Notes: a model not told the origin generated them from the sequence alone. Positions 1 to 64,000 are shown, numbered from the stretch's first letter. The stretch is DNA of 64,000 bases from Candidatus Woesearchaeota archaeon (GCA_018303325.1 JAGVYH010000001.1:24849-88848); one strand, 5' to 3'. Translations and numbers: made by a program.

Positions 1-1
1 T

Positions 2-1987
2 TATTTATCGCCTCATTTAACAAGAATAGGATTAAGCGCAACAATTGCTCCGCTTGAAGAGGTTGGGAGTTTTCTCGTCGGCGCAAATAGGGAATGTAAA
101 ATAGTGAATGTGCAGTTCATAAAAGAAATGGACTTGAAAGTGCTTTGTCCTGTTAAAGATTTAATTGGTGTAGAGCATGCCCTTATGCACCATTCAATGT
201 ATGAAATGATGGATAAATTAATACAGGAGCATAAGACTACACTGATTTTCACGAATACAAGAAGCGCAACTGAGCGTGTTGTTGATTTTCTTAAAGAGAA
301 ATTTCCTGCAAAATATACTGAAAATATTGGAGCGCATCATGGCAGCCTGAGCGTTACTCACCGCAGAAAGATAGAAACACAATTGAGAGAGGGAAAGCTT
401 AAAGTTTGCGTAAGCTCAACTTCCTTGGAATTAGGGATTGACATTGGTTATGTTGACTTAGTTCTTTGCTTAGGCAGCCCGAAGTCAGTTGCAAGAGCAC
501 TTCAAAGAATAGGGCGTTCAGGGCACAGGCTGCATGAAACCACAAAAGGGAGAATAATTGTTCTAGACAGGGATGATTTGGTGGAATGCGCAGTATTGCT
601 AAAATCAGCAATCGAAAGAAAGATTGACAAGATTCATATTCCCACAAATGCATTGGATGTTCTCGCGCAGCAGATTCATGGACTGTGCTTAGAACAGAAA
701 TGGAATGTAAATGAATTATATAATTTGATCAAGCAAAGTTACTGCTATAAATATCTTCAAAAAAAAGATTTTATAGAAGTTCTTGAATTTCTGAGCGGCA
801 AATTTGCAAGCCTTGAAGACAGGCATGTTTATGCAAAGATTTGGTTTGATGAAGTTTCACAGGAAGCAGGGAAGAGAGGGAGAATGAGCAGAGTTATTTA
901 CATGACAAATATAGGTACAATTCCCGACGAGACATTTATAACTGTAAAAGTTGGAGAGGCAGTTATCGGCAAATTAGACGAAGCATTTTTGGAAAGGCTA
1001 AAAAGAGGGGATGTTTTTGTTCTCGGAGGAGAGCAGTATGAATTTCTCTATGCAAAAGGTATGGTTGCACTTGTCAAACCAGCTCTTCAGCGCCCGCCGA
1101 ATATCCCTTCATGGTTCAGCGAAATGCTGCCACTCAGCTTCGACTTGGGGCTAGAAATTGGAAGATTCAGAAAATTAATGGAAGAAAAGTTCAAGGCAGA
1201 AAAACCAGAGAAGGAAATAAAGGATTTCATAAACACCTATCTCTATGTCGACGAAAACAGCGCAAATGCAATTTATAATTATTTTAAAGAGCAGTATGAT
1301 TATATCGGCGAAATACCAACAGACAAAAAGATAATTATTGAACATTATGAAGACCAATACGGAAAAAAGATGCTGTTTCATTCTTTATACGGCAGAAGGG
1401 TTAATGATGTTTTAAGCAGGGCAATAGCACTTGCAATTTCCAGAACAGAGCATAAGGATGTTGAGATTGGGATAAATGACAATGGCTTTTATATCAGCGC
1501 TGAGAAATCAATCCACCCGAAAAAAGCATTGGAATTGCTAAAGAGCGAAAAGATGGAGCTGGTGATGAGGGCTGCTATTGACAAGACAGAAGTTCTTAGG
1601 AGAAGATTCAGGCATTGCGCAGCAAGAGCGCTGATGATATTAAGAAGTTATAAGGGGCATACAAAACATGTTGGAAGACAGCAGGTAAATTCAATGCTGT
1701 TATTAACTGCTGTCAAAAGAATAAGCGATGATTTTTGCATTCTTAAAGAGGCGAGAAGAGAAGTTCTTGAAGATTTGATGGATATTGAAAACGCAAAAAA
1801 GATCATTAAAGGCATTGAAGACAAAAAAATTGCGGTAATTGAAATCCATACGAAAATACCGACGCCGTTTGCATTTAATCTTGCTCTGCAGGGATATGTT
1901 GATGTTTTGAAAATAGAGGAGAAGGTTGAATTCTTGAGAAGAATGCATCAGTTGGTTTTAGCGAAGATTGGGTTGGGGAAGAAGTGA
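2..1987 (+). CDS. Lhr-type (DEAD/DEAH) ATP-dependent helicase, C-terminal part; the 5' end lies outside the window
   Basis: The frame is open from position 2 (…RIGLSATIAPLEEV… helicase motif III). Helicase C motifs are present (HHGSLSV…RRKIE, RIGRSGHR) and the long C-terminal region is typical of Lhr. Confidence 0.75.
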   Translation, partial: YLSPHLTRIGLSATIAPLEEVGSFLVGANRECKIVNVQFIKEMDLKVLCPVKDLIGVEHALMHHSMYEMMDKLIQEHKTTLIFTNTRSATERVVDFLKEKFPAKYTENIGAHHGSLSVTHRRKIETQLREGKLKVCVSSTSLELGIDIGYVDLVLCLGSPKSVARALQRIGRSGHRLHETTKGRIIVLDRDDLVECAVLLKSAIERKIDKIHIPTNALDVLAQQIHGLCLEQKWNVNELYNLIKQSYCYKYLQKKDFIEVLEFLSGKFASLEDRHVYAKIWFDEVSQEAGKRGRMSRVIYMTNIGTIPDETFITVKVGEAVIGKLDEAFLERLKRGDVFVLGGEQYEFLYAKGMVALVKPALQRPPNIPSWFSEMLPLSFDLGLEIGRFRKLMEEKFKAEKPEKEIKDFINTYLYVDENSANAIYNYFKEQYDYIGEIPTDKKIIIEHYEDQYGKKMLFHSLYGRRVNDVLSRAIALAISRTEHKDVEIGINDNGFYISAEKSIHPKKALELLKSEKMELVMRAAIDKTEVLRRRFRHCAARALMILRSYKGHTKHVGRQQVNSMLLLTAVKRISDDFCILKEARREVLEDLMDIENAKKIIKGIEDKKIAVIEIHTKIPTPFAFNLALQGYVDVLKIEEKVEFLRRMHQLVLAKIGLGKK

Positions 1988-2140
1988 TGATTTTCGTTTT
2001 AATTAACTACTAGAATTAGATAATTTCTTTTAAAAACAATTAACTTATCTGTATCTATACCCTCTAAACTATAAATCTTTTAAAACTAGCCCCTTTTTTA
2101 TATTAATATTAATGATTTTTTACTATAAAAAGGTGTTAAG

Positions 2141-3571
2141 ATGGCCAAGATACTTTTTGAACATAAAGGATTAAATTACAAGGTTCCAGGATTACCATAT
2201 GAAAATAAGTTTGAATATGTCCGCCCTATTGTGTTAGATAGTGTTCCAACTATGGATGAACTGGAAAAATTAATTCTTAATTCTGATGTAACAACGTTAG
2301 TCAATCCTTGGACAATTGACGTGTTAAGAGGTTTTAGAGATTATATACCCACTACTTTTATGAGAGTTGCACAAAATATGAATCCTGATGCAATGCAGCA
2401 ATATTTTGGTAGTGATGAAAATTATATTCCGGAGAAAGAAAGAGTCTTGCTTCAATTACAAACAGAAATTGAGGCAAAAGCAGCAACTATTGATGCAGCC
2501 ATTATTCACAAACGAAAAGAATTGGGAACAGTAGTTAACAAAGCTCACATTGCTAATCGTTTATATGTGATAGGCAGATTTTACGGTCATTTAAAAGAAA
2601 GAGAATATCCTTTTTTATTTGGAAATTTATTGGATCCTACAACATGGGATGATGCTCTTTCTCAAATAAAAAGACAATTTATAGAATATATGTTGGAAAT
2701 TCCTGTTGGAAAGAGAAACTATGAGAGGAGAGTACGTAAAATTGATGTGCCAAAGAAAGATATTCAGAAAAGGTTTGTTTATGTTGAATGGCTGAAACAA
2801 AAATTAGGTGATGATTTGGCAGGAGTATTACTTTATGGCTCAGCTGCAAGAACAGATAATCCTGAAGGTTATTCTGACTTTGATAATTGGGTGATGGTGA
2901 GAGATATTGCAAGAGCTCATCAAATTTTAAAGAATACTTGTCCGGCAGTTTATGATGGTAAAGTAATAGAAGCACATAATGATTCAGAACTACCACATGG
3001 AGCCAAGCATTTAGGTATTCATCTTTTCCCTGCAAATGAAGAATATGTAATAAGACATATACGCTTTTTGCATGATCCTAGAGAATTCTTAATGCACACT
3101 AAAGTTTTATTTGGAGAATTCCCTTTCCTTAAAGTTGGTCAGGATGAAGTCATTGAAAGAGGCATATCACAAGCATATATGAAATTAAAAACTATTGCGG
3201 GTTCACTAAACTGGGCATATTTCGCTCCAGAAAGTATTTTGGGTAAACCAAGCTTGTTTGAATTTATAGTTAAAAATGTACGCTTTTTTATTCAGCATTC
3301 ACTTAATGCAACAGAAGGTCCACATTTCAGAGATAAAGATGAATTAAATAGACGGCTTAAAGAGAGAGACCTGCATATTCCGGAATATAAAGAAGACATT
3401 GATTATATTAAAAAATCATTATTATATGCAACTGTTAGTGTTCTGCAACTCCAAAAAGAATTTGTTGATTCAGGAAGAAAACCAAATTTAGATTTCTTAG
3501 TGGATAATCATTTTTATGAATGGAATGATCCTAAAGTAGATAATTGGGAAAGTGCTGCAGCAGATGATTAG
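2141..3571 (+). CDS. Pol-beta superfamily nucleotidyltransferase-domain protein with an approximately 220-aa N-terminal extension of unknown function
   Basis: GS…D.D signature LLYGSAARTDNPEGYSDFDNW. I recognise no other domains. Confidence 0.5.
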   Translation: MAKILFEHKGLNYKVPGLPYENKFEYVRPIVLDSVPTMDELEKLILNSDVTTLVNPWTIDVLRGFRDYIPTTFMRVAQNMNPDAMQQYFGSDENYIPEKERVLLQLQTEIEAKAATIDAAIIHKRKELGTVVNKAHIANRLYVIGRFYGHLKEREYPFLFGNLLDPTTWDDALSQIKRQFIEYMLEIPVGKRNYERRVRKIDVPKKDIQKRFVYVEWLKQKLGDDLAGVLLYGSAARTDNPEGYSDFDNWVMVRDIARAHQILKNTCPAVYDGKVIEAHNDSELPHGAKHLGIHLFPANEEYVIRHIRFLHDPREFLMHTKVLFGEFPFLKVGQDEVIERGISQAYMKLKTIAGSLNWAYFAPESILGKPSLFEFIVKNVRFFIQHSLNATEGPHFRDKDELNRRLKERDLHIPEYKEDIDYIKKSLLYATVSVLQLQKEFVDSGRKPNLDFLVDNHFYEWNDPKVDNWESAAADD

Positions 3572-3937
3572 TAAGTAATAAGTCTGCCAGTCAGCTTTGG
3601 CGAAAACGCGAAAAATGATGCGTAGAAGAACAGCTGAGTTTCCAATTGTTTTCGCTTCCTTTATAGTCTTACGAGACAAAACAGCAAAGCTGACAAATTG
3701 TTTCAGATTAAATGAAAAATTAGTTATTAAGTCAATATTTAATCTGAAACAACAGAATTCCACCAATCATTGGTTTATGGTCGGGTGGGATTCTGTGTGC
3801 TCAAGAACCACCGCTTGATTGGTGTAATTCTGAGCATCAAGAACCACATATTTGTTGTATCATTGTACCATCATGCTACTTAAACCAAAATAGATAAATC
3901 GAGTTAAATTTACAATAGAGGCAGACTTATTACTTAC
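3571..3937. repeat. Composite hairpin element bounded by an 18-bp perfect inverted repeat (gtaagtaataagtctgcc at 3571-3588, reverse complement at 3920-3937). It contains an imperfect-palindrome module at 3582-3700 (family P) and a 'cagattaaatg…atttaatctg' hairpin module.
   Basis: Both arms are read directly from the sequence. The internal module matches the one at 34367-34500 and, in part, 24162-24190. Confidence 0.7.
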
Positions 3938-3964
3938 GATGATTAAAATGTTTCATTTATTTTT

Positions 3965-4936
3965 CTATTGTTGAATATGTGTTAAAAGAGATTTAACTAA
4001 GCCTATTTTCTGTTTTACAATTGTTTCTGCAAGTAGTAATAATGATTTATCTGTTTTAGGAATAGGCACAAAACAAGTATCAACACCGATTTCTTTTAAT
4101 TTAGTATAAACCTTATTGGGATCACCCTTAATTCTTAATGGGTTAAAATTTAAGTCAAATAAGCTTTCTTCATAACCCATGACAAAGTAAATTAAATGAT
4201 GATTAGGAAAAAGAGATTTGAAAGGGTCAAAAACTCTTTCTTCAATTCCATTAGTATGCCTGTTTTTGTTCCATGAATGAAGATTAAATTCTCTCTTAGT
4301 AAATGATTCGCCAATTAAGAGGTATCTCTCATCACCTACGTGAAGATATCCTAACCCATCTATTTCTGTAGAAATCAAACCAAATCGTTCTTGTTGGTAT
4401 GAGGTTACAACATCTGTATGCGTATCTTTCTTTAAGATAACAAAATTACTTACTCCTTTGAAACGAAGAAGATAATCATTATTAAAGCGAGCGATATAAC
4501 CTTTACCTCGATGTTTACGAGGTTCTCTTAAAACACCACTTATTATGTTATTCTCTTTAAAAGAAGATTCTCCTTTTTTTTCTTCTTCATAATGGGAAAC
4601 AACCTGTAAAAAATATTCCATAAGTAAAGAGAGCATTCTTTCACCCATTACTCCTTTAATTCCTCTAACTAGTTCATCTTCAGGAATATCTTGCTCTTGT
4701 TTCTTTTTAGCCCACCACAAAATATCTGTAGCATCATACAAAATAGTAGTAATCCCACCAATAGTAACACTTACACACTCACCTTCTGATAAGTCATGTA
4801 ATTTAGCTGATGGTAAAAATAAATGTGAAATGCTTAAATAGTCTTTTTCACAAGAATGAGATTCGTCAACCAACGTATCCAATGCAGGACAATATCTTCT
4901 TGGGATATACTCTGCAAAATGGTTCACTGTGTCCAT
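3965..4936 (-). CDS. hypothetical protein
   Basis: A 323-aa ORF convergent with the NTase gene. It has no recognisable motifs. Confidence 0.45.
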   Translation of the reverse strand: MDTVNHFAEYIPRRYCPALDTLVDESHSCEKDYLSISHLFLPSAKLHDLSEGECVSVTIGGITTILYDATDILWWAKKKQEQDIPEDELVRGIKGVMGERMLSLLMEYFLQVVSHYEEEKKGESSFKENNIISGVLREPRKHRGKGYIARFNNDYLLRFKGVSNFVILKKDTHTDVVTSYQQERFGLISTEIDGLGYLHVGDERYLLIGESFTKREFNLHSWNKNRHTNGIEERVFDPFKSLFPNHHLIYFVMGYEESLFDLNFNPLRIKGDPNKVYTKLKEIGVDTCFVPIPKTDKSLLLLAETIVKQKIGLVKSLLTHIQQ

Positions 4937-5039
4937 CTAAACTGCGAATAGTTATGGATATAAAAACATTTCCATTGTTTTTTGCTCTTGTTTTTTCCAA
5001 AAAATAATTTTATAATAAATAGTTATATAGTAAGTAACT

Positions 5040-5400
5040 TAAATTATTGTACATCTCGTGTTACTTACTATATATACTAAAAGTCCTTAGCTTCCGAACA
5101 AAAAACAAGGACTTTTGTATATACAAATGGAATTAGTTTGTTCGAAAACTAATTCCATTTAGTATATAACAAACACAGTAACTTTCAGTAATATAGCAAA
5201 CCACAAACATCTTATCCATTTAGTTGTGGTCTGCTGAATATTCAACCAACAAATTTATACTTAACTATTGGTTGGTTGAATATAACTCGTTGTGTTTGTT
5301 ATATTGAACGAACTAAACAATATTGATAAGTAGTTTTAGTTCGTTAGCTATTCGTGGACTTTAAGTAAATGGATAAAGATATTAAAGTCCACCACTATAT
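5040..5400. repeat. Cluster of at least five different hairpin modules, including a 'tatactaaaagt' double-hairpin element at 5071-5168 and a 'ggactttaa' hairpin at 5353-5398
   Basis: The inverted repeats are read directly. The same module families recur elsewhere in the window. Confidence 0.65.
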
Positions 5401-5429
5401 TTATAAAATCCTGAAATTATCTGTTAATA

Positions 5430-6221
5430 ATGCAAATCTTCAAAAACATTGAAATTATTGACCTCTGCCTATTTCTAACGAAATCAAAAACTTTGGTTAT
5501 TCCAGACGTTCATATTGGATATGAAGAAGCATTAAATAAACAGGGCATTCTTATTCCAAGAACACAGTTTAAAGAAATAATGATTAACATCGAAAAGATA
5601 ATAAAAGAAGTAATATTTAGGTTTAATAGTATTAACCAGATAATAATTCTTGGAGATTTAAAGCATGAATTCGGCAGGATTTCAGAGACAGAATGGAGAC
5701 AGACATTAAGGTTTCTTGATTTTCTTTCTAAATTCTGCAATAACATTATTCTCATCAAAGGAAACCACGATACAATTCTCGGGCCAATTGCAAAAAAAAG
5801 AAATTTAGAGATAGTTGATAATTGTTTAGTTGATGATATACTTTTTGTCCACGGCGACAAAATACCGACAGAAATTTCAAAACAAACAAAAACAATAATT
5901 ATTGGCCACGAACATCCAGCAATATCACTTAAACAAGGTCCACGGGTAGAGAAGTACAAATGTTTTTTGAAAGGCAATTGGATAATGAATAAAAAGATAA
6001 TAAGTAAATTGGAAAAATACGCATTTAAAGAGCAGAGAATATATAATCTGATTGTAATGCCTTCTTTTAATCCGTTAATTGAAGGTACAGACATTCTCAA
6101 AGAAGAGTTATTAAATCCTTTGCTTAAACAAGCAGACATAGGTAAACTCGACGTTTTTATTGTAGGGGATAATGTTTATAATTTCGGAAAGATAAAAGAA
6201 ATAGTTAAACATATGAAATGA
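5430..6221 (+). CDS. SbcD/Mre11-related calcineurin-like metallophosphoesterase (archaeal short form)
   Basis: Metal-binding motifs GDLKHEFG, GNHD and GHEHP. Confidence 0.65.
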   Translation: MQIFKNIEIIDLCLFLTKSKTLVIPDVHIGYEEALNKQGILIPRTQFKEIMINIEKIIKEVIFRFNSINQIIILGDLKHEFGRISETEWRQTLRFLDFLSKFCNNIILIKGNHDTILGPIAKKRNLEIVDNCLVDDILFVHGDKIPTEISKQTKTIIIGHEHPAISLKQGPRVEKYKCFLKGNWIMNKKIISKLEKYAFKEQRIYNLIVMPSFNPLIEGTDILKEELLNPLLKQADIGKLDVFIVGDNVYNFGKIKEIVKHMK

Positions 6222-6286
6222 AAAAATGAATTAATAAAACAAGTTAATAAGATAAATAGAATAAATAATAAAGCAAAAAAACAGGA

Positions 6287-6394
6287 TTACAATGACTTTT
6301 TGACTCTCTTTCTCTTTTCTTTCTTCATTCTCTTACGCTGCCATTTCCATCTCATTTGGCCTTTTTTCTTCCATCTTCTCGAACTTCTTTTCAT
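6287..6394 (-). CDS. Tiny lysine/arginine-rich protein that resembles ribosomal protein L41e (35 aa: MKRSSRRWKKKGQMRWKWQRKRMKKEKRKRVKKSL)
   Basis: I translated it by hand. A GAGGT-like motif lies upstream and the composition resembles L41e. It falls below the ORF-table length cutoff. Confidence 0.35.
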   Translation of the reverse strand: MKRSSRRWKKKGQMRWKWQRKRMKKEKRKRVKKSL

Positions 6395-6561
6395 TTAGCA
6401 TACCTCGGTTGTTAAGTTCTTTGTAAAATCAATCATTAATTGATAATTAGATAAGTGGGTATATAATCTATTTATAAATCTTTTGTTCAACGAAATATTT
6501 ATAAACTCGTATAAAATCTTCAGATTAAAGATTAAAATTAGGGTGATAAGGCTAACTAATC

Positions 6562-6707
6562 GGGCCCGTAGCTTAGCCTGGAGAAATTAAGCTTAAAATA
6601 AGACTATTTCAGGCAATGGAGCACTGCTCTTATATGACTGTGCTGCATACAAAAAATAGCACTCCTATGATAAGCAGGGGTCGTGAGTTCGAATCTCGCC
6701 GGGCCCA
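6562..6707 (+). tRNA. tRNA gene with multiple introns (acceptor GGGCCCG/CGGGCCC, T-arm GTGAG-TTCGAAT-CTCGC). The isotype is not resolved; the anticodon may be UAU.
   Basis: The acceptor and T-arm are canonical. About 70 nt of extra sequence lies between the D-arm and the T-arm, which fits an intron at 37/38 plus a non-canonical intron. Confidence 0.6.
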
Positions 6708-6997
6708 TTTAGATTACATTTAATTAATGACCAGCGAATACTCAGAAACAAGCGGATACTCAGAGAAAAATAGATAATGTGACCGAGCAACGAAGTTGCG
6801 TAGGTCGCATGATTTTTTCCGAGGTTTTGATAAAAAGCTCGTGGGAATCTCGCCGGGCCCATTTAGATTACAGTTAATTAATGGCTAGCGAATACCCAGA
6901 AAAAATAGATTATGTGACCGAGCAACGAAGTTGCGTAGGTCGCATGATTCTTTTCCGAGGTTTTGATAAAAAGCTCGTGGGAATCTCGCCGGGCCCA
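6708..6997 (+). repeat. Two tandem units of about 140 bp. Each ends by recreating the tRNA 3' terminus (gaatctcgccgggccca) with a degenerate T-loop, and each contains a GCAAC-GAA-GTTGC hairpin.
   Basis: Direct comparison of 6719-6861 with 6862-6997. The 17-nt tRNA 3' end occurs three times (6691-6707, 6845-6861, 6981-6997). Confidence 0.7.
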
Positions 6998-7183
6998 TTT
7001 TTAGCTCATTTAGCTTTAAATAGTTAGGTTATAATTAGTTTATACACAATTATATAGTAAGTGACGTAAATTTTTATACAAATCGTGTCACTTACTCTAT
7101 TTGTCGGACATAACAAATGTATAACTATTTATGTCCGACATTATAATAAATTTATATATTACTAATAAAATCATGTTCATATT

Positions 7184-7317
7184 GCCTCGGTAGTGTAGTC
7201 CGGCCCATCATTTTGCCCTTTCGAGTTTTATTGAATAGGCAAAGAAAGGCAAAGACCCGGGTTCAAATATTCCAAAGGAGATCAAATCCTTCGGATTTGA
7301 AAGTCCCGGCCGAGGCA
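7184..7317 (+). tRNA. tRNA with introns, including a 36-nt intron at the T-loop/T-stem junction. The likely anticodon is UUC (Glu), with a 13-nt intron at 37/38.
   Basis: Acceptor GCCTCGG/CCGAGGC plus A. T-arm CCGGG-TTCAAAT-[intron]-CCCGG. Anticodon stem TTGCC/GGCAA with loop CTTTCG|A. Confidence 0.55.
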
Positions 7318-7406
7318 TTTTTTTATGTTATTGGGTTAAAAAAAACATAACTTTTATAAAATAACCCCCTTTTTTAATAAGTAACACATAAATTTGAGGT
7401 TATAAT

Positions 7407-7700
7407 ATGACAAAAAGAATTGGCGGAGCAAGAAGAAAAACAAGACATATATTTATGAAGAGCTATAAGAAAAAAGGTAAATTAAGTCTGACAAAGTATT
7501 TTCAATCATTTGAAGTAAAAGATAGGGTTAAACTTATGACAGAATCCTCTGTTCAAAATGGAATGTATAATAGAAGATTCCATGGAAAAATGGGGAATAT
7601 AATAGGCAAAAGAGGAGAATGCTATAAAGTTGAATTATATGACGGAGAAAAAAGAAAAGTATTAATTGTTCATCCTGTTCATCTTACCAAGATGAATTAA
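7407..7700 (+). CDS. rpl21e: 50S ribosomal protein L21e
   Basis: N-terminus MTKRIGGARRKTRHIF…, the size (97 aa), and its position upstream of rpoF. Confidence 0.85.
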   Translation: MTKRIGGARRKTRHIFMKSYKKKGKLSLTKYFQSFEVKDRVKLMTESSVQNGMYNRRFHGKMGNIIGKRGECYKVELYDGEKRKVLIVHPVHLTKMN

Positions 7701-7724
7701 TAGAAAGTTTAATGGAGATAAAAC

Positions 7725-8114
7725 ATGGCACAACCAAAAATTCTTGAGGAAAAACCAATTACAATGGTTCAATTAAAGGCAGATTTGGAAAAAAATAAGA
7801 AAAATTTGGGCGAATTAAATTTCAGAGCTGCAAAAACAGAAGAATATCTTGATCAATTCTTATCAATCAAAGTAAAGGGTGGAGAAGAATTAATAAACAA
7901 GCTTAATGCCTTAAAGATACCAAGATTAAGAGATGCCCATATTTATAAGATTGTTGATCTAATGCCAACAAAGGTTGAGCTGGTTAAATTATTGTTCCAA
8001 GGTTCGCCTTTGACAATAAGTGAAGACAGCTGTAAGAAGATTGTCAAGGTTGTAGAAGATCATCTTCCAAAGAAAAGCAAGAAAGAAGAAAGTGCAGAAG
8101 AAGCAAAGAAGTGA
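7725..8114 (+). CDS. rpoF: DNA-directed RNA polymerase subunit F (Rpo4/Rpb4-like)
   Basis: It sits in the conserved L21e-RpoF operon, and the size and charged C-terminal tail fit. Confidence 0.6.
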   Translation: MAQPKILEEKPITMVQLKADLEKNKKNLGELNFRAAKTEEYLDQFLSIKVKGGEELINKLNALKIPRLRDAHIYKIVDLMPTKVELVKLLFQGSPLTISEDSCKKIVKVVEDHLPKKSKKEESAEEAKK

Positions 8115-8188
8115 TTTGTTTATTTTCTATATTTGTTTTTTAGTTCCTATTTCTTAATATTCTTTTTTTTATTTATAATCCGATTTCC

Positions 8189-8372
8189 CGCTCTCAACTA
8201 GTTTGTGGGACGCAGTCCCCCGTCCCATGAAAAGTTTTTTACGTTTTTTAATCGTTATATAATTCGTTTAAGTTTAAAATAATAAATCCTTAATTAAATC
8301 ATCATGAACGTGTCCAATCAGGTAGGAAATAAAAAAAGAATTATGGAAAGGGTGGCTTCGCCCATGAACTAA
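8189..8372 (+). repeat. GC-hairpin-terminated intergenic element (family E), copy 1
   Basis: Left end cgctctcaac…GGGACgcaGTCCCccgtcccatga. Right end …gtgtccaatcaggtaggaaataaa…ggtggcttcgccc. These match the copies at 41237, 43928(-), 50085, 53537, 55226 and 58781. Confidence 0.75.
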
Positions 8373-8385
8373 TAAAACAGTTTAT

Positions 8386-10497
8386 TTAATAATTCTTAAT
8401 CAAGCTTTCAATAACTTCTTCCTTCCATCCTGCTTTGATTAATGCTGATTTAATTGACTCTTTTGGCATACCTTTCGCAGTATAATATCTGATATAATTT
8501 AATATTTGTTCACGCTCGTTTTTGTCCATAAACATTGCGTTATATTTTGTAAACAATTGCTGGATTGTGGGTTTATCCCAGCCTAAATTAATTAGCTGAA
8601 CAATGACTTGGTCTTTTGTCAGCCCGTTTTCTAACTGTGACTCAACATAATTAACAAAATTCTGTTCTATTGCCGATGTTTGCTGCGCAAGCTGCAGCGT
8701 CATTGGCTGAGCGAACATCGCTGACTGAACATTTTGGGGTTTTGTTTGCTGCATAGCCATATTATTTTGCTGTAAAAAACTAGGAGATTGCATAGAGGTT
8801 GTGTCTTGTTTTGTTGGTTGAGTTGTCTGATTTGTTGTTTGATTTGTTGATTGACTTCTTAATGCAAGCTCTCGTTTATGCATAAAAATTAATGAAGCAA
8901 TTAAACTTCCAATTAAAACAAATATAACAACACCCCACCAGTATGTTTTTCCTTTTGCTAATATGCTTATATTAGGTTGTTTTGTTAACGCTTTTCCAAC
9001 AACACCTTTTTCTGCTCCAAATTTTTGTTCTTGCTTCTGTTGTTTGGATGCAGCCATTTGTTGTGTTTGCTGCTGCGAAAATGTTAATTCTTCTGATGGC
9101 TCTGATGGTTCTAGCGCAGATTCATCATAAGTTTGTTCGCCGGATAAATCATTAATTTCTTCTCCACCAGCTAAACCATCCGAAGCAATTCCTTCAGGAG
9201 GTAACTGTCCTGATAATTGTTGTGTTGATGGAACCGATGGTTGTTGTAAGAAAGGTGGTTGTTGCAATCCTGTTTGTTGAGGTGGTGTTCCTTGTTGTTC
9301 ATCTTCTTCATAATCTTCTTCTTTATATCCTGCAGGCTGGCAAACGCCCATGCTGCTGCATACATAATTTTTTGCGCATTTATGCTGCTCATCGCATTGT
9401 ATACAGATTAAATAGTCTTGACTGCAAAACATTCCTGTTGTGCATTTAGTGTTGTCTGGTTCTCCATTATCATTCATGCAATCAATAATATCTAAATCAC
9501 ATATTCCTTCAAAACATAAAAACCCTTGCTGGCAATCTGCAGGTGTTTGCTCTGAGCAGGATGTTTTGCATTTGCCTGTATTGTCACAAGCAAAACCTGC
9601 TGTGCAGTCTTTTGATTGTGTTGATATGGTACATTCTGGCGTTGGAATAATTGGTGGTGGTGATGGTGAAGGAAGAGTTGAACCTAAAAGATTAGATGCT
9701 GATGCTGGAATAGTTTTGGCTAGTGGTGGTGTAGTTGGCGTGGAAACACATTCGCCTGTTGCTTTATTGCATATTTCATTTTCTGCGCAGTTTAAATCGT
9801 CAGTACATCCTAACGGTGTTTCGCAGATGCCTTCGTTGCATATCTCTCCTTGTGCGCAGGCAGGAACACATTCTGTCGGCGACAGAGGAACAGGAACACA
9901 TACATTATTCTCGCAGGTTTCTGTTTCTTCGCAGGCAGGAACACATTCTGTCGGCGACAGAGGAACAGGAACACATACATTATTCTCGCAGGTTTCTGTT
10001 TCTTTGCACGCAGGAACACATTCTATCGGCGACAGAGTAATTGAAGACACGCATATATTATTCTCGCAAGTTTCTGTTTCTTTGCACGCAGGAACACATT
10101 CTGTCGGCGACAGAGAAATAGGAACACATACATTATTCTCACAGGTTTCTGTTTCTTCGCAGGCAGGTGTACATTCTATTGATTGTGTTACAACATCTTC
10201 AACACATACATTATTCTCGCAATGCTGCCCTTCAATACATTCTGGAGTACAGCCAGTAAGAGTTTGTCCTTGTGTTCCGTCTGTTCCTTCTTTCGGCGCA
10301 TTCTCAGCACATATACTATTCTCGCAGTGCTCATTCACCCCGCAATCTTCATCTGCTTGGCATACTTCTCCAACTGCCTTTCCAAAGAAATCTTGGTTTA
10401 ATGTGCTAAATAAAAAGACAGAACTAACTAGTATAAGGATAATAGTAAGATATATTGCTATTTGCAATGGTTTTGTGAGCTGGATTTCTTTTGGCAT
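8386..10497 (-). CDS. Secreted Cys-rich surface protein: signal/TM, five tandem Cys-rich modules, a Thr/Pro/Gln-rich stalk, a TM helix, and a conserved cytoplasmic tail
   Basis: The N-terminal hydrophobic segment, the repeated ECVPACxETETCENNxCVP modules, the TM YWWGVVIFVLIGSLIASLIF, and a tail homologous to the tails of the 1574-aa and 2260-aa proteins. Confidence 0.7.
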   Translation of the reverse strand: MPKEIQLTKPLQIAIYLTIILILVSSVFLFSTLNQDFFGKAVGEVCQADEDCGVNEHCENSICAENAPKEGTDGTQGQTLTGCTPECIEGQHCENNVCVEDVVTQSIECTPACEETETCENNVCVPISLSPTECVPACKETETCENNICVSSITLSPIECVPACKETETCENNVCVPVPLSPTECVPACEETETCENNVCVPVPLSPTECVPACAQGEICNEGICETPLGCTDDLNCAENEICNKATGECVSTPTTPPLAKTIPASASNLLGSTLPSPSPPPIIPTPECTISTQSKDCTAGFACDNTGKCKTSCSEQTPADCQQGFLCFEGICDLDIIDCMNDNGEPDNTKCTTGMFCSQDYLICIQCDEQHKCAKNYVCSSMGVCQPAGYKEEDYEEDEQQGTPPQQTGLQQPPFLQQPSVPSTQQLSGQLPPEGIASDGLAGGEEINDLSGEQTYDESALEPSEPSEELTFSQQQTQQMAASKQQKQEQKFGAEKGVVGKALTKQPNISILAKGKTYWWGVVIFVLIGSLIASLIFMHKRELALRSQSTNQTTNQTTQPTKQDTTSMQSPSFLQQNNMAMQQTKPQNVQSAMFAQPMTLQLAQQTSAIEQNFVNYVESQLENGLTKDQVIVQLINLGWDKPTIQQLFTKYNAMFMDKNEREQILNYIRYYTAKGMPKESIKSALIKAGWKEEVIESLIKNY
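9790..10210. repeat. Intragenic tandem repeats of about 75 bp (five units) that encode the Cys-rich modules
   Basis: Near-identical DNA units are visible (…ggaacacattctgtcggcgacagaggaacaggaacacatacattattctcgcaggtttctgtttctt…). Confidence 0.8.
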
Positions 10498-10648
10498 CTA
10501 TTCACCGCTTTTTTTGATTTCCCTAATTTAAATGATTTTTCTACATCTTAGTTTGGATATGTAATCTTGTTATATATAATTATTTTGTTTTTTGCAAATT
10601 TAAAATTTAAATGTGAAAAAAATAGGGAAGATAAACCTTCCTTGATAA

Positions 10649-11185
10649 TTATAGCAATTTCTTCATCTCAAATACAAATCCTTTTGCTCTCTCCAAAGAG
10701 GTTACTGCTTTGCCTTGTTTTGCCTGCTCATCCATTTGGTATTGAAATTTTGAGCGTTTTTCCCGCTCTTCATCAAGAGATTTCAACAAGGCATCTGCTC
10801 GTTGAGACATTAATTCCATTGCATCTTCTTGGGCATTTTCATATTCTTCCAATAGGTTTTTCTTGAGTTTATCTCGAACAAAAACAATAATTGCATCTGC
10901 TGTTACTTTATGGCTAACCTTATCTCCTACTTTATATCCTAAATTCAATAGAACAGCATTGGCAATGTAATACATTGAATAGTATGAAGCAACAATTACC
11001 CAAAGAAAAGGGTGATATTCTTTACTTTCCAATGCAAGAAGTTTTTTGGCTGTTTCCAAAGAAATATCAGCATTCACTATATACATTGCTTTGGCAGTTT
11101 CATTTGTCTGTTTCTTCAGCAGACTATCTTGTAGATACTGCCTTACATTTGACTCCGCTTCTTTAATACGTTTTTGGTCAAGCAT
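10649..11185 (-). CDS. HEPN-domain protein, the toxin-like partner of a HEPN/MNT module
   Basis: Helical protein of about 180 aa. Its start overlaps the stop of the upstream MNT gene by 8 nt. Confidence 0.55.
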   Translation of the reverse strand: MLDQKRIKEAESNVRQYLQDSLLKKQTNETAKAMYIVNADISLETAKKLLALESKEYHPFLWVIVASYYSMYYIANAVLLNLGYKVGDKVSHKVTADAIIVFVRDKLKKNLLEEYENAQEDAMELMSQRADALLKSLDEEREKRSKFQYQMDEQAKQGKAVTSLERAKGFVFEMKKLL

Positions 11186-11753
11186 TTTTCAGTTTATAGT
11201 AAGTTTCAATTCCATACAAGATTATATTATTTTCTATTGCCTCTTGTATTACATTTGAGGTTTTGGAATCTTTCATCCGTATAAATTCCTCTTCTGTAAA
11301 TACCAAAACATGAGTGTTTAGAGGAATTAAAGAGAGAATATCTGAAATTTTAGGTTCAAAATTGCTCTCATTAGATATAAATAAGATGTCAATATCAGAT
11401 GAGGTTGTTTGTTTACCTTTTGAATAAGAACCAAATAAAAGTAAGGTAAACAAACTTGTTTTTACTTTTGACATAATTTCTTTGTAGAGTTGGTTAATAT
11501 TCTTGTTTTTAAGGATGTTTTCTCTTCTTTCATTTTCTGCTTCATAAATTTCAATGCAGTAACACTTTTCGTTTAATTCACATAAAGAGCTTTTTCCTAC
11601 TGTTTGAACTTTGAGAACCTTTTTTTCGATGAGTCTTTGTACTGCGGTATAGGTTATTCTATAATCTGCTTTAATTTGTTTAGCAATTTCTCTAATTGTT
11701 TTTGGTTTTTTGTTTCCGATAAAATGCCTAACTATTTTTAGCTCTGTTTTCAT
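11178..11753 (-). CDS. Minimal nucleotidyltransferase (MNT) with an N-terminal wHTH, the antitoxin-like partner of HEPN
   Basis: Motif LLLFGSYSKGKQTTSSDIDILFIS, an N-terminal HTH (TIREIAKQI…), and overlap with the HEPN gene. Confidence 0.7.
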   Translation of the reverse strand: MKTELKIVRHFIGNKKPKTIREIAKQIKADYRITYTAVQRLIEKKVLKVQTVGKSSLCELNEKCYCIEIYEAENERRENILKNKNINQLYKEIMSKVKTSLFTLLLFGSYSKGKQTTSSDIDILFISNESNFEPKISDILSLIPLNTHVLVFTEEEFIRMKDSKTSNVIQEAIENNIILYGIETYYKLKNA

Positions 11754-11799
11754 TATGTACTACGATACATCATATTATGTATATAAATCTTTCTGTTAA

Positions 11800-14700
11800 T
11801 TACCTCACCAAAAACTTGTCAATAACATTATCGCTCCATCCCTGAGCTTTAAGTTTTTCCCTGATTTCCTCTGGTGTGTTTCCTTTGTCAAGATAATATG
11901 CAACATACTTCCTTATTTGCTGCTCATATTCCTTTGGCAGCGCATTGTGGAGCTCTTCGTCAAAGATTTGATTAATGTTTTCTATGTTGTAGCCAATTCT
12001 TTCAAGGTTCTTGGTTATTTCTTCTCTGTCTTTTCCTTGACTAAGCTCTTTTTTAATAAAATCTTTTAGCTCATCTTTTTTCATAGAAGTTTCTTCTCTT
12101 GTTTCTTTTGGCGGCTCAGCTCCTTTAAAGGGTTTACGCAGTTCTTCTGGCTGTTCTATTCCTGCGATTACTTCTTCGTGCGGATGTTGTTTTCTTGTTA
12201 TAAGGAATACAATCAATCCTATTAATAGCAAGAAAGGTATTAATGTCCACCAGTATCCTTTTATTTTGTCAAACAAAGGTGTTTCGACAACAGGCGGTAT
12301 TACTTGTGTTGGTAATGTTATCGGTGGTGTGATTATAGGCGCTTCTTTAATCATTGGCTCTTCGCAAGGTTTGCACTTCTTGCCGCCACAGTCTATTCCG
12401 TATTCATCTGCATCTTTTTTATTATTGAAGCAATAATCAGGGCATTTTAATGCACATTTGCCACCACAGTCAACACCTTCTTCGCCAATATCTTTCATTT
12501 TATTGTTGCAACCCGGCGCATAACTCGGCGTGTTGCCTTTGCAGTCATACTGGAACAATAAAGACGTGCCACACTTGCTTAAGCATTTGTAGATTATCTT
12601 GTCTTGAACGCAAGGCGTGTAAGCTTTTTGTGCGTGGCATTTGGCTGAATCCTGCGGGAGCATGCATTCGTTGCTACCACCGCTACTACTTCCACCACTA
12701 GATTGAGCTTGTCCTTGGTCTGGTGGTGGTGTATCTGTGTCAACTGCTGTTGCTTCTGCACAAATGTTGTTAACACAATATGATTTGGTTGTATCTGTGC
12801 AGTCTGTGTTAGATAAACATTCATACATTGGGTCAACACAAACACCTTCTTTTACACACTTGTTATTAGAATTACATTGATAATCTGCTCCACAACCAGA
12901 AGTTGTTGTACTAGTATCACAAACAACTTCTTTACCATCTGCTTTTTCTATATCTGTTATTAAACATTTTTTAGCGATACTATTTTGTTCACAAACAGAG
13001 TTGTCAATACAATTTACTGATTGTAAACAGACACCTAGTTTACACTGTCCATTTGGACAATAATCAGAAAATGGTGATGTTGCTTCTAGTTGTGGTGTGA
13101 TTTCATTTCCATTCTCGTCAAATAATGTCGCAATTACTTTCCAGTCTTTGCATTCTTTGTTTTCTTGGACGACGAGGTGGTTGTATGCGTTTGTTAAGGC
13201 ATCTTGTTTTGGTGTTATTGTAATAACTCCATCACTTGTTGTTGTTTCCATCACGCTGTCATAATTTGCTTTGATTTGTTCTGGTGTTAAGGCGCGGGAG
13301 TAGAGTTTGAATTCGTCGATGACTGTAGATTTGAGGTAACTATCTACTTTAATTGTATTGATATACATAATTTCACTATGTCCAAGATAAAGCTCTTCAA
13401 ATATTAATGGTGTTGAGATTGTTAGTAAGTTAGTTTCACAATATAATTCATTGTTAACATAGACACTTGCTTTAGTTCCATCATAAATTAGATTAACATA
13501 ATTCCATTCAACATTTAAAGGTTTGTTACCAGTACAACTAATTGTGATATCCCCCACTTTTAGATTTATTTTTAATAAAGGCTGTCCATTGTTATTAATA
13601 ATTTCAAATATATCTTGTGGTTTTTCATCGCTACTAAATGGTGTTCCAAATAAAGGACCTTCACTAGTAGATTTTATATTTGCCCAGAATTCAATAGTAA
13701 ATTCATTTAAGTTTGACAATTTATTTGAAATAATATCAACAAAGTAATTATATTCAGTACCACTTGTAGCTATTACTTTTCCTAAATTTTTACCCTTTCC
13801 TATTATTCCATCTATTATTGTTATTCCTGGTTGTAATACCACACCATGAAGATTTAAAGTATTATGACTGTTTCCAGAAATATCCATCAACTCAGCTTCC
13901 AACGGCAAATTCAATAAAGTAATTGATTCATAATTTGATTCTGTTCCATCATACCAATTATAGTGAACACTTCCAACTGTTGGTGTGAATCCTTCAGGAA
14001 TAGTTGTTTCTGCAACAAAGTCGCCATTATTTTCTCTTATTAGTGTTAATGTTGGTGGTGTTACTTCTGCTTCACACTCGCTGATTTCAAAGTCGAAAGT
14101 GTCGTCTGTGACTACTTTAGTTCCTTTATTATCTATCTTTGTTAATGTAACTTTCATACAAGTATCGTCGGCAAGAGTAAATTCTTTAGGTATGTTTAGT
14201 TCAAGACCATCAATGCAAGTTCCTTGAACACAAAATTGGTCTGAAGTACATTCAGATTTACAGGTTTGTTCTTCCTCTTCAACACAAACACCTTTTTGAC
14301 AAACACTCCCATCTGAACATAAAGTATCTAATTCATTCGTCGTAAGCATTTCATCAAATGCTCCACTTTCTCTAAACCAATACCCATCTACTTCCCACTT
14401 TCCACATTCTTTGTTCATGCTTGGAACTAAAGTGTTGTATGAGGTGTAATGTGCTGTATCTTTTACATTACCTTGAGCGTCTATTACACTGTCATAATTA
14501 GCTTGAACTTGTTCAGGTGATAAGGCGATGTCGTAGAGCTTGAATTCGTCGATGAGGCCTAAATAATTTGCTGTTTTTCCAAGATAAAAAGGTGCAGCTA
14601 ATTGTCCAAACGTAAATTCTAAAGAAGTATAATCTATTTCACCTTTATTCTCATCATTTAGATATACAGTTAATTTATTATTTGTTTTGTCATAAACAAC

Positions 14701-16524
14701 AACAAGGTGATTCCATATCTTTTGTGTATATTCAATACTAACTTTATTATCCCATGGGATTTGTTTGTCTTGATTATCTTTACCAATCCAACCTATAATG
14801 AGATTAGGTTTATCATTAACATTCTCTTGTCCAATAATGAATGAGTTTTTATCTGCTATCTCGTTTATCATATTAACTTTTTCAAATAAATATCCTAAAT
14901 TTTCACTATTAAACCACATCTCTATCGTAAAATCATTGTCTAAAACTAAGTTTTCATCGCCAATTTCAACGTAATCATTAACGCCGTCAAAACTAAGAGC
15001 ATGTCCGACAATACCTTTTGATTGAGTAATAATATCATTAACTGTACTGTCAATATTAAGAGTACCACTTATTTCATATAATTGGGTGGTTGTAGTGGAT
15101 TTTTTTTCCATCGGCAGATTAACCACAGTGATTGATTTACTACTACCAACTACTCTTTTTTTCCAGTTGTAATGCATACTGCCCATGAAATCTGATGGTT
15201 GAGATGGTTCTGGAAATAATGAGACAATGAGGTCTTCATTATCTGTTTTATCTAGAATAATAGATGAAAGTGTATATTCTCCACACTCTTTTATAGAAAA
15301 ATCAATATTATCATTAGTATCAATATCTAAAATAGTAACTTCAAAACAAGTATTATCATCTGTATATAGTTTATATGTTTCACCAATGCCTAAAGAATCT
15401 ATTGGCTCACCAACACACTTTGCTTCTTCGCAAGAAGAACTCCCAGAAGGACAACTTGTCATTTTTTCAACTAAACATTGCTGGCCAAATTGGCAATCAG
15501 AGTTTGCTAAACAATTCAAACTTATTGTTTTGCCAATTACAGAAACAAAATCTCCTGTTTGTTTACCAAACAGATTTTCTTTAATTGTCCATGTGGGGAG
15601 AACAGGTCCACCAACAAAGATATTATTTGCATGTAATGTTTCAAAGCTTTTTCCATTTTTCATATCTTGATAATTTGCTTCTATTTGGCTTAAAGACAAA
15701 GCACGAGGATAAATTCTAACTTCATCAACAATGAGGTTACCATTTAGAGAATTTAAACGTTTAGGTAATATATTTAAGTTATATTGTGTTAAAGAATTAA
15801 TAGGGTGATATCCAATATATTTTGTTTGTAACTTATCATCTGTTTTCAAGAACAGAGATTGTTTGTCATATCCAAAAACAACATAAACAAAATCATCTTT
15901 GGGAAGAGGATTGCAATCAAAGGAGTTGATTGTATACAACGTATCATACTCATCATAAAAACCAGCATTAATTTTATAACCTAATTGAACTCCAAAACCA
16001 GTAGAGATAAAACACATTTCTAAACTCAAAAAGTATTGATCTCGATTAGATAATAAGTTTATTTTTGAATTAGATTCAAGATTTTTGATTTTAAACCTTG
16101 TTTCTATTGTAAATTCATTTTTACCTGACAATAAATTCTTAAAATGGTCATCAGTAAAAACTAAACTTTGTTCTTTGTCGCTAAGATCAAACTCAATCGC
16201 TGTTCCTACAACCGTCTCATCAAGAAAAGGAATATATAAAATGGGTGGATTATCTTGTGGGAATAATTGTCCTTCCATTCCTGAAACAATATCCTTTGTC
16301 TTACCATTTGGATTGAGTACCATAGGTAAATTAAGCAGTGCCAACGAGCCATAGATAATTGGTGACTCCCAATTAAGAGCAACCATAATATCATTGCTTT
16401 CAATAGGATTTACCTTAACACCATCTTTAGTCACAGTAAAATAATTGTTATCCGCAACTACAAAAACAAAACTTAAAACAAGGATTAATATAATTAAAAT
16501 TATAATTATCCCTTTATTTTTCAA
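11800..16524 (-). CDS. Giant (1574 aa) surface protein with three LamG/ConA-like lectin domains, Cys-rich EGF-like modules, a C-terminal TM helix and a conserved cytoplasmic tail
   Basis: N-terminal signal/TM. LamG_3-type motifs (DEVRIYPRALSLSQIEANYQD, IDEFKLYDIALSPEQVQANYDSV, IDEFKLYSRALTPEQIKANYDSV). TM YWWTLIPFLLLIGLIVFLI. The tail aligns with those of the 703-aa and 2260-aa proteins. Confidence 0.75.
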   Translation of the reverse strand: MKNKGIIIILIILILVLSFVFVVADNNYFTVTKDGVKVNPIESNDIMVALNWESPIIYGSLALLNLPMVLNPNGKTKDIVSGMEGQLFPQDNPPILYIPFLDETVVGTAIEFDLSDKEQSLVFTDDHFKNLLSGKNEFTIETRFKIKNLESNSKINLLSNRDQYFLSLEMCFISTGFGVQLGYKINAGFYDEYDTLYTINSFDCNPLPKDDFVYVVFGYDKQSLFLKTDDKLQTKYIGYHPINSLTQYNLNILPKRLNSLNGNLIVDEVRIYPRALSLSQIEANYQDMKNGKSFETLHANNIFVGGPVLPTWTIKENLFGKQTGDFVSVIGKTISLNCLANSDCQFGQQCLVEKMTSCPSGSSSCEEAKCVGEPIDSLGIGETYKLYTDDNTCFEVTILDIDTNDNIDFSIKECGEYTLSSIILDKTDNEDLIVSLFPEPSQPSDFMGSMHYNWKKRVVGSSKSITVVNLPMEKKSTTTTQLYEISGTLNIDSTVNDIITQSKGIVGHALSFDGVNDYVEIGDENLVLDNDFTIEMWFNSENLGYLFEKVNMINEIADKNSFIIGQENVNDKPNLIIGWIGKDNQDKQIPWDNKVSIEYTQKIWNHLVVVYDKTNNKLTVYLNDENKGEIDYTSLEFTFGQLAAPFYLGKTANYLGLIDEFKLYDIALSPEQVQANYDSVIDAQGNVKDTAHYTSYNTLVPSMNKECGKWEVDGYWFRESGAFDEMLTTNELDTLCSDGSVCQKGVCVEEEEQTCKSECTSDQFCVQGTCIDGLELNIPKEFTLADDTCMKVTLTKIDNKGTKVVTDDTFDFEISECEAEVTPPTLTLIRENNGDFVAETTIPEGFTPTVGSVHYNWYDGTESNYESITLLNLPLEAELMDISGNSHNTLNLHGVVLQPGITIIDGIIGKGKNLGKVIATSGTEYNYFVDIISNKLSNLNEFTIEFWANIKSTSEGPLFGTPFSSDEKPQDIFEIINNNGQPLLKINLKVGDITISCTGNKPLNVEWNYVNLIYDGTKASVYVNNELYCETNLLTISTPLIFEELYLGHSEIMYINTIKVDSYLKSTVIDEFKLYSRALTPEQIKANYDSVMETTTSDGVITITPKQDALTNAYNHLVVQENKECKDWKVIATLFDENGNEITPQLEATSPFSDYCPNGQCKLGVCLQSVNCIDNSVCEQNSIAKKCLITDIEKADGKEVVCDTSTTTSGCGADYQCNSNNKCVKEGVCVDPMYECLSNTDCTDTTKSYCVNNICAEATAVDTDTPPPDQGQAQSSGGSSSGGSNECMLPQDSAKCHAQKAYTPCVQDKIIYKCLSKCGTSLLFQYDCKGNTPSYAPGCNNKMKDIGEEGVDCGGKCALKCPDYCFNNKKDADEYGIDCGGKKCKPCEEPMIKEAPIITPPITLPTQVIPPVVETPLFDKIKGYWWTLIPFLLLIGLIVFLITRKQHPHEEVIAGIEQPEELRKPFKGAEPPKETREETSMKKDELKDFIKKELSQGKDREEITKNLERIGYNIENINQIFDEELHNALPKEYEQQIRKYVAYYLDKGNTPEEIREKLKAQGWSDNVIDKFLVR

Positions 16525-16584
16525 GAAAATCCCCTCCTCTTTTTTAGTATTATCATTTCAATCATTTTTTATTTTTTAAAAAAT

Positions 16585-17046
16585 TTATTTAGCATCATTA
16601 CCAGAACTGCCACTACTACCAGTTTCACTGCCTGTTCCTGTTCCACTCCCACTCGCTACTGGTAAGATACAATCATTATCTGCTTTATCTATCTTCTCAT
16701 CACAATCATCATCTTTGTTGTTGTTACATATCGTTTCTTTTTGCTCACATGTATCAACTTTTATTTCACTTAATGCTTTAGAATTATCAGCTAATGTTTT
16801 GACAGAACCAAGACTTAATAAATAGTTTTTATCGTTATAACTAAATTTATATGTTGTTGAGGGAGATTTATCATTCACATTTAATTCGTTATCTGAAACT
16901 ACCCCTATTGATGTGTATGCTTTTCCAATAAGATCAGTAGGGTTAAGCAAATTAAACAACTGGTATGCACCAACTAAAACAAGCAGAACAATTAAGATTA
17001 ATATGACTTTTTCGTATGTTTTTTTATACCCTTTCATTAAAATCAC
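16585..17046 (-). CDS. Small N-terminally anchored secreted protein ending in a Gly/Ser tract and NDAK; paralogue of 21386..21943
   Basis: TM ILILIVLLVLVGAY. C-terminus …GSGTGTGSETGSSGSSGNDAK. Confidence 0.55.
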   Translation of the reverse strand: MILMKGYKKTYEKVILILIVLLVLVGAYQLFNLLNPTDLIGKAYTSIGVVSDNELNVNDKSPSTTYKFSYNDKNYLLSLGSVKTLADNSKALSEIKVDTCEQKETICNNNKDDDCDEKIDKADNDCILPVASGSGTGTGSETGSSGSSGNDAK

Positions 17047-17150
17047 CTTTTTGTTTAGACATAAATATATATCTCTATGATTTTTATATCTTCTACTATA
17101 TAAAGTTTATTATTTAATTTATATAAATAATTTATAGATAAAATATAATA

Positions 17151-17861
17151 TTAATCATATTTAGAAAACAAATCATTCCATCTAATTCTTGTGATATCTA
17201 AAAACATTTTAACACCATCTTTTAAAAGAGTGACTTTTGTATCTTTGTTGTTGAGCCATCTGACTGGCTGTTCTTTTATGTTATAACCATATTTTTTTGC
17301 AAGGTAAATTACTTCAACATCAAAACTAAATCCATCTAATCTTTGTTTGGTAAAAATCCCATGTGCCACGCCTTTTTTAAATAATTTAAATCCGCATTGT
17401 GTATCTTTAATTCCTCTTATAACAAAGAGTTGAACTATTAAATTAAAAACCTTACCGCTAAATTCTCTAAAAAAAGGCTGATGTATAATTACATTTGATT
17501 CCTTTAAGCCTCTTGAACCTATTACAACATCATATTGTTTAATAATGTCCAAAAATACATCTAATTCATCAATTGGTGCTGATAAATCTGCATCAGTAAA
17601 TAATATTAACTCCTTTGTTGCAGATAAAATACCTTTTCTAACTGAATAACCTTTGCCCTTATTTACATTGTTTTTGAGAACGTTAATCTTTTTATTTTTT
17701 AAAGAATTTGCAACTTCAATAGTTTTATCAGAAGAACCATCATCTACTATAATAATCTCATAATTATGTTTTCTCAATTTCAAGAATTGAATAATTTTTT
17801 TGAGAGAATCTAAAATACGCTTTTCTTCATTATATACGGGGATTACAATTGAAATATCCAT
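17151..17861 (-). CDS. GT2 family glycosyltransferase (dolichyl-phosphate sugar synthase-like)
   Basis: ISIVIPVYNEE…IIIVDDGSSDKT…DADL motif pattern and a size of 236 aa. Confidence 0.75.
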   Translation of the reverse strand: MDISIVIPVYNEEKRILDSLKKIIQFLKLRKHNYEIIIVDDGSSDKTIEVANSLKNKKINVLKNNVNKGKGYSVRKGILSATKELILFTDADLSAPIDELDVFLDIIKQYDVVIGSRGLKESNVIIHQPFFREFSGKVFNLIVQLFVIRGIKDTQCGFKLFKKGVAHGIFTKQRLDGFSFDVEVIYLAKKYGYNIKEQPVRWLNNKDTKVTLLKDGVKMFLDITRIRWNDLFSKYD

Positions 17862-17896
17862 CTTATTGTAATAATTTTTGTGAAGTTTATATTTTT

Positions 17897-19318
17897 TTAG
17901 TTTTTACAGACCATTATTTGCCCAATACCGCCAGTTAGGATATCATTTTGAACATCAATCGTGAGATTATATTCACCTTTTTTAAGGTTAATTGACTCTT
18001 TTAACGGTATGTACACATCATTATGGTAAACAGAATAATTACCTATACTAATAATTCCGCTATCATCTATATACGCTGCATATATTTTTGAATAGTCTTT
18101 ATCAATGTTTATCCTTGTCGCATATATACAATTAGATAACGGTTCTTGGCTAAAATAAGGTGTTGTTATTTCATTAGCAGATTTATCTAATCTATTTTTA
18201 CACGATATATTAAACTTTTTTATATCCTGACACCCATCTTTAGCTAGATAATAGTTCTGTGAATATAGTTGTGGAATATTTGGAAGTTTTGCAGCAAAAG
18301 AAACTATAATCACAAAAATCATAAGCAATCCAATAATCTTGTAATATCTCGTCTTAAGGTGTGTGATAAATTCCAGTGAGATTAGTGATAAAAAAGGTAT
18401 CGCTACAAAGAAGTATCTTGGAAAAATTATGTTTACCAAAAGCATTAATAATAATATATAACATATTACAAAATATTTCAGATAATTTACTAACCTCTGT
18501 CTTGTATAGTAAAACAATGCAGTTAACGATAATACGCAGAATAAGGGATTAAAATAATATATTATATTAAACAACAGCTCTTTATTGAACATAATTGTGG
18601 TTGGATTAATTTTCATAACAATAAAATTAAACGACTTAAAAATAAAAAAAAGAGTTGTGATAATTATATATGGAAATAAAAAGAGAATATATCTTTTAAT
18701 AAGCATTAAATTTATTTTGTAATTATTTACTACAAAAAACATAATCAAAAAGAATAACACTAAATAAACACCAATCACCCTCGTTAATGATGCTAAACCA
18801 ACCAATATTCCTAAGATAATATAATCCATTTTGTTCTCGCTGAAATTATCATTGGTAATCTTTCTAAAATAAAAGTATAAAGATAATATTACAAAGAAGA
18901 TAAATAATGTGTCCGTGAATAATAATGAAGAAAGAGTAATGGTTTCAGGATTGGTTAAAAATAAGAGGGTCGTTAGTATAGAGTATTTATCGTCCATAAT
19001 CAAACGTGATAATTTAAATAGAAAAAATACAGAGAGAGACATAAAAAAAGCATTAATCATTCTTAATATTATCAATACAGATTTAAAAAATGATAAAATA
19101 AGAGGATATAAGACACTTGATGTATGTTCAAACCAAACAAACTCACCACTCTTAAGATACTGCGCTTGAAAATAGTAAAAAACTTCATCGCCGGTAAGAG
19201 TGTCATGTGGTGTATTAAATAGGATTACAAAAGTATACAAAACAAAAGCAATTATTGCTAGTCCAATACCTATCTTGTTATCACTTATTTTTTGTTTAAT
19301 ATTATTTAAATTATTCAT
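17897..19318 (-). CDS. GT-C type membrane glycosyltransferase (PMT/ArnT, GT39/GT83-like)
   Basis: Polytopic membrane protein with an N-terminal D-E containing loop (TLTGDEVFYYFQAQ) and an ArnT-like topology. Confidence 0.5.
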   Translation of the reverse strand: MNNLNNIKQKISDNKIGIGLAIIAFVLYTFVILFNTPHDTLTGDEVFYYFQAQYLKSGEFVWFEHTSSVLYPLILSFFKSVLIILRMINAFFMSLSVFFLFKLSRLIMDDKYSILTTLLFLTNPETITLSSLLFTDTLFIFFVILSLYFYFRKITNDNFSENKMDYIILGILVGLASLTRVIGVYLVLFFLIMFFVVNNYKINLMLIKRYILFLFPYIIITTLFFIFKSFNFIVMKINPTTIMFNKELLFNIIYYFNPLFCVLSLTALFYYTRQRLVNYLKYFVICYILLLMLLVNIIFPRYFFVAIPFLSLISLEFITHLKTRYYKIIGLLMIFVIIVSFAAKLPNIPQLYSQNYYLAKDGCQDIKKFNISCKNRLDKSANEITTPYFSQEPLSNCIYATRINIDKDYSKIYAAYIDDSGIISIGNYSVYHNDVYIPLKESINLKKGEYNLTIDVQNDILTGGIGQIMVCKN

Positions 19319-19322
19319 TAAT

Positions 19323-21374
19323 CTACACCTTTAGTTGAGAATTGTTAAAATTACTGATAACAAGAGTAATAAACCAAATTAATCCAATTAAACTTAATAT
19401 AATCCCTACATAATCAATGAGGATCATCTTGTATACTATCTCAATCTCGCCTTTAGCATATATAAGCATTAAATAAGGTGTTGCTTTGAAAACCTCTATT
19501 TCTTTTTTATTACCTGCATTGTCATAAACATATGCTTTCCAATTTAGGAAATAGGTCATTTTTATTAAAATTGGAACCTTTTCTTCTGAGTCAACAAAAA
19601 ATCGAATATAATCTTCATTCTTTGTTTTTTTAATATATGTAATCTTTTCTTCTCCATTTCCTTTCAATTTGGGTAATTTTTCATGATTATGATTAAATAC
19701 TTTTACTCTAAGATTATCATAAGACAAAAACCATTTTATGCTTTCATAATCCCAATATAATTTTTTATCATTCTCTTCCAAAGAAAGTTCTTGTGGTGTA
19801 TAATTTAATACCTCAATCATTGAGGAATTATCTATTTGATATAATGAATAATTTAATCCCTTATATTTTACATCTGCCTCTTTAACAAGAGTTAATTGTT
19901 CATATTCTGTGTAACTGTCATTAAAATTCTCTAATGGTTTTGCAGATAAAAGATAGTTCACATTGTATAATCTTAATTGATTTTTTAGAATATCTTTTGT
20001 GATGTTAGGATTATCAGTATATGTGCCCCATTGTATATAGCTTCCATTAAATGCTATTCTAATATCCTGCAGATATCTTCCATTTGGAGATGATTCAACA
20101 AATAACCCAATAGTTCCTTTGTTTTTCGTCATCATTACATATTGATGTTCAGAAAGATGCACTGAAGATTGCTCTCCAATCTCCACCAAACTTAATGTTC
20201 TTCCATCTGCCAGATTATTTAAGTTACTAAATTCTGACATATCCACGTCTTTAACTCCTTTAGGTATTGTTTGAGGAATACTTATCTTAAGGGAGATAAA
20301 ACAAATAAGAACAACAACGAGAAGTATAATATTCCAGTCTACTCTATGTATGTGCTTGTCTAATATCTCTAATATAAAAACAAGCATAATAGGAATAAAC
20401 AAATAAAAAAAGAGAAAAAATCTGTAATAATGAATAGATATACCTAACAATCTTCCACCAACAATGAAGAATAACAAACATAACAAAAAGATGATGATTG
20501 GAATATATTTTTGTTCATAATAAAAACAAACTAAAAGGATAAGAATAAGAAAAATTACAGAAATAATAAATAAGAGTAGTGGAAAATATGCTCCAATTGT
20601 TATTGAGGTTAGATATTTTAACTTAAATATAAATGGAATTGTCCAGAATGAAGTTAGTAATCCAGTTAATATTAAATGCTTGCACATAAACATTGCCTTT
20701 TCTCTTTTAAGCCATAGTACATAAACAAAAAATGAGAAAAAGACAAAGAAAGCAGCTAATGCAGTAAAGATGTGTGTTAAAATAATTAAACTGAATAAGA
20801 CACTAATCAAAATATATTCTTTGTTTTCTTTCTTTTCAAGAGATGTATTTAAGATAGAAACATAAAAGAAAAATATATGTAAGGCCATAATGTTTGTAAC
20901 CAAACCAACATTAAAAATTCCTTTATAACTTCCACCAATGCCTTGTTCCAGAATATATAATATAGAAAACATAATCAATGTGATTATAGAGGATTTTAGT
21001 TTATCCCATTTAAAGCTTCTCGCAAAATAATAGAAAGAAAATGGAATCAACACTAATGTTATTACAATAGTAAGCTTAAATGCCCATTCTAATCCAAAAA
21101 TATAACTTAATGCCGCTGTTAAATATGAATGCAATGGAGGATAAAATTGATTTTGTGGGTATCCTGCATAAAACATATGATTCCACCCAAAAACGTGAGG
21201 AAATAAATATTCTTTAGTAAACCATGCAGAAAAATAATGTCCAGCCATATCCCAAACAAAAAGATTATTATACCTCAAAAAAGGAATAATTTGAAATACC
21301 AAAATTATTAATTGAATAAAACCAAGCAGGATTAGATAAAAATATTTTTCTAAGAAATATTTAAATGAGTTCAT
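19323..21374 (-). CDS. Large polytopic membrane protein with a C-terminal extracytoplasmic domain (YfhO/DUF2079-like; a putative GT-C glycosyltransferase, not AglB)
   Basis: At least 12 predicted TM helices followed by a soluble domain of about 300 aa and a terminal TM. No WWDYG motif is present. Confidence 0.45.
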   Translation of the reverse strand: MNSFKYFLEKYFYLILLGFIQLIILVFQIIPFLRYNNLFVWDMAGHYFSAWFTKEYLFPHVFGWNHMFYAGYPQNQFYPPLHSYLTAALSYIFGLEWAFKLTIVITLVLIPFSFYYFARSFKWDKLKSSIITLIMFSILYILEQGIGGSYKGIFNVGLVTNIMALHIFFFYVSILNTSLEKKENKEYILISVLFSLIILTHIFTALAAFFVFFSFFVYVLWLKREKAMFMCKHLILTGLLTSFWTIPFIFKLKYLTSITIGAYFPLLLFIISVIFLILILLVCFYYEQKYIPIIIFLLCLLFFIVGGRLLGISIHYYRFFLFFYLFIPIMLVFILEILDKHIHRVDWNIILLVVVLICFISLKISIPQTIPKGVKDVDMSEFSNLNNLADGRTLSLVEIGEQSSVHLSEHQYVMMTKNKGTIGLFVESSPNGRYLQDIRIAFNGSYIQWGTYTDNPNITKDILKNQLRLYNVNYLLSAKPLENFNDSYTEYEQLTLVKEADVKYKGLNYSLYQIDNSSMIEVLNYTPQELSLEENDKKLYWDYESIKWFLSYDNLRVKVFNHNHEKLPKLKGNGEEKITYIKKTKNEDYIRFFVDSEEKVPILIKMTYFLNWKAYVYDNAGNKKEIEVFKATPYLMLIYAKGEIEIVYKMILIDYVGIILSLIGLIWFITLVISNFNNSQLKV

Positions 21375-21385
21375 GATATCCTTAT

Positions 21386-21943
21386 TTATTTTGCATCATT
21401 AATGTTTCCATTACCACTTCCAGAGCCAGTTCCACTTCCAGTAAATTGTGACAAAAGAGGATTCATACAATCTACACATACTTCTAAACTAACTGATAAT
21501 TGTTGTGTAGTAGTGTCATAAGATCCAACTATTAGTTTATACCATACACCATTATATAAAAATGTGTTTTCACTATTTGGTTCAACATTTGTAAGCATAT
21601 TATTTTGGTCTAATGTTATTTGTGTCGCCTTCCCCACCACCACATCACCATACTTCACCAACATCAATACACCTAATAGTATTATCAGTATCAGCGCAGC
21701 ATACAGGAATATTCCCCAGTAATGTATCTGGGTTTGCGGATTGGTAACGCTTACTGGTGTTTTGGGCGCTTTTGATTTGGTTTGCGCTCTTGTAAAGCTT
21801 ACTGAGGTTTTGGGCGCTTTTATTCGAGTTTGTTGATTAACGCTTAATGGAGTTTGTGGCGCTGTTATCTTGGTTTGTTTAGAAAGATTTAATTTCTTTA
21901 CTTGTGTTTGTTTTATTTTAGCCTTTTTTAGTATAATATTCAT
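21386..21943 (-). CDS. Small N-terminally anchored secreted protein ending in a Gly/Ser tract and NDAK; paralogue of 16585..17046
   Basis: C-terminus TGSGTGSGSGNGNINDAK. TM YWGIFLYAALILIILLGVLML. The N-terminus is Lys/Thr/Pro-repeat rich. Confidence 0.55.
   Translation of the reverse strand: MNIILKKAKIKQTQVKKLNLSKQTKITAPQTPLSVNQQTRIKAPKTSVSFTRAQTKSKAPKTPVSVTNPQTQIHYWGIFLYAALILIILLGVLMLVKYGDVVVGKATQITLDQNNMLTNVEPNSENTFLYNGVWYKLIVGSYDTTTQQLSVSLEVCVDCMNPLLSQFTGSGTGSGSGNGNINDAK
21629..21922. repeat. Direct repeat, copy 1 (294 bp), covering the 5' half of gene 21386..21943. Copy 2 lies at 23717..23962.
   Basis: Near-identical sequence. Copy 2 lacks one 48-bp internal unit. Confidence 0.85.
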
Positions 21944-22121
21944 TTATTTTATTTATTCATTTATATATCTTTTTATTATTTTTTTTAATTTTTATATTAC
22001 TTCATTGTATTTCTGGCATTAAAAGAGGGTATCAATAAAAATTTACGTCACTTACTATACATACAAAAACAACCGAAAGATTTATATATTATATGTAATA
22101 AACATTACCTATTAAGTATTA

Positions 22122-22922
22122 ATGATGACAAAAAAAACAAGAAAAGGATTAGGAGAGAAATCTGCGATAGTATTATCTACACTCTCTGAAAAAAACAAGA
22201 ATATCTTTAATGTAGATGATGTTGCAGCGATTCTTCATGAGAAAAGATCGTCAATAATTAAACTTCTTCATGATTTAACTAAGAAAAGATGGCTTTTTCG
22301 CATAAGTAAAGGAATATATCTTATTCTCCCATTAGAAGCTGGGGCAATGCCAAAGTTTACTGAACATGAATTTATACTTGCATCCAGACTAATTTCACCA
22401 TATTACATCTCTTATTGGTCAGCTCTGAATTATTATGGCTTAACTGAACAGGTCTCCAAAACTATTTTCATCGCTACACTTAAAAGAAAATTAGAAAAGG
22501 AAATAATGGGATTAAAATTCAGGTTTATCACCCTCAACAAAAATAAATTTTTTGGATTCAAAGCGATGCAGTTAAACAATCATATTATCAAAATCGCAGA
22601 AGTAGAAAAAGCTATTATTGATTGTTTGGATTTGCCTCGAAATTGCGGGGGGATAGTTGAAGTAATTAAAGCTATTGATGAAGCTAAAAAAGAAATAGAT
22701 TTTAATAAATTAATAGCTTACGCAAAAAAAATGCAGAATGCAGCAATTCTTAATCGTTTGGGATATATATTAGAATTATTAGGGATTAAAGCTAATATAA
22801 AGCCAAGCAAACATTATGTTATGCTTGATACTATCAGTAAAAAGAAAGGAATATATAACAAAAAATGGAAAATTGTTGAGAATGTTTCAAGGGAAGAACT
22901 ATTATCTTGGAGGGAGCATTAA
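22122..22922 (+). CDS. abiEi: AbiEi-family antitoxin/transcriptional regulator (type IV TA)
   Basis: The architecture and size fit, it overlaps the downstream AbiEii gene, and it is similar to the other two AbiEi-like ORFs at 32838 and 61752. Confidence 0.6.
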   Translation: MMTKKTRKGLGEKSAIVLSTLSEKNKNIFNVDDVAAILHEKRSSIIKLLHDLTKKRWLFRISKGIYLILPLEAGAMPKFTEHEFILASRLISPYYISYWSALNYYGLTEQVSKTIFIATLKRKLEKEIMGLKFRFITLNKNKFFGFKAMQLNNHIIKIAEVEKAIIDCLDLPRNCGGIVEVIKAIDEAKKEIDFNKLIAYAKKMQNAAILNRLGYILELLGIKANIKPSKHYVMLDTISKKKGIYNKKWKIVENVSREELLSWREH

Positions 22923-23713
22923 TGATACCTCTTGCTGAACTAAAACGGATTGCTGCTAAGAATAGTGTAGCTTTAAGTGTAGTTGAGAAAGATTATGCGA
23001 TTACATGGATATTATATGCTTTGGCAGAAACAATGTTCAAAGAGTGTTTTATTTTTAAAGGGGGTACTGCATTAAGAAAAGTATATTTCCCTGCATGGCG
23101 CTACTCTGAAGATTTAGATTTTACAGCAACTAAACTTTTGAATGAAATAGAAGTTAAAGAATTAATTAGCTCAGTTAATTACTATCTTTATGAAAAAATT
23201 AAGATGAGTATAACATATAAATCTTTGTATCTTAATCCAGAATATGCTCAGCTTAAAATTCAGTTTTTGGGACCATTAAATCGCGAAAATACTATAAAGC
23301 TAGATATCAGCTTTAGTGAATTCCTAGTTTTGCCACCAGAAAATAAGCTTATCCACTCAGAATATTCAGATAAAGAAAAACACTTCTTGTATGTTTATTC
23401 ATTGGAAGAAAGCTTAGCAGAAAAAATTAGAAGTATTTTACAGCGAGGAAAAACAAGAGATTATTATGATGTATGGAGAATATTAAAGTGGCATTATAAG
23501 TTGATAAATAAAACAAAAACCAAAGAAATTTTAAATCAAAAGTGCAAATTCAAAAATATTATATGTAATGAAAAACTTCTTTTTGGCCAAGAAAAAGTGG
23601 ATAATGCAAAAAAACATTGGGAAAAAGGATTAGGATACCAAATTAATGATTTACCAGATTTTGATATTGTTATAACTGAATGTAAATACTTACTAATGCA
23701 ATTTTTGAAGTGA
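22907..23713 (+). CDS. abiEii: AbiEii/AbiGii-family nucleotidyltransferase toxin
   Basis: Motif FKGGTALRKVYFPAWRYSEDLDF. Confidence 0.75.
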   Translation: MEGALMIPLAELKRIAAKNSVALSVVEKDYAITWILYALAETMFKECFIFKGGTALRKVYFPAWRYSEDLDFTATKLLNEIEVKELISSVNYYLYEKIKMSITYKSLYLNPEYAQLKIQFLGPLNRENTIKLDISFSEFLVLPPENKLIHSEYSDKEKHFLYVYSLEESLAEKIRSILQRGKTRDYYDVWRILKWHYKLINKTKTKEILNQKCKFKNIICNEKLLFGQEKVDNAKKHWEKGLGYQINDLPDFDIVITECKYLLMQFLK

Positions 23714-23716
23714 CCT

Positions 23717-23962
23717 CTTCCCCACCACCACATCACCATACTTCACCAACATCAATACACCTAATAGTATTATCAGTATCAACGCAGCATACAGGAATAT
23801 TCCCCAGTAATGTATCTGGGTTTGCGGATTGGTAACGCTTACTGGTGTTTTTGGCGCTTTTGTTCGAGTTTGTTGATTAACGCTTAATGGAGTTTGTGGC
23901 GCTGTTATCTTGGTTTGTTTAGAAAGATTTAATTTCTTTACTTGTGTTTGTTTTATTTTAGC
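23717..23962 (-). pseudogene. Duplicated 5' fragment (promoter-proximal region and N-terminal codons, but no start codon) of the 185-aa NDAK-protein gene; copy 2 of the direct repeat
   Basis: About 95% identical to 21629-21922. It diverges just before the ATG. Confidence 0.7.
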
Positions 23963-24118
23963 ATTTTATTTATTTATTTATATATTTTTATGTTATTTTT
24001 CATTCTTCATAGTTTTGGCATTAAAAAATGATACTAAATAGAAATATTTAAATAATAGTATGCATTCATACTGCATAATTTACATAAAAAGTATGCAGTG
24101 GTGATTTTGGGGATTATA

Positions 24119-24158
24119 TATTCACTTACTGAATATTTAATTATTCACTTAGTGAATA
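24119..24158. promoter_or_regulatory. Pair of 17-bp palindromes (tattcacttactgaata and tattcacttagtgaata) downstream of the ATPase gene. A matching pair sits at 25639-25669 just upstream of its start codon.
   Basis: The palindromes are read directly from the sequence. Four sites in all bracket the gene in inverted orientation. Confidence 0.7.
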
Positions 24159-24161
24159 TAT

Positions 24162-24190
24162 AGCAAAGCTGACAATTTAAGAGCATGCCC
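24162..24190. repeat. Partial (3' half) copy of the imperfect-palindrome module, family P
   Basis: agcaaagctgacaatttaagagcatgcc matches the 3' arm of 34367-34500. Confidence 0.55.
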
Positions 24191-24205
24191 AATACATAAC
24201 TTTTT

Positions 24206-25630
24206 TTATTGCCTTCTCAGCTCTTTTGCCATATCCTTTAGGTCAAATAAAAGAACATTTTTCTGCCCAACTTTTTTCTTAAATGATTTTGCAATGATGC
24301 AAAAATGCTCTTCCCGTTTATTTTTATGCCAGTTTACATAAGCAGATTTCTCTTTCAATTGTTTCAATATTTCTTCTGCGTCTACATTCTCTTTCCATTT
24401 GCATTCTACAAACAGTATTTTGCCCTGCTTTGAAACACCCAAAAAATCAATTTCTATTTCTTTTCTCTCATCCCATTCACGCTTATATCCCCACCAATTG
24501 CTGAGATATTCAATAGTGAATGGCAGTTTTTTATTTGTGTTAAGATGAATAAGAAACTCCCTGCATATCTCTTCAAATCTTCGCCCAAAAAAAGCATTAA
24601 ATTGGTGCGTTATATTTTCAATTAATTGCTCAGTATTCTGCAATGAATAATAAGAAAACTGGTCATAGACAAAAACAAACCAAAATTCTATTAATGGGTG
24701 ATTCAGAAAATACCTTGTGTTTTTTTTGTTATCTATTGGTTTTACTGATTTTATTAAGCTAAATCTCTCTTCAAGCTCGCGCAAATGCCTTGTTATTGAG
24801 CTTTCTTTCATATGAACATTGCTGGCAATTTCATTTAATTTTGCTTTTCCTACAGCAATAGAATGGATTATAGAATAATATAAAGAGCTGCGTTTACCAA
24901 ATTCCTGTTTAAGAATATCACTAACTTCTGTTCCAAGGGGAGCGTTTTCTTGTATAAACAAATATTTGATGACACTGGCATAGTCTTTATCAAACAATTC
25001 AAACTGTTCCATAGCAGCATAATACTTAGGAAAACCGCCAAATATGCCGTAAATCCGCAGCATTTCAGCAAAATTTTTATATTTTAAAATCTGAAGTGTT
25101 TCAATGCTGTATTGGAGGGTAAACGGCTGCAGGTTTATTTTTGCTGATATTCTTCCGTAAAGAGGCTGTTTCTTATCCTCAAATATCTTTCTAAAGAGCC
25201 CAATAAGCGAGCCGAGCATGATCAAATTCAAAGGAGTTTCTTTGTATTCATCGCAATTCTTTTGAAGTATTGAGAAGACTGTTTTGTCCGCATTCTGAAA
25301 GTTTTGAAATTCATCAAAAACAATAACATATTTTTTGCATCTTGTGAATATTACCTCAAAAAAAGTATACCATGAGGTGATTGCTTCAAGAGGAGCAATA
25401 ATCTTTTGTTTCCTCAATTCTTCGCTGAATTCTCTAAGAAGTTCTAACGATGTTTTTGAGTCATAGACAAAGAAATAAAGTGCTTTCTTGTCTTTGATAA
25501 ACTCTTTTATCAATGTTGTTTTTCCTACTCTTCGCAATCCAGAGACTGCTACTGTAAAAAGCCGCTTTTGTGAAAAGCTGTAATATTCATTTAATATCTT
25601 CAATTCCTGTTTTCTATTTATGAATTTCAT
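24206..25630 (-). CDS. AAA+ ATPase of the archaeal ATPase (Arch_ATPase plus DUF234) family
   Basis: Walker A VSGLRRVGKTTL, Walker B IVFDEFQN, and a C-terminal DUF234-like region. Confidence 0.7.
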   Translation of the reverse strand: MKFINRKQELKILNEYYSFSQKRLFTVAVSGLRRVGKTTLIKEFIKDKKALYFFVYDSKTSLELLREFSEELRKQKIIAPLEAITSWYTFFEVIFTRCKKYVIVFDEFQNFQNADKTVFSILQKNCDEYKETPLNLIMLGSLIGLFRKIFEDKKQPLYGRISAKINLQPFTLQYSIETLQILKYKNFAEMLRIYGIFGGFPKYYAAMEQFELFDKDYASVIKYLFIQENAPLGTEVSDILKQEFGKRSSLYYSIIHSIAVGKAKLNEIASNVHMKESSITRHLRELEERFSLIKSVKPIDNKKNTRYFLNHPLIEFWFVFVYDQFSYYSLQNTEQLIENITHQFNAFFGRRFEEICREFLIHLNTNKKLPFTIEYLSNWWGYKREWDERKEIEIDFLGVSKQGKILFVECKWKENVDAEEILKQLKEKSAYVNWHKNKREEHFCIIAKSFKKKVGQKNVLLFDLKDMAKELRRQ

Positions 25631-25638
25631 AGATATAT

Positions 25639-25669
25639 ATTCACCTACTGAATATTCAGTTAGTGAATA
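25639..25669. promoter_or_regulatory. Two overlapping 17-bp palindromes (tattcacctactgaata and tattcagttagtgaata), 9 bp upstream of the ATPase start codon
   Basis: Read directly from the sequence. Confidence 0.7.
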
Positions 25670-25752
25670 TTTATAAAGTTTTCTGTTTTATATGATTTTA
25701 ACGTTAAGATGCCACTCTTCCTTTCCCAAACACATCATTAATTATCTCCTAT

Positions 25753-28700
25753 TTATCCTTTAAACACGCCATCAATAATCTTCTTATTCCATCCCTTTTC
25801 AAGCAATGCTTCTTTTATCGCTGTCTTGGACATGCCTCTTGATAAATAATAATTAATGTACTTTTTTAGCTGCTCATCATAAGTCTTTGGCAGCAGCTCA
25901 TGAAGAGAATTCTCAAAAAGATAATTCACTTTCTCATGCGGATATCCTTTGGCTTTAAGCGCTTCATTTATTTCATGCTTTGATTTGCCTTCATCCAGCA
26001 ATTTCTTGATTTCATCTTTGATTACATTGTCAAATTCAGTAAATATTTCTTTTTTCAGTGGCATTGGCTTGTTAGATAGTTTAGACGGCTTTCCAAACTC
26101 TGCCTCTAATTCTTTTGAAAGCTTTAAGCCCTCAATTGGCGGCAAACCTTTTAATCCTTTGAGTCCATTTAATCCTTTGCTCATTGGAGGAATTGGCTTA
26201 TGCTGGGCTTGATATTGTGAATAACCGACGTAAAACAAAACACCAATTAAAGGAATTAATAATAATAATAATAACAGCCAGTAATAATTGAATCCTTTTG
26301 GCTGCTCAAGAATAGGTGTGCATGATTTGCAAGGTCCACCACAATCAACATCTGTTTCACCCTGATTAATTATATTGTCATAACACGTTGCTTCCTGCTT
26401 ACCTTGGCATGGCGCGCAGGTTTTCCCGCCGCAATCCACGTTAGTTTCATCCTGATTTTTGAATCCGTCGTAACAGGCAGCTTGTTTGCACCAACCATTT
26501 TTACAGAATCCAGACTTGCAGTTTTCATTTACAGAACATTTCTTGTCGTCGAGACATTTAGCGCAGTTATTAGCACCAGTGCCACCAGCGCCGCCTGCAG
26601 TACTGCTGCCTCCGCAATCAACATCTGTTTCGCCCTGATTTTGTTTCTTGTCAGTGCAGGTTGCAGGGCATTGAGCAGAGCATGGCCCTCCACAGTCAAC
26701 ACCTTCTTCAAACAAATCCTTAATTTTATTGTTGCATCCTTGCGCATAACTCGGCGCATTGCCCTCGCAGGGCTCAACAAACAGTCTCATGCCGCAGTCA
26801 TTTGTAGAATTGCAGGTAAATATTTTTGTCGGATAGCTTAAATTACCCTGCAAAACACACGGCGTGTATTTATATTTGAGTTTGCATTTGTCGTCAACCA
26901 AAGGCGAGCAAGTTTTCTCATAACTTGAGCCGCCACTGCCTGTCGAAGAGGATTGTGCTGCTGTACTTTCAAATACTTTTGGAATCTCAAATTCCTTGCC
27001 TGTGTCTAAATCTAATTTTTTGAATGTTGGTTCTTTTATAGTGAATGGCGCTGACACAGCAGGTTTTGCGCCTGATAATCCTGCTGCCTTAAACGCAGTA
27101 ATTGTGTATGGATTTAAGTCTTTTTTTGTGGTTGATTGAACTTTGTCTGTAATATTCGCCAAAAGATAGAGTAATGTTAATCCGTCTTTGTCTGTGTAAG
27201 AAACATCCTTGTCGTCAACAACATTGTCTTCATTAACGTCAACCATACCTCCAAATTGATTAAGCTCGTCAGCATTGCTGGTTATCTCAATGCTTGCGCT
27301 CTCGACAGGGCTCATTGTGTCAGTGCTTTTGACGACGTTAGCTGTTAATGTCCAGTATCTTTTGATGTTGGCGTTGGCAAGCTGTTTGTCTGTATCACTT
27401 AAACTTTCGTCTGTATAAAAATAAACGTCGTCGAAGAATGTGTCGTAGAATTTGAATATTGGAACATTTGTTGACTGTAATTTAATTATAATGTCTTTGT
27501 TATTTATTGATTTCAAGAAATTTAAATTATCATCAGTTATTGCTAAGTCAATTAAGTGTTTACTATTACTTAAATTAGAGAGAGAAATTGTTGCGCTGTT
27601 AAGTTCATTATCAGCAAATGAATTATATTGGTTATTGGTTATGTTTGAATTCAATATGTAGGGAGAAGTTTTCCCTTTCACTTTTAATCCAATCAGATTA
27701 TCATAAATAATATTATTCGACAATGTAATACTTTTTATATTGAAAATGTCAACAGCAACAGTATTATCTCTTAATCCATTTCTGTCAATTACAAACATAT
27801 TTGAATCTCCTGCGGCAATTCCTGTGTTAAATTTTGAGATATTGCAGTTTGAGATTACTGCATTTTTGCCAACTGCTGAAATACCTATACTTCCTTTTGA
27901 GATTGTTTTGTCATATTCAGTTTCTGGTCCAATAATATTTACATTATTTTGGCAGATTAATGCAACCTTGTCTTTTGTGATTTTTATTGCGCCGTCATTA
28001 TTTGCATCGTTAATAGTGTAAGTTCCAGCGCAGATAAGTGTTGGTTCTGTTATTTCCATGTCGTCTGTGACTTCATTATTTACCCCCTTTTTAAAACCTT
28101 TACATACAAGACATTTTCCAAATGCGCAAGATTCTCCAGCGCCACAATCAGCGTCGTTAGTGCATGGATTATAATCACAAACACTTACAAGTTTATCATC
28201 AATTATTTTATCAGAGAGCAAGCATTTCTTTGGTGCATCGCAGTCAGTATCTGTTGTGCATACTTCTAAACCGCATAAAAATGAATTATATTCTGCTTCT
28301 AATGCATCTGTTGATATCAAAAACCCTTCATTTGTCGTCAGATAACTTTTCACTTTCCAATTGCCGCAGTCGCCGTGGATTGAGGGCAGGATTATATTTT
28401 TCTTTAAGGCTTGACCACTTGCTCCAATTACACCTTTAAGTTCGCCCCCCAATTCGAATAAGTGGGCATAGTTTGCTTGGATTTGTTCGGGAGACAGCAC
28501 TTTGTTGTAGATTTTGAACTCGTCAATGAGACCTTTGAAACCATTATCTTGTTTCATATTTTCAGTTACATATTCTTTTGGAAACGTTCCTAAGTACAAT
28601 CCATTATTATTAAATATTAAATCTTCATTGCCTGTAAAATCATCATTATCTACATTTGTTATTTTAACATTATCAACATAAAATTCTAATTTACTTGTTG

Positions 28701-31700
28701 TTTTATCGAATATACCAACAAAGTGATGCCATGAATATAATGGATTCAATGTTGATTCAATTGTTTTGACAGGAATAGATGTTTTTTTGCCATTGATATC
28801 TACATTTTTAAAAAGCATAAAAACAAAATTATTCTTTATTATACCATCTTCTTCTTTTTTGTTTGCTCCTATTAAAAATCCTTCATTCTTATTTGCTCTT
28901 ACAATTAACATATTATCTTGCGTAATAGCAATATTAAACAAAAACTCAATACTTATTTCATCAACATTGTCTAAATTTTGTGTGGAAGGTATTTTGATAA
29001 ACTCATCACCACTAAACTTCATCGCCTTTCCAACACCATCATCTACTAATTCTGGAGCATTTTGTCCTGTTTCATCGCCTGCATAAGCGATTAAATTGTT
29101 GCCACTGATATCTTTTAACTTGTACATTTCATTTCCTGTTGTATCCCACTTATTCATAGGAAGATTTAACACCGTCAAAGATGTATAGTCAACAAACCAA
29201 TTGTATGCTACACCAGTTACAAAGGATTCATAATCTTTTGTTGTTGCAACAAGATTATTATTCTCGTTAACACTTAAAGAGACTGTTGCAGATGTTTTTG
29301 GAATAATTGTTGAGAAGTCGATAAGTGTTAAATGGGGATATTTGTCGAGTAAGTCATATTTAAGGTCATTATCATTAACTTTGAATTGGTAAGCCTTATC
29401 GCAGAATTCATCGTTGCCTTTATCTGCATCTTCATAAACATCTTTATAATTTTGAAATATATCCGAACAGGCAGTTTTAACTACATCAGAATAATCCTCC
29501 CAATAATTTCCGTATCCGTCTTTATACAACATTACTTGGCTATCAGGAGTATCAGCATTATTTTCAAGCAAATCAAATTGGACTGGTGGGTGATGGACAG
29601 TATTAGTATTCTTAAAAATATTGTTGAAAATATAACTCACGTCTGTGCTGCTTGGATTAATGAATAATAGATTCCAATCTTTATTAAATTCGAAAGTGTT
29701 TAATTTAATTTCTGCACTTATTCCTGTTTGCTCATCTTCCTGATTTAATTGCAGCCCAATATTATTCTCCTTAAATGTATTACCTTTGATTCCAACATTT
29801 TTAGAGCCAACTGCAAGCAAACCATTATCATAATTCGTTAATGTGCATCCTTCGACATTAACATTGTCTTTTTGGTTTATGTAGATACCTGCGCCTTGTT
29901 TATTTCCATTTATTTCATTACCTTTAAATTGTGTACCTTTGCATTTAAGGTTTATGGGTGTAATCGCATCTACATCAAATTGTATTATTCCTTTTTTTCC
30001 TTCTGTTTCAAAATCACCATCGTATATTTCATACAAACCAGAGCAGAAGGTTGTGTCTTTGTTGATGAGGATGTTTGTGTATTCGTTTTGCCCATTATCT
30101 GGATTGACTTTTATAGGAAGAAGAGGTATTAACTCTGTGTAAATTGAAGATGATGGTTCAAATATTTTATAGTTAATATTATAATCAACAGGAGGCGAGA
30201 TGCAGTCGTCGTTGAATTCAACTGCAATATTTTGCTGTGAAATTAAATCTGTTATTATGTTTTTATCTAATTTTATAACAATACCCTGATCATCCTTTCC
30301 ATAAGTTATAGAATATGTATATGATTTTTGAAGTTCTTTTACATTATTTACTTTTTTAGTGAAACCATAAAGATAAATATTCTGGTTCAATGGCACGTTT
30401 GCTATACCATATAAGGCTCGGACAACATCAATTTTATTGTTTGCAGTTGTATCATCAACATTAATCTGCGCCATTTCGAGAGGTTCTGTTTTTTCTGTAT
30501 TTGCTGCATCAATATATTTTCTTTTTATGTCGAAGGTGAGGGGGTAATACATGTAGGCAGAAGAAGGTTCATCGTTAATGTATATTAAACTATCTGCTAC
30601 ATTGTAAAGGTAATTATTCGTTGAACTACCAAATAAGATGAAATTATCTATTTGTGGAAAAAGGTTTTCATAAAATTTGTTGTTTAAACTATTACTAATT
30701 ATTATACCTACTTTCTTCAATAATAAATTAGGTGAAACTGGTTTTCCTTCATTCTGAATAAAATCGTTATTTGAAATTATGTTATTATCAGAATTTTCAA
30801 TTTCCAAAACCAATTTATTATTTTTAAATACATTTTTATCTATAACAAGATTATTCACATTATTCTTAACTGCAACTGCTTTGTTAAAACCATTTAAGTT
30901 ATTATCAACGAAATAGGATTCAGTTACAGTATGAAAGGAAACTCCTGTTGTTGTATCTGCTTGATCTACTATAGCAGAAGTAATTAAATTATTGCTTACT
31001 ATGATATTTGAGGAACTGCTCACAACAATACTGCCTTGTTGACTTTGCGCATTCTCTAATCTGTTTCCATAAACAGTTCCTTCATCCAAATTGAGCACAA
31101 TGATGTAAGTAGAATATGCAGGCATATTATTCGCAGATTTAAAATAATTCTTTGTAATTCTTATTTTAGGAACAGCATTTTCGTCAATAATTGGACCTGA
31201 TAAAGAAACTAATGAATTCGTAAATAAATTATTTGAAATTATTACTTCACCATCAAAGCTAGGAATAAAGATACCCATCAACTGTTCATTATTATTCTCA
31301 AAAGTGTTCCCTATAATTTTTGCAGTAGGGAATTCTAAACCTTGCTCATCGCCTGCATTTTCTTTGAGGTTATTAAGTTTTATAGCGGCAACATTGTTTT
31401 TGAAGGTATTATGAAAGATTTCTATATCACTAGTATCTGCAGTAAATGCACCATTAATTGCAGTATTAAACCCTTCAAATGTGCAGCCAGAGATTATAAA
31501 ATTACCGTGAGAACTTTCTTTTAATTCAACTGCAACATCATTGTAATTATTGGCTTTAATTATAGTACCTTTTTCACAAAAAAATTTGCCTTGATCAGCT
31601 AGTTTTATTGGTCCTTGTAGGTCATAAGTACCTGCACATATTGGTGTAATACTATCATCATTAGAACCTGTAAAATAATATCCGTTTGTTAAATCGTCTT

Positions 31701-32535
31701 TTGCATCATAATAAGTTTCTCCATTTGTTACTTTAATTTTATCAAGTTTAACACAATTTCCAAACACAACATTCCCAGTTAACATCTTCAACAACTTCTT
31801 AAATGCGTTACCTACCGGATTTCCTTTTTCATCTTTAAGCGTATTCAACGAATTAATATACGCTTTCAATTCACTTGAAAAACCCATCTCCTTTGGCTCT
31901 ATCGCCAAATCTAATTGCAATTTAGGTGAATCAATTGTATTCAAAAACACTGCATCATATCTTTTGGAATATTTATGCCATTCTGTAAATATAGTATCTT
32001 TAATGCTTGTATCTCCATTTAAATATTTGAGATGGTTAGTCATTAATGTATTCACATCTAACTTGTTATCTTTCAAATATTTCAAGAAATGTTCAAAAGT
32101 TCCAGGCACATTACTTAGCCCATTACCATCAAAAGAAACATCATTTTTTATTGCATTAGCATATACAAATTCACCAAAATCATCTTCGGTTAATATTCCA
32201 GACGATTTAAGAGTGTAAAACTCATTAACGTATTCTGGTTTTATGTCAATAATCCCTTCTTCTTGTTCTTCTAACACTGGATAGAGTGCATAATATTCTT
32301 TAATATTATCGAATGATAGTTGCGGAACCTCTTGTAATGGCTTCTCTATTTCTAATAATGAAGCTTCTTTATAATAGATAGGATTATATTTTATCACTTC
32401 CCCCACCAAATCCTTCACATCCTTAAAACTATCATATTTGCCATAAAGAATTGTAATATTGAGAGAAACAGCTGTAAGTAAGACTAAGAAAGCTAGAGTA
32501 AATGCTATTTTATGCTTGGGATGTATTCTCCCCAT
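25753..32535 (-). CDS. Giant (2260 aa) surface protein with right-handed parallel beta-helix (pectin-lyase-like) repeats, a LamG domain, Cys-rich EGF-like modules, a TM helix and a conserved cytoplasmic tail
   Basis: N-terminal signal. Beta-helix repeat signatures (…ISNN…, NISKFNTGIAAGDSNMF). The LamG motif IDEFKIYNKVLSPEQIQANYAHL. TM YYWLLLLLLLIPLIGVLFYVGY. The tail is homologous to the tails of the other two giant proteins. Confidence 0.75.
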   Translation of the reverse strand: MGRIHPKHKIAFTLAFLVLLTAVSLNITILYGKYDSFKDVKDLVGEVIKYNPIYYKEASLLEIEKPLQEVPQLSFDNIKEYYALYPVLEEQEEGIIDIKPEYVNEFYTLKSSGILTEDDFGEFVYANAIKNDVSFDGNGLSNVPGTFEHFLKYLKDNKLDVNTLMTNHLKYLNGDTSIKDTIFTEWHKYSKRYDAVFLNTIDSPKLQLDLAIEPKEMGFSSELKAYINSLNTLKDEKGNPVGNAFKKLLKMLTGNVVFGNCVKLDKIKVTNGETYYDAKDDLTNGYYFTGSNDDSITPICAGTYDLQGPIKLADQGKFFCEKGTIIKANNYNDVAVELKESSHGNFIISGCTFEGFNTAINGAFTADTSDIEIFHNTFKNNVAAIKLNNLKENAGDEQGLEFPTAKIIGNTFENNNEQLMGIFIPSFDGEVIISNNLFTNSLVSLSGPIIDENAVPKIRITKNYFKSANNMPAYSTYIIVLNLDEGTVYGNRLENAQSQQGSIVVSSSSNIIVSNNLITSAIVDQADTTTGVSFHTVTESYFVDNNLNGFNKAVAVKNNVNNLVIDKNVFKNNKLVLEIENSDNNIISNNDFIQNEGKPVSPNLLLKKVGIIISNSLNNKFYENLFPQIDNFILFGSSTNNYLYNVADSLIYINDEPSSAYMYYPLTFDIKRKYIDAANTEKTEPLEMAQINVDDTTANNKIDVVRALYGIANVPLNQNIYLYGFTKKVNNVKELQKSYTYSITYGKDDQGIVIKLDKNIITDLISQQNIAVEFNDDCISPPVDYNINYKIFEPSSSIYTELIPLLPIKVNPDNGQNEYTNILINKDTTFCSGLYEIYDGDFETEGKKGIIQFDVDAITPINLKCKGTQFKGNEINGNKQGAGIYINQKDNVNVEGCTLTNYDNGLLAVGSKNVGIKGNTFKENNIGLQLNQEDEQTGISAEIKLNTFEFNKDWNLLFINPSSTDVSYIFNNIFKNTNTVHHPPVQFDLLENNADTPDSQVMLYKDGYGNYWEDYSDVVKTACSDIFQNYKDVYEDADKGNDEFCDKAYQFKVNDNDLKYDLLDKYPHLTLIDFSTIIPKTSATVSLSVNENNNLVATTKDYESFVTGVAYNWFVDYTSLTVLNLPMNKWDTTGNEMYKLKDISGNNLIAYAGDETGQNAPELVDDGVGKAMKFSGDEFIKIPSTQNLDNVDEISIEFLFNIAITQDNMLIVRANKNEGFLIGANKKEEDGIIKNNFVFMLFKNVDINGKKTSIPVKTIESTLNPLYSWHHFVGIFDKTTSKLEFYVDNVKITNVDNDDFTGNEDLIFNNNGLYLGTFPKEYVTENMKQDNGFKGLIDEFKIYNKVLSPEQIQANYAHLFELGGELKGVIGASGQALKKNIILPSIHGDCGNWKVKSYLTTNEGFLISTDALEAEYNSFLCGLEVCTTDTDCDAPKKCLLSDKIIDDKLVSVCDYNPCTNDADCGAGESCAFGKCLVCKGFKKGVNNEVTDDMEITEPTLICAGTYTINDANNDGAIKITKDKVALICQNNVNIIGPETEYDKTISKGSIGISAVGKNAVISNCNISKFNTGIAAGDSNMFVIDRNGLRDNTVAVDIFNIKSITLSNNIIYDNLIGLKVKGKTSPYILNSNITNNQYNSFADNELNSATISLSNLSNSKHLIDLAITDDNLNFLKSINNKDIIIKLQSTNVPIFKFYDTFFDDVYFYTDESLSDTDKQLANANIKRYWTLTANVVKSTDTMSPVESASIEITSNADELNQFGGMVDVNEDNVVDDKDVSYTDKDGLTLLYLLANITDKVQSTTKKDLNPYTITAFKAAGLSGAKPAVSAPFTIKEPTFKKLDLDTGKEFEIPKVFESTAAQSSSTGSGGSSYEKTCSPLVDDKCKLKYKYTPCVLQGNLSYPTKIFTCNSTNDCGMRLFVEPCEGNAPSYAQGCNNKIKDLFEEGVDCGGPCSAQCPATCTDKKQNQGETDVDCGGSSTAGGAGGTGANNCAKCLDDKKCSVNENCKSGFCKNGWCKQAACYDGFKNQDETNVDCGGKTCAPCQGKQEATCYDNIINQGETDVDCGGPCKSCTPILEQPKGFNYYWLLLLLLLIPLIGVLFYVGYSQYQAQHKPIPPMSKGLNGLKGLKGLPPIEGLKLSKELEAEFGKPSKLSNKPMPLKKEIFTEFDNVIKDEIKKLLDEGKSKHEINEALKAKGYPHEKVNYLFENSLHELLPKTYDEQLKKYINYYLSRGMSKTAIKEALLEKGWNKKIIDGVFKG

Positions 32536-32665
32536 GACTCACCACTTTTATTAAATTATTCACACTTTTTTATTGATAGATATATCTTTCTATAAGTAAT
32601 ATATAAATCTTTTTTATTTGTTTATATATAATTTTGTTTCTTAATAGTCTTAATTCCGTTTTTTT

Positions 32666-32726
32666 CGCTCTCAATCCTGGGTTCCGCCCACAGCTCGTTT
32701 TAAGGACGAAGTCCACCGTCACATGA
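32666..32726 (+). repeat. Fragment (left end only) of the family-E element
   Basis: cgctctcaat…ggacgaagtccaccgtcacatgaa. Confidence 0.5.
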
Positions 32727-32837
32727 ATATAAGTCTCATTAAAAAGTAAATAATGCAATATATCTCGTTACAAAAAGTGTCAAAATGTGACACTTTTAAA
32801 AACAGAATGGAAAACTTTATATATAATACTATGTTAA

Positions 32838-33443
32838 GTGATAGTAATGGGCAAGATAATTAAGATTTATGAGGCATTACTTAATAGAAAAGAAAAGGTG
32901 TGCCACAGAACAGAAGTAGTTGAAATAATAAAGGAATATAATAAAAACCTAGGCCATATTGACTGTGAAAATACTTTAAAATATCTTTCAAGGCATAATT
33001 ATATAAAAAGAATTTTTCTAAATTTTTATTATGTAAATTCTTTGGATGAAAGAGAAAGGAAGTTTTGCAGCTATGAAGATAAAGAACTTCTGTTTACAGT
33101 ACTTAACGGGCTTGGCATAAAATGGTATGTTGGCCTAAATTCATCTTTATATCTTCTTGGGAAAATATGGCAGACACCAAGTGTTTTATCAATAATTAAT
33201 GATAAAATAAGTGGAAGGAAAAAAATATTAGGTTCGAATGTAAGATTTATGAAAATCAAAAGCAGCCTTATTTTTGGGCTTAAAAAAAATAAAACGAAAC
33301 ATAATATAATTTACTGCTATTCAGATTTAACAAAAACTTATCTTGATTTTGTTTATTTTAAAATATCAAAAAAACAGATAAATACAAAGGAAATAGGAAA
33401 ATATCTTAAGAGGTATCCTACTTGGTTCAAAAAATTAATATAA
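32838..33443 (+). CDS. abiEi: AbiEi-like antitoxin (short form)
   Basis: It sits upstream of an AbiEii gene and overlaps it. Its size and HTH-like N-terminus fit. Confidence 0.5.
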   Translation: MIVMGKIIKIYEALLNRKEKVCHRTEVVEIIKEYNKNLGHIDCENTLKYLSRHNYIKRIFLNFYYVNSLDERERKFCSYEDKELLFTVLNGLGIKWYVGLNSSLYLLGKIWQTPSVLSIINDKISGRKKILGSNVRFMKIKSSLIFGLKKNKTKHNIIYCYSDLTKTYLDFVYFKISKKQINTKEIGKYLKRYPTWFKKLI

Positions 33444-34342
33444 ATAAATATGTTGCAGATGTCAAAAAAAATCTTTGTATAGAAGCCCCGGATGAAATAG
33501 TTGAAAAAGATCTGTTGTTGACTCTGATTCTTGCTGAGTTTGAAAAAAGAAAGTTGGAAAAAGAACTGATATTTAAAGGAGGCACTCTTTTGTCAAGAAA
33601 CTATCTGAACTATCATAGATTTTCAGAAGACTTGGATTTTGTTCATAAGGACTCTAATAAATTGCGTGAATTAAAAAGAAATACGCGTGAAAAAAGAATC
33701 AAACAGTTTATAGATTATTTCGTTCCTGAATTAAAAGAAGTTGCAAATATATTAAATTTAGAATTTAGTACAGACAGAAGCAACACAAGATTTTGCACCA
33801 TTCTGCATGGAAGGGTTATTTATATTTTTAGGATTTATTATTCTGAAAATAATTTTATAAAAATTGAAATAAATTTTGTTGAAAAAATAATACACCCCCC
33901 TAAAAGAGTTTCAATAAAAGCGATAACGGACTTTTTTGATTCAAGAGAACTTTTATTTACTCTTGGCCTGAAAATTGAAAATTTTGTTGTTATGAGTTAT
34001 ACTTTAGAAGAAATAGTTCTCGAAAAATATCGTGCAATACTCACAAGAAGCGAGCTTAAGGAACGCGACCTTTTCGATCTTTTTTTAATAAAAAACATAT
34101 TTAATCCTAATATAAACCAGATAGTAGAAAAGATTAAGTGTTCCTCTTTGATAAGGAGAAATCTTAATATTATGATTAAGGAGAAACTCTTACTTCTTGA
34201 AAAAAATGAATTTTTCAGGAGTGATGAGAAAATAGAATATTTGACTATTATTCAGTATAATAAAATAGATTTTGAAAACTTAAAAGAAAAGATTAAACCA
34301 ATATTAATAGAAATTTGCAAGAAATTCTTGGAAATGTATTAA
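33422..34342 (+). CDS. abiEii: AbiEii-family nucleotidyltransferase toxin
   Basis: Motif IFKGGTLLSRNYLNYHRFSEDLDFV. Confidence 0.75.
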   Translation: MVQKININKYVADVKKNLCIEAPDEIVEKDLLLTLILAEFEKRKLEKELIFKGGTLLSRNYLNYHRFSEDLDFVHKDSNKLRELKRNTREKRIKQFIDYFVPELKEVANILNLEFSTDRSNTRFCTILHGRVIYIFRIYYSENNFIKIEINFVEKIIHPPKRVSIKAITDFFDSRELLFTLGLKIENFVVMSYTLEEIVLEKYRAILTRSELKERDLFDLFLIKNIFNPNINQIVEKIKCSSLIRRNLNIMIKEKLLLLEKNEFFRSDEKIEYLTIIQYNKIDFENLKEKIKPILIEICKKFLEMY

Positions 34343-34366
34343 AAGCACAAAATAATCGCAATTACT

Positions 34367-34500
34367 AAGCCTGCCAGTCAGCTTTGGCGAAAACCCACAG
34401 AATAAGTGTACTATAGAACCATAGAGTTTTTCAAATGTTTTCGCTTCCTTTTTTGTCTTACGAATATAATAGCAAAGCTGACAACTTAAGGGCAGGCTTA
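34367..34500. repeat. Imperfect-palindrome module, family P, full copy (taagcctgccagtcagctttggcgaaaac … gttttcgcttcc … agcaaagctgacaacttaagggcaggctta)
   Basis: The outer arms pair with an asymmetric bulge, and the inner ggcgaaaac/gttttcgc arms pair. It is homologous to 3582-3700. Confidence 0.75.
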
Positions 34501-34564
34501 ATACCTACTTATTTGTGAAAGAGTTATAACTGTTCATTTATTATTTCATTTTCTAAGTAATGGC

Positions 34565-35041
34565 CTAGGGTTTTCTTCTGCGCAGCCTAACCTTACTCCA
34601 TCCACTTTTAACTTGTTCTCCAATCTTAAAAGACCTTGCTATCGCTTTATTTTGTATATTCTTGGTCGCATCATAAGCAGTAAGAGTCATGCTTTTTGTT
34701 CTATCTTTAGCTTTGCTGGCAAATAGGTTGGTCTGATCTCGTGCGTGAACTGCAACTTTTCTCGTTCCGTCTCTTAGCGATTCATGATAAAAACGATAAC
34801 TAAGATAACGATTGATTTTATCTGCATATTCTTTTCCAACCCACCACAAACCCCATATTAAGATTAGCCAAGTTAAAAAATAAGATACAAGTAAAGCCCA
34901 CCATATCATCTGATTATTTAAGTATAATAGCAATAATATTTTAATTATCCCACCAGCAGTAAAACTAACTATAATTAACACAATTCCCACATAAAACTTC
35001 CACGAAAAGTTTCTTATCAATGATTCTGGTTTATTCATCAC
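34565..35041 (-). CDS. Membrane protein (two TM helices) with a basic C-terminal domain
   Basis: Hydrophobic segments YVGIVLIIVSFTAGGIIKILLLLYL and WALLVSYFLTWLILIWGLWWV. Confidence 0.4.
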   Translation of the reverse strand: MMNKPESLIRNFSWKFYVGIVLIIVSFTAGGIIKILLLLYLNNQMIWWALLVSYFLTWLILIWGLWWVGKEYADKINRYLSYRFYHESLRDGTRKVAVHARDQTNLFASKAKDRTKSMTLTAYDATKNIQNKAIARSFKIGEQVKSGWSKVRLRRRKP

Positions 35042-35105
35042 TTACCTTCCCCCTCATAATGTTCCTTTAATCACTTTTGTTTGTTACAGATGATTATAAT
35101 GTTTT

Positions 35106-35708
35106 TTATCCAACATAATGCTTCCTCAACAAGTTCAGGAAATGCTCTGCACCATATAAAACTATGTGTTTTTTAAGTAATTCATTGCCGACATTGAATT
35201 TTGCTGGATTTGACAGCATTTCATGCAGGCTTTCATCAAAAGCAATATTAATATCAAGTTTTCCTCTTGCTATTAAAGCATAACGGACTTCTTTTTCAAA
35301 ACTTCCATAATCATACTCTTTAGGAATAAGGAATAATAAGTCTATATCTGACTTTAATTTTGGTTTTTTCACTTGGCTCCCGAAAAGTATGCAGACAAAT
35401 TGTTTATTAATTCTTTTAATATCTTCTGTGACAAGTTTTACAGATGTGTTTTTTTTGCATATATTATTAGTTCTTTCAATTTCAGCGATAATATAATTAG
35501 TATTGTATTTTGCAATGTCAAGCTTCACAACATTGCTTTTCCCAACATTTTTAATAATTACATCACCAGATTTAGCCAGATTTTTAATTGTCATATAAGT
35601 TTGAAAATACTTTTGTTTAAGAATTCTTGCAATATCCATTATAGTCAAGTCTGTAGTTAAATCATCAAATAAACTTTTCAAAACTTTTAATTCATCTTTC
35701 TTTAACAT
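35106..35708 (-). CDS. wHTH-MNT nucleotidyltransferase (solo; antitoxin-like)
   Basis: Motif ILFGSQVKKPKLKSDIDLLFLIP. Its N-terminal HTH resembles that of 11178..11753. Confidence 0.6.
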   Translation of the reverse strand: MLKKDELKVLKSLFDDLTTDLTIMDIARILKQKYFQTYMTIKNLAKSGDVIIKNVGKSNVVKLDIAKYNTNYIIAEIERTNNICKKNTSVKLVTEDIKRINKQFVCILFGSQVKKPKLKSDIDLLFLIPKEYDYGSFEKEVRYALIARGKLDINIAFDESLHEMLSNPAKFNVGNELLKKHIVLYGAEHFLNLLRKHYVG

Positions 35709-35810
35709 TTTATTTTATTTATTTAATATTCTTTCTGTGATAATGTTACAATAAGTATTTTCTTATAAGCGTATAATAAAAAACTTATATATAAATTTTC
35801 TGCTTTTTTT

Positions 35811-35870
35811 GCTCTCAATCATGTTTCACGCTCTAAACTAGTATTATGGCGAAGCCATCTGTCTCATGAA
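35811..35870 (+). repeat. Short hybrid copy of the family-E element (a left-end-like block joined directly to a right-end-like block, ggcgaagccatctgtctcatga)
   Basis: Read directly from the sequence. Confidence 0.45.
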
Positions 35871-35926
35871 GAATTTTTTAAAGTTTTTAAAGGCAGATTT
35901 ATTGTCAAAGAACCAAAATAGCAACT

Positions 35927-36148
35927 TTAGTGCCTAAAGCTGGGATTAGTATGCTGCCTGTAAGGATCAAGCGGCTTTTTCTTTTTATGAAGGCAGCTTT
36001 CGCAGAATATAAAGAATTTTGGAGAATCAGGAACCTGTGTTTTAATCAAATGATCATCGCAAAAATAAAGCCCGCAGGCATCACAGAAGTACATAGCTGA
36101 TTTTCCGCATTTTCTGCAAAGCCCGTCAACAAAAAATCTGTATCCCAT
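35927..36148 (-). CDS. Small zinc-ribbon protein
   Basis: CxxC…CxxC…C…C pattern (CRKCGKSAMYFCDACGLYFCDDH…CESCL). Confidence 0.45.
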   Translation of the reverse strand: MGYRFFVDGLCRKCGKSAMYFCDACGLYFCDDHLIKTQVPDSPKFFIFCESCLHKKKKPLDPYRQHTNPSFRH

Positions 36149-36293
36149 TTTTACATCTGACTTCTTTTTTTGGATTTTTTAGTTTTTTTAAATTTCTTGG
36201 TGTTACACTATGTTACAGATTATATTATTAACATTATACTATTAACATTAAAACCTGCAAAATAAAAAAATATAACAAAAAAAACATAAAAAT

Positions 36294-36650
36294 TTACAAT
36301 AATTTATCCAAATCTTTTGCTGGCTTTTTTTCTTTGCCTTCTGATTTAGCCTTGCTTATAGCATCTTTTGCCTGAGCCTCTAAATCAACACCTAACTCTT
36401 TCAATGCCTTTATGTGCATCTGCATTAACTGCTCAACAATTTGGACAATTTTCAGCATTTCTTCCCTTTCTTTTGCAAGTGTTGATAAAGCGCCTTTATG
36501 AAAGCCAACCTGCTCATCCTTGCTGACATTAATCTTTTCCTTACCTTCAGTTTTTGTCATAAATATCACCTTTAGTATTAATGATAGAGGTTTTAGTTTG
36601 GTTATATATAAAATTATTGGAAAAATCAGCTTCAACCAAAAAGTAATCAT
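36294..36650 (-). CDS. Hypothetical coiled-coil protein. The true start may be the internal Met (MTKTEGKEK…).
   Basis: Charged helical sequence. The N-terminal part of the long ORF is hydrophobic and may not be translated. Confidence 0.35.
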   Translation of the reverse strand: MITFWLKLIFPIILYITKLKPLSLILKVIFMTKTEGKEKINVSKDEQVGFHKGALSTLAKEREEMLKIVQIVEQLMQMHIKALKELGVDLEAQAKDAISKAKSEGKEKKPAKDLDKLL

Positions 36651-36659
36651 GCATTAGGT

Positions 36660-36800
36660 TTCAGTGCAAAAAATAACAACAATGGCACAGGCGAGGCGGG
36701 GGTTGCCCCCGTCGGGGTGCCGAGTAGGACATTTTCCATAGGAAAATGGCCGTCTGTTGCCATTGTTGTTGTTATTTTTTGCAAATAATAAACAAAATTA
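36660..36800. ncRNA. Candidate structured RNA: a GC-rich 140-bp region closed by a near-perfect stem of about 25 bp (gcaaaaaataacaacaatggca / tgccattgttgttgttattttttgc), with internal hairpins CGGGGG-ttg-CCCCCG and GGACATTTTCC-atag-GGAAAATGGCC
   Basis: Read directly. GC content is well above the local background, and it lies in a divergent intergenic region. Confidence 0.4.
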
Positions 36801-36870
36801 AGAAAACTGAATAATGGATGAAGCGTTTTGTTTAACAAACTTTATAAAAATAGAATTTACTTAAAGAACC

Positions 36871-37278
36871 ATGAACGTCAAAGATCATGTAATTGTATCA
36901 GCGATAATAACAGTGTTTATATTCCCTGTTTACAGCTGGCTATCTTTGTTAGTCTTTCTAGGAGGAGTATTAATAGACATTGACCATTATTTGTGGTGGA
37001 TTTTTAACAAAAAAAACTTCTCGCTGAAAACAGCATATAAGTTTTTCAAAGATGATTATAATGGAAAAGAGGATTTGACTTTAATTTTCCACAGCATAGA
37101 ATTTTGGGCGTTAAGTTTAGTAATGGTTTATTTTTTTCCAGTCATCTTTCCATATTTCATCGGTCTGGCATCGCATATAACAATGGATTTATTCTTTTTT
37201 TTCAAATTCAGAAAGACGCATCCTCATCCTGTGGCGTATTGTCTGACGAGGAAGTATTTGTTAAACAAGCATTATTAA
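36871..37278 (+). CDS. Small integral membrane protein (hypothetical)
   Basis: About four hydrophobic helices. Confidence 0.4.
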   Translation: MNVKDHVIVSAIITVFIFPVYSWLSLLVFLGGVLIDIDHYLWWIFNKKNFSLKTAYKFFKDDYNGKEDLTLIFHSIEFWALSLVMVYFFPVIFPYFIGLASHITMDLFFFFKFRKTHPHPVAYCLTRKYLLNKHY

Positions 37279-37348
37279 AAACAAGAAATTCACCAAATGA
37301 ATTACCCAATCGCCTCAAGGGGCGGGGTAAAATTAGGCAAAAATTTAA

Positions 37349-37867
37349 TCACATTAATATTCTTTCAACAAACCCTCTCACTTTCTTCTCGCTTAGATTC
37401 TGCATCACTTCTTTTGTCGTCAGTTCAAGCAATGCAACTGGCTTTTTTCCGCACACCTTTTCCATCTCCCTAAATGTTCTTTCACTTCCAGATCCGCCCT
37501 GTGTGCAGAAGAATGCTGCCTTTGCAGAGGGGTTTAGTTTAGCTTTATTTTGCAGGATATACGTCCTTATCGGCGTTGACATTGTAAATGCCCAGACAGG
37601 CGTGCCAATTATAATTAGATCATATTTTGCAGAATTATACCTCGATTTTTTTATCCTCGTTAGGCTTTTCAGTGTCGCATCTTTTCCCGCGAACAAATAT
37701 CCTATTGCGCCTGACCTGTCTTTTGTGTCAATTATCTCTTCAATATCAACATTAATCTTTTTTGATTTAATAAAGGAAGTTAGACTATTTAATATTGCCC
37801 ATACAGCCTTTTTTGTTGTACCTGTTCTTGAATAGAACACAATTAATATTTTTGGGTTAGATTTCAT
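37349..37867 (-). CDS. Flavodoxin-like fold protein (NADPH-dependent FMN reductase/flavodoxin family)
   Basis: N-terminus KILIVFYSRTGTTKKAV. Confidence 0.65.
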   Translation of the reverse strand: MKSNPKILIVFYSRTGTTKKAVWAILNSLTSFIKSKKINVDIEEIIDTKDRSGAIGYLFAGKDATLKSLTRIKKSRYNSAKYDLIIIGTPVWAFTMSTPIRTYILQNKAKLNPSAKAAFFCTQGGSGSERTFREMEKVCGKKPVALLELTTKEVMQNLSEKKVRGFVERILM

Positions 37868-37907
37868 ACCATTACTGTTAAATTAACAAAAATTTAAATA
37901 CTTTTTC

Positions 37908-38681
37908 ATGTTATCACCATTAAATACAATCTCAAAAGGAAAAATAGAGAATAAAACTATTCAGGTGAATAAAATTACATCCGAATTTAAAATACTGAAA
38001 CACATCGCAATAATCATGGACGGAAACAGAAGATATGCCAAAAAACTTAAATTATCATCAGGAAAAGGCCATGAAAAAGGCGCAGAGAAACTGTTTGATG
38101 TAGTTGACTGGTGCTTAGAATTTAAAATCAAAGAACTGACACTTTACACATTTTCTATGCAGAACTTTAACAGGCAGAAAAGCGAAGTGAAAACATTATT
38201 CTTTTTGTTTAAAAAATATTTCACTAAACTTAAAGACGACAAAAAAATTCATAATAACAGAATCAGAATAAGAATTATTGGCAGAACCCATCTTTTTCCC
38301 CCTGACTTGCAGAAAAGCATAAGAGAAATAACTGAAAAAACAAAAGATTACGATAATCTCATCATAAACTTTGCAATGGCATACGGCGGAAGGGAAGAGA
38401 TTGTTGACGCTGCAAAACAAATTGCAGAGGAAGTAAAATTCAGCGATTTAAATATTGAAGAAATAAATGAAAAATTATTTTCAGAAAAGCTTTATCTTAA
38501 TTCAGATCCTGATATTGTAATAAGAACAGGCGGAGACACAAGAACATCTAACTTTCTGCCATGGCAGACAATTTATTCTGAATGGTTTTTTACCAAAAGC
38601 TTATGGCCTGAGTTTTCCAAAGAAGAGTTTACAGGCATCTTAAACGAATTCAGAGAAAGGCAGAGACGGTTTGGGAAGTAG
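37908..38681 (+). CDS. uppS: Undecaprenyl/di-trans,poly-cis-prenyl diphosphate synthase (cis-prenyltransferase)
   Basis: Motifs HIAIIMDGNRRYAKK and …RTGGDTRTSNFLPWQ. Confidence 0.85.
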   Translation: MLSPLNTISKGKIENKTIQVNKITSEFKILKHIAIIMDGNRRYAKKLKLSSGKGHEKGAEKLFDVVDWCLEFKIKELTLYTFSMQNFNRQKSEVKTLFFLFKKYFTKLKDDKKIHNNRIRIRIIGRTHLFPPDLQKSIREITEKTKDYDNLIINFAMAYGGREEIVDAAKQIAEEVKFSDLNIEEINEKLFSEKLYLNSDPDIVIRTGGDTRTSNFLPWQTIYSEWFFTKSLWPEFSKEEFTGILNEFRERQRRFGK

Positions 38682-38933
38682 AGATATATACAGGAGATTT
38701 ATACAAAAGCAACTAATTTATCAGAAAAGTAGTTGCTGTGTGTATATGTTTAAGTTCATACATTTATATTTTTTATATGTTTATATTTAAATGTCATCGC
38801 AAATAATTTGAATATTTTCTAGAGCTATTTAAACTGTTTCGGTCTCAGTTGAAAACTTTTCGGTTCTCGTCGGAAAACATGCGGAAAATCTGGCGATGGG
38901 TTTATTAAGGAGTTATGTCTTATATATTAGTCT

Positions 38934-39257
38934 ATGTTACCATCAAGAATAAAATATGCTGATGAAAAAGTACAAAAAGAGTTTGAAAGACTAAAAGAAA
39001 AGAATCCCGAATTATATAAATGGATTAACAATGCAATGGATATATTAGAAGAAGATGCACATTCAGGAATACAGATACAAAAAAGATTAATCCCTTATGA
39101 ATATATTAAAAAATATTCAGTTGATAATCTATGGAAATACAACTTACCAAAAGGGTGGAGATTAATATATTTTATAGGACATGAAGAGATTGTTGTCATT
39201 TGTATTATACTAGAATGGTTTGATCATAAAAGATATGAAAGAAGATTCAGATATTAA
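38934..39257 (+). CDS. RelE/ParE-like toxin-fold protein (putative)
   Basis: C-terminus WRLIYFIGHEEIVVICIILEWFDHKRY resembles the core strand of RelE/ParE. Confidence 0.35.
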   Translation: MLPSRIKYADEKVQKEFERLKEKNPELYKWINNAMDILEEDAHSGIQIQKRLIPYEYIKKYSVDNLWKYNLPKGWRLIYFIGHEEIVVICIILEWFDHKRYERRFRY

Positions 39258-39577
39258 TCATAATTTCTTCTAAATAAATGTTTGTCCTTAAGCCACTCTT
39301 TTACTTTCTCAGGATAATAAGCCCAACCAATCTTTCCCACTGCATCAATAGATATTCTTCTGTTTTCATAAAGATAATCAATTATCACACAAAAGGTTTG
39401 ATACATCATCTTTTTCGGAAGATGCTCCCACAATGCTCTCTTTTTAAATTCACCGTCATACTTTTTTATAAATTTCTCTACCATCAGCACAGTATCTAAT
39501 CTGGGATATCTTAAAACCTGCCTCGTGCAAAGCGCTGTTTCTTTCTTTTTGCTTTTAATAGGTTTAATATTCTTCAT
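39254..39577 (-). CDS. hypothetical protein
   Basis: ORF only. It is convergent with 38934..39257 and overlaps it by 4 nt. Confidence 0.35.
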   Translation of the reverse strand: MKNIKPIKSKKKETALCTRQVLRYPRLDTVLMVEKFIKKYDGEFKKRALWEHLPKKMMYQTFCVIIDYLYENRRISIDAVGKIGWAYYPEKVKEWLKDKHLFRRNYD

Positions 39578-39682
39578 GTTATATCAACTGATATAACAAG
39601 TAATATATATATTTTTCTGAAAAGAGTGGTTTTTTACCCTCAAACAAAAAGATTTATAACCCTTTTTCAATTACCTCAATAG

Positions 39683-41200
39683 ATGAATGAACAAAATCTT
39701 AAAAAAGAAGACATAAAAGAATTAGTGAAAAACAGCAAAATTAAACTTTACGAGTTAGAGGAATATCTCTTTCAGAATATTTTTAATTCTGACAGCGAAT
39801 ATTTTCAGCAGGCTGTTGAAATTAGCGAAAGGCTTCGCGCAGAAATTTTCGAAGAAACATTAGGAATTACATTAGACACAATAAAAGATGCTAATTATGG
39901 TTTATTAGTCAATAATTCGCGGTTAAAAGACGGCAACATCCTTAAAGGCACAGAATTAAAAATTGGCACTGCAAAGATACCATTAAGCATAGCGGGTCCT
40001 GTTAAAATTAACAGCCAGCAAAATAATGATAATAATAAGAATAGTAATAATTATAACAATGTAAACAATGAATTTTATATTCCAATCGCAACAAATGAAG
40101 CTGCTTTAGTCGCTGGTCTTAATAGGGGAATAAAAGCAATAAATTTAGCTGGAGGTGCAGCTGCTTCTGTTGTATACAATGGAATGACAAGAGCGCCATT
40201 ATTGGAAGCGCCTGATATTTTTTCTGCGCAAAAGTTTTCTGAAAATATTAATACTGGAAAATACAACGAGCTTTTCGCTAAAATCGTCGAGGAAAACGCA
40301 GAATACTCCAGATTTATGGACGTGAAAGCATTTCAGATTCAAAATAAGGTTTGGTTGCGGTTTAGATATAACACTGGCGAGGCAATGGGCATGAACTCTG
40401 CTGTAAAATACACAACATTAATCATGCAGGAATTATTAAATTCAGAGAAACATCCAGAAACAAAAGGTTTCAAACTTTTGGCATTGAGCGGCAATTTATG
40501 CTCTGACAAAAAAGCAGCAATGATAAATATTCTTGAAGGCAGAGGCTACAAAGCAGAAGCTTCAGTTATTATTTCTAATGAAATCCTTGAAAAAGTTTTC
40601 AATGTAAACGCTGAGAGAATAATCAAATTAAATTTTTGGAAAAATCATGTCGGCTCAAGCCTTGCGGGCTCATTAACAGGATGCAATGCAAACGCCGCAA
40701 ATACCATCGCAGGAATTTTCGCAGCAACCGGACAGGATCTTGCGCAGATTGTTGAAAGCTCTACTTGCTACACTTTTGCAGCGCCTGCATCTGCTTCATT
40801 CAATAATACACTTGGAGTTAATAATGCACTTAAATTTAGTATTACTTTACCATGTCTTGAAATCGGAACAATTGGCGGAGGCACTCAATTTGGAACTGCA
40901 AAAGAAGCGTTTGATATTATGTTCACAAACAACAGAAACAACAGCGTGAAAAACAGCGAAAACAACTGCACAAACTTAGAAGAAATAGAAATAAAAGAAA
41001 ATAGAAAAAATAATATAAATCATGAAATAGAAGAAAAGAGCGGAAATAATATAAATAATACCTGTACCAACCCACTCACAAGAACATTTGCAGAAGTTAT
41101 AGCTGCAGCAGTATTAGCACAGGAGCTTAATCTGCTTGCAGTATTGGCAAATGAGTACGCATTATGTAATTGTCATATGAAATTAGCGAGAGGAGAGTAA
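39683..41200 (+). CDS. hmgA: HMG-CoA reductase with Asn-rich low-complexity insertions
   Basis: Motifs IPLSIAGPVKIN, ATNEAALVAGLNRG, and GYKAEASVIISNE through to CNANAANTIAGIFAATGQD. Confidence 0.8.
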   Translation: MNEQNLKKEDIKELVKNSKIKLYELEEYLFQNIFNSDSEYFQQAVEISERLRAEIFEETLGITLDTIKDANYGLLVNNSRLKDGNILKGTELKIGTAKIPLSIAGPVKINSQQNNDNNKNSNNYNNVNNEFYIPIATNEAALVAGLNRGIKAINLAGGAAASVVYNGMTRAPLLEAPDIFSAQKFSENINTGKYNELFAKIVEENAEYSRFMDVKAFQIQNKVWLRFRYNTGEAMGMNSAVKYTTLIMQELLNSEKHPETKGFKLLALSGNLCSDKKAAMINILEGRGYKAEASVIISNEILEKVFNVNAERIIKLNFWKNHVGSSLAGSLTGCNANAANTIAGIFAATGQDLAQIVESSTCYTFAAPASASFNNTLGVNNALKFSITLPCLEIGTIGGGTQFGTAKEAFDIMFTNNRNNSVKNSENNCTNLEEIEIKENRKNNINHEIEEKSGNNINNTCTNPLTRTFAEVIAAAVLAQELNLLAVLANEYALCNCHMKLARGE

Positions 41201-41236
41201 AAAGTGTATTTGTTTAGTTGGTTAATGTTTTTTGAC

Positions 41237-41470
41237 CGCTCACAACCCGTAACTAGGGACGCAGTCCCCCGTCCTATGAAAAGTTTAAGTTTTTTCGAAG
41301 AGTTTATTAAAAAATTAAATTTCGAAAAACAAACTAAATTAAATCATGAGACGTGTGGCTTCGCCCAGGAACTATAGCAAAGGCACCAAATTTCCGTAAT
41401 TAATAATGCCTTTGCTATATACGTGGACTTTAACAAAAAAGATACGAATATTAAAGTCCACCATTATAAA
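41237..41470 (+). repeat. Family-E element (short form, 41237-41371) followed by a gcaaaggca hairpin and a 'ggactttaa' hairpin (41422-41470)
   Basis: Conserved termini. The 'ggactttaa' hairpin matches those at 5353-5398 and 44045-44092. Confidence 0.75.
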
Positions 41471-41524
41471 CAAAGACTAAATGTTTAAATAGATTAAATG
41501 TTGGTTGAATGACTTAGTATATTT

Positions 41525-42697
41525 ATGGTGTTAAGAATGCTTCAAAAACTAAACATTGGTATTGTCGGATTTGGATGCTATATTCCTAAATTCAGAATAA
41601 AAATAGAAGATATTGCTGCTGCCAATAATCAGAATGTTGAATTGTTAAAATCAGCTTTGCTTATTTCTGAAAAATCAGTTCCTAATAAAGATGAAGACGC
41701 AGTTACAATCGCTGTGGAAGCTGCAAAGACTGCAATTGCCAGAGCAGAGCAAGTATCAAAATTATTAAAAAATAATTCAAAAACAGAGAATAATATTTCT
41801 AGTGAATCAAATACTTCCAATGACGCTGTTAATAATTTTAACAAAACAAAAATCGGCGCAATTTACATGGGGAGTGAATCACATCCTTACGCAGTTAAAT
41901 CAAGCGCATCAATTCTTGGAGAAGCATTAGGTATAGGAAATAATTTTACTGCTGCTGATTTAGAATTTGCATGCAAGGCAGGAACAGCTGCACTGCAGAT
42001 GATATCAGGAATGGTCATGTCTGGAATTGTAGAATATGGCCTTGCAATCGGCGCAGACACTTCTCAGGGCGCGCCAGGAGATGCGTTAGAATATAGTGCG
42101 TCAGCAGGAGGCGCTGCATTTATCGTAGGAACCTCAGGCAAAGACAACGCAGGAAATGAAAAAACCGCAGCAAACATTCTCTACACATTATCAAAAACAA
42201 CAGACACACCTGATTTCTGGAGAAGGAACGCACAGAAATATCCAACACATATGGGTAGATTTACAGGCGAGGAAGCTTATTTCAAGCATGTAATCGAGAC
42301 GACACAGGCAATGCTTCAAGAAACAGGGTTTAAGATTAATGATTTTGATCATATTGTATTTCATCAGCCAAACGGAAAATTCCCGCTCACAGCAGCAAAA
42401 ACATTATGTGCAACAAAAGAACAATTAAAATTTGGAATTGTCGTGCATGAAATAGGAAATACTTATTCAGGCAGCTGCCTGTTAGGATTGACGAATGTGT
42501 TAGAAAATGCTCTTCCTAATCAAAGAATATTGCTTACATCATATGGTTCTGGCAGTGGCTCAGACTGTTTTGTTATTGAAACAACAGACCTTTTGCCTGA
42601 AACCCAGAAAATAGGCAAAAAGTTATTAAACCACCTAAGCAATAAGGTGTATGTCAATTATACTCAATACAGACAAATGGTTGAGATGATACATTAG
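41525..42697 (+). CDS. Hydroxymethylglutaryl-CoA synthase (archaeal type)
   Basis: Thiolase-fold condensing enzyme (…GSESHPYAVKSSA…, CKAGTAALQ) that sits next to the thiolase and DUF35 genes. Confidence 0.75.
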   Translation: MVLRMLQKLNIGIVGFGCYIPKFRIKIEDIAAANNQNVELLKSALLISEKSVPNKDEDAVTIAVEAAKTAIARAEQVSKLLKNNSKTENNISSESNTSNDAVNNFNKTKIGAIYMGSESHPYAVKSSASILGEALGIGNNFTAADLEFACKAGTAALQMISGMVMSGIVEYGLAIGADTSQGAPGDALEYSASAGGAAFIVGTSGKDNAGNEKTAANILYTLSKTTDTPDFWRRNAQKYPTHMGRFTGEEAYFKHVIETTQAMLQETGFKINDFDHIVFHQPNGKFPLTAAKTLCATKEQLKFGIVVHEIGNTYSGSCLLGLTNVLENALPNQRILLTSYGSGSGSDCFVIETTDLLPETQKIGKKLLNHLSNKVYVNYTQYRQMVEMIH

Positions 42698-42748
42698 AAA
42701 TTAGTAGAATAAATGTTATATAGAACACATTAAAAAAGGTAAAATAAT

Positions 42749-43897
42749 ATGAAAGTAGGTATAATCGGCGTCGGAGCAACAAAGTTTGGAGAGTTATGGA
42801 GATATGGGATTAAAGATTTATTAGCTGAATCACAACTGCTTGCATTAGAAGACGCTGGTTTAAGCGAGAGAGATATAGATATGATAGTCACAGGCAATAT
42901 GTGCTCAAGCACTTTTTCCGGACAAAGCCATCTTGGCAGCATGGCAAGCGAAATTTTAAATATCAATGTTCCTTCTATCCGCGTCGAGGCTGCCTGCGCT
43001 TCTGGCAGCGTTGCAATAAGACAAGGCATTCACGCAATAAATTCAGGAGAAGCTGATATTGTTATGGTTAACGGCGTGGAAAAAATGACAGATGTGCAGA
43101 CAAGACAGGCAACAACAGGATTAATGGGTGCAGGAGACGAGGAATGGGAAGGCACACAAGGATTAACATTTTGCGGATTGTATGCAATGATGGCAAGAGC
43201 TTATATGCACAAATATAGCTTAACCAGAGAACAGCTTGCTTTAGTGAGCGTAAAAAATCATAAGCATGCAACACTTAACCCCATTGCTCATTTTCATAAT
43301 GAAATCACAGTTGATCAGGTAATCAACAGCTCAATCATTGCAGATCCTTTAACATTATTAGACTGTTCGCCAATTACAGACGGAAGTGCTTCAATAATCT
43401 TAGCCAGCGAAGAGGTTGCTAAAAAATTTGAGAAACCAGTATGGATAATTGGAAGCGGACAGGCAAATGATACATTAAGCCTGCATGCCCGTAAATCATT
43501 GACAGAAATCACAGCAACAACACAGGCAGTGCAAAGAGCATTATTACAGGCAAAGATGGGTATTGACAAAGTGGATGTTACAGAGGTTCATGATTGCTTT
43601 TCAATTGCAGAAGTTATGGCTATTGAAGATTTAGGGCTTATTCCTAGAGGAGAAGCAGGAAAAATAATGGAAGAAGGACAAACTTATTTCGACGGAAAAA
43701 TTCCAATCAATAGCTGCGGCGGATTAAAAGCCTGCGGCCATCCAATCGGCGCAACTGGAATAAAACAGGCATGGGAAATTGTCAAACAATTAAGGGGAGA
43801 AGCAGGAAAACGGCAGGTAAAAGGAGCGCAGATAGGATTAACGCACAATGTCGGCGGAACCGGAAGCACTGTTGTTGTTCATGTGTTTTCGAAATGA
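42749..43897 (+). CDS. Acetyl-CoA C-acetyltransferase (thiolase)
   Basis: MKVGIIGVGATKFGE…, active-site Cys region VEAACASGSVAI, and C-terminus NSCGGLKACGHPIGATG. Confidence 0.85.
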   Translation: MKVGIIGVGATKFGELWRYGIKDLLAESQLLALEDAGLSERDIDMIVTGNMCSSTFSGQSHLGSMASEILNINVPSIRVEAACASGSVAIRQGIHAINSGEADIVMVNGVEKMTDVQTRQATTGLMGAGDEEWEGTQGLTFCGLYAMMARAYMHKYSLTREQLALVSVKNHKHATLNPIAHFHNEITVDQVINSSIIADPLTLLDCSPITDGSASIILASEEVAKKFEKPVWIIGSGQANDTLSLHARKSLTEITATTQAVQRALLQAKMGIDKVDVTEVHDCFSIAEVMAIEDLGLIPRGEAGKIMEEGQTYFDGKIPINSCGGLKACGHPIGATGIKQAWEIVKQLRGEAGKRQVKGAQIGLTHNVGGTGSTVVVHVFSK

Positions 43898-43927
43898 AAT
43901 ACAAATAATAGTATTCGTTTTTGTTTA

Positions 43928-44157
43928 GTTCCTGGGCGAAGCCACCCGTCTCATGATGAAGTTTAGGTTTTTTTATTTTAAACTTGAACAGTTTATGTAT
44001 AGGCACGGACATTAATTTTTATATATCCTATCCGTGACTATATTCGCGGACTTTAACAAAATTAATACGAATATTAAAGTCCGCCACTATAACGATTAAA
44101 AAAACGTAAAAAACTTTTCATGAGACGGTGGACTGCGTCCCACAAACGTGTTGGGAG
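43928..44157 (-). repeat. Family-E element in inverted orientation, carrying an internal 'ggactttaa' hairpin (44045-44092) and a cacggataggata…gtccgtgcc hairpin
   Basis: The reverse complement gives a left end gtttgtgggacgcagtccaccgtctcatgaaaag and a right end catcatgagacgggtggcttcgcccaggaac. Confidence 0.75.
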
Positions 44158-44249
44158 TAAATAATATGTTACAAAAGCACATAAATTGAAATAATCTATT
44201 GCAAATAGTGATAAGGAAAAGTGGCATCTAAGCACAACAAGGTGAAATA

Positions 44250-44663
44250 ATGTACAGAGAAAGCCCAATAATCAGATGGAGAAGATATCCTGAAAGGTAC
44301 AGATTAGAAGGAAACAAGTGCGCACAATGCAGCAAGATTTATTTTCCTAAGACATACTTGTGCGAATGCGGTTCAAAGAAGTTTTTACCTCATCAATTAA
44401 AACCAAGAGGAAAGATATTAACTTACACAGAAATAAAATCTTCTCCAGAAGAATTCTCAGAAATGACTCCTTATTGTGTCGCCATAATTGAACTGAATGA
44501 AGGGCCGAAAATAACAACACAGATAGCAGATTGTGATGTTTCTGAAATAAAAATTGGTGATGAAGTGGAAATGGTGTTTAGAAAATTTCTCGCGTCAGGA
44601 GAAGAAGGAATTATACATTATGGGTTTAAGTTTAAGAAGGTTGAAGAGAATATAGTAAATTAA
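44250..44663 (+). CDS. DUF35 Zn-ribbon/OB-fold scaffold protein of the thiolase/HMGCS complex
   Basis: CxxC…CxC zinc ribbon (CAQCSKIYFPKTYLCECGS) plus an OB-fold. It is in the canonical position. Confidence 0.75.
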   Translation: MYRESPIIRWRRYPERYRLEGNKCAQCSKIYFPKTYLCECGSKKFLPHQLKPRGKILTYTEIKSSPEEFSEMTPYCVAIIELNEGPKITTQIADCDVSEIKIGDEVEMVFRKFLASGEEGIIHYGFKFKKVEENIVN

Positions 44664-44674
44664 AGTGTTATACT

Positions 44675-46114
44675 TTATAAAAATTCAACTGCTTTTCCTG
44701 TTCTGAAATCTTGTAACTTTGAATCTTTTCCTGGTTTTTGTATATATTGGATGTTTGAAGAGCTAAGATCTATATTTTTAACCCTGCTGCCACCTATTAT
44801 AAACCCGGTTTCAGAAGTAGTTTCAGCAATAGAAAATAATTTATTGTCTATTATTAATCCTAATCCATTAGGTGAACTATATTTCCATTCTACTGCAACA
44901 GATATATGATGATCATAATAAACCAACCTATAATCAACTCCTGCTTGTTCCAATAAAGAAGCATAAAGAATGACTTTTCCACTGCAATCAGAACCTCTTG
45001 ACATCAGCACTTCGTTAGGTCTTTTTAAAACTTCAGTACCGCCTGTTACTTCTGATTGATCATATTTTACTTCACGTGTTACAAAATCCAAAAGCCGCTG
45101 AGCAGTATGCTCGTTAGATATTGGAGAAGGAACTAATGAAGTTACTAATCTTTCCAATGATGGCTCGCCTTTTTTTGCAACAAAAGCACCATGATTATGT
45201 ACAATCTCGATGGCACCATTACCATTTTTTCCTAAATTAATCCTGAGAGAACCACCATGAATACTTCTGTTTTCAGCAAAATCTTCTAATTCTTTTAAAG
45301 AAAAGGTGTATGTTGCACTTTTATAAGGAACACTGATCTGTGCTGACGGATTAACCCTAAAATCAACTGAAGGAAATCTGAAAATATAATGCCCTGGTTT
45401 TCTAAATCCATATTTTTCAAGTAATAGAACACTACCATCATATTTTCCATCCTGTGTTTGACCCCATCTAATTGCACTTGGATTTTTTGACAATCTTTGT
45501 AAATCCTGTTTATTATATTTGTTAACGGGTATTGAAAAATAGACCATTCCTTCGGTTAAGTCATACATCATTAATTCTGCGCTTGTTCCAGTTATCTGTC
45601 CTGTAAAGTTAGAGCTTGTAAATCTTGGTTGTGCCATATAACTTAAGACAATAGAAGTGATATCATCCATTTCTGCAGTTCTTGGCTCTGATTTTGGAGC
45701 TGGTTTTTGTGTGGTTGTATGATTTGTAGAAGGGGAAGGGGCGGTGGTAGGATGATTAGTTGTAGGATGAGATGTTGTAGATGAAATAGGTGCTTGTGCT
45801 TTTTTACTTCCTTTACTTCCTTTTTTTTGTGGTGATTGTTTTCCTTTTTGAGTTCCTGAGTTTTGAGTTCCTGAATCTTCAAATAAAGGATTTTTTGGTG
45901 GCTCTGGATTTGCAACTGATTGTTCTATTGCCTTTGTTGGTTTTTGCCATTCTCTATATGCATCTTTATAAAAATCAACTGCGTTTTCACCTAACAATAC
46001 AGTAGAAAATATAGATAAAAATCCACCAGAAGCTAACCAAATCAATTTTACAAGTCTTGATTCTTTCGCCTTTCTTATTCTTTCATTATCTTCTTCAGCA
46101 TTATATTGTACCAT
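44675..46114 (-). CDS. Membrane-anchored protein with a Thr/Pro-rich linker and a transglutaminase-like Cys-protease core
   Basis: N-terminal TM. Core motifs GSDCSGKVILYASLLEQAGVDYRLVYY and HHISVAVEW. Confidence 0.45.
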   Translation of the reverse strand: MVQYNAEEDNERIRKAKESRLVKLIWLASGGFLSIFSTVLLGENAVDFYKDAYREWQKPTKAIEQSVANPEPPKNPLFEDSGTQNSGTQKGKQSPQKKGSKGSKKAQAPISSTTSHPTTNHPTTAPSPSTNHTTTQKPAPKSEPRTAEMDDITSIVLSYMAQPRFTSSNFTGQITGTSAELMMYDLTEGMVYFSIPVNKYNKQDLQRLSKNPSAIRWGQTQDGKYDGSVLLLEKYGFRKPGHYIFRFPSVDFRVNPSAQISVPYKSATYTFSLKELEDFAENRSIHGGSLRINLGKNGNGAIEIVHNHGAFVAKKGEPSLERLVTSLVPSPISNEHTAQRLLDFVTREVKYDQSEVTGGTEVLKRPNEVLMSRGSDCSGKVILYASLLEQAGVDYRLVYYDHHISVAVEWKYSSPNGLGLIIDNKLFSIAETTSETGFIIGGSRVKNIDLSSSNIQYIQKPGKDSKLQDFRTGKAVEFL

Positions 46115-46282
46115 AACACATTATATGGAGGAACTAGTATATAAATCTTTTGTTTTTGTAACCCCTTATTAGTAGTTAAAATATAAACGAAATATACTTT
46201 TATCAGTTAATGTCAAAACTATATTCTAAAACTTTTCAATTTTCAGAAATCTTATCACTAAATATGAATTTTACTGAAAACA

Positions 46283-47344
46283 CTACCTGCAATAAGTCCT
46301 AACCAACTCTTTAGCAATTTTACGCAGATGTGGATTTTGTATTAAACCCAAATTACAAGGAATTAACCCACCGTTTAATTGATCAATAGATTTTATTCCT
46401 TGTGTATACCACTCTGCAACGTAATCTTTTGTTCTTTGAATTACGTTTGAAAGATATGCAGGAACTCTATGTGGTTCAGACAACAGTCTCATTATTTCTA
46501 AAGTACCATGCTCATGGTTTGCATCAGTATCATAATCAACAGGAAATGCTGCAACTGCATACTCCATTCCTAACTGCATTGCAAACTGCGCTTCAGGGTT
46601 AGCTGTCATGCCAATAATATCTGCATAAGTTGATCTTTTCATCCCCTCTGCTGATGAGCTAAATCTATCGCCAGGGATTGTTACATAAATACCATGCTCA
46701 TGAACATTATTAAAATAATTTCCCTCTTTTGCGCAGTCAATTAAGATTTTTCTTAATCCTTCAGAAAATGCAGGTCTTGGATTAAAATGTATTACTAACC
46801 CAACACCCCAAATATTATCATTTCTTCCTGTTTCATCAATATAATCATGGGGAACAACCAGCTCTTCCAATTTTATTGTATTTTGTCTGAGGCTTCCAAC
46901 TGCGCTGGTTGCAATAACCACATTTGCGCCGAGACTTTTCGCTGCGATTAAATTAGCTGCATATTGTGAGCATGAAGGCCCATATCTTACACTATGACCA
47001 TGTCTTGGAATGAATATAACACCATCTCTTTCTTTGTATTCAATTACACCAGGCAGAAGGAAATCATCTTCTGATTGAAACTTAACCACCCCGGATGCTT
47101 GTTTATCTTCTGTAAAAATAGTTATAGGAACTATGGAATTATGAATGTTACCTTTACGGCAGCAGCCATTTAATTCAACACCCATTCGTTTCCACACCTC
47201 TTCAACTCTCGGCTCAACATATTGCGTGTCAAATCTCTTAAATTCACCTAAACCTTCGAGGCTGTCACCTATGCCAGAACCGCCAATAATTGCGATCTTG
47301 ACATCATGTGTATTTACATCATTTGTTTTTCTTACAGTTACCAT
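46283..47344 (-). CDS. Purine nucleoside / 5'-methylthioadenosine phosphorylase (PNP family 2) with insertions
   Basis: IAIIGGSGIGD and FIPRHGHSVRYGPSCSQYAANLIAAKSLGANVVIATSAVGSL. Confidence 0.7.
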   Translation of the reverse strand: MVTVRKTNDVNTHDVKIAIIGGSGIGDSLEGLGEFKRFDTQYVEPRVEEVWKRMGVELNGCCRKGNIHNSIVPITIFTEDKQASGVVKFQSEDDFLLPGVIEYKERDGVIFIPRHGHSVRYGPSCSQYAANLIAAKSLGANVVIATSAVGSLRQNTIKLEELVVPHDYIDETGRNDNIWGVGLVIHFNPRPAFSEGLRKILIDCAKEGNYFNNVHEHGIYVTIPGDRFSSSAEGMKRSTYADIIGMTANPEAQFAMQLGMEYAVAAFPVDYDTDANHEHGTLEIMRLLSEPHRVPAYLSNVIQRTKDYVAEWYTQGIKSIDQLNGGLIPCNLGLIQNPHLRKIAKELVRTYCR

Positions 47345-47509
47345 CTTATGTGTGAATTTAAGCGCTGCTTATAAAGATTTATAGAGTTTAATAAATATGT
47401 GCAAAGTGCTATAAATTTAGGTAATAACTATAACTAACAAGTGCTGCCAGTTAACACATACAAGAATACCACAACAACATTTAAAAACAGCCTTGCTTTT
47501 TTCTAGTCT

Positions 47510-49306
47510 ATGCCTAAAGAAATCATTAGACAGCCGATTGTAACAGTATTGGGCCATGTTGATCATGGAAAAACAACTTTGTTAGATAAAATTAGGCACA
47601 GCTCTGTAACTGAAAGAGAAGCTGGAAAGATTACACAGGCAATCGGCGCATCAATTATCCCTGCTGAAACTATAAACAGAATCTGCGGAAATTTACTAAA
47701 AAAACTTGGCTTAACTCTTGTAATCCCTGGTTTATTATTCATTGATACACCTGGTCACGCTGCATTTTCTAATCTGAGAAAAAGAGGGGGAAATTTAGCT
47801 GACATTGCAATAGTTGTTATCGACATAAACGAAGGATTTAAGCCGCAGACAATTGAAGCTATTGAAATCCTAAAAAATTCCAAAACACCATTTATTGTCG
47901 CTGCTAATAAAATAGATATGATTTTCGGCTGGAAATCGCAAGGCACTCAGGGCACTGCATTGCTGGAGAACATTTCTAAACAAGGCGTTTCAACGCAGGA
48001 ACAGATAGAGAAAAAGATGTATGAACTCGTCGGTAGATTATACGAGCTTGGTTTTGAAAGTGAAAGATTTGACAGAGTTGGTGATTATACCAAACAAATT
48101 GCTATTGTGCCTATATCTGCAAAAGCAGGCGAAGGTTTGCCGGAATTATTAATGGTTTTAGCTGGTTTATCGCAAAAATATCTTTCAAACAACTTAAAAT
48201 GCGACGTCACCAAAGGCGCAAAAGGAAGTATTCTTGAAGTAAAAGAAGAGCCAGGCTTGGGAAAAACTGTCGACGTTATTATCTATGAAGGATTTATTAA
48301 AGTCAATGATACAATAATAATAGGCGGTCTTGATAAGCCAATTGTCACAAAAGTAAGGGCATTGCTTGAGCCTGCCCCTCTTTCAGAGATGAGAGATAAA
48401 AAAAGCAAGTTCAAAAATGTCAAGCAGGTTTGCGCTGCAACCGGCGTGAAGATTTCTGCGCCAGAATTAGATAAAGCAATTGCCGGAATGCCGTTGTGTG
48501 TTCTCGGAAAAGAGGATTCTTTGGAAGAAACCAAACAGAAAATTCAGGAAGAGATACAACAAGTGATTATTGAAACTGACAATGAAGGTGTTATAATTAA
48601 GGCTGATGCTCTTGGTTCTTTGGAAGCATTGATAATTTTATTGAAAGAAAAGAAAGTATCAATAAGAAAAGCGCAGATAGGCAATATCACTAAAAAAGAT
48701 ATAATGGAAGCAGAAGCAAACACAAAGCCAGAATTAAAAGTGGTGATTGGATTTAATGTCTCAACAAACAGCGACGCACAGTCATATTTGCAATCTCTGC
48801 AGGAAACAGGCATGAAAATTTTAACAAGCAATGTAATTTACCAGTTAATAGAAGATTATGAATTATGGAAAGGAAATGAAAAGAAACGAATAGAAAAAGA
48901 AGGTTTGGATAAATTAACAAGAGGCGGCAAATTCCAAATCCTGCCAAACCACACTTTCAGGCAGCTAAATCCTGCTATTGTCGGCGTAGAGGTCATGGCA
49001 GGCATTATTAAGGTTGGTGTTCAATTGATGAAACTTGACGGCGTGGTAATCACGAAAGTTAAATCTATGAAATCAGGAAAAGATAATGCTTCAGAAGCTA
49101 AACGCGGAGAGCAGCTGGCTGTTGCAATGGATGGGGTAACTGTCGGTAGGCAGATTCATGAACGCGACATATTATATGTTTCTATCACAGAGGAAGAGTT
49201 TAGAAAATTAAAAAGTTACAAAGAGTACTTATCTCCTGACGAGAAAGAGATTCTCAACGAGATTGCAGAAATAATGAGGAAGAGTAATCCTGTCTGGGGC
49301 GTTTAG
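47510..49306 (+). CDS. infB: Translation initiation factor aIF5B (IF2 homologue)
   Basis: G-domain motifs VTVLGHVDHGKTTLLD, DTPGH and NKID. The length (598 aa) fits. Confidence 0.9.
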   Translation: MPKEIIRQPIVTVLGHVDHGKTTLLDKIRHSSVTEREAGKITQAIGASIIPAETINRICGNLLKKLGLTLVIPGLLFIDTPGHAAFSNLRKRGGNLADIAIVVIDINEGFKPQTIEAIEILKNSKTPFIVAANKIDMIFGWKSQGTQGTALLENISKQGVSTQEQIEKKMYELVGRLYELGFESERFDRVGDYTKQIAIVPISAKAGEGLPELLMVLAGLSQKYLSNNLKCDVTKGAKGSILEVKEEPGLGKTVDVIIYEGFIKVNDTIIIGGLDKPIVTKVRALLEPAPLSEMRDKKSKFKNVKQVCAATGVKISAPELDKAIAGMPLCVLGKEDSLEETKQKIQEEIQQVIIETDNEGVIIKADALGSLEALIILLKEKKVSIRKAQIGNITKKDIMEAEANTKPELKVVIGFNVSTNSDAQSYLQSLQETGMKILTSNVIYQLIEDYELWKGNEKKRIEKEGLDKLTRGGKFQILPNHTFRQLNPAIVGVEVMAGIIKVGVQLMKLDGVVITKVKSMKSGKDNASEAKRGEQLAVAMDGVTVGRQIHERDILYVSITEEEFRKLKSYKEYLSPDEKEILNEIAEIMRKSNPVWGV

Positions 49307-49460
49307 ATAAGTAAATGTAAAGTAAATAAATATACTAAAAGCACAAAATAATCGAACATTATTTTGTGCTTTTGTATATCTAGGGAATCAGAGATTCCTG
49401 AGAAGTTAGAAAGCTTTGCTTTCCAACTTACAAATTAATAATAATTTATAATAAAAAAAC

Positions 49461-50009
49461 ATGGCACAACTGCATTTTTTAAACAGGAAAAGAATCAAAG
49501 AGATTTTTGAAGTTCTTAAAACACAGTATGGGCTAAAAAAAGGATATGAAGAGAAACTTAATTATGTGTTTATGATTAATGGAGATAACAAAATAAATAT
49601 AATAGACCCTTCTGTAGCAAGTATCAATCTGGATGTATTGCACATATCTTCTCTTGGCCTTTATTTAGGAGAGCTGAAAGAGAATGAAAATAATAAAGAG
49701 GATGAAATCAGATTAAGTATTGAAGGCTCGCAGATTATCGGCCCATTTGCAACAAAAAATGTTGTGGAAATCAGCGAAGGACTGATGAGATTATGGATAA
49801 GGGGGTATGATATTGAAATTAAGATTAATGACAAATCAGAAAGCGATAAACCAGACAAACAAATAACTGCAAAACAGAAAAATACAAAGCAAGAAAATGC
49901 GTTTGTAATAGTGAAATATAAAAATGATTTCTTCGGTTGCGGCAGATTAAAGGACGGAATAATTCTTAATCATATACCAAAAGAAAGAAGAATAAAGTGT
50001 GAAGATTGA
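49461..50009 (+). CDS. NIP7-like pre-rRNA processing protein (N-terminal domain plus a PUA-like C-terminus)
   Basis: The size fits, and the C-terminal FVIVKYKNDFFGCGRLKDGIILNHIPKERRI is PUA-like. Confidence 0.4.
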   Translation: MAQLHFLNRKRIKEIFEVLKTQYGLKKGYEEKLNYVFMINGDNKINIIDPSVASINLDVLHISSLGLYLGELKENENNKEDEIRLSIEGSQIIGPFATKNVVEISEGLMRLWIRGYDIEIKINDKSESDKPDKQITAKQKNTKQENAFVIVKYKNDFFGCGRLKDGIILNHIPKERRIKCED

Positions 50010-50084
50010 ATAATGTTGAGAATAATCATTTTTGTGTTTGTTTAACTGAGTTTGCAGATTTCCTGTTTCTTAATATTTTTATTC

Positions 50085-50256
50085 CGCTCTCAACTCGTAA
50101 CTAAGGGCGAAGTCCACCGTCCTATGATTTTAGTTTAGAGTTTTTTAAGAAAGGTGTAATTAAATTAACAGAAAAAACTAAATCATCATATACGTGTCCA
50201 ATCAGGTAGGAAATAAACTAATTAAAATAGTGAGACTGGTGGCTTCGCCCAGGAAC
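50085..50256 (+). repeat. Family-E element
   Basis: ccgctctcaac…gggcgaagtccaccgtcctatga … gtgtccaatcaggtaggaaataaa … ggtggcttcgcccaggaac. Confidence 0.75.
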
Positions 50257-50322
50257 GAAACAAAAAAAAGTTTAAAATTAGTACAATAAAAAATATCAAA
50301 ACTACACAAAACAACAATTCAT

Positions 50323-52197
50323 CTACTTAGTAATAGATCCTGTTGGATGCGCTCCTTTCGTATCTAAGCCAGTGAGAACATAATCAGGGTTGTGCTTATA
50401 ACTATAACCTAATGTTTTGGCTGCCAAAGCTGCCCAGAACATATTAATTTTATTGGAATATAATTCATCAAGCCTTGTATCTTCTCCTTTTACCTTAGCA
50501 TCAATAAACATAACAATAAGTCCGTCTGGTGTTTCAAGTGATTTTCTTGTGCCATTGACTAAATGCACCCTTAATTCACCATCCTCTTCACTTTTCTCTA
50601 TTTCTACTGTTGAATCAGACGGAAGGGTTACAAAGTCATATCCTTTTGCATGTATATAACTTCTGTTTCTTTCTAAAATATCAACAACCTTCTGCGGGGT
50701 TACCTGCGGATGATAACTAACTAAATGATCAAGAATGGCTTTTGCGCAATCTTTGTTTCTTTTAATTAATGCTTCTTCAAGTAATTCGAGAGTATCTCTT
50801 ACTCTCATAAACTCTTTTGATTCTCGCGCATACCTTTGAATAACCACGCCAAGCTCGTCAACATTTTGAATATACCTGAAATAACCTGATTTAACACATC
50901 TATGAACAAAATTACGCCTTTCTTCTGGTTCACTTAACATATATTGGGCGTCGACCTCTCCTGAAAACAGTCTCAAAGTTTCTAAAGCTCTAAATAAATT
51001 ACCTTCTTGCACTCCTGCAATGTTTTTATGCTTGTAATAATTGTCAGTAAGTTTTATCATATCTTCCAATAAGCCTTCTCCAACCATTGCTCTTTCCAGA
51101 AGCCCTTGAGTTACTAATTGATTAAAAACATTAGAAATATGCATGTGATGTTTATAAGTTCTGAAAGAATTTATCAGGAAATAATTTTTGAATATTCTGT
51201 ACACTCTTTTATGCCCCAATACTCTTCCTGTTTTGTCCTCTTCTTTATGTCTTTTATTTGCTTCTCTTGTCAATTTGGCAAATTCTTCCATTGATGTTGT
51301 ATCATTTGATCTTACAGCTTCTACTAAGGATTTAAGCGCATAAACTTTGTCGTCGACAATCTCTGTGTTAACCAAACAATCTGAGAATTTAGCCAGCACA
51401 CCCCTAAACTTTGTTTCAGGTGAAAGTTCATCACGTGGTGATATGATTTTATCAATTGCTTTGTAATAGTTATCATCAACATTTCTTGTTAGTGCAGAAA
51501 CTGTTAATGCAAGTTCTTTACTGATTGCTTTTGCTCTTTCCTCGCCAATTCCGCGCGAAATTAAACCTGTACTGAAATCCTGTTCTAAATTAACTAAGTA
51601 TTTTCTTACTGATTCCGGCTCTTGGGAAAGGAATTTTGTCTTTGCTCTCTCTGCTTGTTCTCTGATATGGGTTATATCTTTTTTAATTGATTTTCTGATA
51701 ACTTTTCTCTGTCTTTCTTTTAAAAGACTCCAACTTCTGCTAAATGCTTCTTTTGCTTTTGATTCATATAATAAATTAATACGCTTACTAACAGAATCAG
51801 TTTGCTCACGAATAAATCTTCTATGTTCTCTTTCAGTATATTCTTCAGCAGTATCATGGTATAATGCAGCGAGAACATCTATTGTATCTCCTGTTAAAGC
51901 AGCAACCCTCGCAGCAGAAATTGGATGATTTACATATAGAGCACCGCTTTTTCTATTCCTGCTTTCTTCATATCTTTTAGAAATGTCTTCTAAAGCATAA
52001 AAAATAATTTCTTTATCTTCGCCTTCTGGTTTTGATTCTTGGCCTTGATAAACCACTTTGAGAATATCTTCAAGAAGTTTTCTTTTTTCATCTGATGGTG
52101 TAGCCTCATTTGTAATTAAATTAGATATTCTCTCATCTACAGGTGTCACTATAGGCTTTCTCAATACCACGTTTGACATAGTGCCTTGGGAAAGCAA
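50323..52197 (-). CDS. HD-domain phosphohydrolase-family protein (624 aa)
   Basis: HD signature …YVNHPISAARVAALTG…VLAALYHDTAEE. Confidence 0.5.
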   Translation of the reverse strand: MLSQGTMSNVVLRKPIVTPVDERISNLITNEATPSDEKRKLLEDILKVVYQGQESKPEGEDKEIIFYALEDISKRYEESRNRKSGALYVNHPISAARVAALTGDTIDVLAALYHDTAEEYTEREHRRFIREQTDSVSKRINLLYESKAKEAFSRSWSLLKERQRKVIRKSIKKDITHIREQAERAKTKFLSQEPESVRKYLVNLEQDFSTGLISRGIGEERAKAISKELALTVSALTRNVDDNYYKAIDKIISPRDELSPETKFRGVLAKFSDCLVNTEIVDDKVYALKSLVEAVRSNDTTSMEEFAKLTREANKRHKEEDKTGRVLGHKRVYRIFKNYFLINSFRTYKHHMHISNVFNQLVTQGLLERAMVGEGLLEDMIKLTDNYYKHKNIAGVQEGNLFRALETLRLFSGEVDAQYMLSEPEERRNFVHRCVKSGYFRYIQNVDELGVVIQRYARESKEFMRVRDTLELLEEALIKRNKDCAKAILDHLVSYHPQVTPQKVVDILERNRSYIHAKGYDFVTLPSDSTVEIEKSEEDGELRVHLVNGTRKSLETPDGLIVMFIDAKVKGEDTRLDELYSNKINMFWAALAAKTLGYSYKHNPDYVLTGLDTKGAHPTGSITK

Positions 52198-52288
52198 AAC
52201 GCTTTATAAAGTTTATGTTTACCCCCACCTTGAAGTAACAAATAGGTAGTGAAAGAACCCAGTTAAAGTATAAAATTATTTCTATGTT

Positions 52289-52774
52289 TTAACTGCTTTT
52301 CCACACAGAATCGCCAACAAAATGAATGTTTTTTAAGGCTTTACCATGTGTCATTGCCTTTAACTCTTCTGAGGATGCTTCAGAAACACAGATAGAAATC
52401 GGTTTTTTGTGCGTTTCTTCCAGTATAACAACTATCTCGCCTTTTTGTATCCCTTCGTCAATCTTAGTGATACCTGGCCTCATTATATCTGCGCCGTTTA
52501 CAACGAATTTAACAGCGCCTTTATCAACAATTATTGTTTTGATAGTGGTTCCTTTTATTCTTTCGCCTAATTCAAGAACAAGTTTAAGTGTTGGAGTTAA
52601 TTTCTCCACTTTATCTTCTTTATAAAAAAAGAATAAAACTTTGTTGTTAACTTTGAGCAGGTTCTCTTCTTTAATAACAATATCTTTCTTGTTTATGACT
52701 TCTTTAAGAAGATAATTAGTTTCAAGAGATTTAATTAATTCTTTTACCTCGCTGTTACTTAATTGGATTTTCAT
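52289..52774 (-). CDS. PUA-domain RNA-binding protein
   Basis: PUA-like core GADIMRPGITKIDEGIQKGEIVVILEETHKKPISICVSE. Confidence 0.5.
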   Translation of the reverse strand: MKIQLSNSEVKELIKSLETNYLLKEVINKKDIVIKEENLLKVNNKVLFFFYKEDKVEKLTPTLKLVLELGERIKGTTIKTIIVDKGAVKFVVNGADIMRPGITKIDEGIQKGEIVVILEETHKKPISICVSEASSEELKAMTHGKALKNIHFVGDSVWKSS

Positions 52775-52788
52775 GTTTAATAATTTGT

Positions 52789-53199
52789 TTAATCTGTTTT
52801 TTCTATTTGAATTTTAATTATAGTCTGCGGATCTTTTAGTTTCTCAATTAATTCACGTTTTATATCTTTCGCTGCCTTTGACGCATTTATTGCAAACGTT
52901 CTTTTATCCTTAAACTCTGTTTTTCTTACAACAAGTTCATGAGGATCATTAAATTCTTCATTGATTTCAGCGGTTAATTCATCAGAAATCAATTTGCCGT
53001 GAATATCAGAAACAGATATATCAATTTTAATCTTGCCTTTTAATTTTTTCAGTTCTTCCAGCGAAAAATCACTATCAACGCCAATAATACAGTCTCCTCT
53101 CTTTGTAAGATTGGTATCTTTGGTAAATTCTAAAGTGTTTCTGTGTGTGCCTAACAAATTTTCATGCCCTTTTGCTTTAAATCCAATTGAAAAAACCAT
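52789..53199 (-). CDS. Conserved archaeal hypothetical protein (DUF371-like)
   Basis: N-terminus MVFSIGFKAKGHENLLGTHRNTLEFTKD…GDCIIGV. It is co-directional with the PUA gene and abuts it. Confidence 0.4.
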   Translation of the reverse strand: MVFSIGFKAKGHENLLGTHRNTLEFTKDTNLTKRGDCIIGVDSDFSLEELKKLKGKIKIDISVSDIHGKLISDELTAEINEEFNDPHELVVRKTEFKDKRTFAINASKAAKDIKRELIEKLKDPQTIIKIQIEKTD

Positions 53200-53252
53200 A
53201 AATCAGAGAATTAAAGGTAAAATATATAAATATTCTGAATAAGAAACATAGT

Positions 53253-53492
53253 ATGGACCCAATAAAGAAGTTTTATGTCGCTGCAGCCATTATTTTGCTT
53301 TTCATAGTGGGATTTGCAATTTATTTAGGATACAATGTCAAACAATCGCTTCTTTACCAGCAGGTTGAAGGGTATGACTTAAAATATGAAACGTGTATGA
53401 GCCAGTGTTCTTCGCCAAACTTAATTGAAACGCAGGAACAATGCGAACAGAAATGTTTTGATGATTATGAAGAGAGAAAAGGGATAGAGTGA
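53253..53492 (+). CDS. Small membrane protein with four Cys (hypothetical)
   Basis: TM AAAIILLFIVGFAIYL. C…C…C…C pattern. Confidence 0.35.
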   Translation: MDPIKKFYVAAAIILLFIVGFAIYLGYNVKQSLLYQQVEGYDLKYETCMSQCSSPNLIETQEQCEQKCFDDYEERKGIE

Positions 53493-53536
53493 TATAATGT
53501 TGTTTGTATTTGTTTAGCTGATTAATGTTTTTTGAC

Positions 53537-53975
53537 CGCTCTCAACCCGTAACTAGGGACGCAGTCCCCCGTCCTATGATTATTTTTTAAGTTTTTTAAG
53601 AAATGTGTATTATTGCAGATTAAATGAAAAATTTCTTATTAAGTCGTATTTAATCTGCAAGATTATATACTAAAAGTGATTAATTTTCGTACAAATTAAT
53701 CACTTTTGTATATACAAAAGTGTAAAATAATGTTCGATTATTTTACACTTTTAGTATATTTCAGATTAAATGTAATTTAAGTTTGTTAAATAGTATTTAA
53801 TATGAAAAATTGAAAATTTAATCAATTTATTTTAATTTTCAATAAATTTAAATGAGACTATTTTAATTAAATTTACAATAAACTAACAGAAAAAAATAAA
53901 TCATCATATACGTGTCCAATCAGGTAAGAAATAAATAAATTAATAATAGTAAGACATGTGGCTTCGCCCAAGAAC
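53537..53975 (+). repeat. Family-E element, long form (about 440 bp). It carries a 'cagattaaatg…atttaatctg' hairpin and a complete 'tatactaaaagt' double-hairpin module (53674-53759).
   Basis: The termini are conserved with the other copies. The internal modules match 3700-3750 and 62466-62560. Confidence 0.75.
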
Positions 53976-54037
53976 TGAATAAATCTATTTTTTCTGCAAA
54001 ACAATCTATAATATTTATAAATCAACGTCAATTTTCC

Positions 54038-55153
54038 ATGAAAATGCCAAACAAACTGCCTTTAACAATAGACGACAATGAGTATCTTGAAGCACTGAGA
54101 AAGAAAAAAACCTTCCCGCTTCACTTGCATATAGACGGCTCTATACCTGTAGGTACTCTTTTTTCAATGGCAAAGAAAAGAGGAAGGGTATTGAAACTGC
54201 CGAAAAAAGACGCTAATGAACAAGAAATAAGTTATAGTTCTGAGAAAGAAAGAATAATTGATTCAGAAGAAAAACTAAGAGAATTTCAATATGGTCTTTT
54301 AAGTAAATATCACATTAATGATGTTTTTGACATTCCCATCTCATTTATGCAGACGAGAGATGATATTGTTGAAACCTGCGTTGCTCTTAGCCATTATTTA
54401 AGAACGCAAAATTCACCTTATGCTGAGGTAAGATTTGCACCGCAGTATCATCTAACACAAGGATTAAGTTTAACACAAGTGATAGGATATGCTCTTGAAG
54501 GACTTGCAAAAGGCAGGGAAGAGACAGGTGTTACAACAAGGCTTATTGCCAGCATTGACAGAAAAGTTGATGTAGAAAGGGCAATAGATATAGTTAACGC
54601 TGTACTTTGTTTTAGAAATGAAGTGTTGGGCATTGATCTTGCTTGTGTTGAAAATGGCAACCCTCCTGAAAAACATTATGAGGCTGTTAAGCTCACATTC
54701 GGCACACAATTAAAAAGAACGTTTCACGCAGGAGAAATGTGCTCAGAAGAAGAAAATCTGAAAAACATTTACACGTCGCTTACACTTTTACAGGCGCATG
54801 GAATCAGCCACGCAATACAATTGCACAAGCGCTTTTATAGGGGCTATGATTTAATTGAAATGATGGTAAGAAATGGTGTAAGGCTCGAATCTAACCCAAT
54901 CTCTAATTATAATTTTTTCATAAATTCTGTTGCAGACCTGCATTTGGACCAATTATTAGACAAAGGTGTTTTCGTGACAATAAACCCTGATGACCCTGCC
55001 ATGTGGCCGCAAGGAGATTTGGTATATGGACTTTATCATCTTGGAAAATTATATGGGCTTAAATTTGTTGACAAGGTTATTAGAAATTCTGTTCTTTGCG
55101 CGTGGGGATTGAAGACAGAAGAGAAAATGTCATATCTTAAAGAAGTGATGTGA
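54038..55153 (+). CDS. Adenosine/adenine deaminase-family amidohydrolase
   Basis: Motifs HLHIDGS, FHAGE and NPDDP. Confidence 0.7.
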   Translation: MKMPNKLPLTIDDNEYLEALRKKKTFPLHLHIDGSIPVGTLFSMAKKRGRVLKLPKKDANEQEISYSSEKERIIDSEEKLREFQYGLLSKYHINDVFDIPISFMQTRDDIVETCVALSHYLRTQNSPYAEVRFAPQYHLTQGLSLTQVIGYALEGLAKGREETGVTTRLIASIDRKVDVERAIDIVNAVLCFRNEVLGIDLACVENGNPPEKHYEAVKLTFGTQLKRTFHAGEMCSEEENLKNIYTSLTLLQAHGISHAIQLHKRFYRGYDLIEMMVRNGVRLESNPISNYNFFINSVADLHLDQLLDKGVFVTINPDDPAMWPQGDLVYGLYHLGKLYGLKFVDKVIRNSVLCAWGLKTEEKMSYLKEVM

Positions 55154-55225
55154 GTTTCGGTTTTCACGAGTAGTTATAGAATATATGGATTAAGGTATTT
55201 ATATTTGTTTAGCTGAGGTCTTTTT

Positions 55226-55382
55226 CTGCTCTCCACCTGTTTGTGGGACGCAGTCCACGAATAAAGGTAAGATGGTAATATGGTTTGATGGTCTGAAGGT
55301 ACGACGGAAATAAGTCGCTGCCATCAAACCATCCGACCTTCAAACCTTCTTACCTTTTTTAGTGAACGGGTTGGACATGCCA
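55226..55382 (+). repeat. Family-E element with a long internal hairpin (ggtaagatggtaatatggtttgatggtctgaaggt … accttcaaaccttcttacc)
   Basis: Left end gctctccacctgtttgtgggacgcagtccacg. The internal hairpin is shared with the copy at 58781. Confidence 0.7.
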
Positions 55383-55455
55383 AAAACGAGTAAAAACAAA
55401 TAAGTTTATGTTAATTCACAAGCTTTAAAAAGAAGAAAAAGAAAGATTTTCTTTA

Positions 55456-56022
55456 ATGAAAGAGATTTTCGAAATAAGAATTCACGGACGAGGCGGCCAA
55501 GGAGCGAAGACAGCTGCGCAGTTTATTGCAGAGGCAGCCTTGGAAAAAGGCAAATTTATTCAATCATTTCCAGAGTATGGTCCAGAGCGCTCAGGCGCGC
55601 CAATGAAGGCATTTGCAAGAATTTCTGACAAAGAGATTAAAACATACGCACCTGTTACAAATCCTGACGTGGTATTAGTGCTGGATCAGACATTGGTTGG
55701 CACTATAAATATAACTGATGGGCTTGCTAAAGAAGGCATTCTAATTGTAAACACTTCAAACACACAAGAATGGCTGAAGAAAAAGACAAACTTTTCCGGC
55801 AACTGCATTACAATTGATGCAACAAAGATTTCATTAGAAACAATTGGTATAAATATGCCAAACACGCCGATGATTGGCTCGTTAATTAAGGCGACAAATA
55901 TTGTAACACTTGACGCTGTTGAAAATATTATTAAAAAGAAATTTTTAAAGAAAATTGGAGAAAAGGCAACAAATGCAAACATTGAAGCGATAAAAAGAGC
56001 ATTTAAGGAAACAAAAAAGTAA
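55456..56022 (+). CDS. porG: Pyruvate/2-oxoacid:ferredoxin oxidoreductase gamma subunit
   Basis: RIHGRGGQGAKTAAQ motif and its position in the operon. Confidence 0.85.
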   Translation: MKEIFEIRIHGRGGQGAKTAAQFIAEAALEKGKFIQSFPEYGPERSGAPMKAFARISDKEIKTYAPVTNPDVVLVLDQTLVGTINITDGLAKEGILIVNTSNTQEWLKKKTNFSGNCITIDATKISLETIGINMPNTPMIGSLIKATNIVTLDAVENIIKKKFLKKIGEKATNANIEAIKRAFKETKK

Positions 56023-56174
56023 AGACGATGAAACAAAAGCATAAAGATAAAACAAAAAAACGTAAACAACATAAACTATTCAAACAAAATATCAAAACAC
56101 AAAAGAAAGAAAAAAAGAGACTAAACAATAAAACGAGTGGTAATAATAAAATAAATGATAGAACAAACACAAAG

Positions 56175-56531
56175 ATGGCAAAATTAACTTACAAGCAAAT
56201 ACCAATCGGCGGCATGATAGAAAATCCAGGTAGCTCTTTAGATTTCAAGACAGGAGACTGGAAAGTGTTCAGGCCGTGCTGGGATAAAAAGAAATGCATA
56301 CACTGTATGTTCTGTGTTGTTTACTGTCCAGATAATTGTATTCCTGTTGCTAATGAAGGATATGACGAATCTAGAAATAACTCATCAAAAAAAGAAATAA
56401 GAAAAGAGATTAAACAAGAGGTAAATAATCTAAAAAGAAAAGAAACTGATTTTGATTACTGCAAAGGATGCGGCATTTGCGCAAAAGTATGCCCTGTAAA
56501 ATGTATTAAGATGGAAGAGGACAAAGAGTGA
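56175..56531 (+). CDS. porD: Pyruvate:ferredoxin oxidoreductase delta subunit (2x[4Fe-4S] ferredoxin). The ORF extends upstream to 56028 with a Lys-rich low-complexity leader that is probably not translated.
   Basis: CIHCMFCVVYCP and CKGCGICAKVCP clusters. The internal Met gives a typical size of about 118 aa. Confidence 0.75.
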   Translation: MAKLTYKQIPIGGMIENPGSSLDFKTGDWKVFRPCWDKKKCIHCMFCVVYCPDNCIPVANEGYDESRNNSSKKEIRKEIKQEVNNLKRKETDFDYCKGCGICAKVCPVKCIKMEEDKE

Positions 56532-57811
56532 ATATCATGAGTAAAAATCAAACAAATAAAAAAGATGAAATAAAAGAAAAAGCAGGAACAACTTTAACTA
56601 GTTCTAAACAAAAAATTACAGCTCTCACCGGCGCGCATGCTGTCGCTGAAGCAATGAGACAGATAAATCCAGATGTCGTCGCTGTATTTCCTATCACGCC
56701 ACAGACAGAAATCATGGAGCAGTTTGCACAATACCATGCTGACGGAATTGTCGACAGCGAAATAATACGCACAGAGTCAGAGCATTCTTCTATGAGTTGT
56801 GTCGTCGGAGCAAGCGCAGCGGGTGCAAGAGCAATGACTGCAACCTCTTCAGCTGGTTTAGCTTATATGTGGGAAGTGGTTGGGATTGCTTCTGGACTAA
56901 GGCTGCCAATAGTCATGCCTGTCGTCAACAGAGCGTTGTCTGCGCCGATTAATATTCATTGTGACCATTCAGATGCAATGGGATGCAGAGATCACGGCTG
57001 GATTATGCTCTTCTGTGAAAATGCGCAGGAAGCTTACGACGCTACTATTCTCGCAGTGAAATTAGCAGAACATCCTGAAGTAATGCTGCCTGTAATGGTT
57101 TGCCAGGATGGTTTTATCACAAGCCATGCAATACAAAACATTAAGGTTTATGACGACAAAATTGTAAAAAACTTTGTTAGAGAATACAAACCGAGGAAAT
57201 GGCTCCTTAACACAGATGAACCTGTGACAGTTGGCCCTTTACAATTAACTGATTATTATTTTGAATCGCAAAAACAAAGGGCAGATGCAATATTCAGGGC
57301 AAAAGAGATTTATCTTGAGGTTGGAAAAGAATTTAGTGGAATAACAGGGAAGAAACATCTTTTGTTTGAATCGTATATGCTCGATGACGCCGAGGCAGTT
57401 GTTGTTGTAATGAGTTCAACTGCTGGCACAACAAAAGCAGTTATTGACAAACTAAGAAAAGAAGGGAGAAAAGTGGGTTTGCTGAAACCAATATTATTCA
57501 GGCCATTTCCTTATGAAGAAGTAAGCAAAGCATTACAGGGGAAAAAATATATTGCAGTTCTTGACAGATCAGAAAGTTACGGCGCAAATGCGCCTTTGTA
57601 TGGAGAAGTAAAGAATGCTATTTACGATTTGACTAATAATAAATCTGAAAATAATAAAGAAATGCCTAAGTTAAAAAGTTATATCTTTGGCCTTGGTGGA
57701 AGGGATATATTTGAAGACGACATAGAAAAAGTTTTCAAAGATTTAATTAATGGTAATATCGAAGAAAAGAAAGTAGGATACATTGGTCTAAGAGGAGAAA
57801 AGGTGGAATAA
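56528..57811 (+). CDS. porA: Pyruvate:ferredoxin oxidoreductase alpha subunit
   Basis: ALTGAHAVAEAMRQINPDVVAVFPITPQTEI and its position in the operon. Confidence 0.85.
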   Translation: MNIMSKNQTNKKDEIKEKAGTTLTSSKQKITALTGAHAVAEAMRQINPDVVAVFPITPQTEIMEQFAQYHADGIVDSEIIRTESEHSSMSCVVGASAAGARAMTATSSAGLAYMWEVVGIASGLRLPIVMPVVNRALSAPINIHCDHSDAMGCRDHGWIMLFCENAQEAYDATILAVKLAEHPEVMLPVMVCQDGFITSHAIQNIKVYDDKIVKNFVREYKPRKWLLNTDEPVTVGPLQLTDYYFESQKQRADAIFRAKEIYLEVGKEFSGITGKKHLLFESYMLDDAEAVVVVMSSTAGTTKAVIDKLRKEGRKVGLLKPILFRPFPYEEVSKALQGKKYIAVLDRSESYGANAPLYGEVKNAIYDLTNNKSENNKEMPKLKSYIFGLGGRDIFEDDIEKVFKDLINGNIEEKKVGYIGLRGEKVE

Positions 57812-58735
57812 ATGAATTTAAAACAGCTAGCCAACAAACCGCAAAGATTTGCACCAGGGCATCGTTCATGCTCAGGCTGTGGATTCCCTCAAATAGTTAG
57901 AACTGTTCTTGCATCAACTGATAATCCTGTTGTTGTAGCTAATGCAACCGGCTGTTTAGAAGTAACTTCTACAATATATCCTTTCACGTCATGGAAAGTT
58001 CCTTATATTCATTCTGCCTTTGAAAATGCAGCAGCGACAATAACTGGTGTTGAGTCAGCATACAAAGCATTGCAAAAGAAAGGTAAATTACCTAAAGACA
58101 AAAAAATAAAATTTGTTGCATTCGGAGGAGATGGCGGCACTTATGATATAGGATTACAATCTTTGTCTGGAGCGCTTGAAAGAGGCCATGATTTTTTGTA
58201 TGTTCTATACGATAATGAAGCTTATATGAACACAAATATACAAAGAAGCTCGTCGACACCACTTGGTGCAACAACAACTACAACTCCAGACGGAACAATT
58301 CACCATGGAAAAGAAGAATGGAAAAAAGATATTATGAAAATTGTCGAAGCGCATCATATTCCGTATCTGGCGCAGGCATCTGTCCATAATTTAATTGATC
58401 TTTCAATGAAAGCAGAAAAAGCATTCAATACAGAAGGGCCTTCGTTTATTGTTGTATTGCAGCCCTGCACACTTGGTTGGAAATTTCCAACAGATATGAC
58501 TATTGATATAGCAAAATTAGCTGTTGAAACAAAATTCTGGCCGTTGTATGAAATAGAGAATGGAAAATATAAGATAAATTACAAGCCAGCAAAAGATGTT
58601 CCAGTAACTGAATATCTAAAAACACAGGGCAGATTCAAGCATTTATTCAGGCCAGAAAACAAAGGAATTCTTGAGCAGATACAAAAAACAGTTAATGAAA
58701 GATGGAATGATATTGTGAAGAAGTGCGAAGGGTGA
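57812..58735 (+). CDS. porB: Pyruvate:ferredoxin oxidoreductase beta subunit (TPP-binding)
   Basis: CSGCG…GCLE, GGDGGTYDIG. Confidence 0.85.
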   Translation: MNLKQLANKPQRFAPGHRSCSGCGFPQIVRTVLASTDNPVVVANATGCLEVTSTIYPFTSWKVPYIHSAFENAAATITGVESAYKALQKKGKLPKDKKIKFVAFGGDGGTYDIGLQSLSGALERGHDFLYVLYDNEAYMNTNIQRSSSTPLGATTTTTPDGTIHHGKEEWKKDIMKIVEAHHIPYLAQASVHNLIDLSMKAEKAFNTEGPSFIVVLQPCTLGWKFPTDMTIDIAKLAVETKFWPLYEIENGKYKINYKPAKDVPVTEYLKTQGRFKHLFRPENKGILEQIQKTVNERWNDIVKKCEG

Positions 58736-58780
58736 ATTGGTTTTATTGTTCATCTTTTTTTTTGCTCATAGCACGTTATT

Positions 58781-58935
58781 CGCTCTCAACCCGTTTGTGG
58801 GACGCAGTCCCACGTCTCATGAATATAAAAGTAAGAAGGTCTGAAGGTCAGATGGTTTGATTATAACGGCTAATTTCTGTCGCAACATTTCGTAGTACCT
58901 TCTTACCTTCAAACCATCTAACTCTCTTACTTTTA
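58781..58935 (+). repeat. Family-E element with a long internal hairpin (aagtaagaaggtctgaaggtcagatggtttg … caaaccatctaactctcttactt)
   Basis: Left end cgctctcaacccgtttgtgggacgcagtcccacgtctcatgaa. Confidence 0.7.
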
Positions 58936-58976
58936 TTTGTGAATGCGTGACTGTGCCCAATGTTAAACAAATACTG

Positions 58977-59528
58977 TTACAGTCTTATCCTTGGGCATCT
59001 GGTTAATTCTAAAGATTGATATTCAGAAGTAAAACACACATTTCTCCCTTTTGCTTCCAACATGCATTCTCTCGATAAATATACATCAAGAATAACCAGT
59101 TTTGGCTTGTCTTGAAAAGGTAAAATATGATAATGAGATCTTACTAAATTTAGGTCGTATGTGCCCCCTGCATAAACTGTTTTACCAACATTTAATGCTT
59201 CACAAACATTACAGCGATAAAAAATAAATGCGCCTTTTTTTACAAGAGCAACCAATCCTTCAGGAGTTACTTTCTCGTCAGGTTCTTTATCATCATCTTG
59301 GTCATCACTCTCATCTATCTCATCACTATCCTCATCAAACTCTCCAGTTCCAAGTATATATGATGCACCATAATTTTCATTATATGATTCTGTTTCTCCT
59401 TCATCTAATCCGTTAACTGATTTAGGAAGAAAGATTAGATTGCCAGACTCATCAAAAGACACGTCAGCTAAGTCACTTAGTGAAACTGGTTGAATTAATT
59501 TTTTCTTTGAAGTTGAGGTTTTCGCCAT
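58977..59528 (-). CDS. Hypothetical protein with an acidic low-complexity middle region
   Basis: ORF only. The sequence includes DEDSDEIDESDDQDDDKEPDE. Confidence 0.35.
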   Translation of the reverse strand: MAKTSTSKKKLIQPVSLSDLADVSFDESGNLIFLPKSVNGLDEGETESYNENYGASYILGTGEFDEDSDEIDESDDQDDDKEPDEKVTPEGLVALVKKGAFIFYRCNVCEALNVGKTVYAGGTYDLNLVRSHYHILPFQDKPKLVILDVYLSRECMLEAKGRNVCFTSEYQSLELTRCPRIRL

Positions 59529-59614
59529 TGATACATGTGTTTTTAGTTTTTTTATAAAGTTTTTGGAATAGCTTTTTTACCTGATTAAATTTATAAACTC
59601 AACTTCCATCTTTT

Positions 59615-61540
59615 GTGTATATGATTTCAAATAAAGCATACTTCAATGAGTTAATATCCCTTTTAACCCAAAAACCTTTGCCAGAGAAAGCAGTCAACAG
59701 GCTAAAGATGGATTTATGTAAAAAATATAAGATTAAAGAGATGCCAACAAATATTCAGATTCTTTTAAATGCAGACGAGAAAGACCTGCCAAAATTAACA
59801 TATTTACAAGTAAAGCCAACACGAACAATTTCTGGTGTAAGTGTTATTGCATTGATGACAAAACCATATCCATGTCCGCATGCTAAAAAAAGTTTAAAAG
59901 TTAGAAAGCTTGAAAGTTTGAAAGAGAAAAAACCATCAGCACTTTCAAGCTGTCAAGCTGTCAGGCCATCAAACTTTAAAGCCGTTGGACCCTGCATCTT
60001 CTGTCCCGGCGGACCAAACAGCGAATTTGGAGATGTTCCCCAGTCATACACAGGCAGAGAGCCGTCGACAATGAGAGGAATAAGAAATAAATTTGACAGC
60101 TATTTGGAAACAATGAACCGACTTGAGCAGTATGTTGTTCTTGGCCATAATTTTGACAAGATTGAATTAATAATAATGGGCGGGACATTCACAGCAATGC
60201 CAAAAAGATATTGCGAAGAGTTTATAATGTATGCATTTAAGGCATTGAATGATTTCAGCGGGATGTTTTTTGACAAAAATGAAAAGTTCAAATTAATTGA
60301 ATTCAAAACTTTCTTTCTTCTTCCCGGCAATGTTGGCGACGAGAAAAGAACAAAAGCAATACAGAAAAAATTATTAGTGCTTAAGAAAAAAGGCAGGCCT
60401 TCTTTAAAAGCAGAACAGAGGAAAAACGAGAATGCAAAAATCAGATGTGTTGGCTTAACCATTGAAACAAGACCTGATTGTGTTTCATTAAAAGAAGCAA
60501 ATGAAATGCTCAGATTAGGGGCAACAAGGGTTGAGTTAGGTGTGCAGACAGTTTACGACGATGTTTTAAAGAAAATAAACCGCGGACACACAATAAAAGA
60601 ATCAATTGCTGCAACAAAACTTCTCAAAGATTTAGGTTTTAAAATTAATTATCATATGATGCCTGGTTTACCTGGTGTGAATTATCTCAAAGATTTGAAC
60701 TCATTAAAAACATTGTTTAAAGACGAGAATTACAGGCCAGATATGCTGAAAATTTATCCGTGCATGGTCATGAAAGGCACAAAACTGTATGAAGAATGGA
60801 AACAGGGAAGATTTAAGCCGATAACAACAGAATCTGCTGCAAGATTAATTGCAGAATTCAAGAAATATGTGCCAACTTATGTAAGGATAATGAGGGTACA
60901 GAGAGATATTCCAACATATTTGACAGAAGCAGGTGTTGATAAGACTAATTTAAGGCAATATGTTGAAAAGCTCATGAACGAAAAAAGGAGCGAAAAAGGA
61001 AACAAAAAAGGAATAAAATGCAGATGTATAAGATGCAGAGAAGTCGGCCATGTCTTTAAAAAAACAGGAGTTTCACCAAAAAAAATTAAATTAATTGTAA
61101 AAGAATACAGCGCAAGCAAAGGCAAAGAATTCTTTATCAGCTGTGAAGATGTTGAGCAGGATATATTGTTAGGATTCTGCAGATTAAGATTTCCTAGCAA
61201 AGATATACATCAGGATACGCATAAATTATTTGGAAAATTTAAATCATTTGGAAAATTGAGAAAAGAAATAACCAAAGATTCTGCATTAATAAGAGAACTG
61301 CATGTATTCGGCGAAGCAGTTGAGATTAGCGGAAAAGGAAACAAAAAAGCAGAAACAGAAGAAAATGCAACAGCTACACAGCACAAAGGTTTGGGAAAGA
61401 AATTGTTAGAAAAAGCTGAATCCATCGTAAAAACACACGAAAAAAACAAAATGATTGTAATCTCAGCCATAGGCACAAGAGAATATTATAAAAGGTTAGG
61501 TTATAAACTGGAAGGTGTGTATATGGTGAAAGATATCTGA
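59615..61540 (+). CDS. elp3: Elp3-family tRNA uridine(34) acetyltransferase (radical SAM plus GNAT)
   Basis: Radical-SAM Cys cluster CIFCPGG, an Elp3-typical core, and a C-terminal GNAT (…HKGLGKKLLEKAE…). Confidence 0.8.
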   Translation: MYMISNKAYFNELISLLTQKPLPEKAVNRLKMDLCKKYKIKEMPTNIQILLNADEKDLPKLTYLQVKPTRTISGVSVIALMTKPYPCPHAKKSLKVRKLESLKEKKPSALSSCQAVRPSNFKAVGPCIFCPGGPNSEFGDVPQSYTGREPSTMRGIRNKFDSYLETMNRLEQYVVLGHNFDKIELIIMGGTFTAMPKRYCEEFIMYAFKALNDFSGMFFDKNEKFKLIEFKTFFLLPGNVGDEKRTKAIQKKLLVLKKKGRPSLKAEQRKNENAKIRCVGLTIETRPDCVSLKEANEMLRLGATRVELGVQTVYDDVLKKINRGHTIKESIAATKLLKDLGFKINYHMMPGLPGVNYLKDLNSLKTLFKDENYRPDMLKIYPCMVMKGTKLYEEWKQGRFKPITTESAARLIAEFKKYVPTYVRIMRVQRDIPTYLTEAGVDKTNLRQYVEKLMNEKRSEKGNKKGIKCRCIRCREVGHVFKKTGVSPKKIKLIVKEYSASKGKEFFISCEDVEQDILLGFCRLRFPSKDIHQDTHKLFGKFKSFGKLRKEITKDSALIRELHVFGEAVEISGKGNKKAETEENATATQHKGLGKKLLEKAESIVKTHEKNKMIVISAIGTREYYKRLGYKLEGVYMVKDI

Positions 61541-61550
61541 ACTTTCACAT

Positions 61551-61590
61551 TATACTAAAAGTGCAAAAAATAAGCGCAAAACTTAGAAAA
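61551..61590. repeat. Partial 'tatactaaaagt' module
   Basis: tatactaaaagtgcaaaaaataagcgcaaaac. Confidence 0.4.
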
Positions 61591-61751
61591 AGCAGACATT
61601 CAATCTTTCTATTCCATCATAATTATCATTTTTGCTAATTATAATCATATAAATAGTATAAATAAACTATTTCAGTAGCTCAAAGTAATCAAATTTGATT
61701 ACTTTGTATAATCGAAAAGTTTAAATAGCTGTAATAAATTATAGTACAAAT

Positions 61752-62465
61752 ATGCAAGCCATCACGTTTCTAAAAGAAATAGAACAGTTTCAGTCTCCTG
61801 TTTTATCATTCAATGATGTAATTAGAATTATAGGAAAAAGCAAAGAATATTCAAGAGTGTATATTCATCGCCTTAAACAAAAGAATATTATAACTGAAAT
61901 AGAAAAAGGGAAATATGCGCTATCTGAAGAGCCCTTTGAGATTGCCTCGAACCTTGTCTTTCCTTCATATATCTCATTCATGGGTGCATATTATATTTAT
62001 GGGTTCACTACACAAATCCCCATAATTGCTCAAATAGTTTGCCAAAACCCTAAAAAAGAAATGAACATAGGGAATATTAAGGTAAACTTTATTTCTTTTA
62101 AGAATAAAAGAATATTTGGTTATAAAAGAGAACGATTTAGAGATAAATATATCTTCATTGCTGAACCAGAAAAGGCCATAATAGATTCTTTATACCTTCC
62201 AAAATACTGCCCAATAAGTGAAAGTTATGAAGCACTTGAAAATAAAGAGTTAGACATAAATAAACTTTTAGAATACGGATTAAGGATGAATTCAATTATA
62301 ACTCTAAAAAGGTTAGGTTATCTTTTGGAACTACATGGTATAGATATTTATGAAAAAGTAAAGCACAAATTAAACAAAAGATATGACTTATTAAATCCAT
62401 TTATGAAAACCTCTAAAAAGAATTCATCAAAGTGGAAACTCAACATAAATGATGTGTTTGAATGA
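61752..62465 (+). CDS. abiEi: AbiEi-like antitoxin
   Basis: It sits upstream of an AbiEii gene. The fold resembles the other AbiEi ORFs (…KAIIDSLYLPKYC…, RLGYLLEL). Confidence 0.55.
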   Translation: MQAITFLKEIEQFQSPVLSFNDVIRIIGKSKEYSRVYIHRLKQKNIITEIEKGKYALSEEPFEIASNLVFPSYISFMGAYYIYGFTTQIPIIAQIVCQNPKKEMNIGNIKVNFISFKNKRIFGYKRERFRDKYIFIAEPEKAIIDSLYLPKYCPISESYEALENKELDINKLLEYGLRMNSIITLKRLGYLLELHGIDIYEKVKHKLNKRYDLLNPFMKTSKKNSSKWKLNINDVFE

Positions 62466-62560
62466 TATATACTAAAAGTCATTAATTTTCGAACAAATTA
62501 ATGACTTTTGTATATACAAAAGACCAAAATAAAGTACGATTATTTTGGTCTTTTAGTATA
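62466..62560. repeat. 'tatactaaaagt' double-hairpin module inserted between abiEi and abiEii
   Basis: tatatactaaaagtcattaattttcgaacaaattaatgacttttgtatatacaaaagaccaaaataaagtacgattattttggtcttttagtata. The stems covary with the copies at 53674 and 5071. Confidence 0.8.
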
Positions 62561-62580
62561 ATCAAAAATGAGGTGTTTGT

Positions 62581-63351
62581 GTGATAATCAAAACTGAACT
62601 TGTAAAATATTGCAATGTATTGGGGTTAAACCTTGGACAAGCAGAGATAGATTATATTCAGCATTTATTCCTTATCTTTTTTTCAAAGCATTCTGGAAAC
62701 AGTTATATATTTAAGGGAGGAACAGCACTACAAAAAGGTTATGGGTTGAACAGATTTAGTATTGACCTTGATTTTACACAAGTCCATGAAAATAATATAA
62801 ATGAGATTATTAATAAAATCAGCAGTGATATAAGTGATTTTGGCTATAAAACAGAAGTAGAGGAAAAGAAAACAATAGGTAAAACATTTATTCTCAAGAT
62901 AAATGGACCATTATACATTGGCACCAAAATGAGTATTTGTAATCTAAAAATTGAGATTAGCCAGCGGGAAAGCATTTTGCTTAAGCCACAATTTAAGGAG
63001 ATTATGCCTAGATACAATGATCTACAACCTTACACCATAATGATCATGGATGAGGAAGAAATACTTGCGGAGAAAGTAAGAGCAATTATGACAAGGAATA
63101 AACCGAGAGATGTGTTTGACTTAGGATTTATTTTAAAAAGAGGGGCTAAATTTCAGTTGGAGTTCATAAATAAAAAATTAGAGTATTATAAAGAGCAATT
63201 TGAGATGAAGAGATTTATTGATAAATTAAAGGAAAAAGAAAATATATGGGAAAAAGAAATGAGAAATTATGTTAAGGACGTTCCAGAGTTCAAAACAATT
63301 TTAAAAGAGATAACGAACGCAATAAATAATAATAAGGATAAATATAAATGA
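62581..63351 (+). CDS. abiEii: AbiEii-family nucleotidyltransferase toxin
   Basis: Motif IFKGGTALQKGYGLNRFSIDLDFT. Confidence 0.75.
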   Translation: MIIKTELVKYCNVLGLNLGQAEIDYIQHLFLIFFSKHSGNSYIFKGGTALQKGYGLNRFSIDLDFTQVHENNINEIINKISSDISDFGYKTEVEEKKTIGKTFILKINGPLYIGTKMSICNLKIEISQRESILLKPQFKEIMPRYNDLQPYTIMIMDEEEILAEKVRAIMTRNKPRDVFDLGFILKRGAKFQLEFINKKLEYYKEQFEMKRFIDKLKEKENIWEKEMRNYVKDVPEFKTILKEITNAINNNKDKYK

Positions 63352-63550
63352 GAATAATAATCAGAAGGATAATTATAATAATATCACTTATATGAGAAAG
63401 ATTATTAGAAAAGAATATATTCATATACTCAAGAAGATACACAAAAAAAACTCTGCACAAGCGTAGCGAAGCAGAGCATAAAGTGGTCGGATTTGTAGGA
63501 TAAACAATTTTTAATTAAGAACTTATAAAATAAATTAAGAAAGGTGATAT

Positions 63551-64000
63551 CATGAAAATAAGCGTTAAAGAAAGCATTGTTAAAAACTTAAATGAAGATG
63601 TACTAATAATACCTGTGTTTAAAGATACTCATAACACAGAGACATTGTTTCTCGAGCTTGATAATATTCTTAACAAATTATTAACACAGACCATTTATGA
63701 GAATAAAGATATCTGCGAAGAATACAAGCTCAATCTTTTTTATACACCAGCCAGAATAAAATTAAGGCGCATATTATTGGCCGGAGTTGGCAAGATTGAG
63801 GAAATGGATCAGGAAAAGATAAGATTATTAGGCGGGAAATTAGCCGGCTTTTGCACCTCCAACTCAATGTCTAATGTCGCGTTCCTTAATTTCGGTTACA
63901 GCCTGAAAAATATTGCAATAGATGATGCAACAAAGGCATTTGTTGAAGGATTTCTGCTGGGTGCATATTCTTATGATGAATTAAAAACAAAGAAAAAAGA
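63551..64000 (+). CDS. Leucyl aminopeptidase (M17), N-terminal domain; the 3' end lies outside the window
   Basis: I translated it by hand; the frame is open to the end of the window. It has a PepA-like N-terminus (…LLAGVGKIEEMDQEKIRLLGGKLAG…). Confidence 0.55.

Follow-up and report, generated by a model that had tools for sequence, protein, structure and literature searches.

We propose that the short hairpins dispersed through this woesearchaeal DNA are probably non-autonomous, multi-copy palindromic mobile elements of the kind represented in Bacteria by REP, BIME and REPIN sequences, and that their fold has been kept for recognition by an enzyme acting in trans. The window, by which we mean the whole stretch of DNA analysed, comprises 64,000 nucleotides of a Candidatus Woesearchaeota archaeon (GCA_018303325.1 JAGVYH010000001.1:24849-88848). 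It has a GC content of approximately 33% and encodes the archaeal markers ELP3, aIF5B, DUF371, L21e and Rpo4, together with genes of the mevalonate pathway.

The basic unit of the family is one hairpin of approximately 47 nt, 5'-TATAC-T-AAAAG-(~10-nt arm)-TCGWAC-(arm')-CTTTT-GTATA-3', and in a pattern search all units could be expressed in a single orientation. Its foot (TATAC/GTATA) is fixed and is followed by a 5-bp clamp (AAAAG/CTTTT) and a freely variable stem of about 10 bp. An extrahelical T on the 5' side is near-invariant in an alignment of 70 distinct units, and the loop TCGWAC reads forward in 34 and reverse in 4 among 82 distinct units. The polarity conferred by this bulge and loop fits protein recognition of a folded strand. 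Stems recur in several flavours, namely alpha (TTAATTT), beta (AAAATAA), gamma (TCCTTGA...) and delta (GGAATTAG...).

The double-hairpin module described in an earlier note on this DNA is composed of two inverted units, joined tail to tail at a common GTATATAC. The evolving entity is the single hairpin, and the double hairpin is a pair of such units. Across the window and the 48 archaeal loci described below, there are 36 tail-to-tail dimers and 3 trimers, with no head-to-head arrangement. Since joining is tail-to-tail only, the dimer appears to be a defined entity rather than the product of random adjacent insertions. Twenty-three dimers are alpha/beta, while three are classified as gamma/delta and one more is probably so; we propose that the usual propagating form is a tail-to-tail heterodimer of either composition. 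Dimer termini are perfect 11-bp inverted repeats (TATACTAAAAG / CTTTTAGTATA), TA borders every unit, and tail-to-tail partners share exactly GTA-TA-TAC. TATATA-like sequence lies at the dimer centre and at both ends, with A4/T4 tracts beside each stem. There is also a four-hairpin variant, in which two units flank a conserved 48-nt spacer that itself holds two GC-richer hairpins (L007 7118-7259, L034, L057 and both ends of contig L026). Loci L055 and L008 have a spacer of like architecture and different sequence, again self-complementary.

Seven intact units (three dimers and a single unit at 49331), one truncated unit and one decayed unit make up the window inventory. We built a covariance model, R1, on 70 distinct archaeal units; it gives seven matches in the window at 58-72 bits (E values of 1e-11 to 1e-14). 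The gapped clamp pattern TATACTAAAAG-N20-40-CTTTTGTATA has six matches in the window versus 0.00 expected, and the 18-nt central palindrome has three versus 0.17 expected. The copies are as follows.

62468..62514, plus strand: alpha unit, left half of the abiEi/abiEii dimer; stem TCATTAATTT / AAATTAATGA, loop TCGAAC; exact clamp pattern; R1 71.7 bits.
62513..62560, minus strand: beta unit, right half of the abiE dimer, sharing the central GTATATAC; stem ACCAAAATAA / TTATTTTGGT, own-strand loop TCGTAC; clamp pattern; R1 66.1 bits.
53666..53712, plus strand: alpha unit (TGATTAATTT...), left half of a dimer nested in a family-E repeat and inserted relative to the three other E copies; R1 70.2 bits.
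53711..53758, minus strand: beta unit (TGTAAAATAA...), right half of the family-E-nested dimer; R1 70.0 bits.
5073..5121, plus strand: gamma unit (TCCTT...AAGGA, enlarged loop), left half of a gamma/delta dimer; 97% identity to L015 152-251 of MAG JACQSP01; R1 58.4 bits.
5120..5166, minus strand: delta unit (GGAATTAGTTT...), with the compensated clamp variant AAATG/CATTT; R1 62.6 bits.
49331..49378, plus strand: single beta unit (CACAAAATAA...), 24 nt past the aIF5B stop codon; R1 70.7 bits.
49379..49434, plus strand: 56-nt remnant of the 48-nt two-hairpin spacer, its right-hand unit gone; 96% identity to L007 7157-7260, where both units are present.
61551..61574 (end approximate), plus strand: truncated unit, clamp and left arm of a beta stem only; exact 11-mer match, not detected by R1.
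38700..38746, minus strand: decayed unit by its sequence (TATACAAAAGCAACTA...TAGTTGCTGTGTGTATA on the plus strand); R1 27.2 bits, E ~8e-4.

The stretch 49331-49434 is a truncated copy of the four-hairpin variant. Further hairpin families of ~47 nt in the window likewise end in TATA.

The earlier note had counted three full copies and one partial copy. All four exist (5073-5166, 53666-53758, 62468-62560 and 61551 to about 61574), with a start of 53674 having been placed approximately 8 nt too far right for the second; the single unit at 49331 and the decayed unit at 38700 had been overlooked. The stem arms that it quoted are correct and complementary inside each copy. Its placement of one copy within a family-E repeat is likewise borne out by an alignment of the four copies of that repeat, in which the module lies inside an insertion.

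The stems of the family covary. We examined the 17-bp outer structure in a MAFFT alignment of 70 distinct units from approximately ten genomes, the alignment not being fitted to the structure. Paired cells amount to 93.6%; shuffled alignments give 78.7 ± 0.7%, none of 500 reaching the observed score, and sliding the partners by one to three columns lowers pairing to 33-56%. Changes on both sides occur in 12 of the 17 stem pairs, with 170 compensated cells versus 59 ± 7 in shuffles, and stem positions 12-14 show three to five standard pair types apiece. The clamp is also compensated (AAACG/CGTTT, CAAAG/CTTTG, AAGAG/CTCTT, AAATG/CATTT), and this compensation is confined to one unit of a dimer. 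The earlier note took compensatory changes in the stems as a sign that an RNA or DNA structure is under selection, and this holds across the 70 distinct units. Support was kept as copies were added: identical recent duplicates exist within genomes, and the family as a whole covaries.

Pairing within units (82-95% at positions 7-14), compared with pairing between units (65-97% at positions 7-13 and 13% at position 14), indicates that the two-hairpin fold is the conserved one. A cloverleaf or four-way junction, with an outer stem of the terminal inverted repeats and a central stem, was rejected as the main dimer fold on account of the within-unit clamp compensation and the 13% between-unit pairing at position 14. 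Positions 7-13 are partly compatible with pairing between units. Foldback self-priming, which would mirror mutations automatically, was also rejected, since the asymmetric T bulge and the polar loop have been retained.

A further correlation links the two hairpins of a dimer. Both partners carry the same dinucleotide at positions 12-13 in 21 of 30 distinct dimers (7.0 ± 2.1 in shuffles), the shared classes being TG, CA, TC and AC. Between partners, position 14 differs in 26/30 and clamps are identical in only 5/30. This four-way covariation at positions 12-13 possibly reflects a few ancient dimer lineages, a specificity code carried on both hairpins, or partial selection for a junction fold.

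The family is present in at least ten DPANN (Woesearchaeota/Nanoarchaeia) MAGs, with JACQSP01, DATDXM01, CAZKVI01, JABHQW01 and DAOWKC01 among the carriers. An exact-pattern scan with one genome per species returned at least 65 loci, comprising 48 archaeal and 17 bacterial loci among the matches listed. The 48 archaeal loci represent approximately ten DPANN MAGs labelled Woesearchaeota, Nanoarchaeia or Nanoarchaeota, and include three MAGs that carry the label 'Methanosarcinales' and a contig assigned to 'Parcubacteria' (L037). These last two labels are probably wrong, because L037 and one of those three MAGs (CAZKVI01) encode homologues of proteins from the window or from Woesearchaeota MAGs. 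Nineteen exact clamp matches in bacterial or viral DNA enclose no comparable inner hairpin, with a median inner MFE of -1.2 kcal/mol versus -5.8 kcal/mol for the archaeal matches. Since their inner sequence does not fold, we regard the bacterial and two viral clamp matches as chance occurrences that serve as a natural negative control.

Distribution among relatives is patchy. Applied to the window and the 48 loci (~370 kb, repeat-centred), R1 gives 122 matches that resolve into 107 non-overlapping units, nearly all intergenic, and the window itself holds seven units per 64 kb. In contrast, R1 has no match in 220 kb covering 39 metagenome loci from relatives that were picked through the protein of 44250-44663 and not through the repeat, 37 of the 39 having a homologue of that protein at 43-73% identity. 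Some lineages are thus densely populated by the family, and others lack it. Units are 80-100% identical across genomes that range from 30 to 43% in GC and whose homologous proteins share 30-48% identity. Such near-identity over deep divergence is unusual for vertically inherited selfish repeats and needs either horizontal spread or a conserved partner. Searches of viral contigs and of phage and plasmid collections returned only the two chance clamp matches that lack the hairpin, and no BLAST match; a virus or plasmid vector is thus unsupported by these collections.

Insertion sites fit a spreading repeat. Identical units occur at 4-6 unrelated loci inside one MAG, contigs break at units or end in them, and the flanking genes are unrelated housekeeping genes (among them RNR, ThyA, DHFR, a class I tRNA synthetase, GrpE, Nop5, L44e and aRF1). 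One comparison is with the Woesearchaeota MAG contig JACQSP010000006.1 (L058), which is 87-91% identical to the window over approximately 8 kb. L058 is syntenic with window positions 39167-47067, with genes at that same identity, and carries dimers in two spacers whose orthologues in the window have none. The spacers of L058 and the window are unalignable at these sites, so the insertion junction is unreadable there. The thyA-folA gap measures 121 nt where a dimer is present (L013) versus 2 nt in L027. Among the four copies of the family-E repeat (~220 nt), one carries an insert of ~255 nt, in which the 53666 dimer is flanked by two other hairpins, and the junctions of this insert are compatible with TA duplication. 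In another genome (L037), similarity runs past the dimer into both flanks, which suggests, from sequence comparison, that it may have the same composite. No target duplication beyond the element's own TA/TATA was seen at units. A search for an empty site using the exact AbiEi and DUF371 proteins returned only clonal contigs of 100% identity, module included, and the metagenome scan with the protein of 44250-44663 found no relative above 73% identity.

One dimer interrupts a toxin-antitoxin pair. The third abiE pair of the window has the following genes, which confirm the earlier placement of this copy between abiEi and abiEii.

61752..62465, plus strand: abiEi, Pfam AbiEi_4 and AbiEi_1, both just below the gathering score; stop codon TGA 2 nt before the dimer.
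62581..63351, plus strand: abiEii, Pfam AbiEii with E 2.7e-32; GTG start codon 20 nt past the dimer.

Neither protein of pair 3 is shortened relative to its paralogues, and the AbiEii N-terminus aligns. In pairs 1 and 2 the genes overlap, by 16 nt and 22 nt respectively, whereas those of pair 3 lie 115 nt apart, and abiEii of pair 3 has its own Shine-Dalgarno sequence (GAGGTG at 62570-62575), 5 nt upstream of the GTG. The gap with its dimer and separate Shine-Dalgarno sequence, set against the overlaps in pairs 1 and 2, leads us to infer that insertion of the dimer probably replaced translational coupling of abiEi and abiEii by independent initiation.

The closest known counterparts are bacterial. 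As in REP and BIME sequences, the units are short, extragenic, imperfect palindromes in many copies, found as singles, inverted dimers and clusters (PMC3733652, PMC2817692). REP families are themselves known as singles, as head-to-head, tail-to-tail and head-to-tail dimers, and as heterodimers, with small stem-loops in their spacers and complementary stem changes (PMC3733652). Heterodimers of different stems, structured spacers, compensated subfamily stems and a location in operons and at gene ends are all common ground. Unlike REP and BIME, the present elements reside in a DPANN archaeon, are AT-rich and measure 47 nt rather than 20-40 nt. Further, their tag is TATAC with a bulged T instead of GTAG or CGTC, their dimer partners abut with zero spacer, and a RAYT was not found in the DNA sampled.

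The REPIN doublet is reported to be a replicating unit mobilised by a single-copy RAYT (PMC3116915). REPIN-RAYT systems in Pseudomonas (PMC3116915, 10.1101/2022.05.22.493013) offer several parallels: the inverted doublet looks like the replicating form and singles look like remnants, as does the truncated copy at 49331, the hairpin is apparently preserved for propagation, and the family is long persistent. Near-identical REPs fold there into one long hairpin, whereas alpha and beta units differ and each folds alone. The unit sequence is also common to a much deeper divergence than is usual for REPINs.

Two other systems bear comparison. Like integron attC sites, the units are imperfect palindromes of a folded strand in which extrahelical bases give polarity, structure is kept while sequence varies, and the usual location is just past stop codons between co-directional ORFs. 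Unlike attC sites, they have no R''/R' consensus (RYYYAAC / GTTRRRY), their ends being TATAC.../...GTATA. They also form no array of one per cassette; instead they are dispersed, and interrupt both operons of housekeeping genes and a toxin-antitoxin pair. The window ORFs scanned yielded no integrase domain. Fungal and sponge mitochondria contain double-hairpin or repetitive hairpin elements, which are small and mobile, often paired, and located in the spacers of compact AT-rich genomes. These belong to an organelle rather than an archaeal chromosome and have no sequence relationship with our elements, so that the likeness is one of analogy only.

Under the REP-like reading that we favour, a trans-acting enzyme would recognise the folded hairpin, most likely in single-stranded DNA, reading its shape together with foot, bulge and loop, and would copy or move the element to intergenic positions rich in TA. 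Copies that had lost the fold would not propagate, and such fold-dependent propagation would explain why stem substitutions are paired while foot, bulge and loop stay fixed. RNA hairpins formed in host transcripts would be a side effect, which may uncouple adjacent genes in translation or change how stable the mRNA is, as perhaps at abiE pair 3.

A hairpin with an extrahelical T presumably resembles the substrates of IS200/IS605 TnpA. The search for a mobilising enzyme was negative throughout the DNA sampled. All-against-all clustering of 397 ORFs yielded no recurrent gene family beside units, and domain searches with Pfam for a transposase, an integrase or a HUH protein were empty for 106 flanking ORFs, for unit-bracketed ORFs and for 45 of the window's 51 ORFs. 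No Y1/RAYT-like gene was found in ~530 kb by tblastn, a weak test as the queries were approximate consensus sequences. No pair of outward-facing ends encloses a transposase among the sampled loci, and neither a tnpA-like nor a tnpB-like gene was found in the sampled DNA. In a survey of complete genomes, RAYTs are not reported from Archaea, where only IS200-type Y1 proteins are listed (PMC6006769). The failure to find a mobilising enzyme in the sampled DNA, the lack of a clean empty site that would prove target duplication, the near-identity of units across divergent genomes, the absence of a GTAG/CGTC tag and the lack of reported archaeal RAYTs (PMC6006769) all weigh against the REP-like reading.

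A tentative and more specific possibility is an archaeal counterpart of REPINs that operates without a RAYT. Here the hairpin doublets would be handled as single strands by a DPANN enzyme, the shared 2-bp class code at positions 12-13 would match the partners to each other or to a cognate protein, and the elements would have spread horizontally among Woesearchaeales. Such horizontal spread would explain why units are nearly the same in genomes that range from 30 to 43% in GC.

Miniature inverted-repeat elements are familiar from Archaea, the SM-type elements of Sulfolobus being an example. It is unlikely, in our estimation, that the present elements are classical MITEs defined by their terminal inverted repeats, moved by a DDE transposase with TA duplication (IS630/Tc1-like), in which the 11-bp ends would be binding sites and the internal hairpins incidental. 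The perfect 11-bp terminal inverted repeats of dimers are what such elements would have, as are the TA at every unit border, the sharing of GTA-TA-TAC as expected for a shared TA, the family-E junctions compatible with TA duplication and the TATA ends of the other ~47-nt hairpin families of the window. Small size, non-coding sequence, intergenic location, nested insertion and high density (~7 units per 64 kb) are also shared with prokaryotic MITEs. However, this account leaves unexplained the two-sided complementary changes in internal 10-bp stems that are otherwise free in sequence, the compensation of clamps within a unit rather than between dimer ends, and the conserved bulge and loop. It is the internal sequence that is constrained to pair. 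No parent IS with matching ends was found, nor any autonomous copy or DDE gene in the sampled loci, and flanking TA is indistinguishable from the element's own TATAC foot. A bulk survey with MITE-Tracker places a woesearchaeal genome among those with the highest archaeal MITE densities, at 105 per Mb (PMC11602168). Such archaeal repeats have thus already been recorded in bulk (PMC11602168), and this family, its structure and its covariation are without description in the literature searched.

We think it similarly improbable that the hairpins are cis-acting RNA structures selected by the host at each locus, whether as mRNA stabilisers, processing or punctuation signals, or translational insulators. 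Strong covariation and very stable folds would suit such a role, as would element sequences far more conserved than the surrounding genes. Further, of the 48 sites that can be classified, 34 have co-directional neighbours, with 8 between divergent and 6 between convergent genes. The element often nearly fills its spacer, leaving flanks of 2/20 nt at abiE, 2/3 nt in L017 and 17/10 nt in thyA-folA, and a Shine-Dalgarno sequence often follows directly downstream. Many copies lie inside operons and will be transcribed nonetheless, folding in the mRNA. Yet both orientations are similarly frequent relative to transcription: dimers between co-directional genes have beta first in 12 cases and alpha first in 7, while six single units run with the genes and five against. 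G·U pairs, which an RNA would tolerate better, are not favoured over A·C mismatches; over the 17 stem pairs, G·T/T·G occurs 16 times versus 26 for A·C/C·A. A cruder count on MFE structures gave 26 versus 11, in the opposite direction, in what is a weak test, and with the two counts opposed there is no clear asymmetry. The eight sites between divergent genes, the lack of conservation of sites between genomes with 87-91% identical genes, the zero matches in 220 kb of relatives and the identical copies at unrelated loci also speak against selection locus by locus.

Nor does the family correspond to a known RNA. Rfam gave no match for the hairpin units at the gathering threshold across the whole window, and in E-value mode on two module regions it gave only far sub-threshold matches to miRNA-like hairpins. 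A likeness of TTCGAAC to the tRNA T-loop was rejected, as A58 is missing from the common TCGTAC variant and a T-A pair closes the loop. The earlier note had offered structured RNAs and foldback MITEs as candidates. The evidence favours a DNA-level, MITE-like reading over an RNA gene, which is disfavoured by orientation, wobble, position, patchiness and Rfam.

Very improbable is a role as host sites at the DNA level, either portable promoters or terminators or else sites for chromosomal-protein binding or cruciform formation. TATATA-like ends and centre and the A4/T4 tracts at stems might recall such sites, and elements are often near gene ends, at a median of ~24 nt past the upstream stop codon in our tally of sites. 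Distance to the next start codon nevertheless ranges from 2 to 389 nt with no preferred geometry, and the A-rich tract lies downstream of each TATA, whereas a BRE would lie upstream. Hairpins are not required for termination in Archaea, T tracts are only four long, and elements between divergent genes (8) are as numerous as those between convergent genes (6); together with the 34 co-directional sites, this spread is unlike that of terminators. A promoter or terminator module was rejected on the grounds of start-codon distance, T4 tracts and these context counts, and the covarying stems would remain unexplained by any DNA site of this kind.

As DNA, the abiE dimer has a folding energy of -27.5 kcal/mol, whereas its shuffles average -5.6 ± 1.9 (z -11.8); the four-hairpin form folds as RNA at -53.8 kcal/mol (z -9.5). 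That the hairpins are chance inverted repeats or a few recent duplicates has a negligible probability: AT-rich palindromes are common at ~33% GC and some copies within a MAG are identical, but this is overwhelmed by the six pattern matches where none is expected, the fold z of -11.8, the compensated differences across approximately ten genomes and the bacterial chance clamps that enclose no hairpin.

Small palindromic mobile repeats such as REP, BIME and REPIN are well studied in Bacteria, and no archaeal REP family or RAYT is described in two surveys of these elements (PMC3733652, PMC6006769). DPANN genomes are tiny and compact, and the expansion of repeats there is unexpected. Here, one hairpin family fills operon spacers, including thyA-folA and that of a toxin-antitoxin pair, and persists near-unchanged across deeply divergent Woesearchaeota. 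MAG assemblies break at these repeats, which a search with the covariance model R1 can locate. If the mobilising activity were identified, it would represent a new archaeal system for recognising hairpins in single-stranded DNA (or RNA), and would yield a marker of horizontal exchange between uncultured lineages of DPANN archaea.

Within dimers, in which two ~47-nt hairpin units are joined tail-to-tail, the variable stems of the two hairpins are not independent of each other. Among the 30 distinct dimers of the window and of L001-L064, the loci found by scanning genomes for the clamp pattern, the first two variable base pairs are identical in both hairpins in 21, against an expectation of 7.0 ± 2.1. 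The third variable pair differs between the two hairpins of a dimer in nearly all of them. Examples include window 53666-53758, L014 1537-1629 and L020 436-528. The sharing of the first two pairs is a four-way covariation.

These dimers occur amid several other repeats, and three abiE gene pairs lie in the same 64 kb:

Repeats and abiE pairs in the window (nucleotide positions)
3701-3749, 53613-53661 and 53759-53807: second hairpin family, TTTCAGATTAAAT...ATTTAATCTGAAA
8160-8385, 41205-41381, 50053-50265 and 53505-53984: family-E composite repeat
41373-41419, 41415-41469, 44038-44092, 5346-5400, 5026-5072 and 7053-7094: further ~47-nt hairpin families
22122-23713, 32838-34342 and 61752-63351: AbiEi/AbiEii pairs
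21622-21957 versus 23710-23997: direct repeats around the first abiE pair (repeat families D2 and D4)

The 53666 dimer is bordered on either side by hairpins of the second family, which itself exhibits a compensated change (TTTCAGA/TCTGAAA versus TTGCAGA/TCTGCAA). In another genome, similarity to this dimer at locus L037 continues beyond the dimer into both flanks, suggesting that the same composite is present there. Family-E is a ~220-nt composite with two GC-rich hairpins (cores GGGACGCAGTCCC and GTGGCTTCGCCCA) and four intergenic copies; into the last of these, at 53505-53984, a ~255-nt block of other hairpins has been inserted. Part of family-E is matched at 78% identity by L015 3274-3421, placing the repeat in the metagenome-assembled genome (MAG) JACQSP01 as well.

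The further ~47-nt families have unrelated stems but the same termini, TATA(S)...(S)TATA, and frequently adjoin each other via a shared TA. They may represent a superfamily with a common insertion machinery or target. Upstream of the L21e gene, at 6691-7000, a GC-richer block of ~135-154 nt is tandemly duplicated (copies 92-100% identical; repeat families D18-D20) and includes GACCGAGCAACGAAGTTGCGTAGGTC-type hairpins.

In L034 231-2843, the aRF1 gene harbours an intein that has both LAGLIDADG and HTH domains, and hairpin units bracket this intein-bearing gene. At L064 6216-6292 and L061 5570-5659, the upstream ORF extends 8-9 nt into the unit, so that its stop codon is provided by the element's TATAC-TAA; in L064, the ATG of the next gene lies 2 nt downstream of the element.

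The three AbiEi/AbiEii pairs share about 26-35% identity, and in pairs 1 and 2 the two genes overlap, by 16 nt and 22 nt respectively. The first pair is flanked by two direct repeats of ~340 nt (87-94% identity), one on each side, and this cassette may be situated between duplicated sequence.

Some of the loci that carry the hairpin family (L012, L016, L017, L036, L053, L061, L063 and L064) come from MAGs under the label 'uncultured Methanosarcinales', and another, L037, is a contig under the label 'Parcubacteria'. Since the 'Methanosarcinales' MAG CAZKVI01 and L037 (GC 30-39%) also have genes for homologues of proteins from the window or from Woesearchaeota MAGs, the taxonomic assignment, or else the binning, is probably mistaken.

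Between window 39167-47067 and L058 1-8000 (JACQSP010000006.1, a Woesearchaeota MAG), orthologous genes, comprising a mevalonate-pathway cluster and its neighbours, are 87-91% identical, yet all intergenic spacers are unalignable and contain different repeat families in each. This comparison suggests a small genome whose spacers turn over very rapidly.
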